From assembly GCA_014894395.1 (NCBI GenBank), contig JADBLO010000072.1:52674-116673 (forward strand): 64,000 nt of DNA, read 5' to 3'. Numbering within the stretch: position 1 is the stretch's first letter; the number at the start of each line of letters is the position of its first letter. Positions 1 to 64,000 of this stretch are shown here, piece after piece. The translations under genes and the position numbers were made by a program. Under the pieces are notes generated by a model. It saw only the letters and a program-made list of their open reading frames with translations. It was not told where the DNA came from and did not search any database. Source of the DNA: Thermoplasmata archaeon. Lineage in GTDB: Archaea > Thermoplasmatota > E2 > DHVEG-1.

Positions 1-1016
1 AGTTTAATGAGCACAGAGTTTGCCGCTTGCAACTCAATCCCTTTCTTAATGCGTTTTGTATTTGTGACAAACAAATCATCACCAACAATCTGAATTTTAT
101 TCCCTAATTTCTTTGTCATCTCCACCCAGGAGTCCCAGTCATCCTCCGCATGGCCATCTTCAATGCTCACAATTGGGTATGTTTTGCAGAGATCAACATA
201 GAAATCAACCATCTCCCCACCAGAATATGATTTCTCGCCTATCTTGTAGATACCGTCATAGAAAAACTCACTGGACGCAGGATCTAATGCAATTTTCATC
301 TTGTTGTTATATCCCGCGTTCTCAACTGCCTCTAGCATCAGATCAAGACGGTCATGGATATCAATGATCTGAGCAGGTGCAAACCCGCCCTCATCACCTA
401 TCAGAACACCGCCCGCACCAAACTTTCCCTTTAATAGTTTTGCAAGATGATGGTAACTCTCAGAAATCATTCTGATTCCTTCAGTAAAATTTTTTGCACC
501 GGTCGGCATGAGCATATGCTCCTGGATTGAGTTCTCCTGACCTGCGTGTTTTCCTCCGTTAATGACATTACACATTGGAACGGGTAAACGATAGGGAATC
601 ACGCCAAATAATTCACCGATATACACGTAGAGAGGAATACCGTTGGCAACAGCGCCAGCTTTCGTTACCGCCATCGACACGGGAAGCACCGCGTTTGCGC
701 CAAGCTTGCCTTTGTTTTCTGTCCCATCGATTTTAAGCAGGATGGAATCAATGGTTTCCTGGTGACGACAATCCAACCCAATCAATTTCGGGGCGATCTT
801 CTTATTCACATTGTCAACTGCTTTCAACGTTCCTTTCCCGAGGTATCTTGTTTTGTCTCCATCTCGTAGTTCTAAGGCTTCATGGTGTCCTGCACTCGCA
901 CCACTAGGCGTCATCGCTCGAAAAATACCTTGTTTTGTAATCACATCGACTTCAACAGTTGGATTTCCCCGAGAATCAAGGACCTCACGTGCCTTTATGG
1001 CAATAATTTCAGACAT
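1..1016 (-). CDS. eno: Enolase (phosphopyruvate hydratase), C-terminus beyond window edge
   Basis: Not in ORF track (runs off edge). Reverse translation from ATG at 1016 gives MSEIIAIKAREVLDSRGNPTVEVDV..., then PSGASTGHHEALELRD, typical enolase N-terminal motifs. Confidence 0.95.
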   Translation of the reverse strand, partial: MSEIIAIKAREVLDSRGNPTVEVDVITKQGIFRAMTPSGASAGHHEALELRDGDKTRYLGKGTLKAVDNVNKKIAPKLIGLDCRHQETIDSILLKIDGTENKGKLGANAVLPVSMAVTKAGAVANGIPLYVYIGELFGVIPYRLPVPMCNVINGGKHAGQENSIQEHMLMPTGAKNFTEGIRMISESYHHLAKLLKGKFGAGGVLIGDEGGFAPAQIIDIHDRLDLMLEAVENAGYNNKMKIALDPASSEFFYDGIYKIGEKSYSGGEMVDFYVDLCKTYPIVSIEDGHAEDDWDSWVEMTKKLGNKIQIVGDDLFVTNTKRIKKGIELQAANSVLIK

Positions 1017-1143
1017 GACTCATCTCCCCATAAAATATACATTATAAGGGAGGGGGCTTTTTAAAAATATCGTTTCAATTAACACCTCTACAGAAACACT
1101 TAAGAATAGAAAGTAGTTTTTCGGCACTGGAGGTAAAAAAATT

Positions 1144-1923
1144 ATGGTAGATATCAACACAATGCTGGCCTTTTTGTTTATTATCGTACTCTTTCTGATA
1201 GCAGTCCTTGCATCAGCGATAAAGATCATGCCGGAGTACCAACGAATTGTAATCTTCAGATTAGGAAGATTAATGGGGATAAAAGGTCCTGGCCTCGTGT
1301 TCATTATCCCTATTATTGACAAACCTATTCGAATGGATTTGAGAACACGAGTCATCGATGTCCCAAAACAACGAATCATCACCCGTGATAACGTGACAGT
1401 AGATGTTGACGCTGTGGTGTATTTCAGAATAACAGATCCACAAAAAGCAATTGTTGAAGTGCAGCGCTATGACATGGCGACCAGTTTACTTGCACAGACG
1501 ACGCTAAGAGATATCCTTGGTCAAAAAAACCTTGATGAACTCTTATCACAACGAGAAGAACTGAACAAAAATCTTCAATCCATCTTAGACATCGGCACTG
1601 ACCCCTGGGGAATTAAGATATCAGCCGTCACATTACGAGATGTCTCATTACCGGAAGAAATGCTTCGGGCAATCGCAAAACAAGCAGAAGCCGAGCGAGA
1701 GAAACGATCAAGGATCATTATGGCAGAAGGAGAACTTCTAGCCTCAGCGAAAATGACGGAGGCGGCAAAACTGTATGAAAAAACACCGATCGCTTTACGA
1801 CTTCGAGAATTACAGACACTCACGGAGATAGCACGGGAGAAAAACCTCATCATTGTTCCCGGCGGTGAAATAGGAACTATGGCGGGAATAGCAAAAGCAG
1901 TCAATAAAAAAGTCGAACAATGA
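1144..1923 (+). CDS. SPFH/band-7 (stomatin-like) membrane protein
   Basis: N-terminal TM, then RIVIFRLGR, DLRT, ITRDNVTVDVDAVVY, AQTTLR, AEAERE, LRLRELQTL motifs; adjacent to nfeD. Confidence 0.95.
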   Translation: MVDINTMLAFLFIIVLFLIAVLASAIKIMPEYQRIVIFRLGRLMGIKGPGLVFIIPIIDKPIRMDLRTRVIDVPKQRIITRDNVTVDVDAVVYFRITDPQKAIVEVQRYDMATSLLAQTTLRDILGQKNLDELLSQREELNKNLQSILDIGTDPWGIKISAVTLRDVSLPEEMLRAIAKQAEAEREKRSRIIMAEGELLASAKMTEAAKLYEKTPIALRLRELQTLTEIAREKNLIIVPGGEIGTMAGIAKAVNKKVEQ

Positions 1924-3233
1924 GAAAGACCTACCCTCCTCTGATTTTTTTCTTTTTTTTTCTTCTTTTTTTGTCAAGTAGTGCATCCGCGCAAACCTCT
2001 AGTGTTGTCCTTGTAGAAATTACCGATACCATTGATCAATCCACGGTTGAAGTGATAACCGATAGTTTAAAGCAAGCAGAGGCAAACAATGCCCAAGCAG
2101 TGATCCTTCTTTTGAATACACCAGGAGGCGGGCTTGATCAAACCTTTGAAATCGCTGAGATGATCAAACAGAGCGACATCCCGGTTATCGGTTATGTCTA
2201 TCCAAGCGGGGCGACCGCGTGGTCAGCAGGAACTTTTATTTTGCTGAGCACACCGCTTGCAGCCATGGCAGATCACACCATCATCGGATCGTGTCAACCT
2301 ATTGAAACAAGTCTTGAAGGAACACGATTCATCAACGATTCGAAAATCATCAACGCGCTCGTGGAATGGCTCCAAGAACGAGCGGTGATGTATGGGCGAA
2401 ATGAAACACTGGCAAAGTTGTTCATCACTCAGAACAGGAACGTGAATGCGACCGTCGCAAAAAACAGCAACGTCATCGAAATCGTCGCGTCCAGTATTGA
2501 CCAGCTTTTAAACGATATTGACGGGAGAAACGTGACCACTGCTGCAGGTACAATCACCTTGCACACAAGAGCTGCAGAGCAAGTAAGGTATTCACCTTCG
2601 TTGAAAATTCAGATACTGAAACTTATCTCAAACCCTATCCTGACTTCTTTGTTGTTGATGCTAGGGATTTTTGCGTTGCTGGTAGGAATCTCCACACCAG
2701 GATATGGTGCTGAGGTGTTTGGCGTCATCGCAATCCTGCTATCACTGATTGGGTCTGGATTTAGCATCTCCACGTTAAGCGTAATCTTTATAATTATCGG
2801 ATGCCTACTCCTCGCCGTAGAAATATTCGTTACCCCTGGCTTCGGTGCTGTTGGCATCGGCGGGATCATCTGCCTTGTCATCGGATCGATATTTCTCATT
2901 CCAAGCTATCCAACAAGAAAATGGCTGATATCAGGTGAGTATATGACAGATGCAATAACCATCATGCTGTTCGTCATCGTGCTCTTCGCACTATTCTTTG
3001 CGTTCCTCCTGTATAAAGTACTTCAGATACGAAAGAAAAAATCACCAGTAGGTAAATTTGCTGGAGAAAAAGCGGTCGCGATCGAACGTATCACCCCAGA
3101 AAAACCAGGGTTCGTGCGATACAAAGGAGAATACTGGCAGGCAAAATCAGAGGTCGTGATTGAAACAAATACGAAAGTCGTAATCATTGAGAAAGACGAG
3201 ACAATGCTCATTGTAAAGCCTCTGGAGAGATGA
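1920..3233 (+). CDS. nfeD: NfeD family membrane-bound serine protease (long form, stomatin operon partner)
   Basis: Signal peptide, LNTPGG, AWSAG (Ser) and SKIIN (Lys) ClpP-like dyad region, multi-TM core, C-terminal OB fold (GFVRYKGEYWQA); 4-nt overlap with SPFH gene. Confidence 0.9.
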   Translation: MRKTYPPLIFFFFFLLFLSSSASAQTSSVVLVEITDTIDQSTVEVITDSLKQAEANNAQAVILLLNTPGGGLDQTFEIAEMIKQSDIPVIGYVYPSGATAWSAGTFILLSTPLAAMADHTIIGSCQPIETSLEGTRFINDSKIINALVEWLQERAVMYGRNETLAKLFITQNRNVNATVAKNSNVIEIVASSIDQLLNDIDGRNVTTAAGTITLHTRAAEQVRYSPSLKIQILKLISNPILTSLLLMLGIFALLVGISTPGYGAEVFGVIAILLSLIGSGFSISTLSVIFIIIGCLLLAVEIFVTPGFGAVGIGGIICLVIGSIFLIPSYPTRKWLISGEYMTDAITIMLFVIVLFALFFAFLLYKVLQIRKKKSPVGKFAGEKAVAIERITPEKPGFVRYKGEYWQAKSEVVIETNTKVVIIEKDETMLIVKPLER

Positions 3234-3295
3234 CCAAAGATTAATCAACCTCTTTTTTCTTTAGGGGGCTCTGATTGTGAAAAGGTTTGATGTAA

Positions 3296-4537
3296 ATGAA
3301 TTCTAGTATGAAATGTCAATTTCTTGGTGGCAGTGACGAAGTCGGCAATCTCGCCATGGTGCTCGAGCTTGAAGATATGAGGTTCCTGTTTGATTATGGG
3401 ATGTCGCCAGGAAAACCACCCACGTTTCCATTGCCGCCACCACCGATTGATCTCACGTTCCTTACTCATTCGCATCTTGATCACTGCGGGATGATTCCCT
3501 GGCTCTGCTCACAATCAGATCATCGCATCATCGCAACAGAACCAACCGCTGTCGTGAGCAATTTATTGCAGAAAGATACCGTCAAGATCGCGCAGATGGA
3601 CGGCTACTCTATCCCGTTTACCAGTGCCGATGTCAAAGAAGCAGAACATAGTTATGTTCCGGTCGAACCAGGAAAGATGCGAGACCTTGGTGAGAACTAC
3701 AGCGTTCGTTTCCACTCCGCTGGTCATATTCCTGGCTCACTCATGTTTGAACTGGTTGGGGAAAAACGACTGTTGTTCACCGGTGATTTAAACGTGGTTG
3801 ACACAAGACTTGTCAGAGGAACAAAACCGGTTCCTTGCGACATGCTTTTCATGGAGGGGACATACGCAGGGAGGGAACATGAAAACAGACAGCAAATAGA
3901 ACGAGCATTTCTTGAAAAAATCGAGGAGGTCGTCAACCGAGGCGGTACCGTAATCATTCCAGCGTTTGCGGTCGCACGATCACAAGAACTCCTTCTCGTA
4001 CTGAAAAACGTTGGGTATGACGTCTGGTTTGACGGCATGGGAAAAAAGATTTCGAAACTCTATTTGAAGTACCCGAAGTACCTCCGGTCGGTCGATGACC
4101 TAAAAAAAGCGTTTAAGAAGGTCAACGTGGTCCATTCAGAACATGGCCGGAAGATGGCAATGAAAGGACCGGTGATTATTACCTCCAGTGGAATGATGGA
4201 TGGCGGTCCTGTTTTGTCCTATATGAACAAGCTCAAGAATGATCGGAAAAGCGCAGTCCTTCTCACCGGGTATCAGGTCGAGGGAACCAATAGTAGGCTT
4301 CTGATAGAAAAAGGGAGGCTTAACTTCTATGGTGTCGTTGAAAAAGTGGACTGTGAAGTCCAATACTATGATTTCTCTGCGCATGCAGGTCATAGTGAAC
4401 TGGTTGAGTTTGCAAAGCAATGTAAACCAGAAAAAATCATCCTATTCCATAGTGCTGACAGGGCACCGCTTGTGGAATCATTGAAAGATACTGCAGAAGT
4501 CCTGACCCCGATGAAAGGGGAACGTTTTTCATTATAA
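3296..4537 (+). CDS. MBL-fold beta-CASP ribonuclease (no KH domains; aCPSF2-like)
   Basis: THSHLDHCG, AGHIPGS, FTGD, EGTY, PAFAVARSQE, SGMMDGG, FSAHAG motifs. Confidence 0.85.
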   Translation: MNSSMKCQFLGGSDEVGNLAMVLELEDMRFLFDYGMSPGKPPTFPLPPPPIDLTFLTHSHLDHCGMIPWLCSQSDHRIIATEPTAVVSNLLQKDTVKIAQMDGYSIPFTSADVKEAEHSYVPVEPGKMRDLGENYSVRFHSAGHIPGSLMFELVGEKRLLFTGDLNVVDTRLVRGTKPVPCDMLFMEGTYAGREHENRQQIERAFLEKIEEVVNRGGTVIIPAFAVARSQELLLVLKNVGYDVWFDGMGKKISKLYLKYPKYLRSVDDLKKAFKKVNVVHSEHGRKMAMKGPVIITSSGMMDGGPVLSYMNKLKNDRKSAVLLTGYQVEGTNSRLLIEKGRLNFYGVVEKVDCEVQYYDFSAHAGHSELVEFAKQCKPEKIILFHSADRAPLVESLKDTAEVLTPMKGERFSL

Positions 4538-4601
4538 CAAATCCTTGTTATGATTTTAAGAATGATGATGAGAGAAAGTGTATCAAAAAGGTGATACGAC
4601 C

Positions 4602-5852
4602 ATGGCAGATGAACTGACACAGCGGCAGATCTACGACCTGAAACGACAACTGGAAGAGTTGAAGAAATGCAGAGGTAAACACACCGAACTTATTTCGTTG
4701 TATGTCCCGCCCTCTAAACAAATCTTTGATGTCGTATCGTACCTTCGAAATGAGTATTCGCAGTCTCAGAATATCAAGTCAAAGACAACCATGAAGAATG
4801 TTCTTTCTGCGATTGAATCGATCATGAGTCGTTTGAAAACGTTCAAGCAACCACCGCCGCGCGGGCTAGCCATGTTTGTTGGCCATAAAAGCGTCGGTGC
4901 TGACAAAACCGACATGGTCGCATACGTCATCGAGCCACCAATGCCAGTGATCACGTTTTTGTATCGTTGTGACTCAGAGTTCTATATACAACCGTTAGAA
5001 GAGATGTTGACAGAGAAGGAAATTTACGGATTATTTCTTATTGATCGAAGAGAGTGTACGATCGGGATGTTGCGCGGGAGTCGCGTTGAGATGCTGCGGT
5101 ACATGACATCGCAGGTTCCTGGGAAACACGGAAGAGGCGGTCAGTCTCAACGAAGATTCGAACGGAACACGGAGATTGCTGCCCATGAGTGGTTTGTGAA
5201 ATGCGGGGAGCGGGCAAGTGAAATCTTCCTTGCAGAGCCGAAAATGAAAGGTATTTTGGTTGGTGGCTCTGGTCCGACGAAACAATATTTCGTTGATGAA
5301 GTGTATCTCCATTATGAGATTCAGAAGAAGATCATCGATACGTTTGACACCGGCTATACCGATGAGTTTGGGCTGCGGGAGCTCGTTGCAAATGCAGCTG
5401 ATAAGATGACCGATTTGAAAGTATCTCAGGAAAAGAAGGTCATGAAGCGATTCTTATCTGAAGTAACAAAGTCAGAGAAAAGCATGGCTGTCTACGGGGA
5501 ACATCAGGTGAGAAAAGCCCTTGAGATGGGTGTAGTTGATACGTTGCTTCTCTCTGAGGATCTGCGGAAGTACCGGGTGACCATGCAGTGTCACTCTTGT
5601 GGGTATACGCAGGAGAAAACCATGACCGAGGAAGCCCTGGAGAGTTTTACGCCACCAGCATGTCCTACGTGTAAGACCTCAATCCCCATGGAGATTACTA
5701 AAAAAGTGGATTTGGTTGATGAGTTGTCTGATCTTGCGGAAAAAACGAGTGCAACGGTGAAGCTTATCTCAAGGAATAGCGAGGAAGGAGAATCATTGTT
5801 CGCTGCGTTCAGTGGTCTTGCTGGGATATTACGATATCCTCTGGAAATATGA
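4602..5852 (+). CDS. prf1: Peptide chain release factor aRF1
   Basis: NIKS, YRCDSEF and GRGGQS motifs; CxxC...CxxC insertion in domain 3; ATG at 4602 follows a GGTGA RBS. Confidence 0.95.
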   Translation: MADELTQRQIYDLKRQLEELKKCRGKHTELISLYVPPSKQIFDVVSYLRNEYSQSQNIKSKTTMKNVLSAIESIMSRLKTFKQPPPRGLAMFVGHKSVGADKTDMVAYVIEPPMPVITFLYRCDSEFYIQPLEEMLTEKEIYGLFLIDRRECTIGMLRGSRVEMLRYMTSQVPGKHGRGGQSQRRFERNTEIAAHEWFVKCGERASEIFLAEPKMKGILVGGSGPTKQYFVDEVYLHYEIQKKIIDTFDTGYTDEFGLRELVANAADKMTDLKVSQEKKVMKRFLSEVTKSEKSMAVYGEHQVRKALEMGVVDTLLLSEDLRKYRVTMQCHSCGYTQEKTMTEEALESFTPPACPTCKTSIPMEITKKVDLVDELSDLAEKTSATVKLISRNSEEGESLFAAFSGLAGILRYPLEI

Positions 5853-5934
5853 CCATGCTTGCCTCCTTATGAGCAGAGACTTTTAAACCGATGGTTTTAT
5901 AAACACTGAAATATATTATTCATATTGATATCTT

Positions 5935-7986
5935 ATGACATCTCGAGATGATTTCAAGTCATTTATCCCGGCTGAGAAAAAGATACCAGAATTAACATTG
6001 AAAGCAGTGTTGGTCGGGGCTCTTTTAGCTGTAATTCTTGGAGCAGCAAACGCGTACCTCGGTTTGTATGCCGGAATGACCGTGTCTGCGGTTATCCCTG
6101 GGGCAGTTCTGGCGTTTGCGTTTCTCAAACCCTTTAAAGGAACGATTTTAGAAGTCAATATAGGGATGATGGGTGCTGCCGCTGGTGAAGCATTGGCCGC
6201 GGGAGTCATTTTTACGATCCCTGCCCTGGTTCTCATGGGAACCTGGACGGAGATTCATTATGTTGAAACGACGTTGATTGCGTTATTTGGTGGTATGCTT
6301 GGTGTGTTTTGGATGGTACCGCTCAGACGCGCCCTTATCATTAACACCGATTTACCGTTCCCTGAAGGGGTCGCGGTTGCCGCGGTGTTAACCACAACGG
6401 TTGGTGGAGAAGGCGCTGAATCAGGGAAGAAATCTAAGGGAAGTGGCGTCAGCGGGGTTTGGCTTATTGTTGGTGTTCTGGCAGCTGGATTGTTCAAATT
6501 TGGTCAGGTTGGTCTAAAAATATTTGCTGGCGCGATCCATGGTATTGTAAATATCGGAAAATTCGACATCGGCAGCGGAGAGAAATCAGGTGTCTTCTAT
6601 GGGGGTGTTGCCACGTCTCCTGCCTTGCTTGGTGTCGGCTGGATTATCGGGCCTAAGATTGCTTCCTTCGTGTTTGTCGGAGGTCTCCTCGGCTGGGTTA
6701 TTCTTGTTCCGCTTATCGCCTTGGCAACAGGCCTTCCAGCGCCGGTTTCTCCATCAGAAGTGACGGATGCACTTGCGTTAGGGTTCGGGAATGCTGATGC
6801 CGGGTACCAGATCTGGGGATTCTTCGCTATCTGGGGAAACTACATCCGGTACATTGGTGTCGGTGCTATGGTTGTCGGTGGTCTGTACACGATCTTTAAA
6901 CTCCGATCGAACCTTGCTAGTGGCATTAAAGAAGCTATTGCAGGTATTAAAGGCGGGAAAGTGGAAGTAAAGAAGAGAACAGACACTGATCTTAATATCA
7001 AGTTTGTTTTCCTGATGATCGGATTACTCACCATTCCAGTCTTCCTTGTGTATGTGTGGATTTCAAGTCTATGGGTGGTGTCCGCGATCATGGCGGTGTT
7101 CGCGATTTTATTTGCCTTCATTGCCAGCGCGATTGCTGGATACATGGCCGGACTGCTGGGATCATCCAATAACCCGATCTCTGGTGTCACGGTCTCCGTT
7201 TTATTGATCACCTCATTAATTCTTCTTGGGTTCGGTCTTTCCGGGAATGTTGGTGCCGCCGGTATTGCAATTCTTATTGCCGCGGTGATTTGCTGTGCCG
7301 CCGCTATCTCCGGGGATGTCTTGCAGTCGATGACGTGTGGTCAGATGATTGGTGCAACACCAAAAAACCAGCAGATCGCGGAAATCATCGGTGTTGCTGC
7401 TGCTGCCCCGATTCTTGCATTGGTTGTCCAAGCATTGGACAAAGCGTACCATATCGGCAGTACGAATCTGCCTGCGCCACAGGCATTCCTTATGCAGGGT
7501 ATCGTCCAGGGTGTCCTTGGTGGACAAATGGTCTGGCCGTTCGTGGTTGCTGGGGCAGTGCTTGCGTTCGTGTTAATCCTCATTAACCTGCCGGTTCTTC
7601 CTGTTGCGATCGGTATTTATCTCCCGTTCACGTTGAGTACTCCGATTTTTGCTGGCGGTATCGTCCGCGCTATCACCAACAGGGCTATCGCAAAGAAATA
7701 CGGGTCAGCAAATGAAGAAGAGATTAGCGATTGGGAGCTTGCTATCAAGCAAACCGATGTAGCACCAAAAGAAAAGATTATAAGAACTGGACTTCTTCTC
7801 ACCGCGGGATTGATCGCAGGAGAGGCTCTGATGGGCGTCATCGTCGCATTCCTCATTATCGGAGGATTTAACTTCGCGGTCTTCGACTATCCGCCGATTC
7901 TACCATCAGTGCTCGTCTGGGTCTTCATCGCAGCGCTCCTTGCATACATCCCATTGAGGGAAATTTACGCGAAAAACGAAAAGTAA
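5935..7986 (+). CDS. OPT family oligopeptide transporter
   Basis: ANAYLGLYAGMTVS, LPFPEG, SNNPISG, GATPKNQQ, APQAFLM, GLIAGEAL motifs; about 16 TM segments. Confidence 0.95.
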   Translation: MTSRDDFKSFIPAEKKIPELTLKAVLVGALLAVILGAANAYLGLYAGMTVSAVIPGAVLAFAFLKPFKGTILEVNIGMMGAAAGEALAAGVIFTIPALVLMGTWTEIHYVETTLIALFGGMLGVFWMVPLRRALIINTDLPFPEGVAVAAVLTTTVGGEGAESGKKSKGSGVSGVWLIVGVLAAGLFKFGQVGLKIFAGAIHGIVNIGKFDIGSGEKSGVFYGGVATSPALLGVGWIIGPKIASFVFVGGLLGWVILVPLIALATGLPAPVSPSEVTDALALGFGNADAGYQIWGFFAIWGNYIRYIGVGAMVVGGLYTIFKLRSNLASGIKEAIAGIKGGKVEVKKRTDTDLNIKFVFLMIGLLTIPVFLVYVWISSLWVVSAIMAVFAILFAFIASAIAGYMAGLLGSSNNPISGVTVSVLLITSLILLGFGLSGNVGAAGIAILIAAVICCAAAISGDVLQSMTCGQMIGATPKNQQIAEIIGVAAAAPILALVVQALDKAYHIGSTNLPAPQAFLMQGIVQGVLGGQMVWPFVVAGAVLAFVLILINLPVLPVAIGIYLPFTLSTPIFAGGIVRAITNRAIAKKYGSANEEEISDWELAIKQTDVAPKEKIIRTGLLLTAGLIAGEALMGVIVAFLIIGGFNFAVFDYPPILPSVLVWVFIAALLAYIPLREIYAKNEK

Positions 7987-8320
7987 AGGGCTTCCGACCG
8001 CTGATGAGTTTCTTTTATACAAACCGAAGCGGTTAGATTTCGAATGGTCAACGACCAACGACGGTCTTGTGGTGATAACCGTCCCAAAATTCACCAGTAA
8101 TTTCGGCAAGTCCTTTTGTAAAGTGCTGAAGCGAGACAATACCTTCAAAGCCAACCTTGATAAACTCGGGTCAACCATCTGGAAACAGTGCGAGGGAACC
8201 AAAACTGTGAAAGAAATCCTGGAAGTGGTTACCAAGGAATTCCCTGATGGAAAAAACATCGATCAGCGACTCTTTCTGTTTCTCCAACAACTCAGAGCCC
8301 TGTGCTACATCGTGTACTAA
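7967..8320 (+). CDS. PqqD/RRE-family small protein; start uncertain (track start 8069)
   Basis: NLDKLGSTIWKQCEGTKTVKEI...F..RL..FL..L is the PqqD winged-helix pattern. The frame is open without a stop back to 7958 and reads as coding (LPTADEFLLYKPKRLDFEW). Confidence 0.7.
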   Translation, partial: TRKTKSKGLPTADEFLLYKPKRLDFEWSTTNDGLVVITVPKFTSNFGKSFCKVLKRDNTFKANLDKLGSTIWKQCEGTKTVKEILEVVTKEFPDGKNIDQRLFLFLQQLRALCYIVY

Positions 8321-8988
8321 CGTTTCTCAAGATGCGCACCCTTCACCTGGAAAATACCATTGTCTCGATTCCATTCTTTTACAGATTCATCAATCACGAG
8401 TTTCTGGGAAAACAAGGGTCCATCGAGCACGAGTGTCTCAAATTCTCCTCCTTCACCAGCGATGTTGATCCGATATTTTTCATTCAGGCGTACAAGGGCA
8501 TCGATCGTTTGTTCATCGATGGTTTTGCCTAGCCAGGTCTCATCAAACCCGGAGGCGAACACGCCGACAATGATGATGTGGAATCCAGCTTTCACCTGGT
8601 CCCGCAACAGGAGTTCCTGGTTCTTATGCCAGAGAGGGGTAAACGACTTGATTCCTATCTCGTCACATATTTTTTCGATACGGGTCCGTTGATACTCTGA
8701 GGCGATAGCCCCGCTGATCACGCCGTCAATCTCAAGGTCCTGTAACAGATTTTTTAAATCGACGAGTTCTTTTTCTTTTTCGCCTTTCGTTGATTTCTTC
8801 ACAAGAGGGATATCGATTGCTTGCGCAAGCAGTTCAGTAAGATGGATATTGATCGAATGGAACATCCAGGAATCCTGTTTCTCTGAATGAAGGGTGACAA
8901 GAGGGAAAACATCCCATCCATACTGCTGGGCGATGTACACCGCAAAAACTGAGTCTTTTCCACCAGAGAATAACGCTGCGACTTTCAT
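8317..8988 (-). CDS. dph6: Diphthine--ammonia ligase (Dph6)
   Basis: MKVAALFSGGKDS PP-loop, SWMFH, GAIASEYQ, PLW, GEGGEFETLVLDGPLF. Confidence 0.9.
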   Translation of the reverse strand: MKVAALFSGGKDSVFAVYIAQQYGWDVFPLVTLHSEKQDSWMFHSINIHLTELLAQAIDIPLVKKSTKGEKEKELVDLKNLLQDLEIDGVISGAIASEYQRTRIEKICDEIGIKSFTPLWHKNQELLLRDQVKAGFHIIIVGVFASGFDETWLGKTIDEQTIDALVRLNEKYRINIAGEGGEFETLVLDGPLFSQKLVIDESVKEWNRDNGIFQVKGAHLEKR

Positions 8989-9041
8989 CGCAATAGGTAT
9001 CTCTTTAAACAAATAAACATTTCTTGTCCCTGGTTGTTCTT

Positions 9042-9806
9042 ATGAACATTGGGATACTCTGTGGTAATCACATGCCGGATTTGATGAAAAAACCGGAAAA
9101 AATCAAGGTGGAAACACCCTATGGCGAAGTTATTGTGTATGCTTCCAAACTCGGAGCTCATGACCTGTTTTTCATTCATCGTCATGGAGAACAATCCAAT
9201 CTTCCACCCCACCGGGTCAATCATCGGGGGAATATCCAAGCATTTGCATCAAGTCATGTCTCCTGCATCCTTTCTGTGGGAACTGCTGGGTCTATGAAAA
9301 AGGAGATTCGGCCAGGAGACCTGGTGATTCCTCATGATTTTATTGATGTAACGAAGTCTCGTTCGCAGACGTTCTTTGATGAGAAGAGAGTGCATGTGGA
9401 TATGACAGAACCGTTCTGTTCCACGCTGCGAGAAGCATTGTTGCAAAGCTGTGACAAAACCAGAGATGTTACGTTTCATGAGAAAGGCGTGTATCTTGTT
9501 ACCGAGGGGCCTCGTTTAGAGACTGCTGCGGAAATCAAAATGTATTCCATGGTTGCTGATATTGTTGGCATGACCATGGTTCCGGAGGTTGTCTTGGCTC
9601 GAGAGAAAGGGATTTGTTTTGCTTCCCTTTGTCTGGTGTGTAACATGGCTGCTGGCCTGCAGAATAGGTTGACTGCTGATGAGATCGCATCAGTGTATAC
9701 AAAGAAAGAGCCGGTGATTTCCAAAGTTTTGCAATTGACGATTGAGTCTCTTGATCAGAAACGGTCTTGTCATTGTCCTGTCGATGTCTCCAAGGCAACA
9801 TTATGA
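9042..9806 (+). CDS. mtnP: 5'-methylthioadenosine/methylthioinosine phosphorylase (PNP/MTAP family)
   Basis: TPYG, RHG, PPHRVN, GPRLETAAE, VGMTMVPE, CNMAAG motifs. Confidence 0.85.
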   Translation: MNIGILCGNHMPDLMKKPEKIKVETPYGEVIVYASKLGAHDLFFIHRHGEQSNLPPHRVNHRGNIQAFASSHVSCILSVGTAGSMKKEIRPGDLVIPHDFIDVTKSRSQTFFDEKRVHVDMTEPFCSTLREALLQSCDKTRDVTFHEKGVYLVTEGPRLETAAEIKMYSMVADIVGMTMVPEVVLAREKGICFASLCLVCNMAAGLQNRLTADEIASVYTKKEPVISKVLQLTIESLDQKRSCHCPVDVSKATL

Positions 9807-10213
9807 AACAGTACGAGTTAATTGAGCATACTGCCGATGTCGGTGTGAAAGCCTACGGAAAAACTGTTGCAGAGGCGTTTGAGCATGCAGCAGAGGCGAT
9901 GTTTGATATTATTACTGATGAATCAATGATCGACCCCATTGGTGAATATGATATCCTGTTGGAAGCCCCTGATCTCGAGCAGTTGCTGGTTGATTGGCTT
10001 TCAAAACTCCTTTTTTTGAATGGCGCAGAGAATCTTGTTTTTGGGAAATTCCAGGTAACCATTGATGCAAATCGTCTCTCCGCCCGTGTCTTTGGCGAAA
10101 AGTACAATAATAAGAAGCACAAGATGGGTGTGGAGATAAAAGCAGTGACCTATCATATACTACAGGTCAATGAGAAAGACCCGATCTTTGTGCAGGTGCT
10201 ATTCGACATCTGA
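9803..10213 (+). CDS. Archease
   Basis: YELIEHTADVG N-terminus, EIKAVTYH, C-terminal VLFDI. Confidence 0.95.
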   Translation: MKQYELIEHTADVGVKAYGKTVAEAFEHAAEAMFDIITDESMIDPIGEYDILLEAPDLEQLLVDWLSKLLFLNGAENLVFGKFQVTIDANRLSARVFGEKYNNKKHKMGVEIKAVTYHILQVNEKDPIFVQVLFDI

Positions 10214-10259
10214 GGATAAAAAGCGGTGTATAAATAGAGGAAATCTGTTTTCTTTACTC

Positions 10260-10892
10260 ATGCGGAAAGGAATCATTGCTTTTGGTGGCATGATTGGTGG
10301 GTTGATACTTCTCATTGTGGTATTCATGGGACCATGGTATACGATGAACGGGACCGGTACGTTCGGGGGAGAATATAACGTTGGATTTTATCTAACCAGA
10401 ATTGAGGCGAAAGGTTCCATCGCTGGTCAGGAGATTTCCTGGTCAATGGGGTATGCGGAGGCAAAGGAAAATGCACAAATCATTGGAGTGAACACACAGA
10501 GTTTTACGATAATTGAAACCTCGATGTATCTGACACTGTTTGCGATAGCGACCGCTCTTATTGCACTCATTGGTATAGCTGCGTTCGTATTTCATCTGGG
10601 GACTCTGAAAATCATGAAATATATTGGTGGTGGTTTTGGGTTTCTGACGTTCTTGCTTGCGTTGGTGCCTGCGTTGTATGTCATGACGACTGGATTCTCA
10701 GAAAACAGTAGTGATTTTTGGTTCAGCCAATCGGTTCTTGGGGTCGCAATCACGGGTAGCCCTGGGTACGCCTGGTATCTGATGATCGTCGTGGCGATTA
10801 TCGCGTTGATTTTCGCAGTAGCCATCCTTCTTAAAAAAATAATTCCCGAGGATGCATCGGTTAAAAAGGTCGCACCACCAGTAAATACATAA
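10260..10892 (+). CDS. Hypothetical four-TM membrane protein
   Basis: Four hydrophobic segments with a large loop after TM1; no recognised family. Confidence 0.75.
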   Translation: MRKGIIAFGGMIGGLILLIVVFMGPWYTMNGTGTFGGEYNVGFYLTRIEAKGSIAGQEISWSMGYAEAKENAQIIGVNTQSFTIIETSMYLTLFAIATALIALIGIAAFVFHLGTLKIMKYIGGGFGFLTFLLALVPALYVMTTGFSENSSDFWFSQSVLGVAITGSPGYAWYLMIVVAIIALIFAVAILLKKIIPEDASVKKVAPPVNT

Positions 10893-10979
10893 GAAAAACA
10901 CAAGACATTGATGTACCGTTGAGAATAGTTTCAATCACCTGTTCTTTTTATTTAAATACTCAGACGGCGGTTCACGGTT

Positions 10980-11052
10980 TAGGAAGCATATACCGGACGG
11001 GAAGCCTTCCTAGTTGAAACTTATTTCTTTTTGCCGGATCCCACCGTCCGGT
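10980..11052. ncRNA. Candidate structured RNA element (two interleaved stems)
   Basis: TAGGAAG (10980-86) pairs with CTTCCTA (11006-12); ACCGGACGG (10992-11000) pairs with CCGTCCGGT (11044-52); TATA-like TTTAAATA ~25 nt upstream. No family match recognised. Confidence 0.3.
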
Positions 11053-11126
11053 TCTCCTCACCAAAGCTTGATAATAACTCTTATATGGGAGGTCTTTATA
11101 CCGAGGCAATACAAATAGGTGAAATC

Positions 11127-11336
11127 ATGAATAAAAACAAGATTTCTGAAGAGATGACCATTAAGGAAGTAATTGATACCTACCCAGAGACTGCGATGGT
11201 GTTCATGAAATACAATGTCGGCTGCATCGGCTGTCTTGCCGCGTCCTTTGAAAAAGTAAAGGATATCGCAACAGTCCATGGCATCGACATCAAAACATTG
11301 GTAAAAGATTTGAATCTGGCAGTACAGAAAAAATAA
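11127..11336 (+). CDS. DUF1858 / hybrid-cluster-associated redox disulfide domain protein
   Basis: ISEEMTIKEVIDTYPE...GCIGC...GID pattern; ATG follows a GGTGA RBS. Confidence 0.85.
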   Translation: MNKNKISEEMTIKEVIDTYPETAMVFMKYNVGCIGCLAASFEKVKDIATVHGIDIKTLVKDLNLAVQKK

Positions 11337-11393
11337 TCCTACAGTGACGTGTTGGTGAGTACCATCTCTCCCTGCTTTTATTCCTTTTAATGC

Positions 11394-12176
11394 TTACATC
11401 GAATCTGTTGTTTTATTATTCTTTCCTGTTTTTTCTTTCGTAGTTTTATTTTTCCGTTTCTGTGCAAGATCTCCAAGAAACACACGCAACACGTTCGGAT
11501 ACTCGCTAGGTATTTTCCCGCTGCCGTACCCGATCTTGCTGATTTTCATAGGTGGCATTTCACCAAAATTTTCCACAAGAGTCGCGATGATTGCCGCACC
11601 GGTTGGGGTGACCAATTCCTGTTTCCTATCGACGGAGTACACAGGAATCCCTTTGAGGAGCTCAACGGTTGCCGGGGCAGGCAACGGAAGGAGTCCGTGG
11701 TCACACGAGACAAATCCATGACCAAAGGGGAGAGGCGAACAATAGATCTTTTCGATGCCAAGCTGCGTAATCCCAATGACTGATCCGACGACGTCAATGA
11801 TGGAATCGACAGCGCCTACTTCATGAAAATGTACTTTTTCGACATCAATGCTGTGGATTTTTGCTTCCGCTTTTCCCAGGTTATAAAAGATGTTTTGACT
11901 TTGTTTCTTCACCTTTGGATCTAAGGTGCTGCGTTTGAGAAGGTCGATGATATCAGAGAGGCTTCGATGATGCTGATCTTCAGTGACAGCAACCGTGACA
12001 TCGACCGCAGCAATATGATTGCACTCGACTGATTTTACCGAAATATCGTACCCGGTGAGAGGGAGTTTTTTCAACTCGTTTTTTAAAAATGTTACGTCAA
12101 CTCCTACATCGATGAGAGCGCCAAGAATCATATCTCCAGCGATCCCTGAGAAACAATCAAAGTACGCGATCGTCAT
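11394..12176 (-). CDS. larC: LarC nickel-insertion protein, N-terminal part only (LarC1-like)
   Basis: YFDCFSGIAGDM, VHFHEVGAVDSIIDVVG, CDHGLLPLPAPAT, ELVTPTGAAI, NVLRVFLG; ends after 260 aa. Confidence 0.9.
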   Translation of the reverse strand: MTIAYFDCFSGIAGDMILGALIDVGVDVTFLKNELKKLPLTGYDISVKSVECNHIAAVDVTVAVTEDQHHRSLSDIIDLLKRSTLDPKVKKQSQNIFYNLGKAEAKIHSIDVEKVHFHEVGAVDSIIDVVGSVIGITQLGIEKIYCSPLPFGHGFVSCDHGLLPLPAPATVELLKGIPVYSVDRKQELVTPTGAAIIATLVENFGEMPPMKISKIGYGSGKIPSEYPNVLRVFLGDLAQKRKNKTTKEKTGKNNKTTDSM

Positions 12177-12182
12177 TTTTTC

Positions 12183-12908
12183 TCACCTGTTGATAAGGCT
12201 GGCGAAATACCCGGCGCCAAACCCGTTGTCAATATTGACGACCACGACGCCTTCCGCACAACAATTCAGCATGGTCAGTAACGGTGCTATCCCCTGGAAG
12301 CTTGCACCATACCCGACACTGGTTGGAACCGCGATCACTGGTTTTGAGGCAAGGCCGCCAACAATACTTGCTAGGGCACCTTCCATTCCTGCGATCACGA
12401 TGATAACATTGGCATGAAAGATTTTTTCTTTGACGTCGAACAAGCGATGGACACCAGCAACCCCCACGTCATAGACTTTCTCCACCTTGTTTCCCATGAG
12501 TTCCGCGGTGACTACTGCTTCTTCTGCAACAGGGATATCAGAGGTACCTGCGGTGAGAATCAGGATTGTTCCTTTCTTTTGTTTTGGTCGGTATCGCTGG
12601 ACGACAATGGTTTTTGCTGATTCATTGTACGTGGCATCATCATACAATTTCTTTACTGAAGCATAGACGTTTTTGTTTGCTTTTGTCAGGAGGATATTTT
12701 GGTCTTTTGGCAGTTTTTTAAGAATCTGAGAAAGCTGAGATATGGTTTTTCCTTGGCAGAAAATCGTCTCAGGAAACCCTTTCCTGATTTCCCGATGCGT
12801 ATCGATTTTTGCAAACCCCAGGTCCTCGTACGGCAATGACTTAAGTTTCTGAAGGACGGTTGCGAGACTTACTTTTCCTGCTTTGTACTCTTGTAAGAGT
12901 TTCTTCAT
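12183..12908 (-). CDS. larB: LarB, pyridinium-3,5-biscarboxylic acid mononucleotide synthase
   Basis: AKIDTHREIRKGFPE, TAGTSDIPVAEEA, DVGVAGVHRL, AGMEGAL, PTSVGYG, VNIDNGFGA. Confidence 0.95.
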   Translation of the reverse strand: MKKLLQEYKAGKVSLATVLQKLKSLPYEDLGFAKIDTHREIRKGFPETIFCQGKTISQLSQILKKLPKDQNILLTKANKNVYASVKKLYDDATYNESAKTIVVQRYRPKQKKGTILILTAGTSDIPVAEEAVVTAELMGNKVEKVYDVGVAGVHRLFDVKEKIFHANVIIVIAGMEGALASIVGGLASKPVIAVPTSVGYGASFQGIAPLLTMLNCCAEGVVVVNIDNGFGAGYFASLINR

Positions 12909-13714
12909 TTGTTGAGCACCTCGTTTAGACTTCCGGTCCGGTACCCTTCAAGGTCAAGGGTAACGTAGGTAAAACCAAGGTGTTTTAATTGTTTGACGAT
13001 CGCCTGTGCATGCGAGAGAATGGTCTGGAAATCCTGTGGTGATACTTCGATTCGTGCAATAGTATTATGATAGCGAACACGACACTGTTGGATTCCTAAC
13101 GAGAAAAGAAATTCCTCTGCTTGTTCAACTTGCTTGAGTCGTTCTTTGGTGATTTTCATGCCGTAGGGGAATCGTGAGGCAAGACACGCAAACGCTGGTT
13201 TCTCAGAACTCTCCAGTTGCATCGTGTGGGAAAGGTCTCTGATTTCCTGTTTGGTCAACCCGACATCCTTCAATGGGCTTTTTATATCTAGTTCTTTGCG
13301 TGCTTTTGCCCCAGGCCTGAAGTCAAATGCGTCATCAGCATTCGACCCGTCGAGGACCGTGTTGAGATGATGTTCTTTTGCTATCTGTTGTATTTTACGG
13401 AACAGCTCTTTTTTACAATAGTAACACCGATCAGAGGGATTGTCTGAGAACTCGTTGATATCAAGTTCTTCAGAATGAATAATAACATGGGGGATTCCTA
13501 TCGTTTGTGCGAACCGTTTCGCATCCGCTAATTCTCGTTGTGGGTAGGTTGAGGAGGTTGCAGTGACCGCAAGTGCATTTTCCCCAAGGGTATCATACGC
13601 GACTTTTATCAAAAAAGTACTGTCCACCCCGCCAGAATACGCTATCGCACAACTCTTCATGTCCGTAAGCATCTGTTGCAGTTGTTTCAGCTTAGCTTGC
13701 GAAGTTGTTTTCAC
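12905..13714 (-). CDS. larE: LarE, ATP-dependent sulfur transferase
   Basis: AYSGGVDS PP-loop, DRCYYCK, DGSNADD..D.RPG, ACLASRFPYG, CRVRYH, DLEGYRTGSLN. Confidence 0.95.
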   Translation of the reverse strand: MKTTSQAKLKQLQQMLTDMKSCAIAYSGGVDSTFLIKVAYDTLGENALAVTATSSTYPQRELADAKRFAQTIGIPHVIIHSEELDINEFSDNPSDRCYYCKKELFRKIQQIAKEHHLNTVLDGSNADDAFDFRPGAKARKELDIKSPLKDVGLTKQEIRDLSHTMQLESSEKPAFACLASRFPYGMKITKERLKQVEQAEEFLFSLGIQQCRVRYHNTIARIEVSPQDFQTILSHAQAIVKQLKHLGFTYVTLDLEGYRTGSLNEVLNK

Positions 13715-13762
13715 AGGAGAAACAAGAAATGTCTGGCCTATATAATGATTATCTGAGAATTC

Positions 13763-14797
13763 TTACTTGAGCAGCTGATTCAGTTTCTGTTGTTTCCTCT
13801 TCTTCCAAGCACCCTTGTGGTACGCATAACTTACCACGAGAGGGAACGTGATTGTCGCTTCGGAGTACACCATTTGTTCATAGCCCGTGTCAACTTTCCC
13901 CCAGGAGTTCGCCTCTTTCAATGTCGAACCAGATAATGCTCCATCGCGCTCATCTGCCACGGTGAGCTGTATCGCGTACTTATGCATGGGTGCGTCGATG
14001 CCAAGGATATCTGCCGCAACAACGGTATCTTGCACAAAATTCTTCGGCACACCACCACCGATCATAAACAATCCGGTTTGTTTTGATTTTACTTTCAACT
14101 CGGTGAGTTCTCTGAAATCTTTCACAGAATCAATCGTCACATAGTTGTTCTTGCGTTCATGCTGATGGAACACCAAACCAAATCCAGCGCTACAATCTGA
14201 GAACGCAGGAACAAAGATAGGTATCTCATGTTTATACGCCTCAAGGACAAACGAGTCAGGATTCTTCCCGTGTTTTTCAAGGTACCGCCCCATTTCATAG
14301 ATGAATTCCCGAGAAGAATATGGTCGCGGAGGAAGCTCGTCAGCGATTTTTTTCGTAGTCATATCACAGATACGAAGATCATCCTCGTCAATGAAGGTAT
14401 CATAGATTCTATCAATGTGCATCTTCTGAAGTTTTGTGTCATCAACCCGCACTTCCCCACGATAATGTTTAAACCCAAGTCCTTCGAAGAAATCTTGGTC
14501 TACCACGATCGCGCCTGTGGAAACAATCGCATCCACCATGTTGTTCCGTATCATATCGACAATCACATTTTTTAATCCTGCGCTGACCAGTGATCCTGCG
14601 AGACACAGAATGATTGAGCACTCGGTATCTGCAAGCATCGTATTGTAGATTTTACAGGCGTTCGCGAGGTTTCGTGACTGAAAAGCCATATGATCAAAGG
14701 CTTCTATCAAAGGAATAGCGTTGAACGTCTTGATGTCAATGTGCTTGATTTGTTCTGAAAGTAATTCCTTTTTTTCGTCTTTGATTTCATATTTCAT
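13763..14797 (-). CDS. Deoxyhypusine synthase family protein (resembles the bacterial SpeY-like clade)
   Basis: HIDRIYDTFI, GGGVPKNF, DGALSGSTLKEANSWGKV with the conserved Lys. Confidence 0.85.
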   Translation of the reverse strand: MKYEIKDEKKELLSEQIKHIDIKTFNAIPLIEAFDHMAFQSRNLANACKIYNTMLADTECSIILCLAGSLVSAGLKNVIVDMIRNNMVDAIVSTGAIVVDQDFFEGLGFKHYRGEVRVDDTKLQKMHIDRIYDTFIDEDDLRICDMTTKKIADELPPRPYSSREFIYEMGRYLEKHGKNPDSFVLEAYKHEIPIFVPAFSDCSAGFGLVFHQHERKNNYVTIDSVKDFRELTELKVKSKQTGLFMIGGGVPKNFVQDTVVAADILGIDAPMHKYAIQLTVADERDGALSGSTLKEANSWGKVDTGYEQMVYSEATITFPLVVSYAYHKGAWKKRKQQKLNQLLK

Positions 14798-14927
14798 TGA
14801 GATAACCAGCAAGGAGTACTTCATCTGAGTTTTTCTTTTTTTCTACGATGAAAATAAAAAAAAGGAATGCGGAGAAACAAAGAAATTATTAAAGGAAAAG
14901 ATGATGCTGTAAAAGAGGTCGTCTGAG

Positions 14928-15521
14928 ATGGATATCACGCAATCCTTGTTTCCTGTTCTCTACGTGTTTCTCATAATCATCACTATCGTTCTGGTCATTG
15001 TTCTTTCGCTTTGGAGATACAGGACCATTAAACGTCTTATGGAAAACCAGGCGATGAAACGAAGTGGAACCGTGGTCGGAACGTTTCTTTTACCGTTGCT
15101 CAAATTCTCTTATCGTGCTTTGCCTGTCTTAGTTACGTCGGTGCCGGGGAGTAAATATCGCCATGCAAAAACAGAGGTCAGCGTTACCTTGTTAAAGTCA
15201 GTACCAAGAAACCTCACAATCCTGAAAGAATCGGTTGCGACACGTCTGGGAAAAGCATGGGGAGCAGCAGACGTCCAAGTGGAAAGTGATGAATTTGACA
15301 GGGATTTTCTGATAAAAACAGAGGATGAAGCGTTCGCAAGAAATGTAGTAAATTTTACACTTCAAAATAAACTCTTAGAAATGAAGCAGGAGAAACCCCG
15401 TATCGTCCTTGAGGGTACATGGCTGACTGTTCAGGTCCCTAGAGTGGTGAAGACAGAGGAGGGGTACGATCAATTAATTGACCTTGCATTCGCCCTCGTG
15501 GATCGGATACAAGAACTCTAG
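14928..15521 (+). CDS. Hypothetical protein with single N-terminal TM anchor
   Basis: Hydrophobic residues ~7-28 followed by a soluble alpha/beta domain (SDEFDRDFLIKT). Confidence 0.75.
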   Translation: MDITQSLFPVLYVFLIIITIVLVIVLSLWRYRTIKRLMENQAMKRSGTVVGTFLLPLLKFSYRALPVLVTSVPGSKYRHAKTEVSVTLLKSVPRNLTILKESVATRLGKAWGAADVQVESDEFDRDFLIKTEDEAFARNVVNFTLQNKLLEMKQEKPRIVLEGTWLTVQVPRVVKTEEGYDQLIDLAFALVDRIQEL

Positions 15522-15540
15522 TTACTGTAATTTTTTGGAA

Positions 15541-15945
15541 TCACTCTTTTTTCTCTAGAAAGTGAAGCGAGATCGAGTTCATACAGTATCTCTGACCTGT
15601 CGGCTTGGGTCCATCATCGAACACATGTCCGAGATGTCCTCCGCAACGAGCGCATACCACCTCAGTTCGCTTCATCCCAAGGCTTGTATCAGGTTTCAGC
15701 TGAATAGCATCGTTTGAGACGGGGGTATAGAAACTCGGCCATCCGCTCCCCGAATCAAATTTGGTCTTAGAGGAAAACAGCGTGCTACCGCATCCGGCGC
15801 AGACATACGTTCCTTCAGCGGTCTGATGAACATATTTTCCGCTGAACGGCGGTTCTGTTCCCTTCATCCGCAGCACAGAAAACTCTTCGGAAGTGAGGAT
15901 CTTTTTCCATTCATCCTCAGATTTTTTCACCAATTTTTTCTCCAA
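15541..15945 (-). CDS. msrB: Peptide-methionine (R)-S-oxide reductase
   Basis: GTEPPFSG, CAGCG, KFDSGSGWPSF, RTEVVCARCGGHLGHVFDDGP, RYCMNS; TTG start. Confidence 0.97.
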   Translation of the reverse strand: MEKKLVKKSEDEWKKILTSEEFSVLRMKGTEPPFSGKYVHQTAEGTYVCAGCGSTLFSSKTKFDSGSGWPSFYTPVSNDAIQLKPDTSLGMKRTEVVCARCGGHLGHVFDDGPKPTGQRYCMNSISLHFLEKKE

Positions 15946-16058
15946 AGAGACTTACCTCCAGAAAAAGAGAAGTTCTGCTTCTATTTAAACCTCTTATCTA
16001 TCAGACCCTCTCCTTCTTCGTAACATTTAAACCATCGCCTCCTGTATCCGTTTTCTGT

Positions 16059-16472
16059 ATGCATGAATGGGCGCTTGCGGAATCAATCGTCATGGCTGCC
16101 GTGGAGACCGCACAGAAAGAAAAACTCAAGACAATCACAGAAGTCACGGTTCACATCGGCGAATTACAACAGATAGAAAAAGAGATTTTCTTGTTTGCAC
16201 TCAACGAGCTTGCCAAGTCACAGAAACCAAAAATAAAAAACGACGCGTTTCATCTGAAAACAGAGAAAAGCACCCTAGTCTGTAAAACCTGTGGTCACTG
16301 CTGGAAATACAGTGATATGAAAAAGAAGTTGAATGAGACAGAATCAGAATCGATTCATTTCATCCCTGAGGTCGTGTTTGTTCATGCGCGTTGCCCCAGC
16401 TGCGGGAGTCCGGACTTTGAGATTACGAAAGGACGAGGAGTCACGCTTACCTCCATTAAAGGAGTACGATGA
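16059..16472 (+). CDS. hypA: Hydrogenase nickel incorporation protein HypA (Thermococcales-type long form)
   Basis: MHEWALA Ni motif, GELQQ, CKTC...CPSCGS zinc site with a helical insertion. Confidence 0.95.
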   Translation: MHEWALAESIVMAAVETAQKEKLKTITEVTVHIGELQQIEKEIFLFALNELAKSQKPKIKNDAFHLKTEKSTLVCKTCGHCWKYSDMKKKLNETESESIHFIPEVVFVHARCPSCGSPDFEITKGRGVTLTSIKGVR

Positions 16473-17200
16473 CCATGGAGCCACGAACCAGTGTCATCGA
16501 GAAACGGTTGAAAAACATCAAAAGAATCATCGCGGTCGCAAGCGGGAAAGGCGGCGTGGGGAAAAGCCTTGTTGCCTCGAGCCTCGCGCTCCATCTCGCA
16601 CACAACGGGCATAAGGTTGGGCTTCTGGATCTTGACTTATACGGACCATCTTCCCATATCATCCTTGGCATCAAAGATGAATTCCCAGCAGAGGAGAAAG
16701 GGATCATCCCACCAACGGTCCACGGGATTTCTTTCATGTCTATCGTCTATTTCACGCAGGAGAAACCATCTCCGTTCCGAGGCGTTGATATTTCAAATAT
16801 TATCCTTGAATTGCTGGCGATCACCCAATGGGGGTCCCTTGACTTTCTGATTATTGATATGCCTCCAGGTATTGGTGATGAAACCCTTGATGTTATCCGG
16901 TATATGAAGACCAGCGAGTTTCTGGTGGTGACGACCCCGTCGAAGGTGGCGATGGGCGCAGTCAGTAAACTATTAAAAATTTTAATAGAATTAAAGAAAC
17001 CTGTGCTTGGTGTGATAGAAAATATGACGATGACAGACTCCTCGTTTATCAAACAGGAAGTGAAGAAATTAAATGTACGGTATCTTGGGAAAATCCATTT
17101 TGATGAAACACTGGAGGAAGCAATCGGCAATGCCGATCGTCTCGCAGAAACACAGGCGATGAAAAACCTTACAGTGATTCTTATGGAAATCAATCTCTAG
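16469..17200 (+). CDS. Mrp/NBP35 P-loop ATPase (Mrp/MinD-type HypA partner)
   Basis: ASGKGGVGKS deviant Walker A, LDLDLYGPS, IDMPPG, ENM; overlaps the hypA stop codon. Confidence 0.9.
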   Translation: MTMEPRTSVIEKRLKNIKRIIAVASGKGGVGKSLVASSLALHLAHNGHKVGLLDLDLYGPSSHIILGIKDEFPAEEKGIIPPTVHGISFMSIVYFTQEKPSPFRGVDISNIILELLAITQWGSLDFLIIDMPPGIGDETLDVIRYMKTSEFLVVTTPSKVAMGAVSKLLKILIELKKPVLGVIENMTMTDSSFIKQEVKKLNVRYLGKIHFDETLEEAIGNADRLAETQAMKNLTVILMEINL

Positions 17201-17211
17201 GACATCGACTT

Positions 17212-18576
17212 CTAAGACGTGGTTTTACCGGAGAGAAGATAACTTCGTGCCTCCCCGACCGTGAACAACGACCCGGAAACACAGATCATGTCTTTTTGTT
17301 TCGCTATGCGTTTTGCATGGTCGATTGCTTCGGGGATTGAAGCTTCGACGTATATCTTTTTGTTTGCGTCAAATCTCCCAATCGTCTCCTTTAAGAACAG
17401 TGGGTCAGACGCTCGAGGATTTGCTGATTTCGTAACGATGATGACGTCGGAGAGCGGGGCTATCGTTGACACCATCGTTTTGATATCTTTTTCTTTCAAC
17501 ACACCAAGAACAAGGATGAGTCGTTGATAGGAAAAATCCTCCTTTATTGTTTTTGCTAGCATGCTCATCCCATCAGGGTTATGCGCCCCGTCAAGGAGAA
17601 TCAACGGTTTCTCTGAAACGATCTCCATACGCCCAGGATGCGCCGCAGCAGCGATGCCATCGAGAATATCACTATCGGTGATGTAAACGCCACCCATCTG
17701 CAACCGTTCAACCGCAGCGATCGCCACCGCAATGTTTTCACCCTGATGCTGGCCAAGCAGCGAGGTTTTCACGGTATAATCCTTGAATGTACCCTGGATA
17801 AAAAACTCCTGATATTTCCCCGTATGAGATACTCGTTTCCACATGGTTCGATCAATACAAACAATCGGGGCGTTCCGCTCCCTTGCAACATGTTCGATGG
17901 TTTCACGTGCATGCTGTGTCGCCGCGGTAATCACTGGTACATGGTCTTTGATGATCCCCGCTTTTTCTGATGCGATCGATACGATATCCTTCCCAAGGAT
18001 ATCGGTGTGTTCCAGCGAAATATTCGTAATCACGGATACGAGCGGGGTCACCACGTTTGTCGCATCAAACCTCCCACCAAGCCCGACCTCGACAACCGCG
18101 TAGTCAACGGTACGGTTCTTGAAATACAGAAACGCAAACGCGGTAACAATCTCAAAAAACGTTGGAGTATTGTTGTTCTGTTTCATTTCCTCAGCAAGTG
18201 GTCTGACCTGCGCAACAAGCAATGCTAGTTCTTCTTCCGAGATTTCCTGGCTGTTGACGACGATACGCTCTGAAAAACGCTCAACATGCGGGGAGAGATA
18301 CACGCCAACGGTGTACCCAGCTTTCTGAAGAATGGAGCCGATATATTTACAGACCGAGCCTTTCCCATTGGTCCCCGCGACATGAATCACCTTCAACTCG
18401 CTCTGAGGATTCCCCAGCCGCTCCATAAGAGAGGTAATCCGCTCAAGGCCAAAGATCCACCCGTAATTATCAAAGCTACATAACCATTCAAATGCACTCT
18501 CACGGGTGATGGTGCTAGTATCCTTCAGAATAGAGCACACCTGGGATTTCCTTGTGTTTCTTTTTCCATGAGTCAC
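17212..18576 (-). CDS. folC: Folylpolyglutamate synthase/dihydrofolate synthase; start uncertain
   Basis: HVAGTNGKGS, YLSPHV, PTFFE, EVGLGGRFDATNV, EKAGI, PGRME, DGAHNPDG. Confidence 0.93.
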   Translation of the reverse strand: MTHGKRNTRKSQVCSILKDTSTITRESAFEWLCSFDNYGWIFGLERITSLMERLGNPQSELKVIHVAGTNGKGSVCKYIGSILQKAGYTVGVYLSPHVERFSERIVVNSQEISEEELALLVAQVRPLAEEMKQNNNTPTFFEIVTAFAFLYFKNRTVDYAVVEVGLGGRFDATNVVTPLVSVITNISLEHTDILGKDIVSIASEKAGIIKDHVPVITAATQHARETIEHVARERNAPIVCIDRTMWKRVSHTGKYQEFFIQGTFKDYTVKTSLLGQHQGENIAVAIAAVERLQMGGVYITDSDILDGIAAAAHPGRMEIVSEKPLILLDGAHNPDGMSMLAKTIKEDFSYQRLILVLGVLKEKDIKTMVSTIAPLSDVIIVTKSANPRASDPLFLKETIGRFDANKKIYVEASIPEAIDHAKRIAKQKDMICVSGSLFTVGEARSYLLSGKTTS

Positions 18577-19195
18577 CAGGGAGGATGATCACGTTGCGAC
18601 CTTCGACGAGTAACCGTTTCTGAGCAAAAAGTTGTACCGTACGGGGGAGTATCTGATGCTCGACAGCGAGAATCCGGGCAGCAAGGGCATCCCGGTCATC
18701 ATCAGGCAGTACTTTTACTGCAGCCTGAAGAATAATTGGACCATGATCCATATCTGAGTCCATGAAATGCGTGGTACACCCGGAGATCTTCACCCCGTAT
18801 TGCAGTGTATCACGTTGACCATTGGTTCCCTTAAAGGACGGCAGAAGCGCGGGATGAATATTGATGAGTTTATGTTGCCATTTTTTCACAAACGTCGGTG
18901 AAAGGAGCCGCATGTATCCTGCACCAACCACAAGCTCCACCTGATGATCGCGAAGAACCGCATCGATTTCGTCCTCATGAGCAGTGCGGTCTTTTCCTTT
19001 TGGATCAACAAAAAACCCTGGGATATGATGCGTTTTTGCCCGGTCCAATGCAAACGCGTCTTTTGTATCGCTGATCACCACAACAACTTCTGCATCGATC
19101 ATTTCCTTCTCTGATGCATCGATGATGCTCTGCAGGTCAGTCCCAGAACCAGAGGCAAGCACACCAACGGAAAGCTTTTTTGGCGTAGTTTTCAT
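18515..19195 (-). CDS. purN: Phosphoribosylglycinamide formyltransferase (folate-dependent)
   Basis: ASGSGTDLQS, AGYMRLL, INIHPALLPSF, GCTTHF, MDHGPII, VEHQ. Confidence 0.95.
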   Translation of the reverse strand: MKTTPKKLSVGVLASGSGTDLQSIIDASEKEMIDAEVVVVISDTKDAFALDRAKTHHIPGFFVDPKGKDRTAHEDEIDAVLRDHQVELVVGAGYMRLLSPTFVKKWQHKLINIHPALLPSFKGTNGQRDTLQYGVKISGCTTHFMDSDMDHGPIILQAAVKVLPDDDRDALAARILAVEHQILPRTVQLFAQKRLLVEGRNVIILPGDSWKKKHKEIPGVLYSEGY

Positions 19196-19214
19196 GGTTC
19201 AGTGATATCCTTCG

Positions 19215-20318
19215 TTATTTAAAAACTTCTGTGATGACGTCCAGAGGAGCGTTTGTTTTAAACCCGGTTGGAGTACAATGGGTCTTGGTGACGATAAAGC
19301 CTTTGTTTCGTAAGTTCTCAAAGATATGGTCCATGGTCGGTGGCGACTGTTTCAGCAAGGAGGACAGGTCATTGGTTGTGTAGAAAAACGGTGGGGCATC
19401 TGCCTCTTCTTCAAGGAGGTATAACAGTTTCCAGAGCATGTTTTTTGTGTTCAGCTCCTTGGTTGACAAGATGGTTCGTATCTCTTGCAGCACAGGTTTT
19501 TTCTGTAGCTTCCCAAGCCATAAAGGACCAACCAGAGCAGTGTTTTCTTTGGAGAGGGGGACGTCTCTTGCTGAAATACTGAAAAACTGTGCCATGGACG
19601 TATTGGCAGCGTCTTTTCCGTTATTGATTTGTACATACAGTCGTACATAATGATCGGTCGTGTAACAGAGCAGCGGTTCGATGCCGCGGTCGTATTTCGC
19701 AGCCTCACGACACAGACAACCAAGGAGTATTCTCAACCCTATTTCATGCATCGCGGGACCATGAAGCGGCCAGGCTCCATATCGTCGATAACATACCTTA
19801 GGAAATACGCCGCAGAGCGCCGCGGTATCGGTTGCGGTACACGCAATGATTCCTTTGTTGTAGACGCTTCGTACGGCAGCGTCAATAAAATACACGGGTG
19901 AGCCAAACGGGTCGATATCAATGGAGTTGTATCGACGCTCTGAAAGGAGTCCATTGAGATCTCGTTGGAACACGGAGATGTTCTGCAACGAGCTTTTCTG
20001 GATGTTCTGCTGGATGAGTGAGAACGATTGGTCATTCCAATCATTTATCGTTACCTCAAAATCCCCGTTCAGTTCATGGGCAAGCCGGATCCCTCTGATC
20101 CCGGATGCCGCCAGCCCGTCCAAGATATGAACGTGCTTTGTACTCGCATTCAGGAACCACTGATTGACAAGAATGGAGACATCCCGGTTTAATTCCATGG
20201 ACGGGTTATAGAACGGCGTCTGGTCCCGAGTGCTTGGTCCTTTCGCAGACGTCTTTTTTTTATAAACAAAAAGCTCGGTTGTTCCTTCTTTTACAAGATC
20301 GGCTGCTACGTTGGTCAT
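19215..20318 (-). CDS. trm1: tRNA (guanine-26 N2)-dimethyltransferase
   Basis: FYNPSMELNRD, LDGLAASGIRGIR, IDIDPFGSP, TATDTAALCG, GPLWLG, TGFKTNA. Confidence 0.95.
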   Translation of the reverse strand: MTNVAADLVKEGTTELFVYKKKTSAKGPSTRDQTPFYNPSMELNRDVSILVNQWFLNASTKHVHILDGLAASGIRGIRLAHELNGDFEVTINDWNDQSFSLIQQNIQKSSLQNISVFQRDLNGLLSERRYNSIDIDPFGSPVYFIDAAVRSVYNKGIIACTATDTAALCGVFPKVCYRRYGAWPLHGPAMHEIGLRILLGCLCREAAKYDRGIEPLLCYTTDHYVRLYVQINNGKDAANTSMAQFFSISARDVPLSKENTALVGPLWLGKLQKKPVLQEIRTILSTKELNTKNMLWKLLYLLEEEADAPPFFYTTNDLSSLLKQSPPTMDHIFENLRNKGFIVTKTHCTPTGFKTNAPLDVITEVFK

Positions 20319-20320
20319 GG

Positions 20321-20881
20321 TTAAAACAAGGGCGGGAGTTTCTCAGCCATGATTTTTTCGATCTTATACGGAAGCAGATTCCGGTTCACCGCGGTCACCT
20401 CAAGGATGCGGATATCATCCCGCCTGCGGATATCCTGCAGGAGCGGTGTTCGTGATTTCTTATGCAACGTCACCATAATCGGTTTATCAGAATCAAGCGC
20501 CTCAATGACCATCTCACAGAACTTCTCAGAAAGCATCTCCATCTTCCCGATTTCATCGATGACAATGATATCAGTGTCTTCATCGTTGATCGCTTTTTCT
20601 ATCGCATGCACACCGACTCTCTCCAGTGCAGCGAGGTCAACGCCGTATTTCCCAACCTTGTCCTTGGAATCCAGGTCAAGACGGGCAAAGACTTCTTTTT
20701 CTTTGGTCTGCCAGTCCTCCACATACAAACCCACCCGTTTTTTCTTTTCAATAAGCGGTGTGGTGATCATCCCTTCAAGTTTATAGCCACTTTTTTCAAT
20801 TTTCTCGATGATTTTGATGAGCGTCTGGGTTTTTCCGACGCTTGGCATGCCTGTAATGCCAATCTTTGGTATATCGTCCAT
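20321..20881 (-). CDS. Nucleoside triphosphatase (NTPase_1/THEP1 family)
   Basis: ITGMPSVGKT Walker A, VGKYGV, VIDEIGKME. Confidence 0.9.
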   Translation of the reverse strand: MDDIPKIGITGMPSVGKTQTLIKIIEKIEKSGYKLEGMITTPLIEKKKRVGLYVEDWQTKEKEVFARLDLDSKDKVGKYGVDLAALERVGVHAIEKAINDEDTDIIVIDEIGKMEMLSEKFCEMVIEALDSDKPIMVTLHKKSRTPLLQDIRRRDDIRILEVTAVNRNLLPYKIEKIMAEKLPPLF

Positions 20882-21048
20882 AATAGCAGTATGTAATGCA
20901 ATTTTTGTTTAGAAATGTTTGGATTGAATTCGAACAAAAAAAATCTCAAATGTGAAAAATATCCATTTCTGGAGAAGTTTTACCTCATCTACCTCAAAAT
21001 ATTTATAATATACCTCTCATAATTATAGTGTTGTAAAGACGGTTGAAC

Positions 21049-22680
21049 ATGAAAAAAATAGCGGTCATCCTCACCATAGTCATTCTGTTAACCCCAGTCT
21101 TAAGCATACCTACCTCAAGTTCAGGTCCGATTATTGGAAAAACAGAAGATGCTACTTCCGGCGAAATCATTGCATTATCATGCTCTGATCTGTATCCGAC
21201 GTTAGGCGAACCTGTTTATCTCTCAGTCACGGTGGCAGGAAAAACAAGGGAACGATTCAACGAAACAGTTAGTATGACCGATGAGTTTCACGGATTGATC
21301 GCCACAGCGGGTGAAATGACGTGGCTCTCCGGGAATGTAACGGTAAGTCAAATTGTCATGAATGTTGGAAAGTTACTTAGGTACACCAAGAAAATAGCGT
21401 GGTATCCTTCTGTCGTCGGGAATCATACGTTCCATGTTGTTGCAGGAACATTCCCTGAGAAACAACTGAACGTAAGTGTTGGTTTTGATGTCGAAGGGAT
21501 CATCGCCCCTTCCTTGGGATGCCCATCCATTATTATCAAGAACAACACAAATCAGTTTGCAGTAACAATCTCAGAAGAACGAAACACGACGGAAGAACCA
21601 GCCCAGATACTTCAGGTAGAATTACAAACCATTGACGGTACCACTCACTATCACGTCGAGAATCAAACAGCGACATGGCGTACCTGGGTCAAAACAGGGA
21701 TAAACATCCTCGAAGAGGAACTGATCGTTTCGTATACCATAGACAGCATCCCCGATGGGTTCTACAATATTTCCGTGACAACAACAAAAGAGAATTACGC
21801 CTGGCCACACGCGGTAAAAATACTGAACACAGAGCCAACCGAGTACACGGTTGTTCAACTCACCGACCTTCATATCGGAAAATACGTTAATTTCGTAAAC
21901 AAGAAAAAGGAACTCATCCGCCTCATCACCTACCTAAATGAGAACATCCACCCTGATTTCGTCATCCTATCCGGTGATTCAGTGGATTGGTACAACCAGA
22001 AATCTCATCGGAATGTCTATGCTGATCTGCAAGAAGCACTTCTCACCTGTAACGTACCGGTCTTTACCACACCAGGGAACCATGAGCGGTACGGCAACAG
22101 CCTCCTCGTCTTATACTCTCCATTTACCAATCTTATCCCCTATCATCGTTTTCTGAATCCTCTGAGCGATTATTCGTTTGAATATGGGAACGTAAACTTC
22201 GTGTTTCTTGATTCAGGGTATGACTATAGCAGATGGGAAATCCAACCGCAAATCTGGAACACGACACCAGAAGGAAGCGGTCTGACGACAACCCAGATGT
22301 ACCTTCTTGAAAACACTTGGGGAATTAAACAGATGAATCAGATTATAATCATGCATCACCCCGCGGTCAATGATAGGAATGATACGGGGTTGGGTGCGTT
22401 ACCAAACGACCTCCCCAGTGGCAATGACGAATGCATCGCGTTCAACCGAGGAGCATTCATCACGTACTGTTTCGCGAATAATGTCTCCCTGATTCTCACC
22501 GGGCAGACGCATGAAAACCATATGTTCAACTCTCAAGGAAAAGAGACCAATAACTACTCATCATGGCCGTTATTCGTCCAAACAGACTCTGCAACCATGA
22601 ACGGACAGAACAATGGAGGACGCGCCGTCCACATCAAAAACAGTGCTGTTCTCAATTACGAGTACGTTCCGTTCCGCTAG
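21049..22680 (+). CDS. Secreted calcineurin-like metallophosphoesterase with N-terminal beta-rich domains
   Basis: Signal peptide; TDLHIG, GDSVD, PGNHE, MHHP motifs; last motif reads GQTH. Confidence 0.8.
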   Translation: MKKIAVILTIVILLTPVLSIPTSSSGPIIGKTEDATSGEIIALSCSDLYPTLGEPVYLSVTVAGKTRERFNETVSMTDEFHGLIATAGEMTWLSGNVTVSQIVMNVGKLLRYTKKIAWYPSVVGNHTFHVVAGTFPEKQLNVSVGFDVEGIIAPSLGCPSIIIKNNTNQFAVTISEERNTTEEPAQILQVELQTIDGTTHYHVENQTATWRTWVKTGINILEEELIVSYTIDSIPDGFYNISVTTTKENYAWPHAVKILNTEPTEYTVVQLTDLHIGKYVNFVNKKKELIRLITYLNENIHPDFVILSGDSVDWYNQKSHRNVYADLQEALLTCNVPVFTTPGNHERYGNSLLVLYSPFTNLIPYHRFLNPLSDYSFEYGNVNFVFLDSGYDYSRWEIQPQIWNTTPEGSGLTTTQMYLLENTWGIKQMNQIIIMHHPAVNDRNDTGLGALPNDLPSGNDECIAFNRGAFITYCFANNVSLILTGQTHENHMFNSQGKETNNYSSWPLFVQTDSATMNGQNNGGRAVHIKNSAVLNYEYVPFR

Positions 22681-23348
22681 CTTTTCTTCTTTTTTATACG
22701 GAGATAGAACGGTCCGATAATGATGTAGGAGACAAGCGCTGCGAGAAGCAGAAGTGGTGCGATATTGTTATACATGCTGTCAAGCAGGATAGTGGCAACG
22801 ATAAAAACAGCGGCAACACAATCCATTTTCAACCCTGGTTTTGGGAAACGAATCGATGAAATCATCGCAAGTGCGAGGATAATAATAAAGGGGAGAATAT
22901 ATCGGACATCTAGTTTCAGAAATGAGGTTAACACAAGGAACACCGCACTCGCAGAAGTCGGCAGACCAATAAAGAAATGTTTTTCTTTCAAGAGAGAAAA
23001 TGATGAGAGGCGAATCATGCTGCATATCAGTGAGAAAACAAGCACGACGCCAAGAAGGAGATGTAGTGAGAACTGTGCGACGACAACGTCGTAATAGGTC
23101 TTGTAGAGAAGAACAAGGGGAGCAACCGACAATGAAATCATATCTGCAATGCTTTCGAGATACTCCCCCATTTGCCCGTTCCCCATACGCCGGGCAACAA
23201 TACCATCCAAGCCGTCAGCAAGCAGACCCAGAAGGATAAAAGCAGCAGCAAGTTGGAATTGATTGGAAAATACCATGAGGATAGCAAGGAAACCCATTAC
23301 CGCGTTCATGGTGGTGATGAAATCTGCAAGAGACAGTAGTTTAATCAT
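22677..23348 (-). CDS. pssA: Archaetidylserine synthase (CDP-alcohol phosphatidyltransferase, PssA)
   Basis: ADFITTMN, DGLDGIVAR...GEYLESIADMIS (CDP-alcohol motif variant), FIGLPT. Confidence 0.85.
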   Translation of the reverse strand: MIKLLSLADFITTMNAVMGFLAILMVFSNQFQLAAAFILLGLLADGLDGIVARRMGNGQMGEYLESIADMISLSVAPLVLLYKTYYDVVVAQFSLHLLLGVVLVFSLICSMIRLSSFSLLKEKHFFIGLPTSASAVFLVLTSFLKLDVRYILPFIIILALAMISSIRFPKPGLKMDCVAAVFIVATILLDSMYNNIAPLLLLAALVSYIIIGPFYLRIKKKKS

Positions 23349-23991
23349 GGATTTCTGCAATGGTATCTTCTCCAGCTTTTATTTTGTTAGTTACCTGAAT
23401 CGCAAGTGGTTTAATTCTTTTTGTTGGAAGATAAAGGTCAACGCGAGAACCAAGACGGATAAGCCCGATTTTTCCTCCTTTTTTCACGGGATTTCCTTTC
23501 GATACATAAGGGACGATTCGACGTGCAAGGGTCCCTGCTATTTGAACAATTTTTATCCGCCCGATATCCGTGTGAATAAGCAGAACGACCCGTTCATTTT
23601 TTTCAGATTCTTTTTTGAACGCTGGCAGATGAGCTCCTCTGTAATGGGTGATTTCTTCAATGGTTCCATCCAGAGGCATACGATTCACATGTACATTATG
23701 AATATTCATAAACGTAGAAATTTGTATACACTCTCCAACCTCGGTATCATGTATGGTGGTTATTTCCCGTATCTTCCCATCAGCAACCGCGACAACACCA
23801 GGACCGATAATTCGCTCAGGGTCCCGGAAAAAAACGATCAAAAGACAAGATATCAAAAAGAAAAACACAGAAACAACACCTAAAAAGATCAGCAAAAGTC
23901 CCGTCGAGAAGAATGATGCACCGATACATACAAAGGTCACCGCAAACGATGCCAGAACCCAGGAAAAACCACCGTTAGCGATGCGCATCAT
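23341..23991 (-). CDS. psd: Archaetidylserine/phosphatidylserine decarboxylase proenzyme
   Basis: FFRDPER, STFMNIHNVHVNRMP, NER, QIAGTLARRI, IRLGSRVD self-cleavage site. Confidence 0.93.
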   Translation of the reverse strand: MMRIANGGFSWVLASFAVTFVCIGASFFSTGLLLIFLGVVSVFFFLISCLLIVFFRDPERIIGPGVVAVADGKIREITTIHDTEVGECIQISTFMNIHNVHVNRMPLDGTIEEITHYRGAHLPAFKKESEKNERVVLLIHTDIGRIKIVQIAGTLARRIVPYVSKGNPVKKGGKIGLIRLGSRVDLYLPTKRIKPLAIQVTNKIKAGEDTIAEIHD

Positions 23992-24928
23992 GTTTCTTCC
24001 CCAAAAGCCGCCCAATAAAAAGTTCTACAGGTCCTCTTCGTTTCGGCAAATCGATGATGCCGACGATCTCATCATACAACTCCGGAACGATTTTAAAGGT
24101 GACAAACAACAGGACAATCAGGGCTAGTAAGGATCCTGCTTTTCCAATCACATTATGGGCAAGCTCAAAAGAGACCATGCCGCTTCCCACCATGAACACG
24201 ACACCTGCGTTACGAACCAGATTCAGGAAGTAAATCGGGACGACCGTCACCAACAACCCGAGAGCCTTTCGTTTCATATTCACGCGCGATAATGCTCCGA
24301 TCATGCCAACAAACAGGACCATGGATTGAATAGCAGTACAGGCAAAGATAATGGTCACCGGTGTGTTGTTATAGATGATAAGGGTCTGATTCCTACTGGC
24401 GTTGACCCCGAAGAGATGCAAGAGATCCGTACTTTGCGCGGCAACAAACTCGATTAACCAATCCTTCAGGCCAGGGACGATACCATTTTCAATCGTAAAA
24501 TAGATGATGCCTGCAAGAAACGTGCCGCCAGCAATCCAATTCAAACACGAGACATGGTCGTTTCTTATTATCGAAAGCCATTCATGGTACGCCATATACA
24601 TGAGCACATACACGCCAATGATGCAAACTGCTGCGTTGAAGACATCACCGCCCTCAGAAAAATACAGGAAGCTCGGCATGGTAGCCCAGAAGAACGCAAC
24701 CATGCCCCATCCGACAATTTTTAACATACTCGCGGTGTTTTTCCCTTTGAAGAAAAAACCAGCTCCCAGCAGAATCAAACCCAGAAACAAGGGGATGAAC
24801 GAAAGCTGTCTTGCGAGCAACGACGGTGGGTACGGGAAGAGAACATACCCAAAAATCAACATAATCGTAGGTATCAGAAAAAAAGAAAGAACAACACGCC
24901 CATTGTTTTTTTCAGATGGTGCTGTCAT
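23975..24928 (-). CDS. artA: Archaeosortase A
   Basis: Multi-TM; IIFACTAIQS (catalytic Cys), LNLVRN (Arg), AHNVIGK; in an operon with psd/pssA. Confidence 0.85.
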   Translation of the reverse strand: MTAPSEKNNGRVVLSFFLIPTIMLIFGYVLFPYPPSLLARQLSFIPLFLGLILLGAGFFFKGKNTASMLKIVGWGMVAFFWATMPSFLYFSEGGDVFNAAVCIIGVYVLMYMAYHEWLSIIRNDHVSCLNWIAGGTFLAGIIYFTIENGIVPGLKDWLIEFVAAQSTDLLHLFGVNASRNQTLIIYNNTPVTIIFACTAIQSMVLFVGMIGALSRVNMKRKALGLLVTVVPIYFLNLVRNAGVVFMVGSGMVSFELAHNVIGKAGSLLALIVLLFVTFKIVPELYDEIVGIIDLPKRRGPVELFIGRLLGKKHDAHR

Positions 24929-24990
24929 GCAGAATCGTTCCCCTTATTCTAAACCTAGTTTAAGACAGTTATGTGAAAGTAAAGATCATC

Positions 24991-25177
24991 TTAGAAATCG
25001 CCTCCTTCGAAATATTTCACGATGAATGAAGTTGAGATGAAGGAGAGGAGTGGACAGAAGATTGCAACATCAATATAGGCAATTTCTCGGTACGTAGCGC
25101 CGAACGCGATCATGCAGACAATCACCATCGTGTTAATAATATCAACTCTGACAACAACGGTCAGGTGCAGTTGGTTT
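24991..25177 (-). pseudogene. mnhF: Relic of Mrp/Mnh antiporter subunit F
   Basis: KPTAPDR, one extra T, then VVRVDIINTMVIV...YREIAYIDVAI...LLSFIST..IVKYFEGG. This matches the MrpF pattern GPT.PDRVVALD.INT...YIDIAI..ALLSF; no start codon or N-terminus. Confidence 0.65.
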
Positions 25178-25184
25178 GTGCAAA

Positions 25185-25230
25185 TAAAAAAAATCAGTAT
25201 AAGAAAAATAAAAAAAAAAGAGAAAAGAGG
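25185..25230 (-). terminator. Oligo-T tract, probable archaeal terminator
   Basis: Long T-rich run on the minus strand immediately after the stop of the 25235-26248 gene. Confidence 0.5.
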
Positions 25231-25234
25231 GAGT

Positions 25235-26248
25235 CTATTTAACTCCGAGGACAAAGGGGCCGAGAACAAACGCGGTTGCGTTTTTCTCAGCTGTTTTTCC
25301 CTCATCGCAGGTTGCTGACACGACGATATTTGTTTTGCCGATGCCAAGGATGAAGCCTGCTTTGATCGGTGATTCTGCTCCAGCTGCAATGGTTGCAATC
25401 GAATCCGAGCTTGTTTTACCAACGAAAACCAATTTTCCGTCGAGACTGATGGTCCAAACGACATTCGTTGCATCTGCATCTCCAGTGTTTTTCACTGATG
25501 CTTTCACACCGAATCCACCAGTGATTGGTCCGATTTCTAATTCTGGGTTAGTGGGTGCTTCTGTTGCCCAGACTGACAGGTCATCAAAGTATACAGCGGA
25601 TCCACTCTCCCCCCAAAGATCTACAGCATCGAGTTCAAGAATACCGGGAGTACTCGTACCTTCCGTCCAACTCTTGGAAAGCCAGAGTACATCATTATAA
25701 TAGACTTTTTGCCAGTCGTTGATAAAATCGATTTCTACTCGAACTTCTCCCCATCCATCTATCACGTAGGGTGTCGCGTTGATACTGTCGGAATCCTCTA
25801 GCATAAAGGTGTCAGAGTTGAAGTGTATCTGGAGATCCCATTTTGACGAAGCGCCATTATACAGGCTCAACAAAATTATGTAGATCGATCCTTCAAAATC
25901 CGCAGGTACATATGCCCAAGCCCTGAATGTACAATTTCCAGTGTTGACGTTATCCCATTCATGAACCATATCACATCCGCTCTTGATTTCAACGGAGTTG
26001 TTTGGACTATGGGATTGAACGCTGGTTACATTTGCATCAGCTGCAGGAGCATTATCCCATGGGAACCAACCACCCTGTCCGCCTAAAAGAGTACCGGCTG
26101 TATAAGAATCAAAGTTTTCGGACCAGACGGCCCCTCGTGATAAGGTTCCGCTACTCCCTGTTTGGTTGTTCTGAGCGTTTGTTGTCGTGGTAAATACACT
26201 AGCTACAAATAGGAGTATCACTCCTATTACTAATAACTTTTTTTGCAT
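25235..26248 (-). CDS. Secreted protein: probable ConA-like beta-sandwich plus C-terminal CARDB/Ig-like domain
   Basis: Signal peptide MQKKLLVIGVILLFVASVF; SENFDSY...YFDDLSV beta domain; C-terminal VKNTG...NVVWTI... domain ending AFVLGPFVLGVK. Confidence 0.8.
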   Translation of the reverse strand: MQKKLLVIGVILLFVASVFTTTTNAQNNQTGSSGTLSRGAVWSENFDSYTAGTLLGGQGGWFPWDNAPAADANVTSVQSHSPNNSVEIKSGCDMVHEWDNVNTGNCTFRAWAYVPADFEGSIYIILLSLYNGASSKWDLQIHFNSDTFMLEDSDSINATPYVIDGWGEVRVEIDFINDWQKVYYNDVLWLSKSWTEGTSTPGILELDAVDLWGESGSAVYFDDLSVWATEAPTNPELEIGPITGGFGVKASVKNTGDADATNVVWTISLDGKLVFVGKTSSDSIATIAAGAESPIKAGFILGIGKTNIVVSATCDEGKTAEKNATAFVLGPFVLGVK

Positions 26249-26434
26249 TTTTTCTTTCGCCTCCTTACAATACTTCCCAATAATTAATAGTATATAGTAA
26301 TATTTATAACTATCTCCCGATACAGAAGGAATACATAGACGAGAAATCTACGTTTTTTCTTTGGACTAACCGAAACCCTGGTGTTCATCAAAACTCTTAA
26401 ACGGTTCATGATATAAGGGGTATGGGGAACGGAC

Positions 26435-27097
26435 ATGAATGTGAAAATCATTGGATGTACATCGGATCCAGAAAAGTTACCTGCAATGGCTGCTACCCTG
26501 ACCCATAGTAAGATAAAACCAGAGGATCTTGACAAAATATCAGAGAAGGAACAGTCAGCAGTCTTGGAGCAAGTCTTAAAACTCGGGCATACCAGTGTCA
26601 TCGAGCATGCCTCGTTTACGTTCGCGATTAGTGATGTAAGCAGGTCGCTCACCCATCAGCTGGTGCGGCATCGCATCGCAAGTTTTTCTCAGCAAAGTCA
26701 GCGGTATGTAAATCTGAATGAGCCAAACTACGTGATTCCACCTTCAATTGGGAAGAACAAGAAGACGAAGAAAGCCTATGAAGAAACCATGGGGATTATC
26801 TGGGATCATTACAATAGATTACTGGAACTGAAGATACCCGCGGAGGACGCGAGGTACGTACTTCCAAATGGTACATGTACAAATATAATGGTAACGATGA
26901 ATGCACGTTCATTACTGAATTTTTTCGAGCTTCGCTGCTGTCTTCATGCACAATGGGAGATCCGCTTGCTTGCGAATAAAATGCTTCAAGAAGTAAAGAA
27001 GGTCGCTCCGATGATTTTTAAAAACGCGGGTCCTTCATGTACAACAAAGAAGATCTGCCCAGAGAAGAAGAAAAATTGTCCGCTTTATCCAAAGTGA
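26435..27097 (+). CDS. thyX: FAD-dependent thymidylate synthase
   Basis: GHTSVIEH, RHRIASFSQQSQRY, EDARYVLP, TMNARSL, AQWEIR. Confidence 0.97.
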   Translation: MNVKIIGCTSDPEKLPAMAATLTHSKIKPEDLDKISEKEQSAVLEQVLKLGHTSVIEHASFTFAISDVSRSLTHQLVRHRIASFSQQSQRYVNLNEPNYVIPPSIGKNKKTKKAYEETMGIIWDHYNRLLELKIPAEDARYVLPNGTCTNIMVTMNARSLLNFFELRCCLHAQWEIRLLANKMLQEVKKVAPMIFKNAGPSCTTKKICPEKKKNCPLYPK

Positions 27098-27103
27098 GAT
27101 GGC

Positions 27104-27757
27104 ATGAAACGACCACAGGTCATTATAAATTGTGCGATGTCTGCTGACGGAAAAATAGCGTCACCGACACGAAAGCAGATGCAGATTTCCTGTGATGAAG
27201 ACATCGAACGGATGTACCGGCTTCGCAACAAGTGTGATGCAGTGCTGGTTGGGATTGGTACGATTCTAACTGATGATCCGAAACTCACCGTCAAAGAAAA
27301 ATACGTAAAACATCCAAAACAACCGTTACGGGTTATCCTTGATAGTAAAGGAAGAACGCCAGCTCATGCGTTGGTGTTAAATGATGTGGCAAAGACATTG
27401 ATTATTACTGCGAAAGGAAAGGAGAAAACATACAAAGGGTCACATATCGAGGTCGTCAGTTGCAAGACCGATAGAAACGGGTTCATAGATGTGAAAGGTG
27501 TTCTGGATTTTCTCTATCGGAAAGGTATTCGGACGCTTCTCGTAGAAGGCGGCGGCACTGTCATCTGGAATTTTCTGAAAAACAAGGTTGTCGACGATCT
27601 CTATATCTTCATCGGATCCTGTATTATCGGAGGGAAAGAGACACCGACGGTTGCAGAGGGCGAAGGGATAAAAGGTGAAAAGGATAGTATTCCTTTGAAG
27701 ATTGTTGAGGTGAAACGAATAGGATCCGGCTTGTTGATTCATTATCAATCGCAATGA
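27104..27757 (+). CDS. 2,5-diamino-6-ribosylamino-4(3H)-pyrimidinone 5'-phosphate reductase (RibD C-terminal/Rib7 type)
   Basis: AMSADGKIA, AVLVGIGTILTDDPKLTV, RVILDS, LLVEGGG, IIGG. Confidence 0.9.
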   Translation: MKRPQVIINCAMSADGKIASPTRKQMQISCDEDIERMYRLRNKCDAVLVGIGTILTDDPKLTVKEKYVKHPKQPLRVILDSKGRTPAHALVLNDVAKTLIITAKGKEKTYKGSHIEVVSCKTDRNGFIDVKGVLDFLYRKGIRTLLVEGGGTVIWNFLKNKVVDDLYIFIGSCIIGGKETPTVAEGEGIKGEKDSIPLKIVEVKRIGSGLLIHYQSQ

Positions 27758-28093
27758 TGAACAAAATCATTTCCTTTGTGTTCTTTGTTGGTTTTTGAAC
27801 GAAATGATTTTTTTATTTATATGTTTTCTACTTTTGGCCAAATTTCTATGAGGAACCTTTATTATTCTAATTATCACTTCAGATTTCACGGTCTTTTGAA
27901 TCAATTTTCACCATGTACGTATGTCCGTAATGATAATTAACTATAAAAAAAATTTAGATTTATTTTAAACGATGATTGAATATACGCGTTTTCTTGAAGA
28001 AGACAGAAAGAATTTTCTCCAAAAGAATGTGACTGTTGTTCACTGTCGACACTGAAAACCTATAAATATTGTACTTCCAATCACCGTTCGCAC

Positions 28094-29527
28094 ATGTGCG
28101 GTATCATCGGTATTATTGGGGGACGGCCTGTTTCACATCTTATCTATCATAGTTTATTTACAATCCAGCATAGAGGCCAATCATCAGCCGGTATGCTTAC
28201 CTATGATGGGAACATCCATGTCACAAAAGACGCTGGCCTTGTGCGAGATGTTTTTAACGAGGAGAAGAAAATCAATAAACCAGGAAACATCGGGATCGGC
28301 CATACCCGGTATTCAACCGCTGGTATGGATGACGAAGAATCATTAAAAAAGAATGCGCAACCAGAATATCTAGTAAATCCCTTTTTAGCGGCGGTTCACA
28401 ATGGAAATATTTTCAATTGTCCTGAACTTTCGAACAGTACGGAGAGAAAACCACGCACTGATTGCGACATTCAATGGCTCCTGCTTCCCATAGCTGATGA
28501 ACTCTATAAAAAAGAACTAAGCCCGGAAGTAATCTTTTCCGCATGCGAACATGTCATGCAAAAAGCAAAGGGGAGCTACTCGGTCTTATATATCGCCGAT
28601 TCAGGGGATAAACCGTATCTGTTCGCTATGACTGACCCTCGAAAGATTCGGCCGCTTGCCCTTGGAAAAGCAAACGGAACCTATTGTCTCGCATCAGAGA
28701 CACGGGTTTTTAAAAAAATTAATTTTGAGTATGTGAAAGATATCCCTGGTGGCTCTGTCATTGTCATTGATCCAAAAGGAAATATCTATGAAAAGCAAAT
28801 CATAAAAAAACAGGAACTTCCGTGTATGTTCGAATTTGTGTACTTTGCAAAACCTGATTCACGTATCAACGGACGATCCATTCACACGACTCGTCAGGAG
28901 ATCGGGCGTTTACTTGCACAAGAACAACCGGCGGAGGCAGACCTTGTGATACCGGTCCCTGAATCAGGGAGACGATATGCAATCGGTTATTCACGGGAAT
29001 CTGGTATTCCTCTTGATGAAGGAATCATGAAGGATAAAGATGAACGATCATTCATTCAACAAACACAGGAGCATCGAGAGAAAGTAGTAGAGGAAGGACT
29101 GTCATTTCTCCGTGCCGTCCTGGAGGATAAACGAGTTGTACTGTTGGATGATTCGATTGTTCGTGGAACAAATATCCGCAAGATCATTCGAGGAATGAAA
29201 AACGTTGGGGTAAAAGAAGTACATGTGAGGATTGGGTGCCCACCTCTTATCGCACCGTGCTATCTTGGTATTGACATGCGCAGTAAAAAAGAGTTTATCG
29301 CGCGAAAAAGCGACGGCAATATCAAGTCATGGGATCAGATTGCACAGGAAATCGAAGCCGATTCTCTTGGTTACATCAGCATTGAAGGATTAAAGAAAGC
29401 AATCGGATTTGATGTCTGTCAAGGATGCATTGACTTCCCAGAGGGATACCCCCCAGAAATGCGGGATGATGTGAAAAAACTCTTTAAAAACGATAAAAAA
29501 GGGATGCGCGCATACGAGTGCAAATAA
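28094..29527 (+). CDS. purF: Amidophosphoribosyltransferase
   Basis: MCGIIG (Cys nucleophile), QHRGQ, GIGHTRYSTAG, HNGNI, CMFEFVYF, VPESG, LLDDSIVRGT, CYLGID. Confidence 0.93.
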   Translation: MCGIIGIIGGRPVSHLIYHSLFTIQHRGQSSAGMLTYDGNIHVTKDAGLVRDVFNEEKKINKPGNIGIGHTRYSTAGMDDEESLKKNAQPEYLVNPFLAAVHNGNIFNCPELSNSTERKPRTDCDIQWLLLPIADELYKKELSPEVIFSACEHVMQKAKGSYSVLYIADSGDKPYLFAMTDPRKIRPLALGKANGTYCLASETRVFKKINFEYVKDIPGGSVIVIDPKGNIYEKQIIKKQELPCMFEFVYFAKPDSRINGRSIHTTRQEIGRLLAQEQPAEADLVIPVPESGRRYAIGYSRESGIPLDEGIMKDKDERSFIQQTQEHREKVVEEGLSFLRAVLEDKRVVLLDDSIVRGTNIRKIIRGMKNVGVKEVHVRIGCPPLIAPCYLGIDMRSKKEFIARKSDGNIKSWDQIAQEIEADSLGYISIEGLKKAIGFDVCQGCIDFPEGYPPEMRDDVKKLFKNDKKGMRAYECK

Positions 29528-29542
29528 ATTCATGGCCATCGT

Positions 29543-29851
29543 ATGATAGAAATTACCATAGGATCGCTAGAGGAACAAATCATCAAGTTGTTGCAGAAAA
29601 AGTACCCTATCACAACCTTCGAACTTGCTTCGAAACTCCGGGTTTCACGAAAAGAAATTGAATGGGTTTTACAAAAATTTCAAATTAAAGGGATCGCAAA
29701 ACTCGATCCACTTCCAGATAAAACATACGTTAGATTATTACGAAATGATTTTCAGTTTGTCGGGCCGAGACATCAAAGAAAAATAATGAAACATAGCACT
29801 AAGAAAAAAAAAGAGGATGACGGGGACTACGACGGTATCATGTATTCCTAG
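29543..29851 (+). CDS. Small winged-helix DNA-binding protein
   Basis: EEQIIKLL...ITTFELASKLRVSRKEIEWVL..F..KG HTH pattern with a basic/acidic tail. Confidence 0.75.
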   Translation: MIEITIGSLEEQIIKLLQKKYPITTFELASKLRVSRKEIEWVLQKFQIKGIAKLDPLPDKTYVRLLRNDFQFVGPRHQRKIMKHSTKKKKEDDGDYDGIMYS

Positions 29852-29945
29852 AGGAAAACCAGGGGAGAAAGAAAGATAAACTGTACACTGTTTTGGATTA
29901 TCATTTCATTTGTACAGCATTGCTTAGAAGGTGGAAGGTGGAGCA

Positions 29946-31655
29946 ATGGAGACATCAACAGTAGAAATAACAGCAGAGACAAATAATACGATGAGGCCGA
30001 CAGGAAAACCAAAAATCGCGTATTTTTCCATGGAAATCGGTATCGATGAACATATTCCGACCTACAGCGGTGGTCTTGGGATCCTTGCGGGAGATACTTT
30101 GAAATCATGTGCGGATCTAAATGTACCGATTGTCGGGGTAACACTCCTTTCTGAGAAGGGATACTTCTATCAAGAAATCGATGTGGATGGGAATCAAATC
30201 GAGCTTCCGTATAATTTTAACATCAATGATTTCCTCAAGCTTCTGCCGAGTAAGACGTGTGTGAAAATTGAAGGGAGAGACGTCAACATTCATACTTGGT
30301 ACTATCCAGTACAAGGGACAGGTGGCTATATCGTTCCCGTGTTTTTCCTTGATACCAATATCGAGGGGAATTCAAATTATGATAGAGAAATTACCAAGTA
30401 TCTCTACGGGGGAGATAACAAATATCGACTTGCACAAGAGATCGTCTTGGGTATCGGTGGTGTTCGCGCGATAGAATCGTTAGGGTATCGAACCATTGAT
30501 AAGTATCATATGAACGAAGGGCATGCTGCGCTCGGTACTCTTGAGCTGTATGATCAAATGAAAGACGTGGAGAAAGTCAGAGAGCAATGTGTGTTTACGA
30601 CACATACTCCAGTTGCCGCAGGGCATGACCAGTTTGATGTGCCTCTTGCAAAATCGATGATCGGAGATTTAATTCCTGAGTCTCTGATGCACGAGTTCAC
30701 CTTTGAGAATAAGTTAAATATGACCAGGCTTGCGCTCTTTTTCAGCCACTATGTGAACGGTGTTGCGAAGAAACATGGGGAAGTATCACGATTGATGTTC
30801 CCTGGTTATACAATCGATTCGATTACAAATGGTGTACATACACCGACATGGGTTTCTGAACCGTTCCAACGTGTGTTTGATAAGTACCTTCCAGGGTGGC
30901 GTTCTGATCCGTACATGTTCCGGGCAGCGTTTGGCATCGATAAAGCAGATATCTGGGCGGCTCACATGGAAGCAAAAAAGAAGCTTATTGATTTTGTGAA
31001 CAACAGGTATAACGTGGGGATGAACTATGATCATTTTACGATCGGTTTTGCCCGCAGACAGACCGCGTACAAGCGACCAGAGTTGTTGATCTCTGATGCG
31101 CAACGGCTTATGAGTATAGCGGAAAAAGCAGGACCGATTCAGATCATTTACGCCGGGAAAGCGCACCCGAAAGACGGTTCTGGAAAAGATACGATTAAGA
31201 GGATTTTTTCAGCGATGAAGAACATCCATGGGAACGTAAAAATGGCGTACATCCATAACTATGATATGGCGATCGGAAAACTCATGACCGCTGGTGTTGA
31301 CGTCTGGTTGAACACACCGCGACGACCGCAGGAAGCCTCTGGAACCTCAGGAATGAAAGCAGCACATAACGGCGTGCCTCAGTTGAGCACCCTTGACGGC
31401 TGGTGGATCGAGGGTCGTGTAGAAAACATCACGGGGTGGGCGATTGGTACAAGAAAATCAAATGAGCGGGAGTCTGACGATGATAACGATCGGAACGACC
31501 TGTATAATAAACTTGAGACATTAATCATTCCGAAGTTCTACAACGACCGGGATAACTGGATACGAACAATGCGGAGCTGTATTGCAATTAATGCATCATT
31601 TTTCAATACGAACAGGATGATTGAGCAGTACGTGTTAAACGCCTATTTCATGTAA
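29946..31655 (+). CDS. glgP: Alpha-glucan phosphorylase (GT35)
   Basis: YFSMEIG, YSGGLGILAGD, HMNEGH, FTTHTPVAAGHD, FARRQTAYKR, EASGTSGMKA, DGWWIEG. Confidence 0.96.
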   Translation: METSTVEITAETNNTMRPTGKPKIAYFSMEIGIDEHIPTYSGGLGILAGDTLKSCADLNVPIVGVTLLSEKGYFYQEIDVDGNQIELPYNFNINDFLKLLPSKTCVKIEGRDVNIHTWYYPVQGTGGYIVPVFFLDTNIEGNSNYDREITKYLYGGDNKYRLAQEIVLGIGGVRAIESLGYRTIDKYHMNEGHAALGTLELYDQMKDVEKVREQCVFTTHTPVAAGHDQFDVPLAKSMIGDLIPESLMHEFTFENKLNMTRLALFFSHYVNGVAKKHGEVSRLMFPGYTIDSITNGVHTPTWVSEPFQRVFDKYLPGWRSDPYMFRAAFGIDKADIWAAHMEAKKKLIDFVNNRYNVGMNYDHFTIGFARRQTAYKRPELLISDAQRLMSIAEKAGPIQIIYAGKAHPKDGSGKDTIKRIFSAMKNIHGNVKMAYIHNYDMAIGKLMTAGVDVWLNTPRRPQEASGTSGMKAAHNGVPQLSTLDGWWIEGRVENITGWAIGTRKSNERESDDDNDRNDLYNKLETLIIPKFYNDRDNWIRTMRSCIAINASFFNTNRMIEQYVLNAYFM

Positions 31656-33497
31656 AAGAAGAGACTCGTATTTTGGTGTGATGTTCTCGACATCTTCCAC
31701 CCAGGCACGTAGTATTTCTGCGACACTCCATGCTTGAGTGATGCATCCCTGGGGCGCATAGGGTGGATCTCCATCGAAGATCTCATAAATCGAACCATCC
31801 CAGAGGTTGCCGTACACGTCAATCATAGGTTGTAAGAAATTTTGAAACGCATACCGTCTTTGTGCGGGTTCATGGTCTTTTACTTTCACGAATGCCTTGA
31901 TGAACGGTCCCATCAACCACGGCCAGACCGTCCCGTTGTGGTAGGCAAGATCCTTGTTATGATTCCCAAGATAGTTTCCTTTATATCGGGAGTCCTGAGG
32001 AGAAAGCGTCCTTAAACCAAAGAGAGTGACCAACGTCTTCTGCACCTCAGCAACAATCTGCTCCTGCATATGTTTTTCAATAAGGGAAAAATCAAGAGAG
32101 ACAAGGAAAATCTGATTTGGCCGCATCGAGAGATCCTTAGTGTCAATAACATCGTACGGGCGGTCATACTGACGCCTGAAACTGTCTTTGACGTTTCCGG
32201 CCAACTCGCTATACTGATCGTTTTTTCCTAAAAGAGTTGAAAGGGTGCTCATGATTTGCAAGGCGTTATACCATAGGGCTTGGATTTCCACGGCTTTCTT
32301 TGATCGTGGTGTTGCATAATAATCCCCAAGTTTGACATCCATCCAGGTAAGTCCTTCGCCATGGCTGATGAGGAAATCATTGTCCATGTGGATGTCATAG
32401 TCTGTGCCTTTTTTGTATCCCTCAATAATTGATTGCAATGTCGGCCAGAGTTTCTCAGCAAGGCTCAAGTCATTAGTATATTTGAGGTATTGGTAGACGC
32501 GATCCACATACCACAGTGACGCATCCACGGTGTTGTACACTGGTTGAGAATCTCGCTCTGCAAACACATTAGGAATTAATCCATTCTTACAGTATTTGCC
32601 AAAGCTTTGCAGGATTTGTTTCGCATCATCGAACCGCTTAGTCACCAGGGTGATTCCTGGGAGTGCTATCAGGGTGTCACGCCCCCAGTCGCTAAACCAA
32701 TGGTAGCCTGCAACGATTGATTTTCCCGTACCTTTTTTTACGATAAAGGTATCGGTTGATAACACAAGTTTGTCGCATGCGCGGGGAAGCAGTGCCTGCG
32801 TAAGTAACTGTTGTTTCCGTTGCATTTCTCGGTCGTAGATATGTGAGGGGTCATCCAGCAGTTCATCTTCGATGGTGAAGAGCAGATAGTATTCACCAGA
32901 TTTTTTAAGAGGTATCTGAAATTCACCGATATGAAAATTATGGTCTCTCCAGGAATCGTTCCGCTCTCGATCTTTTTTATAGTAGAACTCTTCCCAGTAT
33001 CCATCTGGTATATAACAAGAGTTTTTCAGGAACATTTTGAGTGTTTTGTTGATGTTACTGGGTCTGACGACCACACCCTCATCCACAACATCTTGAGAAA
33101 ATGAAGCAGAACCAGGTGAGGTCATGTCGTAGAAATGCCGAGAGTTAACCACAGGAATATGAGAAAGAACCAGTGGTTTATTTGTTTCAATCGCGTATTT
33201 GATGATTGTCGTGTTTTTTCCATGCTCCATGAAAAAGGTTTTTTTGAGCCTTACTCCGTCAATGTCGTATACGAGTGAGGGGAAGAAATCAAACACGAAT
33301 TTACATTTGTGGCCCTTAAGGGGATACACGCGATCTTTGATCTGTATTCTGTCGGTGACGTTGGAGACAAACATCCATCGTTTTGTCGGCGGCTCTAAAC
33401 TAGCTGCGAGCAATCCATGGAACTTACTTGTCGTCTCACCAGAATGAGTTAAGGATGCGTAGCTACCGAGACCGTTCGTCACAATCCATTCTCGCAT
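31635..33497 (-). CDS. Glycogen debranching enzyme, archaeal type (amylo-alpha-1,6-glucosidase)
   Basis: EWIVTNGLGSYAS, AGYHWFSDWGRDT, YNTVDASLW, TWMD, RPNQ, YHNGTVWPW, QAWSVAE. Confidence 0.93.
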   Translation of the reverse strand: MREWIVTNGLGSYASLTHSGETTSKFHGLLAASLEPPTKRWMFVSNVTDRIQIKDRVYPLKGHKCKFVFDFFPSLVYDIDGVRLKKTFFMEHGKNTTIIKYAIETNKPLVLSHIPVVNSRHFYDMTSPGSASFSQDVVDEGVVVRPSNINKTLKMFLKNSCYIPDGYWEEFYYKKDRERNDSWRDHNFHIGEFQIPLKKSGEYYLLFTIEDELLDDPSHIYDREMQRKQQLLTQALLPRACDKLVLSTDTFIVKKGTGKSIVAGYHWFSDWGRDTLIALPGITLVTKRFDDAKQILQSFGKYCKNGLIPNVFAERDSQPVYNTVDASLWYVDRVYQYLKYTNDLSLAEKLWPTLQSIIEGYKKGTDYDIHMDNDFLISHGEGLTWMDVKLGDYYATPRSKKAVEIQALWYNALQIMSTLSTLLGKNDQYSELAGNVKDSFRRQYDRPYDVIDTKDLSMRPNQIFLVSLDFSLIEKHMQEQIVAEVQKTLVTLFGLRTLSPQDSRYKGNYLGNHNKDLAYHNGTVWPWLMGPFIKAFVKVKDHEPAQRRYAFQNFLQPMIDVYGNLWDGSIYEIFDGDPPYAPQGCITQAWSVAEILRAWVEDVENITPKYESLLLHEIGV

Positions 33498-33542
33498 ATA
33501 TGCCTCCTCACTACACGTGTAAACGGATACTATTGAAAAAAC

Positions 33543-34787
33543 TTATCGTAAAAATTCTTTGTAAATATCAAGGGTTCGTCGAGTGACCGCATCCCAGCTG
33601 AATTCTTCTAAGACTCGTTGTCTCCCGTTTTTCCCCAGCTGGAGTCCTTTGTCCGGTAATTGAAGAACTTGTATGATCCCCCATGCGACGTCCTTAGGCT
33701 CAAAGGGGTTGATGTGGATGCCGCATTGTTTTTCTCCAGAAGGGATGATTTGTTCCCGCATCCCATTGGTTCCTCGTGCGCCAACAACCGTCGGTTTTGC
33801 CATGGACATTGCTTCGGTGCATACGATTCCAAATGGTTCATAAAGTGAGGGGAGTACGACTATGTCTGCTGCTGCGTAATGCCGGATTCTTTCTTCTTCA
33901 CTAACGAATTCTGTTCTGAAAATCACCCGGTCATGTATGCCTAAGCCATCGGCGGTCGATCGCAGTTCATCCTCCATATCTCCTATGCCGAGAATCAGTA
34001 ATTTCGTGTTCGGGAAATCCTTGAGTATCTGGGGCATTGCTCGAACAAGTCTGTCTGCTCCTTTTACGGTGACGAGGCGACCAATGAAAAACAATAATGT
34101 TTCGTGGTCTTGGACGCCGTATCTTCTCCTTTGAGCGAGGCGGTCTTCATTTGAAATCTTTGTCGGGTCGTATTTTGCAGGGTCGACGCCGTTCCAACAC
34201 GGTCGGATTTTATCTTGGGGAAATCCAAGTTTTAGGAGCTCGTCTGCCATCGCGTTGGAAACGGTGATGACGCAATCCGCGACTTGACCTCCTTCAAATT
34301 CAATGTCTTTTATGGTATGGGATCCTCGTCCTATGGATCGTCCAACTTCTGTAGAGTGTACATGGAACACTAATGGAATGTTCAATTCTTTTTTAGCCAC
34401 CATTCCTCCCATGATTCCGAGCCAGTCATGTGCGTCAATGATAGTAAATGACCGCCCATTCTTCCGAACGAGTGAGTTTACAAGCTGCGACGCAGACATG
34501 ATATTGTAGCTTAAGACGTCAGCAAAAAACTTGAAGTTCGGCCCCCACGAACGGAGTTCATGATCTGCGCAGAGGTAAAATGGTTTGCTGAGATCAAGTG
34601 TTTTCGGTCTGTACACCTCTACGCCATCGATCTGATCAGAGGTAGCAAGAGCATTATCCCTGTTAAGGGTAAAAACAGTGACTTCGTGTTCAAGTTCTAT
34701 TTGCTTTTTTGTAATCTCGGTGGCAAATGTACCAAGTCCACCGTAGATAACTGGGGGATACTCCCAGGAAAAATGCACAATCTTCAT
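33543..34787 (-). CDS. GT4 glycosyltransferase (probable glycogen synthase-like)
   Basis: SWEYPP...GGLG, AHDWL, HSTE, FIGRL..KG, PSLYEPFGIV..EAM. Confidence 0.88.
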   Translation of the reverse strand: MKIVHFSWEYPPVIYGGLGTFATEITKKQIELEHEVTVFTLNRDNALATSDQIDGVEVYRPKTLDLSKPFYLCADHELRSWGPNFKFFADVLSYNIMSASQLVNSLVRKNGRSFTIIDAHDWLGIMGGMVAKKELNIPLVFHVHSTEVGRSIGRGSHTIKDIEFEGGQVADCVITVSNAMADELLKLGFPQDKIRPCWNGVDPAKYDPTKISNEDRLAQRRRYGVQDHETLLFFIGRLVTVKGADRLVRAMPQILKDFPNTKLLILGIGDMEDELRSTADGLGIHDRVIFRTEFVSEEERIRHYAAADIVVLPSLYEPFGIVCTEAMSMAKPTVVGARGTNGMREQIIPSGEKQCGIHINPFEPKDVAWGIIQVLQLPDKGLQLGKNGRQRVLEEFSWDAVTRRTLDIYKEFLR

Positions 34788-34803
34788 GATGTGTTACGTC
34801 TCC

Positions 34804-35994
34804 TCACCGTGATTCAGCTTTTTCCTTCAAGTCTTGTAAGATGTTCATGTAGTTAATAAAACCATCATAGGGGATGTCATACGGACTGAAATATGCGTGG
34901 ACATTGCCGTCTTCAAAGCCTTTGGTTGAAATGTAGTAGAGGTGATCTGATGTTTGAAGTAATCGCCAGATGTACAGGAGATCGCTATCTCCTTTCCTTT
35001 TGAGTTTTCGTCCGATATCTTTTAGTTCATTGAAACAAGCGATCTGCATGTCGTTCCCAAGCCATGTCGAGACATTTCTGTCTTCGTCTGCCCAGGAGAT
35101 CGCCCAGGGGGAGTCGATGTCGCCGACCGCGTTGTACCGCTCGACTGCTTCACTCACGGTAGCAAAATCAAGGTTATCATGTTTCAGTACTTCACCAGGG
35201 AGGTGTTTGAGGAATTCAAAGATCCCTGTTTCTACCCATTGGTGCTCCCCGAAGGTTTCGTAATCCATGAAAAGGTTAATGACGTCGCCAAACGAGTTGG
35301 ACATCCAGTTCGCGTATTTATCCGCGGTAAGGGGGAACCCGGGCCAGTTGCGTGCAGAAAATCGGAACCCAACATCATCACTGAGTTTGTAGTTGCGCAA
35401 GAGGACTTTGAGGTTTGCGTTTACTGGTTTGTAGACGAAGTTTGGTGAACGCCATCCCAGGATTTTTTCCGCTCCTTCGGTGATAATGCCTTTATACCCG
35501 AGGTCTGCAATTTTTTGTGCGATCCTATTATCGTAGATTGCCTCGGTGTTTCGAAACACTTTTGGTTTGTAGTTGAAGATCCGTTTGATCATCTGCCGAT
35601 GCATTTTGACTTGATCCTCAAACTCATCAAGATCATCGTAGAGTCCAGAGAGAGAATGAAAATAGGTCTCCTCTATGAGGTCAACAGCACCGGTTTTGAA
35701 TAATTCCTTGAAACTATCAAGAAGTTCCGGGAGGTACTTCTCACAGTATTCAACGAACGTTCCGGTAAGACTATAGGATATTCGGAATTTCCCATCGTAT
35801 TTGCGAATCAAATCAAGGAATAGATTATTGGTAGGGAGATAACATTTCTTTGCCACTTTTTCAAAAATCTTTTGGTTAAGATGCTGATTAAAATAAGTGG
35901 AATGGAAATCTCTTGTGTTTCCAATATTAAATACCGAGAAATGATTTAATCTGAATGGTTGGTGTACTTCGAAGTAGAAACATATGGATGGCAT
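34804..35994 (-). CDS. GH57 alpha-amylase/4-alpha-glucanotransferase family
   Basis: YFEVHQP, CYLPTN, ETYFHSL, RNTE (nucleophile), LSDD, MDYETFGEHQ, SWAD, QTSDHLYY. Confidence 0.93.
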   Translation of the reverse strand: MPSICFYFEVHQPFRLNHFSVFNIGNTRDFHSTYFNQHLNQKIFEKVAKKCYLPTNNLFLDLIRKYDGKFRISYSLTGTFVEYCEKYLPELLDSFKELFKTGAVDLIEETYFHSLSGLYDDLDEFEDQVKMHRQMIKRIFNYKPKVFRNTEAIYDNRIAQKIADLGYKGIITEGAEKILGWRSPNFVYKPVNANLKVLLRNYKLSDDVGFRFSARNWPGFPLTADKYANWMSNSFGDVINLFMDYETFGEHQWVETGIFEFLKHLPGEVLKHDNLDFATVSEAVERYNAVGDIDSPWAISWADEDRNVSTWLGNDMQIACFNELKDIGRKLKRKGDSDLLYIWRLLQTSDHLYYISTKGFEDGNVHAYFSPYDIPYDGFINYMNILQDLKEKAESR

Positions 35995-35995
35995 A

Positions 35996-37105
35996 TTAGG
36001 CTAGGCCCCTGTAGACGTCAAGCGTCCGTTCTGCGACGCGGTCCCAGGTAAATAATTGTATCTCCCTTTTTGAACTTTGCCTCATGGCATCCCGCAAGGA
36101 ATCATACCGTAAAAGCGCGATAATTTTGTTTGCCATCTCATCGGTATCCCAGAAGTCGACCTTGAAGCAATTCTTCAGTACCTCCGAGACGCCAGCGCTT
36201 TTTGACACAATTGTTGGCGTTCCTGCAGAGATCGCTTCAAGAGCGGTGATACCAAACGGTTCGCTGACCGATGGCATGACGTAGATGCTTGAGATTTTAT
36301 AGATATGTTGGACTTCTTCCTCCGTCAGTTTTCCCGTAAAAATGACTTTATTTGATATCCCCATGTGAACAGCTTGTTCAATTAAGCGAGGAAGCAGATC
36401 TCCAGCTCCTGCAATGACAAAACGAGCATCTTCAAACTCTAACACCTTTTTTGCAGCTTTCAGGAAGAACTCCGGGCCTTTCTGTATCGTCAGTCTCCCC
36501 AAGAACAGGATAAGATTTCGTTTCTCCCCCTCCCCAATGGGATAGACTGCATTGTGGACCACGGTGATTTTATCCGGGTGTATACCGTATTTCTCAACAA
36601 TGACTCGTTTGGTGAACTCACTGACTGCGATGATACGGTCTGCTTTCTGCATGCCTTCTCGTTCGATATCGACGAACCATTGGTTTGGATAGATCCAACC
36701 CGATCGGTCATACTCAGTTGAGTGAATCGTTAGAACAAGAGGAATACCCATCTTTTCTTTCAGGGCTACCGCTGCTTTCATAGTGAGCCAGTCATGACAG
36801 TGTATCAAATCGTATTTCCCTTTGACCCTCTGAACTAACAAATCATTGTATCGATAGACCGCATCAAAGAATTTCCCGCCAAGTTCTTTATCATCGGGTC
36901 GGTCGTACGGATATACTTCGGTTTCTCCCACTTCAATGATATTAATATTCTTGTTATCACTCTTGACTTTTTGTCTGAGCTTCGGCATGTAGAAGTCTAT
37001 GTGAACGTTTTTATCGGCAAGTCCATGGGTCAACCCGTAACAGTGGGTACCTAAGCCGCCCACTTTAAATGGTGGGTATTCCCAGCCGATCATTGCGATT
37101 TTCAT
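35996..37105 (-). CDS. GT4 glycosyltransferase
   Basis: GWEYPP...GGLG, HCHDWLT, HSTEYDR, LGRLTIQKGP, PSVSEPFGI..LEA. Confidence 0.9.
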   Translation of the reverse strand: MKIAMIGWEYPPFKVGGLGTHCYGLTHGLADKNVHIDFYMPKLRQKVKSDNKNINIIEVGETEVYPYDRPDDKELGGKFFDAVYRYNDLLVQRVKGKYDLIHCHDWLTMKAAVALKEKMGIPLVLTIHSTEYDRSGWIYPNQWFVDIEREGMQKADRIIAVSEFTKRVIVEKYGIHPDKITVVHNAVYPIGEGEKRNLILFLGRLTIQKGPEFFLKAAKKVLEFEDARFVIAGAGDLLPRLIEQAVHMGISNKVIFTGKLTEEEVQHIYKISSIYVMPSVSEPFGITALEAISAGTPTIVSKSAGVSEVLKNCFKVDFWDTDEMANKIIALLRYDSLRDAMRQSSKREIQLFTWDRVAERTLDVYRGLA

Positions 37106-37453
37106 TCCTCTGCTTCCTCACCAATGACACATTTTGTGTTTACTAATAATTTCTACTCCCAAGTATCTTCGTAAATTCATCGAGATTACACGGTAATTGA
37201 AATTTTTTTGATTTGATTTGCGATTTTTAACCGTAAAACCTACCTCATAGCTATAAGCTTTTCGTTTTTATTCGAATCCTTTTCATTTTCTCAAATGAAA
37301 TTAAGATTTTTCCTCCGAAGTTTATAAAGACTATCCTATTTTCTATTTGTTGATGGTATGCTTTTTTGGAATATAATAGTATCTGAGAAAACTTGTAAAA
37401 AAGAAGGTTATACGTGGACATATGTTTAGTATAAATTGTTCGAATTGTTGTTA

Positions 37454-37615
37454 CTACAAATAGTTTTTGTCGCTGTCACCCAACACAAAACAATATGGTG
37501 CATTGGGTGTGGTGACACAACACTCTCCACAGTAAGCAGCAGTGGGAGAATGCTGCAACGCTTCTCGCGACATCTTTATGATATCGTGGTTATCCTCTTT
37601 TTCATCTCTTGACAT
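37454..37615 (-). CDS. Putative 53-aa Cys-containing small protein or pseudogene remnant
   Basis: Below ORF-track cutoff. MSRDEKEDNHDIIKMSREALQHSPTAAYCGECCVTTPNAPYCFVLGDSDKNYL, double stop TAG TAA, same strand as both neighbours. Confidence 0.35.
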   Translation of the reverse strand: MSRDEKEDNHDIIKMSREALQHSPTAAYCGECCVTTPNAPYCFVLGDSDKNYL

Positions 37616-37762
37616 TTCGTCTGCCTGATCGAACAGGGACCCTAATCGATATCAACTGTTACCTTGAACTTGCTTCTCCAATCATGTAGTCATGGAGATC
37701 TTCTTATCAAGGATAAAAAAACATACCGTCTCTGATTAATTAAGGTTTCGCTATCTTTGTTT

Positions 37763-38575
37763 TTATCGATATTTATTGATTTCATTGCGAACCGATTCTG
37801 CTTTCTTGCGGGATTGTTCTGCGAAATCCTGTTGTTCACCAGCAAAGATGATTTCCCGTGAGGAGTTAATAAGGGCCATTTCCCGTTGTGCATTTGTTCC
37901 GTTTCTCACTGTTGTCTCGACATCACCACCTTGTTTACCAACACCGGGGATGAGAATAGGGATGTGTTCCCCAAGGATAGTACGAACGGTTTTGAGTTCC
38001 TCCGGGTACGTTGCACCTACGACCGCACCACAATTATTATTCGTATTCCATTCCCGAATCTTCTTGGCGACGATTTGGTATAATGGCGTTGATGAGACAG
38101 TGAGATCTTGAAAATCACCTGCAGAGGGGTTCGAAGTCCGACACAAGATAAAACTACATTTGTCTTTATAGTCTAAAAACGGGGTGATGCCATCCTTCCC
38201 TAGATAGGGATTTACCGTTACCGCATCCGCCTTGAGAGTATCAAAGAGGGCTTGTGCGTATTTCTGGGCGGTATTGCCGATGTCATTGCGTTTCCCATCA
38301 AGGACGACGACGATGTTGTTGGGGATGTAACGTATGGTTTTTTCTAATGCTTCGATGCCTTTCTTTCCAACGACTTCATAAAACGCCATGTTCAGTTTGT
38401 ATGCACACACCAGGTCCTTGGTCGCATCAATAATCGCTTTGTTGAAATCAAACAGCGGATTTTTACTTGTTTCCAAGAGGAATTTTGGAATTTTTCCAAC
38501 ATCTGTATCGAGTCCAACACAAAGCAGGCTGTTGTTCTGGCTAGTAACATCCAACAGTTTTTGTCTCCAGTTCAT
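37763..38575 (-). CDS. pyrF: Orotidine-5'-phosphate decarboxylase
   Basis: LCVGLD, AYKLNMAFYE, LDGKRNDIGNT, RTSNP, GAVVGAT, IPGVGKQGG, NSSR. Confidence 0.96.
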   Translation of the reverse strand: MNWRQKLLDVTSQNNSLLCVGLDTDVGKIPKFLLETSKNPLFDFNKAIIDATKDLVCAYKLNMAFYEVVGKKGIEALEKTIRYIPNNIVVVLDGKRNDIGNTAQKYAQALFDTLKADAVTVNPYLGKDGITPFLDYKDKCSFILCRTSNPSAGDFQDLTVSSTPLYQIVAKKIREWNTNNNCGAVVGATYPEELKTVRTILGEHIPILIPGVGKQGGDVETTVRNGTNAQREMALINSSREIIFAGEQQDFAEQSRKKAESVRNEINKYR

Positions 38576-38639
38576 TCAATCCCCAGTTGAAATAGTATTT
38601 CGTCTATAAAAACTAGTGTTTCGTTAGCTATTTAACGTC

Positions 38640-39734
38640 GTGCAAAATACAATGCCTCATATGGAAATTATCTACGGAGTGTGTTCATGGGGTCTTGGCC
38701 ACGCGACACGATCATTGCCCGTGATTCGAAAACTTATCACTGAAAAAAATAAGCTTACCGTTATTTCAAATGGAAGAAGTTTAGAGTTACTCAAAAAGGA
38801 GCTTGGGGACGCTGCTGAGTACATTGATATCCCTGATTATCCGATGTTGGTGTCTGAGAACACCAGGCAGTTTCTTGCAAAAAGCATGGTGTACTGGCCG
38901 GTGTTCATTAAAAGAATTGAGGACGGGTTATCCCAGCTTCAGAAAATCCTTGATCAAAAAAAATATGATTGTATTGTTTCTGATGCCAGATATGATATGT
39001 ACAGTAAGAAGATCCCGTCGTTTTTTATCTCTCATCAGATGCGAATCATGAACCCTCTTCGAATTAAGATGTTTGAGCGTGCGATGGAGCGGTTCAATTT
39101 GTTTTTCTTCAAACGATATGTTAGCGTCATGGTACCTGATTACAAAGAAGACAACCTCTCCGGTGATTTGTCCCATAATCTAAAAAGAATCGATGAAGAC
39201 ATGATCCATTATGTCGGAGTGCTTTCTGATTTTACGAGACGCTCAATGATAAAGGATATTGATTATTTGATTTCGATTTCTGGTCCTGAACCACAACGAA
39301 GTATCCTTGAGGAAAAACTCGCATCACAGGTCAATGAGCTCGAAGGGAACGTGGTCATGACCTTAGGGAAAGCAGAGAAATACTCAATAGTGAAAAAGAA
39401 ACATCTGACGACGTATTCTTTTGTTACCAAGGAGCTACGGGAAGAGTTGTTGAATAAAGCAAAGCTGGTGGTATCACGCTCCGGATATTCAACGATCATG
39501 GACGTCGCAGTTGTCGGCACAAAAGCATTGTTCATCCCAACACCCGGTCAGATCGAACAAGAATATCTTTCAAAATATCATAACGAGTTAGGTACGTTTT
39601 ATTCTGTGTCGCAGGATGCGATTCATTTGAAATCTGATGTGAAGATTGCACAAGGGAAAACCGGATTGACGAGAGAATGCGATGTGCATAAAACCGTAGA
39701 GAATATTCTTCGTATTATCACAGATAAAGCATAA
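38640..39734 (+). CDS. GT-B glycosyltransferase, GT28/MurG-C-like (MJ1255-like)
   Basis: GLGHATRS, ISGPEPQR, VSRSGYSTIMD, IPTPGQIEQEYL. Confidence 0.85.
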   Translation: MQNTMPHMEIIYGVCSWGLGHATRSLPVIRKLITEKNKLTVISNGRSLELLKKELGDAAEYIDIPDYPMLVSENTRQFLAKSMVYWPVFIKRIEDGLSQLQKILDQKKYDCIVSDARYDMYSKKIPSFFISHQMRIMNPLRIKMFERAMERFNLFFFKRYVSVMVPDYKEDNLSGDLSHNLKRIDEDMIHYVGVLSDFTRRSMIKDIDYLISISGPEPQRSILEEKLASQVNELEGNVVMTLGKAEKYSIVKKKHLTTYSFVTKELREELLNKAKLVVSRSGYSTIMDVAVVGTKALFIPTPGQIEQEYLSKYHNELGTFYSVSQDAIHLKSDVKIAQGKTGLTRECDVHKTVENILRIITDKA

Positions 39735-41599
39735 TGTATACCATAACTGCTTTAAATAGAACGAATATATTACCTATGAGGAGAGACTTCCTACTTATGA
39801 GACTATGGGGGCTTCTGAAATCATGGTACTTCTGGTTGTTACTGATTACTGGTATTGCTATCGCGGTGCGGTCGATCCCAGCCTGGACGAACGCGGCATG
39901 GGGCGGTGACTTTGGGATTTACTACGGGTTGACCTCACGGTTCGTTGAAAATCAGCAAATCTTCAACGAGTACAACGGCTGGGGCGGGATGTATAACTAC
40001 TTCCCGGTGCTCTATATTTTCTCCGCGTTTGGTCATTGGATAACTGGGGTTAATCTCCTCTGGGTGATGCCGAAGATTGCCCCGATCTTTGGCGGACTGA
40101 CCGTGCTTATATTCTATTTTATTGTCTATGAGATGACGAAACGACGCGACCTTGCACTCTTATCATCGATGTTTCTTGCGGTCATCCCCTTCCATGTTTA
40201 CCAAACCAGCCATGCCGCACCATTAACCATGGGGCATTTCTTCATGATGCTCTCAACCTACCTGTTCCTCAAATTTATGAACGAGAAGAAATACCTGGTG
40301 CCTCTGTTGATCTCCACGGTGTTTCTTATTATGTCGCATCACCTCACCACCTATTTCTTCCTGATCACCATCTTCTTTATTGTTGTCATTAAAAGCCTTC
40401 GTATCGACCTTCGAAGTATGTACCGAGATGTCGCATACGTCACCGTTGCATCAGCACTCACCTTTAGCTACTGGATGTTTATCGCCACACCAGTGTTCAG
40501 CACCTTTATGAGCAATGGATTATCTGTTTCATCATATCTGGTGATTCTGCTTTTCTATGTCCTCTTATTTGGCCTTCTTTTTGGTATTGCTGCAATGAAA
40601 AAAAATAAATCAACATGGTTGGCCAGACTTGAAAAAATGTTTACATTTAACCCTGCTCATTCACGGAAACGCGCAATCATCTTTTTTACTGCCGGGTTTG
40701 TGTTTATTTTATCTGCCGAGATCGTGTTTTTATTTGTGAATTTCCCGGTCAGCGGCATGCGGATGAAGCCGCTCTCCATTGTATATTCAATTCCGATGCT
40801 GCTGTTTATAGGGTTTGGATGCATGGGCGTTGAGTATCTTGATCAGGTAAAGAACCGATGGTTTTTCCAAGCCTGGTTATGCGCGATCCTCGCATCCTTT
40901 ATTTATTCACTGGTGACCGTGAATACGACATTATTCCCTGATCGTCATGTCGAGTATCTGACGGTCCCCGCCTGTCTTTTTGCCGCTGTTGGCGTGCTCT
41001 ATTTCTTTAGAACCCGAGAACACACGGTATCATTGTCCTTCAAAAAACATCTCTCAAATCCTTCGATTCAGGTGTTATTCGGACTTGTCGTTTGTGGTCT
41101 GGTGTTTTCAAACGCAGTCGCAGTCTACCCCGTGTACACATCATTGGAGTGGATGGATGAAAGCATCCCGAATGAGACCGTCAACGCTATCGATTGGATC
41201 AAGGAGAATCTTGACAGAAATGATACTATGGTTGCAACAGATCTGCGGTTGTCCAAGATGATGTGGGCAGAAGGTATCAACGCGACATTTGAGGGGACAA
41301 ATGATACCTGGACTTGTGATACCTGGGTGGGATGTGTTGCTGATTTTGATGACGAGGAAAACCATCGTGTGGTGACTCATGTGTTGATCGATGATGTGAT
41401 GCGTGAAATGTCTGTCAACGTCCGCGTGCTCCAGAGCGTCTATATGACCAATGATTCGTATCTGAAGTTCAAACAAGAACCATTTGAACTCGTCTACCGG
41501 AACGCAACCATGAATCAGAACCAAGAAGAAGTACATTGGGCTGAGGTCTACAGGGTCAACTGGACGTTTATTGAACAGCATCTCATGGTGAAAAAATAA
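39734..41599 (+). CDS. Polytopic membrane protein with GT-C-like architecture; start uncertain
   Basis: About 12 TM segments, first loop GGDFGIYY...YFP, SHHLT, and a C-terminal soluble domain (AIDWIKEN...VATD). Confidence 0.7.
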   Translation: MYTITALNRTNILPMRRDFLLMRLWGLLKSWYFWLLLITGIAIAVRSIPAWTNAAWGGDFGIYYGLTSRFVENQQIFNEYNGWGGMYNYFPVLYIFSAFGHWITGVNLLWVMPKIAPIFGGLTVLIFYFIVYEMTKRRDLALLSSMFLAVIPFHVYQTSHAAPLTMGHFFMMLSTYLFLKFMNEKKYLVPLLISTVFLIMSHHLTTYFFLITIFFIVVIKSLRIDLRSMYRDVAYVTVASALTFSYWMFIATPVFSTFMSNGLSVSSYLVILLFYVLLFGLLFGIAAMKKNKSTWLARLEKMFTFNPAHSRKRAIIFFTAGFVFILSAEIVFLFVNFPVSGMRMKPLSIVYSIPMLLFIGFGCMGVEYLDQVKNRWFFQAWLCAILASFIYSLVTVNTTLFPDRHVEYLTVPACLFAAVGVLYFFRTREHTVSLSFKKHLSNPSIQVLFGLVVCGLVFSNAVAVYPVYTSLEWMDESIPNETVNAIDWIKENLDRNDTMVATDLRLSKMMWAEGINATFEGTNDTWTCDTWVGCVADFDDEENHRVVTHVLIDDVMREMSVNVRVLQSVYMTNDSYLKFKQEPFELVYRNATMNQNQEEVHWAEVYRVNWTFIEQHLMVKK

Positions 41600-41602
41600 G
41601 GA

Positions 41603-42775
41603 TCATCTGTTTTTATATTGTTGAAGGACTGTTTCGTACACCTGCTCATACTGAGAGCCAACGTACCTCATCGAGTGTTTTTCACTCAGCTGCAGGCTTT
41701 TCTTTTTCATGGTGTCCCTTAGTTTTTTATCAGAGAGGATAGTGATGATGTTGGATGCAAGCTGGTTGCTGTCCTTTGGCTCAAAGACCAAACCATTTCC
41801 TGAACTAGCGAGTTCAGGGACCGCTCCTTTGTTGACAACAACCGGTGGAACCCCTGAGGCAATTGCTTCGAGAGTGACGATGCTTTGGAGTTCTGACTCG
41901 GCAGGCATGACAAAAACGTCAGCGAGTGGGTAGATGTTCGGGTAATCAGCCCAGTCAAGGAAATCGATAAACGTGGTGTGATCATCCACCCCTAAATCCT
42001 GTGTTAATTTGATCATCTCTGGTTTCAGACCACCAGACCCGCAGAAAAGGAAATGCGTATCGACTTCTTTGAGGACAAACGGGATTGCTTTCACGAGCAC
42101 GTCAACGTTTTTTTCTTGGTTGATTCTGCCGGTGTAGAGGACAAGCGGTTTTTTAGGGAGATTGAACCGTTTCCGAAGATATTCACCCTTGTTGTTTGGT
42201 TTGAACAACTCGGTGTTCACTCCATTTGAGATGGGGGTTACCGGCGTTTTTAATCCTTTTTCTTGGTACATTGTTGCTCCGGTCTGAGTAGGGACCGTCG
42301 CCCAGTCAACAAGGTTGTAGAAGTAGATGAGATAGGACCAGGTGTACTTCACCATAGTTGGATACAAAGCGGATTTAAAGAACGGGGCGAGCACGTTTTC
42401 TGGCAGGATGTGGATCGAACCGACCAAGGGGATGTGTTTCTTTTTCGCCCAGATGATTGCGCATATGCTAATGGGATATGGGGAGCAGACGTTGATTATA
42501 TCTGGTTTGAATGTCTCAAGAATTTTTTTCACATAGAAGAACGGGAACGGGACGAAATGATATTTATTGTTCATGTAAAAGGGCAGGGGGAATGCGCGTG
42601 GTCGGTAGATTGTCGACCCGTCATCTTCTTCGATTGTATTTTTGAAGGAAAAGCTCGGGGCAATCACCTGGACGTCGTGTCCTTTGTTGATAAGCTCATG
42701 GACGATGCGATGTTGTGCGATCGCGCCACCGTCGATGATCGGGTAGTATGATTCTGTGGTGAATAGTATCTTCAT
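41603..42775 (-). CDS. GT4 glycosyltransferase (resembles monoglycosyl-diacylglycerol synthase type)
   Basis: MKILFTTESYYPIIDG, ISNGV, YTGRINQEKN, ESELQSIVTLEAIASG. Confidence 0.88.
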   Translation of the reverse strand: MKILFTTESYYPIIDGGAIAQHRIVHELINKGHDVQVIAPSFSFKNTIEEDDGSTIYRPRAFPLPFYMNNKYHFVPFPFFYVKKILETFKPDIINVCSPYPISICAIIWAKKKHIPLVGSIHILPENVLAPFFKSALYPTMVKYTWSYLIYFYNLVDWATVPTQTGATMYQEKGLKTPVTPISNGVNTELFKPNNKGEYLRKRFNLPKKPLVLYTGRINQEKNVDVLVKAIPFVLKEVDTHFLFCGSGGLKPEMIKLTQDLGVDDHTTFIDFLDWADYPNIYPLADVFVMPAESELQSIVTLEAIASGVPPVVVNKGAVPELASSGNGLVFEPKDSNQLASNIITILSDKKLRDTMKKKSLQLSEKHSMRYVGSQYEQVYETVLQQYKNR

Positions 42776-42843
42776 GAAAACCGAATTCCTCACTGCTGTA
42801 TAACCAGTGATTGATACATAATATTTACCAAAAACCGGGTTGA

Positions 42844-43794
42844 TTATTTGAGGATGTAGGGGCTCAGTGATGAATACAGAGAGCGAGGTGACGCGAACAC
42901 GTCGGTGGCGAAGTACTGGTACCATCCGCAGCTTCGGTTGCATTCTTTCATTGCTGTTCGTGCTTCTTTTGCTTCTGGTGTTTTAAGGAATTTCATAAAT
43001 GAGCCTTCCGTGAAGTTATAGCAATGTTTTCCTACGGTCCGACAGGGGTAGAACAGGCCGCCGTCCGAGTCAATAATAACCGAGGAAGTGGAGCAGCCGT
43101 GGGGTGTGTTGATGTTATCTAAAAATCCCTTTGGTGTGGTAATCGTATTCAGGTATTTCTTTTTCAATCGCAGTATTTCTGCTCGGAAGTCGTTCGGGTC
43201 AGGGTAGAAATCATCGGTTCCGTCTAAATGACAGGCAGGCATAACGACGGTGCGTGCGTTGACCTCGTAGACGCGTTTGACTTTTTCTTCAAGGACCGGA
43301 AGGGTTTCTTTTGTGACGACGATTTGGATGCAGATTTCTGGTCCGTAGCTTTGGAACTCTTCAAGCCTGTCAAAGAATTTGAGGTTGTCATGTCCCTCAT
43401 CGATGCTGATGTGGAGGTAGTCGATGTGTTTGCCGTACTCTTTCATGGGTCGTTTATGAAGGAGGTGCCCGTTGGTGGTGAAGAAGAGGTAGAATGGTTT
43501 TTGGTGGGCGTACTGGAGGATTTCACCGAGGTCCTTTCTGACGAGCGGGTCTCCTCCCTCCAAACTTAAGACGACAATACTGGAATTCGCAATGTTATCG
43601 ATGACGGTGAAGACATCTTCTTTTACGAGATCAGGTGTTTTTTCCCTCCAGACGTTGCAGAAGCTGCACTTCAGGCTGCAGACATGGGTGACTTTAAAGG
43701 AGGCGTAGAAGGGGTAGATACATTCTCGTGCCACGTAATTTGCTGCTGCGTAGCGCATGGTTTGTAGGTACTTGCTGATGGGGAGTTTTTTCAT
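42844..43794 (-). CDS. Radical SAM enzyme with C-terminal twitch/SPASM-like domain
   Basis: CSLKCSFC (CX3CX2C), EGGDPLVR, TTNG, ISID; C-terminal C...DG...PC...C..SC. Confidence 0.92.
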   Translation of the reverse strand: MKKLPISKYLQTMRYAAANYVARECIYPFYASFKVTHVCSLKCSFCNVWREKTPDLVKEDVFTVIDNIANSSIVVLSLEGGDPLVRKDLGEILQYAHQKPFYLFFTTNGHLLHKRPMKEYGKHIDYLHISIDEGHDNLKFFDRLEEFQSYGPEICIQIVVTKETLPVLEEKVKRVYEVNARTVVMPACHLDGTDDFYPDPNDFRAEILRLKKKYLNTITTPKGFLDNINTPHGCSTSSVIIDSDGGLFYPCRTVGKHCYNFTEGSFMKFLKTPEAKEARTAMKECNRSCGWYQYFATDVFASPRSLYSSLSPYILK

Positions 43795-43903
43795 TGAGTC
43801 ACAATCTTTAGGGAGTAATCAATCAGAGAACATAAGGTTTTTTATAATACCAAGTTTGCGTCAACCACAAGAAACTTATAGCGTCTTGAAAATAACCTTT
43901 TTG

Positions 43904-44992
43904 TTGACGAACGAGAAAAAGAAACTCAATAAAACAAAAATTTCTATTTTCGTAAGTATTGCATTGAGTCTCTCAATTATTGTATTGATCTTGTATTTTA
44001 CGATCGATGTGCAAACGATCCAATATCTGTCACAAGTCTCGTTCCGAGCTGAGTTCTTTTTGTTCTTTACTGCCGCGGTGCTGTTGAATGTTTTGTATTG
44101 GTTTATCTGGGGTGCACGGCTAAAAGTTCTGAGTACAGCGATTGACCCGAAGGTTCATGTGAGTCTATGGGAAGCAACCAAAATTGTTATCGCGAATCAG
44201 TTCATGGCAGGTATTACTCCATCGGTTGCCGGTGGCGAGCCGGTCCGTATTTATTTATTGAATAAAGATGGTCTGAGTACTGGTGGTGCAACGGCTGCTG
44301 TTCTTGGTGAACGGTTGATTGATGCGATTTTCATTTTAGTGCTTGTTCCTTTTGGTTTTTTTGTTTTTAAAGATCGGATTGATGTGAAGCTGATCAGCTA
44401 TGGGCTTTCCATAGGAGTTATTGTGTTTGTCATCGGTCTTGTGTTGTTTGCATTGGCATTGAAATACCCAAAGAAAACCAAGGTGTTGTTGATTCGTATT
44501 AGTGAGCGGGTTAGCCGGTTGTCGAAGAAGAAAGAGAAAAGCAAGCACGTGGTGGATCGAATCGGTCGTGAGGTTGATAATTTTCATAACAGCATGGTGT
44601 TCTTTTTAACCGGGGGAAAAAAGTCATTTCTTGGCGCAGGTGGTTTAACAGTACTGATGTGGTCAACTGGTTTTTTAATCCCGTCAATGATCCTTTTAGC
44701 TCTTGGTCTTCCTCCGTTCTGGGTTGAGTCGTATGCCGCGCAGGCGCTTCTACTGATTATTGTAATGCTTCCGACGACGCCCGGAAGTTCAGGGGTCACC
44801 GAGCTTGGGATGGCTGCGTTGTATGGTGTGTTGCTTGGTGCTTCGCATCAGTATTTGCTCGGTGTGTTTGTCTTATTATTCCGGTTTATCACCTATCATA
44901 TAAATATGATCTGCGGAGCGATTTTTCAGTACCGGATTTTTAAATCACTCACCTCGTTCTCATTGGAAACCATGAGTAAAAAAGAAGGGTAA
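43904..44992 (+). CDS. Lysylphosphatidylglycerol-synthase TM domain / UPF0104 flippase-like protein; start uncertain
   Basis: ITPSVAGGEPVRIY, ERLID, PTTPGSSGVTE, LFRFITY; multi-TM. Confidence 0.85.
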   Translation: MTNEKKKLNKTKISIFVSIALSLSIIVLILYFTIDVQTIQYLSQVSFRAEFFLFFTAAVLLNVLYWFIWGARLKVLSTAIDPKVHVSLWEATKIVIANQFMAGITPSVAGGEPVRIYLLNKDGLSTGGATAAVLGERLIDAIFILVLVPFGFFVFKDRIDVKLISYGLSIGVIVFVIGLVLFALALKYPKKTKVLLIRISERVSRLSKKKEKSKHVVDRIGREVDNFHNSMVFFLTGGKKSFLGAGGLTVLMWSTGFLIPSMILLALGLPPFWVESYAAQALLLIIVMLPTTPGSSGVTELGMAALYGVLLGASHQYLLGVFVLLFRFITYHINMICGAIFQYRIFKSLTSFSLETMSKKEG

Positions 44993-45049
44993 TACTCCAA
45001 GAAAGCGGGGCGTCAGGTTTAAAAATAGGTAGGGTATACAGCTTTTCCT

Positions 45050-45214
45050 ATGAAAAAAGCTGATCGATGCATTTCATGCGGAAAAGGCTTGCTTGAACAA
45101 GGGTCGACAACGTTCCTATGTGCAACCTGTGAGACCGTGATTGGACGATGCTCAAACTGCAGGGAACAGAGTGTTGTGTATACCTGCCCGAAATGCGGAT
45201 TCAGAGGACCGTAG
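45050..45214 (+). CDS. Small Zn-ribbon protein (DUF1610/HVO_2753-like)
   Basis: Not in track (54 aa): MKKADRCISCGKGLLEQGSTTFLCATCETVIGRCSNCREQSVVYTCPKCGFRGP; usual position upstream of aEF-1beta. Confidence 0.9.
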   Translation: MKKADRCISCGKGLLEQGSTTFLCATCETVIGRCSNCREQSVVYTCPKCGFRGP

Positions 45215-45226
45215 GAGGACTTGTTA

Positions 45227-45499
45227 ATGGGAGAAGTTATAGCACTTATTCGTCTCATGCCTGATGGAGTTATTAGTGATAAAGATATGGACTTGATTTC
45301 TGCTGAGGTGAAAAAAGTTGTTCAGAAACCAGCCCGGCTCGGCCGTGTTGAGATAAAAGAAATCGCGTTTGGTCTCCGTGGTCTTGATGTGACGGTTGCG
45401 GTCCCTGATGTCGAGGGGGGACTGGATCCTATTGTGGAAAAACTTGGGAAAATAAAGAAAGTCGAGAACGTTGAAGTCGTTGATGTAGGCAGAATCTAA
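45227..45499 (+). CDS. ef1b: Translation elongation factor aEF-1beta
   Basis: MGEVIALIRLMP, IAFGLRGL, ENVEVVDVGRI. Confidence 0.93.
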   Translation: MGEVIALIRLMPDGVISDKDMDLISAEVKKVVQKPARLGRVEIKEIAFGLRGLDVTVAVPDVEGGLDPIVEKLGKIKKVENVEVVDVGRI

Positions 45500-46179
45500 G
45501 CTGCTTTCCCAACGGGTGTTTTCAGATACTCGATATATGTTTCCATGAATTGTCGTCCTATTTCTGTGGGGTAGTAGATAGGGTACGCGGAGTTGGTGGT
45601 GTCTCCTTCGACCAGTTCGGCTTCGTGGAGTTTGTTGATGTGCCATTTGACGACATGGTGGTTGATGGTAAGAGCATGGGCAATCTCGAGGAGGTGTTTG
45701 CCTGGGTGCTCTGAGAGGTATTGCATGATGTCTCTGGCGTTTTTGTTCCGCAGGATTGATTCTGCGACTGCTCGTTGTTTTGCTTCTATTCCTCCTTCGA
45801 CGAGGTAGTAGACTTTTTTTCCTCCAATAGCTCTGCTTCTGACCAGGTTGGTTTGCTCGAGTTTTCTGAGGTGCCATGCCGCGTTGCTTGGTTTGAGGTC
45901 AAGTTCTCTGGCGATCTCCCGGAGGTGACTTCCTGGGTATTCGTCGATGTACTCATAGAGGTTCTTCCGTATTTCGGTGTCCAGGACGTTTTCTGGGGTG
46001 ACGTATTTGACACCACCCATGAGGAAGAAGAACGCGAGCAGCAAGGCAATGACCGTGATGATGACTGCTATCGTGGTTACATTTGCCTCTGCTTGGGGTA
46101 CTGGGGCAGCACTACTGGTACTTACCGTTACTGTGAAGAAAAGAGCTAGCATGATCGCTACTATATTGAGGAAGCGCAT
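45496..46179 (-). CDS. Membrane-anchored tandem winged-helix transcriptional regulator
   Basis: Two N-terminal hydrophobic segments, then two ArsR-like wHTH repeats (RKNLYEYI..YPG.HLREIAR; ARDIMQYL..HPG.HLLEIAH). Confidence 0.85.
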   Translation of the reverse strand: MRFLNIVAIMLALFFTVTVSTSSAAPVPQAEANVTTIAVIITVIALLLAFFFLMGGVKYVTPENVLDTEIRKNLYEYIDEYPGSHLREIARELDLKPSNAAWHLRKLEQTNLVRSRAIGGKKVYYLVEGGIEAKQRAVAESILRNKNARDIMQYLSEHPGKHLLEIAHALTINHHVVKWHINKLHEAELVEGDTTNSAYPIYYPTEIGRQFMETYIEYLKTPVGKAA

Positions 46180-46353
46180 TGATTTCCCATCCTTTTTGTT
46201 TGCATCCCTGCAAGGATAAGAAATCATCTTGGTGCTTAAATACCTTACTTCAAAACAAGGTAGAGAAAATATTGAGGGCGTTCTGTTTTGTATGTATCTC
46301 CAAAGATTTATATAACATAAGGTTCTTTATAAATCTGTAGAGGGAGGAAACAG

Positions 46354-47159
46354 ATGAAAAAAATCCTCTGATTGGGAAAGGTTTAGCGATTGCAGTTATC
46401 TTTTTGTTCGTTGGTGTGGCTTTCGCACCAAGCATCAACTTCAACGTTGTGAAAGCATCCAATGACAACGACCTTGTGGAAGTGACTACCCAAGCATGTG
46501 GTATCAAAGGATTTGGTAATCATACCGTGAAACTCACTAGGCAACAATATCAGAGTCTGGAGCAGTATCTTGTTGATTTCAGGGAACGATTGAATCAGAC
46601 AACAACCAGGGAGGAAGCTGTTCCTATCTTCAAGGAAGCTGTTGTGGAGTTGAACAAGTATGGGTTGTTGCCGAAGGGAATGAGTGTTGAACAGACTCAG
46701 AAATTAGTTTCAGGAGAACTTTTCCCAACGAAAATATTGAATTTGTTGAAAAAAATACTATTAATTCAAAATAAGAATATTGATATACCAAATGACGTGT
46801 TAAATTTATTATGTTTTTTTTATGCACACACAATAGATGCATATGAGATAAATATTTGGGTCCTTATCGCTAGTTTATTCGGATATCTACGGTATAAGTA
46901 TGATTTAAAGATTTTTAGTTATTTAAATGAATTGTTTTATGAATATGGTCAATTCAAACCACTTAAGTTCATGAATGAGATTGATATTGGGGTAGGCACT
47001 GCATACTCTTACTTTACAATGGGTCTTCTCGGGGTTCAAAATGGAAGCCATGATTTTCATAATGCTTATGGTTTTTCTGGAATAAAAGTAACCCTCGAAT
47101 ACGGCCAAATAGAGGCAGTCTATTTTGGTTTTGCATTAAAAGTCACAAAATTTACGTAA
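46354..47159 (+). CDS. Secreted hypothetical protein; frame broken in an A7 run after the start codon
   Basis: GGAGG RBS, then ATG AAA AAA ATC CTC TGA. One more A gives MKKNPLIGKGLAIAVIFLFVGVAFAPS, fused to track ORF 46404-47159. Confidence 0.7.
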
Positions 47160-47207
47160 AGATGAAAACAGAAAGTATGAAATTGTCGATACAGATATAG
47201 AAATCGA

Positions 47208-47570
47208 ATGCAAAAACAATGTGCAATCATTGGAATTCTTTTTCTACTTATCACGATTAGTTTGAGTGGATGCAACCAATCAAACAATGAGAGAGAGAAA
47301 TTTATTGGAACCTGGAAAACAGAACTGAAACAAAACCCCATGGGTGGAAATAATTATACGGAAACCAAGATCTTCTACGCAAATGGCTCCTACGTCACCA
47401 CGAACATGGGACTTGGTCGTATCCCTGGCACCTGGCATCTTGCTAATGGAAATTTGATCATTGATACATATTTTCCTGGGACATATCGGTATTCTTTTTC
47501 CCAGAACAACAGCATCCTTACGCTCACGTCTGTCGCAGGAGGATTTATTGAAAATCTTACAAAACAATAA
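47208..47570 (+). CDS. Small archaeal lipoprotein (lipocalin-like beta barrel)
   Basis: Signal peptide with lipobox LSGC, FIGTWK, and a GTW second motif. Confidence 0.8.
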   Translation: MQKQCAIIGILFLLITISLSGCNQSNNEREKFIGTWKTELKQNPMGGNNYTETKIFYANGSYVTTNMGLGRIPGTWHLANGNLIIDTYFPGTYRYSFSQNNSILTLTSVAGGFIENLTKQ

Positions 47571-47578
47571 AAAATTAA

Positions 47579-49294
47579 TTATTTATGAGTAAAGATGCCG
47601 ACAAGGTCTTTCTTCTGTTTTTCAAGCCGTACAAATCCAACGCGTTCAAACTGCACGATCTCTCCAACAGTTATACCCGAAACCGCTTTCTCTGCGTATC
47701 CTTGTAGCTCATGGAGACTATCAGGGTTGAAGGTCTCGCCTTTGAAAATAAGCCCGGGAACAATAATCTTGAGTGGGATATGATCGTCTGTGGTCCATTG
47801 AATCTTAGCGGTCTCTGGAATGAGTTCGTCTCCAGCATAGGTTCCCGTAAGTGTGTCACCGGTTTTTGTGATCCTCACATTGTATAATCCTTTCAACCGG
47901 AAGACGTCTCCAGCCTTCATCTTCTGCGCATCTTCTTTTGGTACGAAAAACGTTGAACCCGTATGAATGGTTCTCTCGCCCATCGTCGCATCAGGGTGCA
48001 ACGACAGCTTCGCGGTTTTTTTCGGCGCACCATCAACCGACAGTTGTACAGGATTTGGAACAAAGTAGTATCGTTTCACCCTCGAGTCAAGGAACTTCCG
48101 ATTCACGGATTCAACCAAGCTGAAATCAACAACGGATTCTACCTTTGAAAAACCTTGTTGAAGCACAAATTGTTTAATCGCCTCAGGAACAATCCCTCGC
48201 CGCTTCAACCCACGCAAGGTCGGTAATCGGACGTCATCGAATCCGGTCACCAAACCTTGTTCGATGAGCGGTTTTATCTTTCGTTTGGAAACCGGCATCC
48301 CCTCAATCGAAAGCCTTGAAAACTCCATCAGATGAGGAGCCCGCAGATTCAACAAACTCAGAATACGGAAATACACTGGGTCCCGCAACTCGTACTCCTT
48401 GGTCCGGAACGGATGCGTCACCCCACTGATACTATCCTCCACAGCACCTGCGAAATCATACGTGGGCCACACATGGTATTTATCACCGGTCAACGGATGC
48501 TCCGCCTCAATGACACGGAACAAGGTGGGATCACGCATCGCGGTGTTATCACTCCCCATCTCACCATGCAGACGCAGAATCCCGCTCACCTCCGGGGAAG
48601 CAAGCATGTCCTTCCACAGATCAAGTGCTGCCTCACCGGTGCGGTCCTCACGACAACTACAGGTCTTTGCATTAAACCTGCCTTCTTTGATCGCCTCTGA
48701 TGTACATTTGCACAGATACGCATCCCCTTGTTTGATTAACTGCTCTGCAAGTTTGTAATGGGTTTCTAAATGATCAGAGGTATGGTACTCGCTGTCCCAT
48801 TCGACTCCAAGCCAGCGCAAATCCTCTTTCTGCGCATCATAAAACTCAAGGTGTGCGTTCTCCGGGTTCGTATCATCAAAACGTAAAATGAACTTCCCGT
48901 CATAGATCCGCGCGTACTCATAATCGATGATCGCTGCCTTCGCATGACCAATATGCAGATATCCGTTTGGCTCGGGGGGAAAACGAGTAACAACCTTCCC
49001 TTTCTCAGCAAATGGCAATGGTGGAAGTGAAAAATCCCGCGCTTTCTTCTCTCGTTGTAATAGCTCAGGAGCAAGTGACGTAAGCTCCGTGAGCTGATTA
49101 TGTGCTGATATGCTATTTACTTGGGTAACCACCTTTGCGACAACCGGGATAATCTCTGCTGGTGTCACCCCATCTTTCTTCAGCGCAGCGATAACCTTCC
49201 CTGCAACCGCTTTTTCGTTTGCTTTTCCGTTGAAGAAAATCGCGTTCTGCAATGCGAACTTCCGTGCCTCTGTCTGTATCTTCTGAGTTGACAT
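47579..49294 (-). CDS. gltX: Glutamyl-tRNA synthetase
   Basis: TRFPPEPNGYLHIGH, RFDDTNP, MRDP, WPTYDF, GFDDVRLPTL, QFERVGF. Confidence 0.97.
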   Translation of the reverse strand: MSTQKIQTEARKFALQNAIFFNGKANEKAVAGKVIAALKKDGVTPAEIIPVVAKVVTQVNSISAHNQLTELTSLAPELLQREKKARDFSLPPLPFAEKGKVVTRFPPEPNGYLHIGHAKAAIIDYEYARIYDGKFILRFDDTNPENAHLEFYDAQKEDLRWLGVEWDSEYHTSDHLETHYKLAEQLIKQGDAYLCKCTSEAIKEGRFNAKTCSCREDRTGEAALDLWKDMLASPEVSGILRLHGEMGSDNTAMRDPTLFRVIEAEHPLTGDKYHVWPTYDFAGAVEDSISGVTHPFRTKEYELRDPVYFRILSLLNLRAPHLMEFSRLSIEGMPVSKRKIKPLIEQGLVTGFDDVRLPTLRGLKRRGIVPEAIKQFVLQQGFSKVESVVDFSLVESVNRKFLDSRVKRYYFVPNPVQLSVDGAPKKTAKLSLHPDATMGERTIHTGSTFFVPKEDAQKMKAGDVFRLKGLYNVRITKTGDTLTGTYAGDELIPETAKIQWTTDDHIPLKIIVPGLIFKGETFNPDSLHELQGYAEKAVSGITVGEIVQFERVGFVRLEKQKKDLVGIFTHK

Positions 49295-49296
49295 GA

Positions 49297-50280
49297 TTAC
49301 TTTTCTCGTTGAATGATATAATCGATGAGTTGATGCAAGAGTTCTTTTGCATCGGATGGCTTTAGTACCGTTATTGCGTCTTTTGCTTGGTTGACATAGT
49401 GTAATGCACGCTGCTGTGCATATTCTACAGATCCAAGTTCCCTAAAGAGATCGTACACTTTCGTGACATCATGTTCTGATGCGCTGCGGTTTCCAAAAAT
49501 ATCATCCAGCAGTCTCTTTTCCTTGCCGGTCGCATGAGACAGGCAATGCACTGCGATCAGAGTCTTTTTCCCGTTTCTGATATCATTGCCGATATCCTTC
49601 CCTAGTGTTGTTGCAGTACTGCTCATATCAAGGTAATCATCCCAGATCTGAAACGCTAAACCCAGTGCCATCCCGTAGGTCTGTAACGCAGCAACCTCTT
49701 GTGGGTTTCCACCACCGATCAACCCGCCACCTTTGCTGGATAGTTCAAACAGCGCACCTGTTTTCTTACTGATCATATCCAGATACTCCTGCTCAGGAAC
49801 TGTTTTTCGTTGTTCAAACTCTATGTCTAGTTGTTGGCCTTCGCAAATAGCGATGACACAGTCAATAAAATCCTGCTGCAATTGCTTAAACATAGAAAAA
49901 TCAACGGAGGTCCCCAGGATTGCTTCAAATGATTTCGCAAACAATAAATCACCGGAGAGAATAGCAGCAGGTTCACCGAACTTGACGTGTACAGTTGGAA
50001 GGTTCCGTCGAAGCATGGAATGATCCATGATGTCATCATGAACCAACGTGAAATTATGCATCAACTCAAGGCCAGCGGCAAACGGGAGAGCTTTCTGGGC
50101 ATCACCAGAGACGCTTTCACATGCAACCGTAGTAAGAAACGGTCTGATTCGTTTCCCACCAGCAAAAGGGAGATGACGTGCTGCCTCGTACAGTGTCGCA
50201 GGTTTTTTTATCTGCAGGTACTGCTGCCAATACGTATTGAACATCGCAGTTCGTTTCATCAGTTCATTCTGTAAGTCCAT
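49297..50280 (-). CDS. idsA: Geranylgeranyl diphosphate synthase
   Basis: GGKRIRP, LVHDDIMD (FARM), GQQLD, KKTG, FQIWDDYLD (SARM), GKKT. Confidence 0.93.
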   Translation of the reverse strand: MDLQNELMKRTAMFNTYWQQYLQIKKPATLYEAARHLPFAGGKRIRPFLTTVACESVSGDAQKALPFAAGLELMHNFTLVHDDIMDHSMLRRNLPTVHVKFGEPAAILSGDLLFAKSFEAILGTSVDFSMFKQLQQDFIDCVIAICEGQQLDIEFEQRKTVPEQEYLDMISKKTGALFELSSKGGGLIGGGNPQEVAALQTYGMALGLAFQIWDDYLDMSSTATTLGKDIGNDIRNGKKTLIAVHCLSHATGKEKRLLDDIFGNRSASEHDVTKVYDLFRELGSVEYAQQRALHYVNQAKDAITVLKPSDAKELLHQLIDYIIQREK

Positions 50281-51310
50281 ATTTCACTTCCGCAGTCGAT
50301 AGTTTTTCAACAGAATCAGCGCCAACAAGAAACATAGCGATCCGCAGCTCCCGAGTGATTACGTCGAGTTCCAGTTCCGTGGATTTTTTATCCTTCAGCG
50401 CTGGTTTCAGCAGGGCATGCGCCATCCCGGCTGCGTTCGCACCAAGAACTAAAGCTTTTGCGACATCAAGTCCATGACGGATCCCACCGGTTGCAATAAT
50501 CGGCAGTTCCCAATTGGTTGCTTTTCCGACCTCAAGGATACATGTTGGTGTCGGGATTCCCCAGTCCCAGAACGTCTGGCCAGCACGCATGTTGCGAGTA
50601 TCACCTTTGATTTTCGCACGATAATATTCCACCGCGGAAAACGAAGTGCCCCCAGCGCCTCCAACATCAATCCCACAAATCTTTGTTTTCCTTAATTGAT
50701 GTGCAACCTTACCGCAGATACCTGCGCCGCTCTCCTTAATAATGATCGGACGACCGAATTCCCGTGAAAGCATATCAATCGTGGCAATGCAACCTTTCGC
50801 GTGCGCTTCACCTTCAGGTTGGATAGCCTCCTGTAAAAAGTTCAAACAAACCGCGAGCGCGTCCGCATCAATCATCTCTACTATCTTTTCTGCGTTCTCA
50901 AGAATCTGTTTTTTGTCCCAAAGGACAATCTGAGACGCACCGATATTTGCGATCTTCAACGGAATATCATATTCTTTGATGACGCTGTAGGTTTCCGCTA
51001 GTTTCTGATTTTCCAACGCAGCACGCTGTGAGCCCACACCCATACCGACTTGGAATTCTGCTGCAGCAGCAGCAAGATGCTCATTGATCTTCTTGCCCTC
51101 AGAATATCCGCCCGTCATACCAGAGATAATCAGTGGTGCATTCAGTTTCTTCCCGAACAACTGGATCGATAAATCAATCTCGTTTTCATTAATTTCCGGT
51201 AGCGCGTTATGAACAAGATGGACGTCGTCCCAGAAGTTATGATGAGCAGAAACATTTTCTTTTAACGAGATTTGCACGTGTTCACGCTTCCTTTCCTCGG
51301 TTTGGTTCAT
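50264..51310 (-). CDS. fni: Type 2 isopentenyl-diphosphate isomerase
   Basis: RKREH, ISGMTGG, GVGSQR, NFLQE..QPEG, IKESG, GAGGTS, GGIRHG. Confidence 0.96.
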   Translation of the reverse strand: MNQTEERKREHVQISLKENVSAHHNFWDDVHLVHNALPEINENEIDLSIQLFGKKLNAPLIISGMTGGYSEGKKINEHLAAAAAEFQVGMGVGSQRAALENQKLAETYSVIKEYDIPLKIANIGASQIVLWDKKQILENAEKIVEMIDADALAVCLNFLQEAIQPEGEAHAKGCIATIDMLSREFGRPIIIKESGAGICGKVAHQLRKTKICGIDVGGAGGTSFSAVEYYRAKIKGDTRNMRAGQTFWDWGIPTPTCILEVGKATNWELPIIATGGIRHGLDVAKALVLGANAAGMAHALLKPALKDKKSTELELDVITRELRIAMFLVGADSVEKLSTAEVKYGLTE

Positions 51311-52089
51311 GCTCCTTCTCCCTGAACAATGGTATGCCTTACCTTTTTCCCTTTCAAGGTATCGTATAACCGGTTATGTATATTCCCATTCAATAAAATG
51401 GTGTTAACACCAACCCGAGCGATTTGTTTAATGGTGTAGAGCTTTCCTTCCATGCCTTTCGTCACATCAGCATGTGCATTCAAATGGGTCGTCAACTTAT
51501 CCAAATCCTTGACTGTAGCTTGCTCAATGAAGGTTGCGTTCCTATCGTCCTTTGGATTTGCTGAATACAATCCATCCTCATCAAGGACGAAAATAACTTT
51601 CTCTGGTTTGAAATGGACAGCAAGCAACTGCACGAGCAGATCACCAGAGCAAATCGAAAAACCTAGTTTCTTGTCAAGGGTAACATCACCAAAGCTGACC
51701 GGCATGAATCCCAAATCAAGATACTTTTGGAAAATCGAATAATCCACTCGCGATAGTTTATGATTCGAAAGAGAGAGAACAGCATGCGGAGGAATGGAGA
51801 CCGCGGGAAGATCATGGTTGTGCAGGGATGCAAGAACCAGGTTGTTTAACCGCTGAACCATCGCCTGCGTGAGCGCAAACCCTTCAACTTGTTTCTTTTG
51901 TTTGTACCCGCCATTTAACTTATATTTTTTTGCGAGAATATGGCCAAACGAGCCAGCGCCATGAATTAAAATTACTTCCTTATTCGCATGTTTTAATTCT
52001 GCAGCAAGTCGGTCCACTACCTCTTGTTTGAAACAACATTCTTTTGCTTTATCGGTGATAACGCTGCCACCAAATTTAATAATAAACAT
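51307..52089 (-). CDS. ipk: Isopentenyl phosphate kinase
   Basis: IKFGGSVITDK, IHGAGSFGH, FGD, SGD, DVTKGMEGK; clustered with fni and GGPPS. Confidence 0.93.
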   Translation of the reverse strand: MFIIKFGGSVITDKAKECCFKQEVVDRLAAELKHANKEVILIHGAGSFGHILAKKYKLNGGYKQKKQVEGFALTQAMVQRLNNLVLASLHNHDLPAVSIPPHAVLSLSNHKLSRVDYSIFQKYLDLGFMPVSFGDVTLDKKLGFSICSGDLLVQLLAVHFKPEKVIFVLDEDGLYSANPKDDRNATFIEQATVKDLDKLTTHLNAHADVTKGMEGKLYTIKQIARVGVNTILLNGNIHNRLYDTLKGKKVRHTIVQGEGA

Positions 52090-52164
52090 ACTCTACCAGC
52101 ATGAGACTAGCTATAAAAAAGGATTTTGATAGAGTTCTGCTGGCGAATTGCTTGTAATTATCGA

Positions 52165-52407
52165 TTATTCTTTTCGTTTTGAGAACGGCGGTTTATTCTT
52201 GTTTTGCTCTTGGATCAACCAGAGAGAGATTGGCATCGCAGAGGTGGATTGACGCATCGTGCTTTGTGACCACCCCATAATCTCTTGTTCAGGGGTGTTC
52301 GTACGACAGTCCTCACAGATGAAGAATTTGTCATCAAAGACCAGCCCACATTGGTGTTCCTGGAGATGGAATTTATGCTTACACATCTCACATGTTTTTT
52401 CTGGAAT
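52165..52407 (-). CDS. Small Zn-finger-like protein; probable ATT start (track start 52386)
   Basis: In-frame upstream extension IPEKTCEMC completes a CxxC pair with CEDC; AGGAGGAG lies 5 nt before ATT. Confidence 0.65.
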   Translation of the reverse strand: MPEKTCEMCKHKFHLQEHQCGLVFDDKFFICEDCRTNTPEQEIMGWSQSTMRQSTSAMPISLWLIQEQNKNKPPFSKRKE

Positions 52408-52645
52408 ATATACTCCTCCTAAGCCACTTCCAATTTTTGGTTGTGATCACATATCTTTATTAGGTTTATATATAAAACTCTTTTGGATGAAAAGAAAAAA
52501 AAGGAGAGAGGGATGGGATGCAATCGAAGAGATAAAGTGGCAGAAATGCCAGTTTGACTGGACTGGCATGTCCTCCGTATCTCAAGGTCAATTAATCATG
52601 TAAGGGCTGTTCTTGGTTATATATCTACAAGGAGGGTGAGTGAAA

Positions 52646-52671
52646 GTATTCGCTGACTTTGTCTCAAAAGT
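52646..52671 (+). repeat. 26-bp exact direct repeat, copy 1 (IS-end-like)
   Basis: GTATTCGCTGACTTTGTCTCAAAAGT, identical to 53602-53627. Confidence 0.9.
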
Positions 52672-52732
52672 AATCATTCTCCATCCTGCTTAATCGTATT
52701 GAACAAAGGAGCAGTACCAGAGAACTGATTTG

Positions 52733-52749
52733 ACTTTTTAGACAATACC
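52733..52749 (+). repeat. Degenerate copy of a 17-bp IS-end-like motif
   Basis: ACTTTTTAGACAATACC vs ACTTTTAAGACAAAACC at 53585-53601 (15/17). Confidence 0.7.
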
Positions 52750-52800
52750 TGAGAAAGGGTAGAGAGTGTACCAGTTGTCCGTTGTCAATCAATCAAGTCA

Positions 52801-53406
52801 TTAATCATGATCTGGATGCACATACTGCAATACCGTTATCCAAACAATATCTGAAGAGGTATTGCCTTGTGTATCGGTGATTGTAAGTGTTGCCGAATAA
52901 CTTCCTGTGTACAGAAATATCATCGTTGGATTACGTTCTGTAGATTCATACTGGCTGCTGGCTTTGTATCGATGATTGGAGATGATTGTATAGAGAAGAA
53001 GATAAGCAAAACTAAAAGGAAAAAAGGCAAAACAAAAAAGAAAAAAGAAGATAAAGGAAAAATGTACCTTTTTGTATTGTGTTTGAGGAATGATAGGCAT
53101 CGTTGTTGGACTGAATTCCCAGTGGTAAGAAACGATGTCTGAATCATCCTCAGGATTTCCATAAAAGGAAACTGCTAGTGGTCCATATCCGGTGAGTGGA
53201 CCTGCTTTTATATGTGCTTGGATGGACTGTGGGGTTTCATCGGTAGTTTTTATTGTATCTTGAATAATGTTATCATTTTGTTTATTCTCATTTTTACCAT
53301 TTGACAATCCCTGTCTTGATACGATGATGTATCCAACAGATCCAGAGATGATGAGTATAAGTACCATTTCAAGGGCAAGTATTTTTTTCTTTATCCGGAC
53401 GTTCAT
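52801..53406 (-). CDS. Membrane-anchored PKD-domain protein with a hydrophobic insertion
   Basis: N-terminal TM; G.GPLAVSF...SYHWEF and STERNP...GSYSATLTITD..G are the two halves of a PKD motif. Confidence 0.75.
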   Translation of the reverse strand: MNVRIKKKILALEMVLILIISGSVGYIIVSRQGLSNGKNENKQNDNIIQDTIKTTDETPQSIQAHIKAGPLTGYGPLAVSFYGNPEDDSDIVSYHWEFSPTTMPIIPQTQYKKVHFSFIFFFLFCFAFFPFSFAYLLLYTIISNHRYKASSQYESTERNPTMIFLYTGSYSATLTITDTQGNTSSDIVWITVLQYVHPDHD

Positions 53407-53584
53407 AGATGTTTATCCTCCCTTTTTTATTATTTTTTAGGAATTTGAATTCGTTAACCATTTTGTAGGAATTATGTGAGTTATATATCTTCGTTTAAGT
53501 AAATAAATATATCTAACAATAAATATTTACAAAATATAATTATATTAGCAGGGATCTTTCTTCATACACGGATGAAACAACACC

Positions 53585-53627
53585 ACTTTTAAGACAAAAC
53601 CGTATTCGCTGACTTTGTCTCAAAAGT
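53585..53627 (+). repeat. 43-bp imperfect palindrome containing direct-repeat copy 2
   Basis: ACTTTTAAGACAAA (53585-98) pairs with TTTGTCTCAAAAGT (53614-27), 13/14. Confidence 0.85.
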
Positions 53628-53643
53628 TTTTTCTTGGCAGGGA

Positions 53644-54921
53644 GTGGATTTTATTAATCAGGTGTCGATGTTGGACCGTATCAGTGTAAGGAATGTTCCC
53701 ATGACGATTCCCCCAAGAGATAGCCTTCATGAACTCTCACCAGAGATTTTTAAAACACTCCGAGTGATCTTTTGGGAGAAGGTATACGCAACAAAGGCGA
53801 TACAAATCACGCTCAAGCTACATCCCGAGTGGGAGGACAACAAACGAGCATTGTTTTCTGAGACAGTATACGATCTCATCCGATGGTGGAGACCGCTCTG
53901 GTACATCCTTGATCGAGACCCAGTACCAGAAGAAAAAGACCTCCAGAAACTCATCACTATCTACCTTTTTTCCAAGAAAGGAGACCTTGCCGCACTTCAA
54001 AAGAAAAGAGGACTGGATGCAAACCAGGTGATACAAAGAATTGCAACCACAAAGAACATGAGAGTTCTCCGTGAATCAATCCCTGACTGGCTTGACAAAC
54101 AAGGAGAACAAGAACTTGGCTCACGATGGGATGCTGTTATTGCATCATTGAACAAATACCCTGACCTCATCATCAGAGTGAACACCCTGAAAACAACAGT
54201 AAAGGAGTTGACGGTTTTTCTCCGGAAAGAAGGAATCGTAGCTGAACCAATCGACTGGAGCCCTGACGCACTCCGCATCATGGAAAAAACAAACGTCTTC
54301 AAACTTTCTGGCTTCAGAGCAGGGCTTTTCGAAGTCCAGGATGCTGCATCACAAATGGTTTCCCGGATTCTTGACCCACAACCAGGGATGCGCGTGGTTG
54401 ACGCCTGTGCAGGGGAAGGAAGTAAAACCTTGCATCTTGCAGCCTTGATGAAAAACAAAGGGAAAATCATTGCTTTAGATACCCAGGAATGGAGACTGAA
54501 CGAAATTCGAAAACGAGCGACGAAAGCAGGTGCTGACACCATTGAAACACGAATGATTACCTCATCCAAAGTATACAAAAGAATGGATGGAACAGCAGAT
54601 CGATTGCTCCTCGATGTCCCCTGTTCAGGGCTTGGGACCTTGCGGAGAAACCCGGATATCAAATGGAAGCTTTCTTCTGAGGATTTGGAACGACTCACAA
54701 TTCTGCAACAAGAGCTCCTAGAAAAATACTGCATGATAACAAAACCAAACGGACGGATGGCCTATTCAGTCTGCAGTATTCTCCCATCAGAAGCAGACGA
54801 GCAAGTCATACGATTCCTCAAAAACCATGCTGATTTTCGTCTGTTGAATGAAAAACGTTACTGGCCTGAGATCGATGGTACTGATGGATTCTATGTGGCG
54901 CTCATAGAGCGAAAAACATAA
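53644..54921 (+). CDS. RsmB/NOP2 (Fmu/Sun) RNA m5C methyltransferase
   Basis: IRVNTLK, FEVQDAASQ, DACAGEGSKT, DVPCSGLGTLRRNPD, YSVCS. Confidence 0.93.
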   Translation: MDFINQVSMLDRISVRNVPMTIPPRDSLHELSPEIFKTLRVIFWEKVYATKAIQITLKLHPEWEDNKRALFSETVYDLIRWWRPLWYILDRDPVPEEKDLQKLITIYLFSKKGDLAALQKKRGLDANQVIQRIATTKNMRVLRESIPDWLDKQGEQELGSRWDAVIASLNKYPDLIIRVNTLKTTVKELTVFLRKEGIVAEPIDWSPDALRIMEKTNVFKLSGFRAGLFEVQDAASQMVSRILDPQPGMRVVDACAGEGSKTLHLAALMKNKGKIIALDTQEWRLNEIRKRATKAGADTIETRMITSSKVYKRMDGTADRLLLDVPCSGLGTLRRNPDIKWKLSSEDLERLTILQQELLEKYCMITKPNGRMAYSVCSILPSEADEQVIRFLKNHADFRLLNEKRYWPEIDGTDGFYVALIERKT

Positions 54922-54993
54922 ACACCATAAATTCGGATAACATATAAATTGCATGCGGAAATAGCCGATACATTCTCGTAAGAAGATGAAGGC

Positions 54994-55764
54994 GTGGATA
55001 TGAAAATCCTGTCATGGAACGTCAATGGCATTAGAGCAGCAGACAAAAAAGGGTTCTTCACCTGGCTTCAGAAAGAATCACCGGACATCCTCTGCCTCCA
55101 AGAGATAAAAGCAACACCAGACCAACTTCCACCCCACCTGAGGAATATGCCAGGGCACTATACGTTCTGGAACCCGGCAGAACGAAAAGGTTACGGTGGG
55201 GTTGCAACCTTCACGAAACAAAAACCAATTGAGGTGAAAACGGGATTCGGGAGAGATGAGTTCGACAGCGAAGGAAGAATCCTTATCAACACATTCCCAT
55301 CATTTACTTTATTTAACATTTATTTTCCAAACGGGAAGAAAAACCAAGAACGACTCCAGTATAAGCTTGATTTCTACGATGAGTTCCTCAGCTACGCTGA
55401 TAACTTGAAAGCAAAAAAACGTAATATCATCGTTTGTGGTGACTTTAACACTGCTCACAAAGAAATTGATTTATCCCGACCAAAAGAAAACGAACACATC
55501 TCAGGTTTCCTCCCAGTAGAACGAGCATGGCTAGACGCCCTGGTTGATCATGGATATATGGACACGTTCAGGCAGTATAATAAAGAATCGAATCAGTTCA
55601 CGTGGTGGGACTTGAAAACCGGTGCGCGCGCACGAAACGTCGGCTGGAGGATCGATTATTTCTTTGTCAACAAAGAATTCATCCCACAAGTGAAAAACGC
55701 GTTCATTTTACAACAAGTCACGGGCTCTGATCACTGCCCTGTCGGCATCGAAACCATACCATAA
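54994..55764 (+). CDS. xth: Exodeoxyribonuclease III / AP endonuclease
   Basis: [39 protein letters not shown]. Confidence 0.96.
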
Positions 55765-55781
55765 ACAAGGAGAGAGAAAAA

Positions 55782-57284
55782 ATGAAGGAATCACTAGATT
55801 TCATCTACAAAGAACAAAAAGAATTGTCCCATTTTGGAGGAATAGCTGCACTCCTCGGTTGGGACCAGATGACCTATATGCCACAGAAAGGAAGCGGAGA
55901 ACGAGCAGAGCAACTCTCCATGATCTCGCGTTTAGCTCATGAACGCGTGATCTCAGATGAGTTCTATAATCATCTCAAAAAACTCGATGAACTATCAAAC
56001 ACGCTCACCGAAAAAGACCGGATCATTGTCACCAAATTAAAAGAAGATGTAGAAAAAGCACGAAAAGTCCCCTCAGCGTTTGTCGAAAAAATGTCAAAGA
56101 CCACGTCGCTTGCGTACACCGCTTGGGAAGAAGCACGTGAAAAAAACAAATTCTCCTTGTTCGCACCACATCTGGAAAAAATCATAGAGCTAGAAAAACA
56201 ATATTGCGATTATATCAAACTACCAGGTCATCCGTACAACAGTCTGCTTGATGACTATGAAGAAGGAATGACCGTTGATATATTACGAAAAGAGTTTGGC
56301 GCACTCAGACCACAACTTGTCGAAATACTCAAAAAAATTACCACAAGCGCTGTCTATCAAAAACAACAACCAGTGAAGATGAAACTAGGGGTTGACCAAC
56401 AAAAAGAACTCTGCTCCATCCTGTTGAAGCAAATGAAGCTCCCTGCAGATCGATCACGCCTTGACGTCTCCACACATCCCTTTACCACAACCATGGCTGA
56501 TGATGATGTGAGAATCACCACGAACTACGAACGTGAAGGACTGCTGTCTTCGTTCTTCTCAACGGTTCATGAGGCTGGCCACGCGCTCTATGAACTTGGA
56601 CTTCTGAAAGGAGAATACAAAAACACGGTGATCTCGGATGCCCCGTCACTAGGGATCCATGAATCACAATCAAGGCTCTGGGAAAACATGATAGCCAGGA
56701 GCAAACCATTCTGGACTTACTTCGCACCCATGTTTAACAAAATCGCACCAGACATCTGCAAAGGCATGAACAAAGAGGTTTGGTACCACGCAGTCAACCA
56801 AGTCAGACCCTCGTTCATCAGGGTGGAAGCAGATGAGCTGACGTACTGTCTTCATGTCATCCTCCGATTCGAATTAGAGCTGGATCTTATTGAGGAGAAA
56901 ATCACGGTTGCAGAGTTACCACAGTGTTGGAACGAAAAAATCACTGACTTTTTAGGTATCACGCCGAAAACCGATACAGAAGGAGTATTGCAGGATATGC
57001 ATTGGAGCGGGGGTGATTTTGGATATTTCCCCACCTATGCAATCGGAACAATCTACGCATCACAGCTATTCAAACAATTCTTAAAAGAACACACGACGAT
57101 GAGGAAAAAAATCTCTCAGGGTAATTTTACCGCCATATTGAACTGGCTTTCCGAGCATGTTTATCAATACGGACGTTTGATGACCGCTGATGAGATTATC
57201 AAGAAAACCTGTGGCGAAGGGTTAAATTCTAAAGTCTTCGTTACATATCTAAAAGAGAAATACTATCTACTCTACGAGGTATAA
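55782..57284 (+). CDS. Carboxypeptidase Taq (M32)
   Basis: HPF, HEAGHALYE (HEXXH), HESQSR, IRVEAD, GVLQDMHW, YFPTY. Confidence 0.96.
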   Translation: MKESLDFIYKEQKELSHFGGIAALLGWDQMTYMPQKGSGERAEQLSMISRLAHERVISDEFYNHLKKLDELSNTLTEKDRIIVTKLKEDVEKARKVPSAFVEKMSKTTSLAYTAWEEAREKNKFSLFAPHLEKIIELEKQYCDYIKLPGHPYNSLLDDYEEGMTVDILRKEFGALRPQLVEILKKITTSAVYQKQQPVKMKLGVDQQKELCSILLKQMKLPADRSRLDVSTHPFTTTMADDDVRITTNYEREGLLSSFFSTVHEAGHALYELGLLKGEYKNTVISDAPSLGIHESQSRLWENMIARSKPFWTYFAPMFNKIAPDICKGMNKEVWYHAVNQVRPSFIRVEADELTYCLHVILRFELELDLIEEKITVAELPQCWNEKITDFLGITPKTDTEGVLQDMHWSGGDFGYFPTYAIGTIYASQLFKQFLKEHTTMRKKISQGNFTAILNWLSEHVYQYGRLMTADEIIKKTCGEGLNSKVFVTYLKEKYYLLYEV

Positions 57285-57288
57285 GGAG

Positions 57289-57978
57289 TTGATGAGCCTG
57301 GCAACAATGGTATTAGTCAGACATGGACAATCACAATGGAATTTAGAAAACAGGTTTACCGGCTGGGTGGACGTTCCGCTGTCTGTAAAAGGAAGAAATG
57401 AAGCAATATCTGCTGGAAAGAAACTCAAAGACATGCGATTTGACACGATGTATGTCTCTCATCTCATGAGAGCGATTCAGACAATGCATTACATCTTGCT
57501 TGAATTAGCTGATGCACGAATCCCGATTATTTATCATGAGGAAAAACGCATTCATGATTGGGAGCATTATAGCGGCGATCGGAAGAATGAGATTCCCATC
57601 TACCAATCCGTTGATTTGGCAGAGCGATATTATGGTGACCTTCAGGGATTAAACAAGGCAGATACCATGAAAAAATATGGTGAGCAACAAGTCCGTATCT
57701 GGCGACGCAGCTACGATGTCAACCCACCGAAAGGGGAAAGCCTCAAAGACACCTGTGAACGAACCATCCCCTATTATAAAAACCATATTTTACCGGATCT
57801 ACAGGCAGGGAAAAACGTACTCATCGTCGCCCATGGAAACAGCCTCCGATCCATCATCAAATATGTAGAAAACATCTCTGATCAGGATATCCCAAACGTG
57901 GAGATACCAACCGGTATTCCGATCGTTTATACCTTTGATGCCCAGATGAAACTCCAGAAAAAGACGTTATTAGAGTAG
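57289..57978 (+). CDS. gpmA: 2,3-bisphosphoglycerate-dependent phosphoglycerate mutase
   Basis: LVRHGQSQWN..NRFTGWVDV, ERYYGDLQG, WRRSY, GESL, AHGNSLR. Confidence 0.95.
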   Translation: MMSLATMVLVRHGQSQWNLENRFTGWVDVPLSVKGRNEAISAGKKLKDMRFDTMYVSHLMRAIQTMHYILLELADARIPIIYHEEKRIHDWEHYSGDRKNEIPIYQSVDLAERYYGDLQGLNKADTMKKYGEQQVRIWRRSYDVNPPKGESLKDTCERTIPYYKNHILPDLQAGKNVLIVAHGNSLRSIIKYVENISDQDIPNVEIPTGIPIVYTFDAQMKLQKKTLLE

Positions 57979-58038
57979 GATAAAACCTAAATACCTGTTT
58001 TTTATCACTGTTTATTAATTAATTTCGAGAGAGAGTAT

Positions 58039-59106
58039 ATGATTGAGCAACGATTCAAATGCCCGAACTGTGGGGAAATCGCTTCCTTCTACGGAGATCC
58101 CGGGGAACAGACGGTCGTCTCCTGCGCAGCGTGTAACTCAAAAGGACGTATCACTATCCCTACTAGCGGACAGAACAATAACTATGCTATCGAGGTTTCA
58201 CATCTGACAAAAGTCTATGGTGATCTTACTGCTGTTAACGATATCTCCTTTTCCGTGAAAACCGGAGAAATCTTCGCGTTTCTCGGGCCAAACGGGGCAG
58301 GCAAAACAACCACCGTGGAAATGATTGAATCTATTAGGGAACCAACCGCGGGGTCAATTAAATTACTTGGAAGGGACATTAAAACCCAGTTTAACGACGT
58401 CAAAGAAAAAATCGGAATCCTTCCACAAGAATTCCATTCCTTTGAAAGATTGACGGTTCGGGAGACATTGGTGTATTTCTCAAATCTCTATAAGAAAAAA
58501 GCTGATGTTGACGAGATTATAAAATCCTTAGATTTGACGTCTCATAAAAACATGTTGTACAGGAATCTTTCTGGTGGATTGAAGCAGCGGGTTGGTGTCG
58601 CAATCTCATTGGTCAATGACCCCGAGATCATTTTCCTTGATGAACCGACAACAGGGTTAGACCCTAAAGCCCGACGAGAGGTTTGGGGCGTCATCGCAGG
58701 GTTACATAAGAAAGGAAAAACCGTGTTTCTCACCACGCATTATATGGAGGAAGCTGAGTACTTAGCTGATCACATTGCAGTTATTTTCAAGGGAAAGATC
58801 ATCGCAGAAGGCACCCTTGAGGATTTGATCCGCAACTATGGAAAAAGTAGTACCCTGCATATTAAGAAGTGTAAAAATGCCGCTGAGGTTATTGAAATGC
58901 TGAAACAAGAAGGATACGATGAGGTATCCTCAGAGGGTAACGGCGATATTGCAATCAAGATTGACTATAAAGAGCGAGTATTGGAAATATTATCGCATCT
59001 GCGACATGACTGCATTGAATACGAGAGTCTCGACATCAGACGATCAAATCTCGAAGAGGTTTTTTTACGACTGACTGGCTCAAAACTAACGGAGGACAAA
59101 CAATGA
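58039..59106 (+). CDS. ABC exporter ATP-binding subunit with N-terminal Zn ribbon
   Basis: GPNGAGKT, LSGG, FLDEPTTGLD, TTHYMEE; N-terminal CPNC...CAAC. Confidence 0.95.
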   Translation: MIEQRFKCPNCGEIASFYGDPGEQTVVSCAACNSKGRITIPTSGQNNNYAIEVSHLTKVYGDLTAVNDISFSVKTGEIFAFLGPNGAGKTTTVEMIESIREPTAGSIKLLGRDIKTQFNDVKEKIGILPQEFHSFERLTVRETLVYFSNLYKKKADVDEIIKSLDLTSHKNMLYRNLSGGLKQRVGVAISLVNDPEIIFLDEPTTGLDPKARREVWGVIAGLHKKGKTVFLTTHYMEEAEYLADHIAVIFKGKIIAEGTLEDLIRNYGKSSTLHIKKCKNAAEVIEMLKQEGYDEVSSEGNGDIAIKIDYKERVLEILSHLRHDCIEYESLDIRRSNLEEVFLRLTGSKLTEDKQ

Positions 59107-60212
59107 ACTTCAAAATCGTATGGATGGATTTCATCTACAGTGTAAAGGGATGGTATCGCAGCAGAGGCGGCATGTTTTGGAGCCTCGCGTTTCCTGTGAT
59201 TCTTATCTTGTTGTTTGGTGCGATCTTTTCAGGTGTTGGCAGTTCGAAATACACCTTGTATATACAGGACCAGGATCAGACTGAGATGTCCAAAGGGTTT
59301 AATGCAACACTGAATTCAACAAAACTCTTTAACATCAACATTGTAAAAACTGATGTGAACGTTACCTCCTTTATCAAGGAGAAGAACATCAAAAGTTTGA
59401 TCGTGATACCAAAGGGATTTGAACAGACGATTAAAAACTCGTTTATGAATCCATCGGCACGGGTAAATCTCTCATTTTATTTTGATCCCAGTGAGCAGAC
59501 AACAACCCAGGTGATACGAAGCGTTATCTCAAGTATCCTACAAGAGATGAACAAAAATCTTTCTCAAGGGAGAACAATCATTGGGGTAAGCGAGATAAGT
59601 ACGATTACTGAAAACTTCAATTTCATTGATTTCTTTCTGCCGGGGATGATTGGCTTTACCATCATGCAAGGCGCTATTTACGGCAGCATAGAACGGAACA
59701 CGAAATACCGGAAAGACGGCATCCTTCGGAAATTACTCACAACACCGATCACGAGAAGCGAATGGATACTTGCGAAGATGTTGTTCATGATGTTCCTTGC
59801 TGCTCTTACGACCGCATTGATTACGATCATTGGTATTTTAGTATTTGGCATGACCGTGAATATTACTCCTCTGGCGATTATTATCCTTATTGCGACCAGT
59901 TTCCTGTTCTCAGGGATGGGGATGCTTATTGGTCGGTTTGTCAAAGAAGAAGAAACCGCAGATACGGCGGCTGGGGCAATCAGCTTTCCTATGATGTTTC
60001 TTGCAGGAACATTCTTCCCGTTAGAACAAATGCCGCAGTTCCTTCAAACAATCGCACACATACTCCCTCTTTACTATGTGAACGAAGGGCTACGGAATTC
60101 GATGATCTACATGAACCAAACAGAATCACTGATCAACGGTGCTGTCGTTATTATCTTCGCAGCTGTCTTCTTCATCTCCGGGGTGTTGCTGACAAAGTGG
60201 AAGGAAGATTAA
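59103..60212 (+). CDS. ABC-2 type transporter permease
   Basis: FWSLAFP, extracytoplasmic domain, FFLPGMIG, FLAGTFFP..MP, PLYY. Confidence 0.93.
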   Translation: MNFKIVWMDFIYSVKGWYRSRGGMFWSLAFPVILILLFGAIFSGVGSSKYTLYIQDQDQTEMSKGFNATLNSTKLFNINIVKTDVNVTSFIKEKNIKSLIVIPKGFEQTIKNSFMNPSARVNLSFYFDPSEQTTTQVIRSVISSILQEMNKNLSQGRTIIGVSEISTITENFNFIDFFLPGMIGFTIMQGAIYGSIERNTKYRKDGILRKLLTTPITRSEWILAKMLFMMFLAALTTALITIIGILVFGMTVNITPLAIIILIATSFLFSGMGMLIGRFVKEEETADTAAGAISFPMMFLAGTFFPLEQMPQFLQTIAHILPLYYVNEGLRNSMIYMNQTESLINGAVVIIFAAVFFISGVLLTKWKED

Positions 60213-60268
60213 TAAAATAATGAGGGAAGATATTTTCCATTTTCTATACAATTATCGTTCATTAGAGA

Positions 60269-60275
60269 ATATTAT
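60269..60275 (+). repeat. Target-site duplication, left copy (ATATTAT)
   Basis: Identical to 61879-61885; each copy abuts a TIR. Confidence 0.8.
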
Positions 60276-61878
60276 CCTGACTTTCGCAGTTGATTGTTCT
60301 TTTCTTGATTAGATCACATTTCGCACTTCACATTATTTTCTGGTTTTCAGCCAGCAAAAATACTGAAAAACCTATGATCCCGGTGTTTTTCCACAAAAAA
60401 CCAGGGTATTGATCCAATCAAAATTGGAAAAAACACGTGTTTTCATCCCATTTTGAGCCGTGATGATGGTAAGTGCGAAATTGCTCAGGCTTTGCATGAT
60501 GAATTTTGTAGAAACATGACGCAAACAAGCATGCTTATACCGAAGCATGCTTATGACAAGCTGAGCAAGGAACACGATGAGGATGGATCCATTGATCGCC
60601 TCCTGTGTCCAGCAGCGTGTCGGACGGATATGAAGTTCGTTTTTAATGCTGTTGAACAGCTTCTCCACACCGTCTTTTTCACGATAGTATTGTAGTGCTT
60701 CGTGAAGTGAGAAATCTTTGTTTGAGACCAGTGCAAAAAATCCTTCTTTCCCGGTGATGGAAAGCTGTAACGCACGTTCTATGGCTTCCTCACGTGATAA
60801 ACCTGTCAGAGGGAAGGTATAGGACAAATGTGTTTGCAGAAAATGATTGCTGTTGCGGTATTTCTGACGTGGTGGTTTCTTTGCCTGTATGGTCTTGCAG
60901 AGGCATAGTGCCTCATCGTATTCTTGTTCCAGGTGTTTCCGTCTGTTCACCATAAGTATCATCGTGTAGATTCTGGGAGAAATACAGGTATTTGGTCCTG
61001 CTGGGAAACACCAGCTGCGTCCCGTATACCTGTTCATCTGGGTTCCCGGTGATGACTGGTGTCCATTCTGTCTTGTTGAATGTGTCCAGATGGTGTGTGA
61101 TATCACTAGTGTTGAGTTTCATGCGGGAAAGATATTTCATCTTATCTGATACCAGGAGGTCCAGGTTAGGGATGCCGTTGGCACCAGCATCAAAAACCAG
61201 GACACTGCCTTTTCTGAGTCCTGGTTTGATCTCCTGGTAGGTGATCTTGAAGTGGTTTTGATCATTGATGTTCCCGGGTTGTATGCTGAGTCCGACGGGA
61301 AGCTGGGAGTGTTGATCCTGTGCCAGACCGATGGTGATCTGCGGCCGGTCAGGCCTGTGATCCCGGCTGTACCCGTATTTGATGAGGTCCGATGTCTTGG
61401 CTTCAAAGTGGGAACTGGTCCAATCCATGAACACCATATCCAGTCCGACATCGTATTCGTCTTTCAGGGTGTGCAGGAGATGACTGAGGATAAGATGCCG
61501 GTTTTCTCCTATTACTCCAAGACCGCGGTACAGTGCATCATCTCCGAAATCAGATAATTGAAGATATTCCAGAAGCATGGGGGTGGTGGTCATCCATTGG
61601 TGACATCTGCTTACAGAAAGATCTTCTGTCATTTTGTAGGAGACAAGTCCGGTGACCAGCCCGCTGAGTTGATGACCGCAGTGTTTGAGGTCATCAAGGA
61701 GTGGTGGGAGGTGTAGTTCTTCAAAAACATGTTTAACGGTTTGTATTGTCCCAATCGGAAAGGTCTTATTTTGGTTTGGCTTTATATGGTCTGGTGTCTT
61801 CAGTGTTGTTTGCATTTTTTTGACCGAAAAATACAACCACTGAAGGCACTTAACATTTATTCAAGTGCGAAACTCGGG
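60276..61878 (-). mobile_element. IS1634-family insertion sequence (1603 bp)
   Basis: TIRs CCTGACTTTCGCAGTTGA (60276-93) and the reverse complement of 61861-78, CCCGAGTTTCGCACTTGA (15/18); 7-bp TSD; transposase inside. Confidence 0.85.
60372..61815 (-). pseudogene. IS1634-family DDE transposase split by a frameshift near 60960
   Basis: ORF1 has FMDWTSSHF, YGYSRDHRPDRPQI, GNIND and VFDAG; ORF2 has Y.EKDGVEKLF..IK and I.GSILIVFLA. Confidence 0.85.
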
Positions 61879-61885
61879 ATATTAT
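61879..61885 (+). repeat. Target-site duplication, right copy (ATATTAT)
   Basis: Matches 60269-60275; contains the TAA stop (61882-84) of the neighbouring gene. Confidence 0.8.
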
Positions 61886-64000
61886 CCATCTGCAGGGACG
61901 GGCGATGTCCATTCAGGGCTATAGATGATTAGATTTGGGTCACCATAGATGCAGGGGATCATATTCAATTGAAGCGAAGTTTGGTTGTACATTCTATAGG
62001 GATCTCCTGTCGTGTAATCCCTTGAGCATTTCCATAGATGTTTCGAAAGAGCGAGACCAATAGGTTCTCCATTTACCATTATGTCTTGGAAGAACAGTTC
62101 TGCTTGTTGTTCTGATACTGGACTTAAGCATCTTGCTCCTGCATATCCACACCAGAAGACAGCACCATGATCAAGATAGACCATGGGACCATCACCATCC
62201 CCGGTAACGCAAGATGTGTAGAATATCGCGTTACTTCGAAGATTTCGCATCTGTTGATCAACCCATTTATAATGGATGATGTCGTAGAGTGTTGGTGGTT
62301 GTGGGTTATACCAGACCTGCCCGTTGTCTCGTGATGTCTGCCAGTAATCATAATGATAACCACGCCAGGAATCCCACCAGATCTGATCCGGATAGCTGCA
62401 GTTTTCTGTTTGAAGGTATTGTGCGGAGATACCACTTCCACCGGTAGCATGACCTAAGTAATACATGACACTGGCACCTTCGTTCATTCGTTGGAGGTGC
62501 GCATCCCAGAGGCAGTGTCCCTCAAATGTTCTCAGATGAGATTGAAAAATATTTTTAATGACTCGTGATGTAAAGACTGACGGCCCATGCCCATAATTTG
62601 AACCATCGGGATAGTTCATTAATTGCGATGTAGTAATGTTTCTACCGGGGTTTGCAAAAATCAATGCAGGATATAAAATATCTCTTACTACGATTGCAGA
62701 CGAATATGCTGGAGTAATCCCTGGGATGTCACCAGCATAGGAGTTATTTCCCATCATCGTGGAATGGAGAATCGAATAGATATCATCACGCGGTGCAATA
62801 AAACAATATCCTTCCGGTCCGTCTCGATCAAGTCCGAGACCAACGATATAATCATTCATGCCTTTATACATCTCCTCATTCCAGTACCGGTCCGCATCCA
62901 ACCCAAGCGGTGGGAGAGTAGCCTCTTTCTTCAAAAAGAATTTTACTAACTGGATGAAGAGTCCTAATTTCGTGATATTCACCGGTTCATTGGCTTTTGG
63001 TAAAGAACCACTATTTCGACCTCCGTGATAATAATCTCCATCCCAGAGTCTCCATGTTTCAATTCGATCTGCAACACCAGCAGGATTTCCTGGAGCATCT
63101 TCAATTGGTAATACAGGAGAGCCATGATACGCAGCCAACAGAGCAGCAGGGGCAAAGTATCCATCACCGGTTTTTAGTGAAGAAACGGTAATGTAATTTT
63201 CTGATGCAGGATAACTCTTGATCTCATCAACGATTTCTTGCATTGTCTTTAAATCCTTTTCAATCGTCGGAAGTGAACTTCTTACTGCAGAGCCGATTTC
63301 ACCGCGTTCAACAAAAATGACCTTTGTCACTCCAAGGGTTGTGAACGCACTTGCTGTGGCTGCCGGAACGCTGTCTTTGGTGACGTAGAGTAACGGCATG
63401 TGGTTCAAAGAAGCAATAACCGCGGCGTTCGCTGCTGAAATTGTTGCATCGGCACGGTCTTGGCTTACTGTTCTCACATCGACATTAAGCGTGTATTTTA
63501 CATTAGAGCCATTTGCATCACGTGGTACAACAATAGCGGTCCATATCCCTTTCTCTGGGTGAAGGACTTCAGCTGAATATTCCGTGTGAGGAGCGGGATG
63601 CCAGTTTCTCCATGGGTTGTATTCAGGGTTTTCTAGTCCATTCCAGACATGGATCGGGTTTACCGGTCCGTTCCAAGCTGGTAAATCTGGTGCTCTCAGG
63701 TTGCCTTGTGGGTCGATAAGGAATACTAAAAGATCAGATGCTTCAGTAGTGGTGAGTTTCGCATTAATCACCGAATCGACATCAGCAACCTTAAATCGAT
63801 AGCGGTCACCAGCATATTTGGTAATTTTATAGTTCCAGCGATTTGAAATTATATCAGTGCTAGCAGCCCAGATACCCATCCTGGTAACTGGATAATATAT
63901 ATCGGTTTTTGGTCCTTCTCCGTCATAGGGACTGGGCCACCAGTCTTGCGCCATCGTCATATAGAAGGGGAGAATCGCGCTGATTGAGGGTGTCGCACCA
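61882..64000 (-). CDS. Large surface/secreted protein (N-terminus beyond window) with CWB2-like segments and a C25 (gingipain)-like C-terminal domain
   Basis: Frame is open to the window edge; AAVIASLNHMPLLYV...LGVTKVIFV; YLGHATGG, YTSC, YGDP motifs. Confidence 0.8.
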   Translation of the reverse strand, partial: GATPSISAILPFYMTMAQDWWPSPYDGEGPKTDIYYPVTRMGIWAASTDIISNRWNYKITKYAGDRYRFKVADVDSVINAKLTTTEASDLLVFLIDPQGNLRAPDLPAWNGPVNPIHVWNGLENPEYNPWRNWHPAPHTEYSAEVLHPEKGIWTAIVVPRDANGSNVKYTLNVDVRTVSQDRADATISAANAAVIASLNHMPLLYVTKDSVPAATASAFTTLGVTKVIFVERGEIGSAVRSSLPTIEKDLKTMQEIVDEIKSYPASENYITVSSLKTGDGYFAPAALLAAYHGSPVLPIEDAPGNPAGVADRIETWRLWDGDYYHGGRNSGSLPKANEPVNITKLGLFIQLVKFFLKKEATLPPLGLDADRYWNEEMYKGMNDYIVGLGLDRDGPEGYCFIAPRDDIYSILHSTMMGNNSYAGDIPGITPAYSSAIVVRDILYPALIFANPGRNITTSQLMNYPDGSNYGHGPSVFTSRVIKNIFQSHLRTFEGHCLWDAHLQRMNEGASVMYYLGHATGGSGISAQYLQTENCSYPDQIWWDSWRGYHYDYWQTSRDNGQVWYNPQPPTLYDIIHYKWVDQQMRNLRSNAIFYTSCVTGDGDGPMVYLDHGAVFWCGYAGARCLSPVSEQQAELFFQDIMVNGEPIGLALSKHLWKCSRDYTTGDPYRMYNQTSLQLNMIPCIYGDPNLIIYSPEWTSPVPADG

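Follow-up and report, generated by a model that had tools for sequence, protein, structure and literature searches.

Genes and features of the locus

The locus lies in a 64-kb stretch of DNA (the window) from an uncultured Thermoplasmatota archaeon, a sediment organism with relatives SM1-50 and SG8-52-3, and consists of five contiguous open reading frames at positions 38640–44992. The families assigned to them in a preliminary description of this DNA hold, being borne out by the ORF coordinates and by Pfam, NCBIfam and Foldseek matches. Each gene has more than 100 homologues, orthologous loci exist, and sediment metatranscriptome contigs from close relatives span all five genes, so we take these to be real genes and not chance ORFs. 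The set is read in three separate transcription directions, and the isoprenoid precursor genes IPK, IDI2 and GGPPS lie 4 kb away.

The first gene (38640–39734, forward strand; 364 aa, with an alternative start at ATG 38661) encodes a GT28/MurG-like GT-B glycosyltransferase that matches Pfam Glyco_trans_1_3 (PF13528, 39.9 bits) and Glyco_tran_28_C (PF04101, 35.8 bits) above cut-off, and TIGR00661 (MJ1255 family, 72.9 bits) below it. Its “WGLGH21” loop occupies the position of the GGxGGH acceptor-phosphate loop, which is essential in Agl24, Alg14 and MurG and is thought to bind lipid diphosphate (PMC8993221). Adjacent and co-directional with this gene is that of a polytopic membrane protein of 600 aa (39797–41599, forward strand); its reading frame is open from 39734, where it overlaps the preceding stop codon in TAATG, and the start is most likely ATG 39797, since most homologues are 600 aa long and a GAGGAG precedes this ATG. 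Hydropathy predicts ~10 hydrophobic or transmembrane segments followed by a hydrophilic, soluble C-terminal domain of ~155 aa, and the homologue alignment shows an invariant aspartate, Asp38, in the WGxDxGIY sequence of the first outer loop. Although the protein itself had no sequence match in Pfam, NCBIfam or the PDB, Foldseek, queried with its low-confidence AF2 model (pLDDT 57), placed nothing but GT-C enzymes in the top ten (STT3 at 2e-8, AglB, ALG12, AftA and ArnT among them), weak Pfam PMT/STT3 matches appeared in 7 of 58 homologue scans, drawn from two alignments that have only the window protein in common, and an 86% homologue carries the NCBI name “GT family 39”. Together, this low-confidence model and these weak profile matches suggest a GT-C-like protein.

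Two genes on the reverse strand follow. The first encodes a retaining-type GT-B glycosyltransferase of family GT4 (41603–42775, 390 aa; ORF extent 41603–42943), which most likely starts at ATG 42775, placing it 68 bp behind the co-directional radical SAM gene. It matches Pfam Glycos_transf_1 (PF00534, 115.7 bits) and Glyco_transf_4 (PF13439, 83.9 bits); its best NCBIfam matches, all below cut-off, are lipid-headgroup glycosyltransferases (GlcNAc-PG synthase at 106.9 bits, BshA and Mgs), and the closest PDB sequences are BshA, PimB′ and MshA. Hydropathy shows no hydrophobic segment in the radical SAM enzyme or in either GT-B glycosyltransferase, a result that fits cytoplasmic proteins.

The fifth gene (43886–44992, forward strand; ~368 aa) diverges from the radical SAM gene and encodes a flippase-like protein with ~8 transmembrane segments by hydropathy and above-cut-off matches to LPG_synthase_TM (PF03706, 142.8 bits) and TIGR00374 (153 bits), the match to the GlcN-PG flippase family NF053789 (73.3 bits) being below cut-off. 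Its ORF opens at 43757, and the start is probably TTG 43886, 3′ of the AT-rich, TATA-like TTTTTTATAATA at 43838–43849; with this start the two divergent genes do not overlap and are separated by a 91-bp intergenic region (43795–43885). As read from the sequence, the TATA-like element is usable in both directions and would be a putative promoter for both genes.

A twitch-type radical SAM enzyme

The radical SAM enzyme (42844–43794, reverse strand; 316 aa) matches PF04055 (Radical_SAM) at 59 bits and carries the cluster motif CxxxCxxC as C39-x3-C43-x2-C46, a GGD/EP motif and an invariant S-I-D-x-x-H-x-N core (family consensus SIDEGHxN in alignment A2). Four conserved C-terminal cysteines (C234-x11-G-x4-C251 ... 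C285-x3-C289) form a twitch-type auxiliary-cluster domain. The AF2 model (pLDDT 88.5) was closest in Foldseek to BlsE (E 1.3e-12, TMq 0.62), followed by SuiB, CteB, anSME, viperin, PqqE, SkfB, DesII and MoaA, with AbmM also listed; BtrN was missing from the 50 best structural matches. The single four-cysteine set, with BlsE and then SPASM/twitch enzymes as structural neighbours, upholds the earlier assignment to the twitch type. In sequence, the nearest relatives are an uncharacterised PTO1314-like group, and HpnH matches are weak. Every NCBIfam equivalog scored far below cut-off (best, the PTO1314 family, 72.5 against 306), and TIGR04466 (BlsE) was missing among the 25 matches listed. The preliminary description would have been undermined by membership in a characterised, unrelated family; judged by these profile scores, the family is uncharacterised and no characterised family fits.

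Conservation and gene neighbourhoods

Of the 80 GTDB-species loci, 69 had orthologues, and the same clade accounted for most of the 80 loci taken from metagenomes. Within this clade, a block of ~20 kb is collinear throughout and includes the housekeeping genes for EF-1beta, GluRS and PyrF, so that the order of the five genes carries no weight on its own here. Among the five, conservation is highest for the radical SAM enzyme (median identity 80% across the clade) and lowest for the GT4. The GT28-like gene was found in 49 of 52 clade loci and the divergent radical SAM/flippase-like pair in at least 49 of 58, the flippase-like gene being missing from three, whereas a GT4 orthologue was found in 33 of 57; elsewhere it is absent or replaced by a different glycosyltransferase on the other strand, and three loci lack any glycosyltransferase between the radical SAM and GT-C-like genes. 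The conserved core is thus GT28-like, GT-C-like, radical SAM and flippase-like, with the GT4 a swappable cassette in a variable glycosyltransferase slot. The preliminary description had stressed the radical SAM/GT4 pair: the shared direction and 68-bp gap are there, but this emphasis was misplaced given how often the GT4 differs.

More telling are 20 radical SAM lineages outside the clade (35–56% identity); the family as a whole extends over several bacterial phyla and over Thermoplasmatota from sediment and permafrost. About 10 of the 20 have a glycosyltransferase within 4.5 kb of the radical SAM gene, and about half have no recognisable one (Delongbacteria, Zixibacteria, Methanomassiliicoccales-labelled and other Thermoplasmata). 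Across archaea and bacteria, the neighbours include GT28-like, GT2, GT4, LPG-synthase-TM, deacetylase and PMT_2 GT-C genes. A GT28-type gene is a neighbour in five lineages, in four of which (L088/L089, L115, L152 and L168) it belongs to the window's own GT28-like family, with 36% identity (E 4e-77) between the window protein and its counterpart in L088; in L090, an MGDG_synth-type GT28 adjoins the radical SAM gene. In bacteria, a cluster with LPG_synthase_TM, HpnI-like GT2, polysaccharide deacetylase and PMT_2 GT-C genes (L078, L084, L085 and L094–L096) runs GT2, flippase-like, GT2, radical SAM, deacetylase, GT2, radical SAM, with the GT-C nearby; partial or more divergent copies (L097, L098, L105 and L108) had no detected flippase gene, and a Latescibacterota contig holds three GT2/radical SAM pairs. 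These bacterial clusters also carry alkaline-phosphatase-superfamily “Metalloenzyme” and CehA-type metallohydrolase genes. This uncharacterised radical SAM enzyme keeps company with similar glycosyl-transfer genes in archaea and bacteria that are not related to each other. The lack of co-occurrence with glycosyltransferases in other genomes that would have refuted the preliminary description was not seen, about half of the distant lineages having one nearby; this recurrence supports a link to glycosylation, and a functional tie between the radical SAM enzyme and glycosyltransferases is, at the level of gene association, supported.

Proposed pathway

Starting from the genes present, their families and folds and these cross-lineage associations, we propose, with roughly even confidence, that the locus encodes a pathway for making and exporting a lipid-linked glycoconjugate. 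The likeliest product is a membrane glycolipid or lipoglycan, and we infer the substrate, reaction, step order and topology of the route. At the cytoplasmic face, the GT28/MurG-like enzyme would glycosylate a phosphate-bearing isoprenoid lipid acceptor, and the swappable second glycosyltransferase, here the GT4, would add a lineage-specific sugar. The soluble radical SAM enzyme may then remodel the lipid-anchored sugar, beginning with abstraction of a hydrogen atom. Judging from its family, the LPG-synthase-TM protein would flip the lipid-linked product into the outer leaflet, where the GT-C-like protein, to go by its fold, could extend or transfer the glycan outside the cell with a polyprenyl-phosphate sugar donor.

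For the radical step, our best guess, a tentative one, is a carbocycle-forming ring contraction yielding a cyclitol-type head group, by analogy with Cds and HpnJ, for which ring contraction of lipid-linked sugars by a radical SAM enzyme is a proposed reaction (PMC13459092). Epimerisation appears only slightly less probable, and oxidation or another sugar chemistry is doubtful to the same degree; that the substrate is something other than a sugar is a real possibility, if short of an even chance.

In favour of the pathway are the operon-like arrangement, the recurrence of each core partner across lineages, the transcribed relatives, the lipid-headgroup enzymes as best NCBIfam matches of both the GT4 and the flippase-like protein, and the isoprenoid genes 4 kb off. 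Against it count the clade collinearity, the distant lineages devoid of glycosyltransferase neighbours, the clade loci missing a glycosyltransferase or the flippase-like gene, the low model confidence and weak profile matches behind the GT-C assignment, and the window's cluster having no polyprenyl-phosphate sugar synthase gene (GT2 DPMS type). SPASM/twitch enzymes also modify peptides and proteins, which weighs against sugar tailoring. The preliminary reading of the locus as a glycan or glycolipid assembly line accordingly survives in its gene families, twitch-type enzyme and glycosyltransferase association, and not in its stress on the GT4 pair. Its idea of C5 epimerisation to an L-sugar such as L-gulose found no specific support here, nor did any other particular reaction.

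Alternative explanations

An N-glycosylation-type (Agl-like) pathway, in which the GT28-like enzyme and GT4 build a dolichyl (pyro)phosphate oligosaccharide, the radical SAM enzyme modifies one of its sugars and the GT-C-like protein transfers a sugar or the whole glycan to protein at the outer face, strikes us as unlikely. It would account for the G-x-G-H loop where Agl24, Alg14 and MurG have GGxGGH (PMC8993221), for STT3 and AglB as best structural matches of the membrane protein, and for the variable glycosyltransferase cassette typical of surface-glycan loci. However, no aglB/STT3 gene was found within the window, the membrane protein has no Pfam STT3 match and is missing the conserved WWDYG motif (the “WMDES” of the window's subclade is not conserved family-wide), and the best GT4 matches are lipid-headgroup enzymes. 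Further, the LPG-synthase-TM family is known, as in MprF, to flip glycerophospholipid derivatives, not dolichol-linked glycans. Gpg/Hex provide a putative instance of the same activity (PMC12713373).

Alternatively, the radical SAM enzyme might act on something other than a sugar, either the lipid or isoprenoid core (with HpnH-, Tes- or Grs-like chemistry) or a protein (maturing an enzyme encoded nearby, as anSME does), and have just regulation or ancestry in common with the glycosyltransferase genes, a reading that we regard as improbable. The nearest sequences, the PTO1314-like group with weak HpnH matches, would fit, as would the nearby IPK, IDI2 and GGPPS, the half of distant lineages with no glycosyltransferase neighbour, the protein- or peptide-acting anSME, SuiB, CteB and SkfB among the top structural matches, and the “Metalloenzyme” and CehA-type genes of the bacterial clusters as potential maturation targets. 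Yet the archaeal cluster is missing the alkaline-phosphatase-superfamily gene, Pfam found no RRE/PqqD peptide-recognition domain in the enzyme, and inspection of its neighbours revealed no evident precursor-peptide gene; moreover, the sugar-modifying BlsE tops the structural list, on which DesII and AbmM also stand, and tight, often overlapping glycosyltransferase/radical SAM pairs recur from one independent lineage to the next, in one instance as three GT2/radical SAM pairs in tandem.

That the genes form two or three independent units in inherited order (GT28-like with GT-C-like, radical SAM, GT4, flippase-like) is highly unlikely: the three transcription directions, the collinear block reaching far past the five genes, the exchangeable GT4 and the sometimes missing flippase-like or glycosyltransferase gene would agree with it, but GT28-like, LPG_synthase_TM and GT-C genes recur beside radical SAM orthologues of 40–54% identity in unrelated genomes whose neighbourhoods are otherwise different, so that inherited local order fails to explain the recurrence.

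Comparison with known systems

The proposed lipid-linked pathway resembles, in its logic, the assembly of mycobacterial PIM/LAM and the GpgSDF/HexSDF systems, with a radical tailoring step added. GpgSDF/HexSDF, which synthesise GlcN-phosphatidylglycerol, likewise pair a cytoplasmic glycosyltransferase acting on a membrane phospholipid with an LPG-synthase-TM-type putative flippase (PMC12713373). They are the best NCBIfam match for the window GT4 and the second-best for the flippase-like protein, at scores far below the equivalog cut-offs (106.9 against 480 and 73.3 against 320, respectively), and they have no radical SAM enzyme, GT28-like glycosyltransferase or GT-C-like protein; the archaeal locus, for its part, has no deacetylase. 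In mycobacterial PIM/LM/LAM synthesis, the GT4 enzymes PimA and PimB′ act on a membrane lipid, the product is translocated, and PimE-type GT-C enzymes extend it outside the cytoplasm from polyprenyl-phosphate sugars. This three-stage logic would be common to both, and PimB′ ranks with the closest relatives of the GT4 that have a solved structure; the mycobacterial system differs in having no radical SAM enzyme, other lipids and GT-C families, and no orthology.

For the radical step, BlsE, BtrN, NeoN and DesII share the partial TIM-barrel core and the C-terminal beta-hairpin/helix cysteine domain, whereas sequence identity to such sugar-modifying twitch/SPASM enzymes is just 13–19%, and the substrates of these four are soluble sugars of nucleotides or aminoglycosides in antibiotic biosynthesis. 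For a radical SAM enzyme that tailors the head group of an archaeal lipid, we regard the calditol synthase Cds as the nearest precedent in function. This enzyme (Saci_1489 of Sulfolobus) is an archaeal radical SAM protein required for the step by which a hexose linked to a glycerol-ether lipid becomes a carbocyclic head group (PMC13459092). The proposed likeness is one of function. Zeng et al. 2018 reportedly traced Cds homologues to Crenarchaeota, Korarchaeota and Marsarchaeota of acidic sites; the window family is one of sediment and permafrost Thermoplasmatota and bacteria.

Bacteriohopanetetrol cyclitol ether synthesis by HpnI, HpnK and HpnJ offers a parallel in its lipid-directed glycosyltransferase, optional deacetylase and radical SAM enzyme remodelling a lipid-linked sugar. 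The window host differs as an archaeon devoid of hopanoids, with no deacetylase at its locus, and no Hpn family of NCBIfam scored anywhere near its cut-off; HpnJ, in addition, is a B12-binding-domain radical SAM enzyme of ~470 aa, in contrast to the 316-aa window enzyme, which has a twitch-type auxiliary cluster and no B12 domain. The bacterial relatives mirror the Hpn set in their arrays of GT2 (best match HpnI), Polysacc_deac_1 and radical SAM genes, and one bacterial radical SAM locus also has an HpnA-like epimerase.

Gene layout, expression and host

Five long open reading frames (ORFs) lie within 38640-44992, exactly as the preliminary description had them: a GT28-like glycosyltransferase (GT) gene (38640-39734, plus strand; Glyco_trans_1_3 and Glyco_tran_28_C above threshold), a membrane-protein gene without a family match (ORF 39734-41599, plus strand), a GT4 gene (ORF 41603-42943, minus strand), a radical SAM gene (42844-43794, minus strand) and a flippase-like gene (ORF 43757-44992, plus strand). 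The GT4 start was revised to ATG 42775, which is preceded by a 68-bp spacer carrying the SD-like GTGAGGAA. The membrane-protein ORF opens at a TAATG overlapping the GT28-like stop, and its start is most likely ATG 39797, with GAGGAG upstream and a product of 600 aa, the length of most homologues of this protein. For the flippase-like gene, TTG 43886 is the probable start codon; a TATA-like TTTTTTATAATA 36 nt upstream of it could act as an element serving both divergent genes, radical SAM and flippase-like. A Kyte-Doolittle scan found ~8 hydrophobic segments in the flippase-like protein, ~10 in the membrane protein (which ends in a hydrophilic domain of ~155 aa), and none in the GT28-like, GT4 or radical SAM proteins.

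Evolutionarily, the nearest relatives of all five genes are found in metagenome-assembled genomes of uncultured Thermoplasmatota/Thermoplasmatales, including SM1-50 and SG8-52-3, and near-identical DNA is present in permafrost and sediment metagenomes. All five genes are also covered, at low depth and 85-99% identity, by sediment and wetland metatranscriptome contigs that give no operon boundaries, so relatives of these genes are expressed in situ (with DNA carry-over a possible contributor). To our knowledge, the polar lipids and surface glycans of the host clade have no assigned biosynthetic genes.

A distinct twitch-type radical SAM family

The radical SAM protein falls well within its superfamily (PF04055, 59 bits against a cut-off of 29.5). 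In an alignment spanning 35-90% identity, the C39-x3-C43-x2-C46 motif is invariant, as are E79, G80, G81 and P83 of the 'EGGDP' SAM motif (position 82 being D or E) and S130, I131, D132, H135 and N137 of a SIDEGHxN consensus, in which E133 is at least 90% conserved. CGWYQY is a further consensus signature of the family, and within both signatures only some residues are invariant.

SPASM and twitch domains are recognized by a C-terminal CX9-15GX4C beta-hairpin together with additional Cys residues that ligate auxiliary [4Fe-4S] cluster(s), with seven Cys in a full SPASM domain and about four in a twitch. The window protein carries C234-x11-G-x4-C251 ... C285-x3-C289, all four Cys at least 90% conserved, and because just these four are conserved the C-terminal domain is twitch-like rather than full SPASM, as had been proposed from the sequence alone. 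In the AlphaFold (AF2) model (pLDDT 88.5, with alternating beta/alpha elements), C234 and C251 sit on a predicted beta-hairpin (E238-241, E246-248) that is followed by a helix and then by C285-x3-C289, a placement that corresponds to a predicted twitch architecture with a single auxiliary cluster. The Pfam SPASM model gave no match in the window protein and a weak one in a 38% homologue. Structurally, the best Foldseek match in the PDB was BlsE (cytosylglucuronate decarboxylase; E 1.3e-12, TMq 0.62), followed by SuiB, CteB, anSME, viperin, PqqE, SkfB, DesII, MoaA, EpeE and AbmM, with SPASM/twitch enzymes heading the list; sequence matches to solved proteins covered the N-terminal core only.

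The preliminary description had named placement in a characterized, unrelated family as a refuting outcome, and we found no such placement: since all NCBIfam scores were far below cut-off and confined to the N-terminal core, no family membership was assigned. The best match was to the uncharacterized PTO1314 family (TIGR03961; 72.5 bits against 306, N-terminal core only), and NirJ/AhbD (heme), PqqE, MoaA and HpnH were rejected on 35-53 bits over the same core (for HpnH, TIGR03470, 35.8 against 225). HpnJ (TIGR03471) is defined by an N-terminal B12-binding domain ahead of the radical SAM core and a score of at least 577.6, and was rejected for a protein of only 316 aa that has no PF02310 match and whose 25 listed NCBIfam matches, out of 47, do not include HpnJ. 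A RiPP maturase was also rejected, as the protein has no PqqD/RRE domain and no precursor-peptide gene was evident beside it. The nearest full-length outgroups are 'PTO1314-like' proteins, which themselves score 76-179 bits on TIGR03961, below its cut-off. In an exhaustive HMMER search of 1.84 billion representatives, only ~30 clusters (at 50% identity) had an E below 1e-30; the family is small and distinct.

Glycosyltransferases and the flippase-like protein

The GT28-like protein belongs among the GT28/MurG-Alg13/14-Agl24-like GT-B enzymes (PF04101, 35.8 against 22; PF13528, 39.9 against 25), its match to the MJ1255/VC2487 subfamily TIGR00661 being weak and below cut-off (72.9 against 195.9). 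Where MurG, Alg14 and Agl24 have the GGxGGH loop, it reads 'SWGLGH21', and a homologue at L088 (L-numbers denote fetched loci carrying orthologues of the window radical SAM) reads 'NWGLGH'. The GGxGGH loop, whose His is essential, has been proposed to make contact with the lipid diphosphate (PMC8993221); WGLGH21 at this position thus suggests, by analogy, that the acceptor is a phosphate-bearing lipid.

The GT4 protein is a retaining GT-B enzyme by both Glycos_transf_1 and Glyco_transf_4 (115.7 and 83.9 bits, above threshold), and its best NCBIfam matches are lipid-headgroup GTs, namely GlcNAc-PG synthase, BshA, monoglucosyl-DAG synthase and LTA-anchor GTs. The flippase-like protein belongs to the LPG_synthase_TM/TIGR00374 family (PF03706, 142.8 against 33.4; TIGR00374, 153 against 43.2), with GlcN-PG flippase as its second NCBIfam match. 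GlcNAc-PG synthase and GlcN-PG flippase are both parts of the GpgSDF/HexSDF system (PMC12713373). The equivalogs themselves were rejected (NF053787 for the GT4, 106.9 against 480; NF053789 for the flippase-like protein, 73.3 against 320), and because these scores are far below the cut-offs we take the likeness to mean that the locus works like GpgSDF/HexSDF and not that it is a member.

A candidate GT-C membrane protein

The membrane protein had no sequence or profile match in the PDB, Pfam or NCBIfam, and its assignment comes from fold comparison and from weak matches in some of its homologues only. GT-C enzymes are expected to combine 8-13 TM helices with a conserved acidic residue in the first loop outside the cytoplasm, a soluble domain on that same side, and similarity, structural or by profile, to known GT-C proteins. 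The ten best Foldseek matches were all GT-C, from a poor AF2 model (pLDDT 57) and with TM-scores of ~0.45; they included human and yeast STT3, A. fulgidus AglB, ALG12, AftA and ArnT, the best E being 2e-8 (STT3). Weak Pfam PMT/STT3 matches occurred in seven of 58 homologue scans (from two alignments sharing only the window protein), an hhalign comparison with a bacterial PMT_2 protein aligned TM1-TM5 at 28.6% probability, and an 86% homologue is labelled 'glycosyltransferase family 39' by NCBI. Directly following TM1, the WGxDxGIY motif contains an Asp38 that is invariant in 31 sequences down to 37% identity, and the catalytic acidic residue of GT-C enzymes sits at the corresponding position. 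Taken with the modelled fold, these features make a GT-C fold likely.

An oligosaccharyltransferase of the STT3/AglB type was rejected, because the window protein has no PF02516 match and the family no conserved WWDYG-type motif; the 'WMDES' that follows the last TM helix is limited to the window's subclade, with W452, M453 and D454 not conserved across the 31 sequences.

Conservation and synteny within the clade

Among 69 GTDB-species loci of the clade, that is, the host's Thermoplasmatota relatives that share the collinear block, the gene order is nearly invariant: flippase-like gene, radical SAM gene in the opposite direction, a GT slot, GT-C-like gene and GT28-like gene. Collinearity extends to EF-1beta, an HTH regulator, GluRS, GGPPS, IDI2 and IPK on one side and to PyrF and the glycogen genes on the other. 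As the block takes in EF-1beta, GluRS, GGPPS, PyrF and glycogen genes, the order within the clade is lineage inheritance and was not counted as linkage. The radical SAM is the most conserved of the five, with a median identity of 80% and a copy in all clade loci, followed by the GT28-like protein (70%; 49 of 52 loci), the flippase-like protein (58%; at least 49 of 58) and the GT-C-like protein (45%; 50 of 52).

The slot between the radical SAM and GT-C-like genes is an exchangeable GT cassette: 33 of 57 loci hold an orthologous, co-directional GT4, 17 have another GT4 (21-30% identity) that is encoded on the opposite strand and in one case is joined in frame by a GT2 domain, and the others hold a GT2 (two loci), an unidentified gene (one), nothing (three) or a 6.7-kb insertion (one). 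The radical SAM/GT4 pairing stressed in the preliminary description is thus the least conserved feature of the locus. The insertion (L058:8952-15690, in the slot that spans 41603-42843 in the window) comprises two radical SAM/SPASM genes, a 381-aa ORF, a Peptidase_C25 gene and a GT4; one of the radical SAM/SPASM genes has an N-terminal PqqD-like domain, and the pair belongs to the insertion and is separate from the conserved radical SAM. It looks like a RiPP-type cassette dropped into a glycosylation locus.

Recurrence of the partner genes outside the clade

Radical SAM orthologues from 173 fetched loci fell, at ~62% identity, into the window's own cluster and 20 others that are 35-56% identical to the window protein. 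About ten of these 20 have a GT within 4.5 kb, so the association of radical SAM and GTs expected from the window does recur in other genomes. In four independent clusters the adjoining GT is of the window's own GT28-like family. The order at L088/L089 is radical SAM, radical SAM, GT28-like, radical SAM and HpnA-like epimerase, with 36% identity (E 4e-77) over 350 aa between this GT28-like protein and the one in the window; at L115 it is radical SAM, deacetylase, GT2, GT28-like and CehA-like; at L152 the GT28-like gene overlaps the radical SAM gene; and at L168 a GT4, a 209-aa ORF and the radical SAM are accompanied by a GT28-like gene on the opposite strand. A fifth GT28-type cluster (L090) has an MGDG_synth-type GT28 overlapping the radical SAM. 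Near some of these genes, a DarT and Macro-domain pair (a DarTG-like toxin-antitoxin; L088:3141-4845) precedes the radical SAM/GT28-like cluster by a few kb, and operons at L090:1-10011 and L091:926-10021 contain six radical SAM genes (some SPASM), a GT2 and a ~500-aa unknown protein. One radical SAM of each such operon is a 35-39% relative of the window enzyme, and the operons have the appearance of clusters for tailoring a lipid or glycolipid in several radical steps.

A conserved bacterial cluster, for which we found no described function, has the order HpnI-like GT2, LPG_synthase_TM, GT2, radical SAM, Polysacc_deac_1, GT2, radical SAM and CehA/McbA-type metallohydrolase. It is complete at L078, L084 (L084:675-12466), L085, L095 and L096, and L094 has its first part, up to the deacetylase; the copies at L097, L098, L105 and L108 are partial or have diverged further, with no flippase-like gene detected and, in L097, L098 and L108, with partner proteins that are only 27-52% identical. 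Where the contig reaches that far, the cluster is flanked, in divergent orientation, by genes for a PMT_2-TPR GT-C and an alkaline-phosphatase-superfamily protein. The bacterial GT2, deacetylase and radical SAM triad parallels HpnI/HpnK/HpnJ. We considered whether the 525-aa CehA-like protein encoded last in the bacterial clusters is a relative of the archaeal membrane protein and found it unrelated, and the bacterial and archaeal LPG_synthase_TM proteins have only the Pfam family in common, BLASTP detecting no similarity between them. In Latescibacterota, three tandem GT2/radical SAM pairs occur on one contig, with one pair kept in relatives. With GT28-like, LPG_synthase_TM and GT-C genes all found beside the radical SAM elsewhere, each core partner type recurs amid unrelated neighbours.

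Counting against this pattern, the radical SAM stands alone in Delongbacteria, Zixibacteria, Methanomassiliicoccales-labelled archaea and several other Thermoplasmata, amid neighbours such as an M20 peptidase, a biotin ligase, a MutL-like ATPase, OsmC, a GxGYxYP hydrolase or a Pyr_redox protein; its partners could lie elsewhere in those genomes. In four Thermoplasmata loci (L072:4876-7935, and also L073, L075 and L076), an orthologue of 51-56% identity is directly downstream of a ~1000-aa GxGYxYP-family protein, a putative glycoside hydrolase, which is carbohydrate-related and not a GT.

Proposed function

Functionally, we favour, at about even odds, the reading that the locus encodes a lipid-linked glycoconjugate pathway with PIM/LAM-like logic, in which cytoplasmic GT-B reactions would come first, the radical SAM enzyme would then tailor the lipid-anchored sugar, the LPG-synthase-TM protein would flip the product, and the GT-C-like protein would act outside the cell. 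An Agl-type pathway making a dolichol-linked N-glycan would fit the Agl24-like loop of the GT28-like enzyme, the STT3/AglB-like fold matches of the membrane protein and the variable GT cassette, but we consider it unlikely given that there is no aglB within the 64-kb window, that the membrane protein has no WWDYG motif and that the flippase-like protein is of a phospholipid-type family. We similarly doubt that the radical SAM has the isoprenoid core or a protein as its substrate. That the five genes form no functional unit is very improbable, as the partner types recur beside the radical SAM across lineages.

Within the proposed glycoconjugate pathway, the sequence data do not separate the candidate reactions of the radical SAM: that its substrate is not a sugar at all is a serious minority prospect, ring contraction is a tentative suggestion, and epimerization and oxidation or other sugar chemistry are each a little more tentative still. 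The C5 epimerization to L-gulose raised in the preliminary description is possible but finds no specific support in these results. Two enzymes, Cds and HpnJ, set the precedent for a radical SAM protein contracting the ring of a lipid-linked hexose (PMC13459092), and, as a speculative and rather improbable extension, the family might be a third independent solution beside Cds and the B12-dependent HpnJ, in which radical remodelling of a lipid-linked sugar is combined with an MJ1255-type GT28 and an LPG-synthase-TM flippase to give, for example, a cyclitol-type or epimerized head group. Were this so, an as yet unassigned polar lipid, and possible biomarker, would be expected in abundant sediment Thermoplasmatota and several bacterial phyla; were ring contraction or epimerization true, a non-B12 twitch-type member with a different mechanism would be added to the few lipid-head-group radical SAMs (Cds, HpnJ).

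Neither gene clusters for glycolipids and glycans nor the tailoring of lipid head groups by radical SAM enzymes is a new kind of system. What appears undescribed is a non-B12 twitch-type radical SAM family recurrently beside MJ1255-type GT28, LPG-synthase-TM and GT-C genes in archaea and bacteria; in the searchable literature we found no description of a twitch-type family with these partners, nor a usable account of MJ1255. That it also sits inside GT/flippase/deacetylase clusters of bacteria (Bacteroidota-like, Latescibacterota and others) points to a widespread tailoring reaction on lipid-linked sugars that has gone undescribed. The four-gene core, with its highly conserved radical SAM, is a concrete, expressible target for linking orphan sediment intact polar lipids to their producers, and the gene set, directly testable by co-expression and lipid LC-MS, should be of use to archaeal lipid and radical SAM specialists.

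Other genes in the window

Between the five-gene locus and a glycogen/alpha-glucan cluster (29931-37105; phosphorylase-like, amylo-alpha-1,6-glucosidase (GDE_N/GDE_C), two GT4/GT5 starch-synthase-like GTs and GH57) lies an OMP decarboxylase gene (PyrF, 37763-38575). Pfam gave no match for a 692-aa ORF (61882-63960, minus strand) or a 251-aa ORF (within 46404-47570, plus strand); the latter is absent from most syntenic clade loci, and a neighbouring 120-aa ORF begins with a lipoprotein-like signal (…LSGC). A Mur-ligase-family protein (17212-18576, minus strand; Mur_ligase_M and Mur_ligase_C) occurs in this archaeal host, which is presumably wall-less or without murein, and may be a folylpolyglutamate/CofE-type ligase and not a cell-wall enzyme. 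Finally, 4 kb away from the glycosylation genes is what looks like an isoprenoid-precursor operon (49297-52089, minus strand), whose collinearity with them holds throughout the clade; it encodes an AA_kinase-family protein, probably an isopentenyl phosphate kinase (51307-52089), an FMN_dh-type protein, probably a type-2 IPP isomerase (50264-51310), and a polyprenyl (GGPP) synthase (49297-50280), after which comes GluRS (47579-49294).
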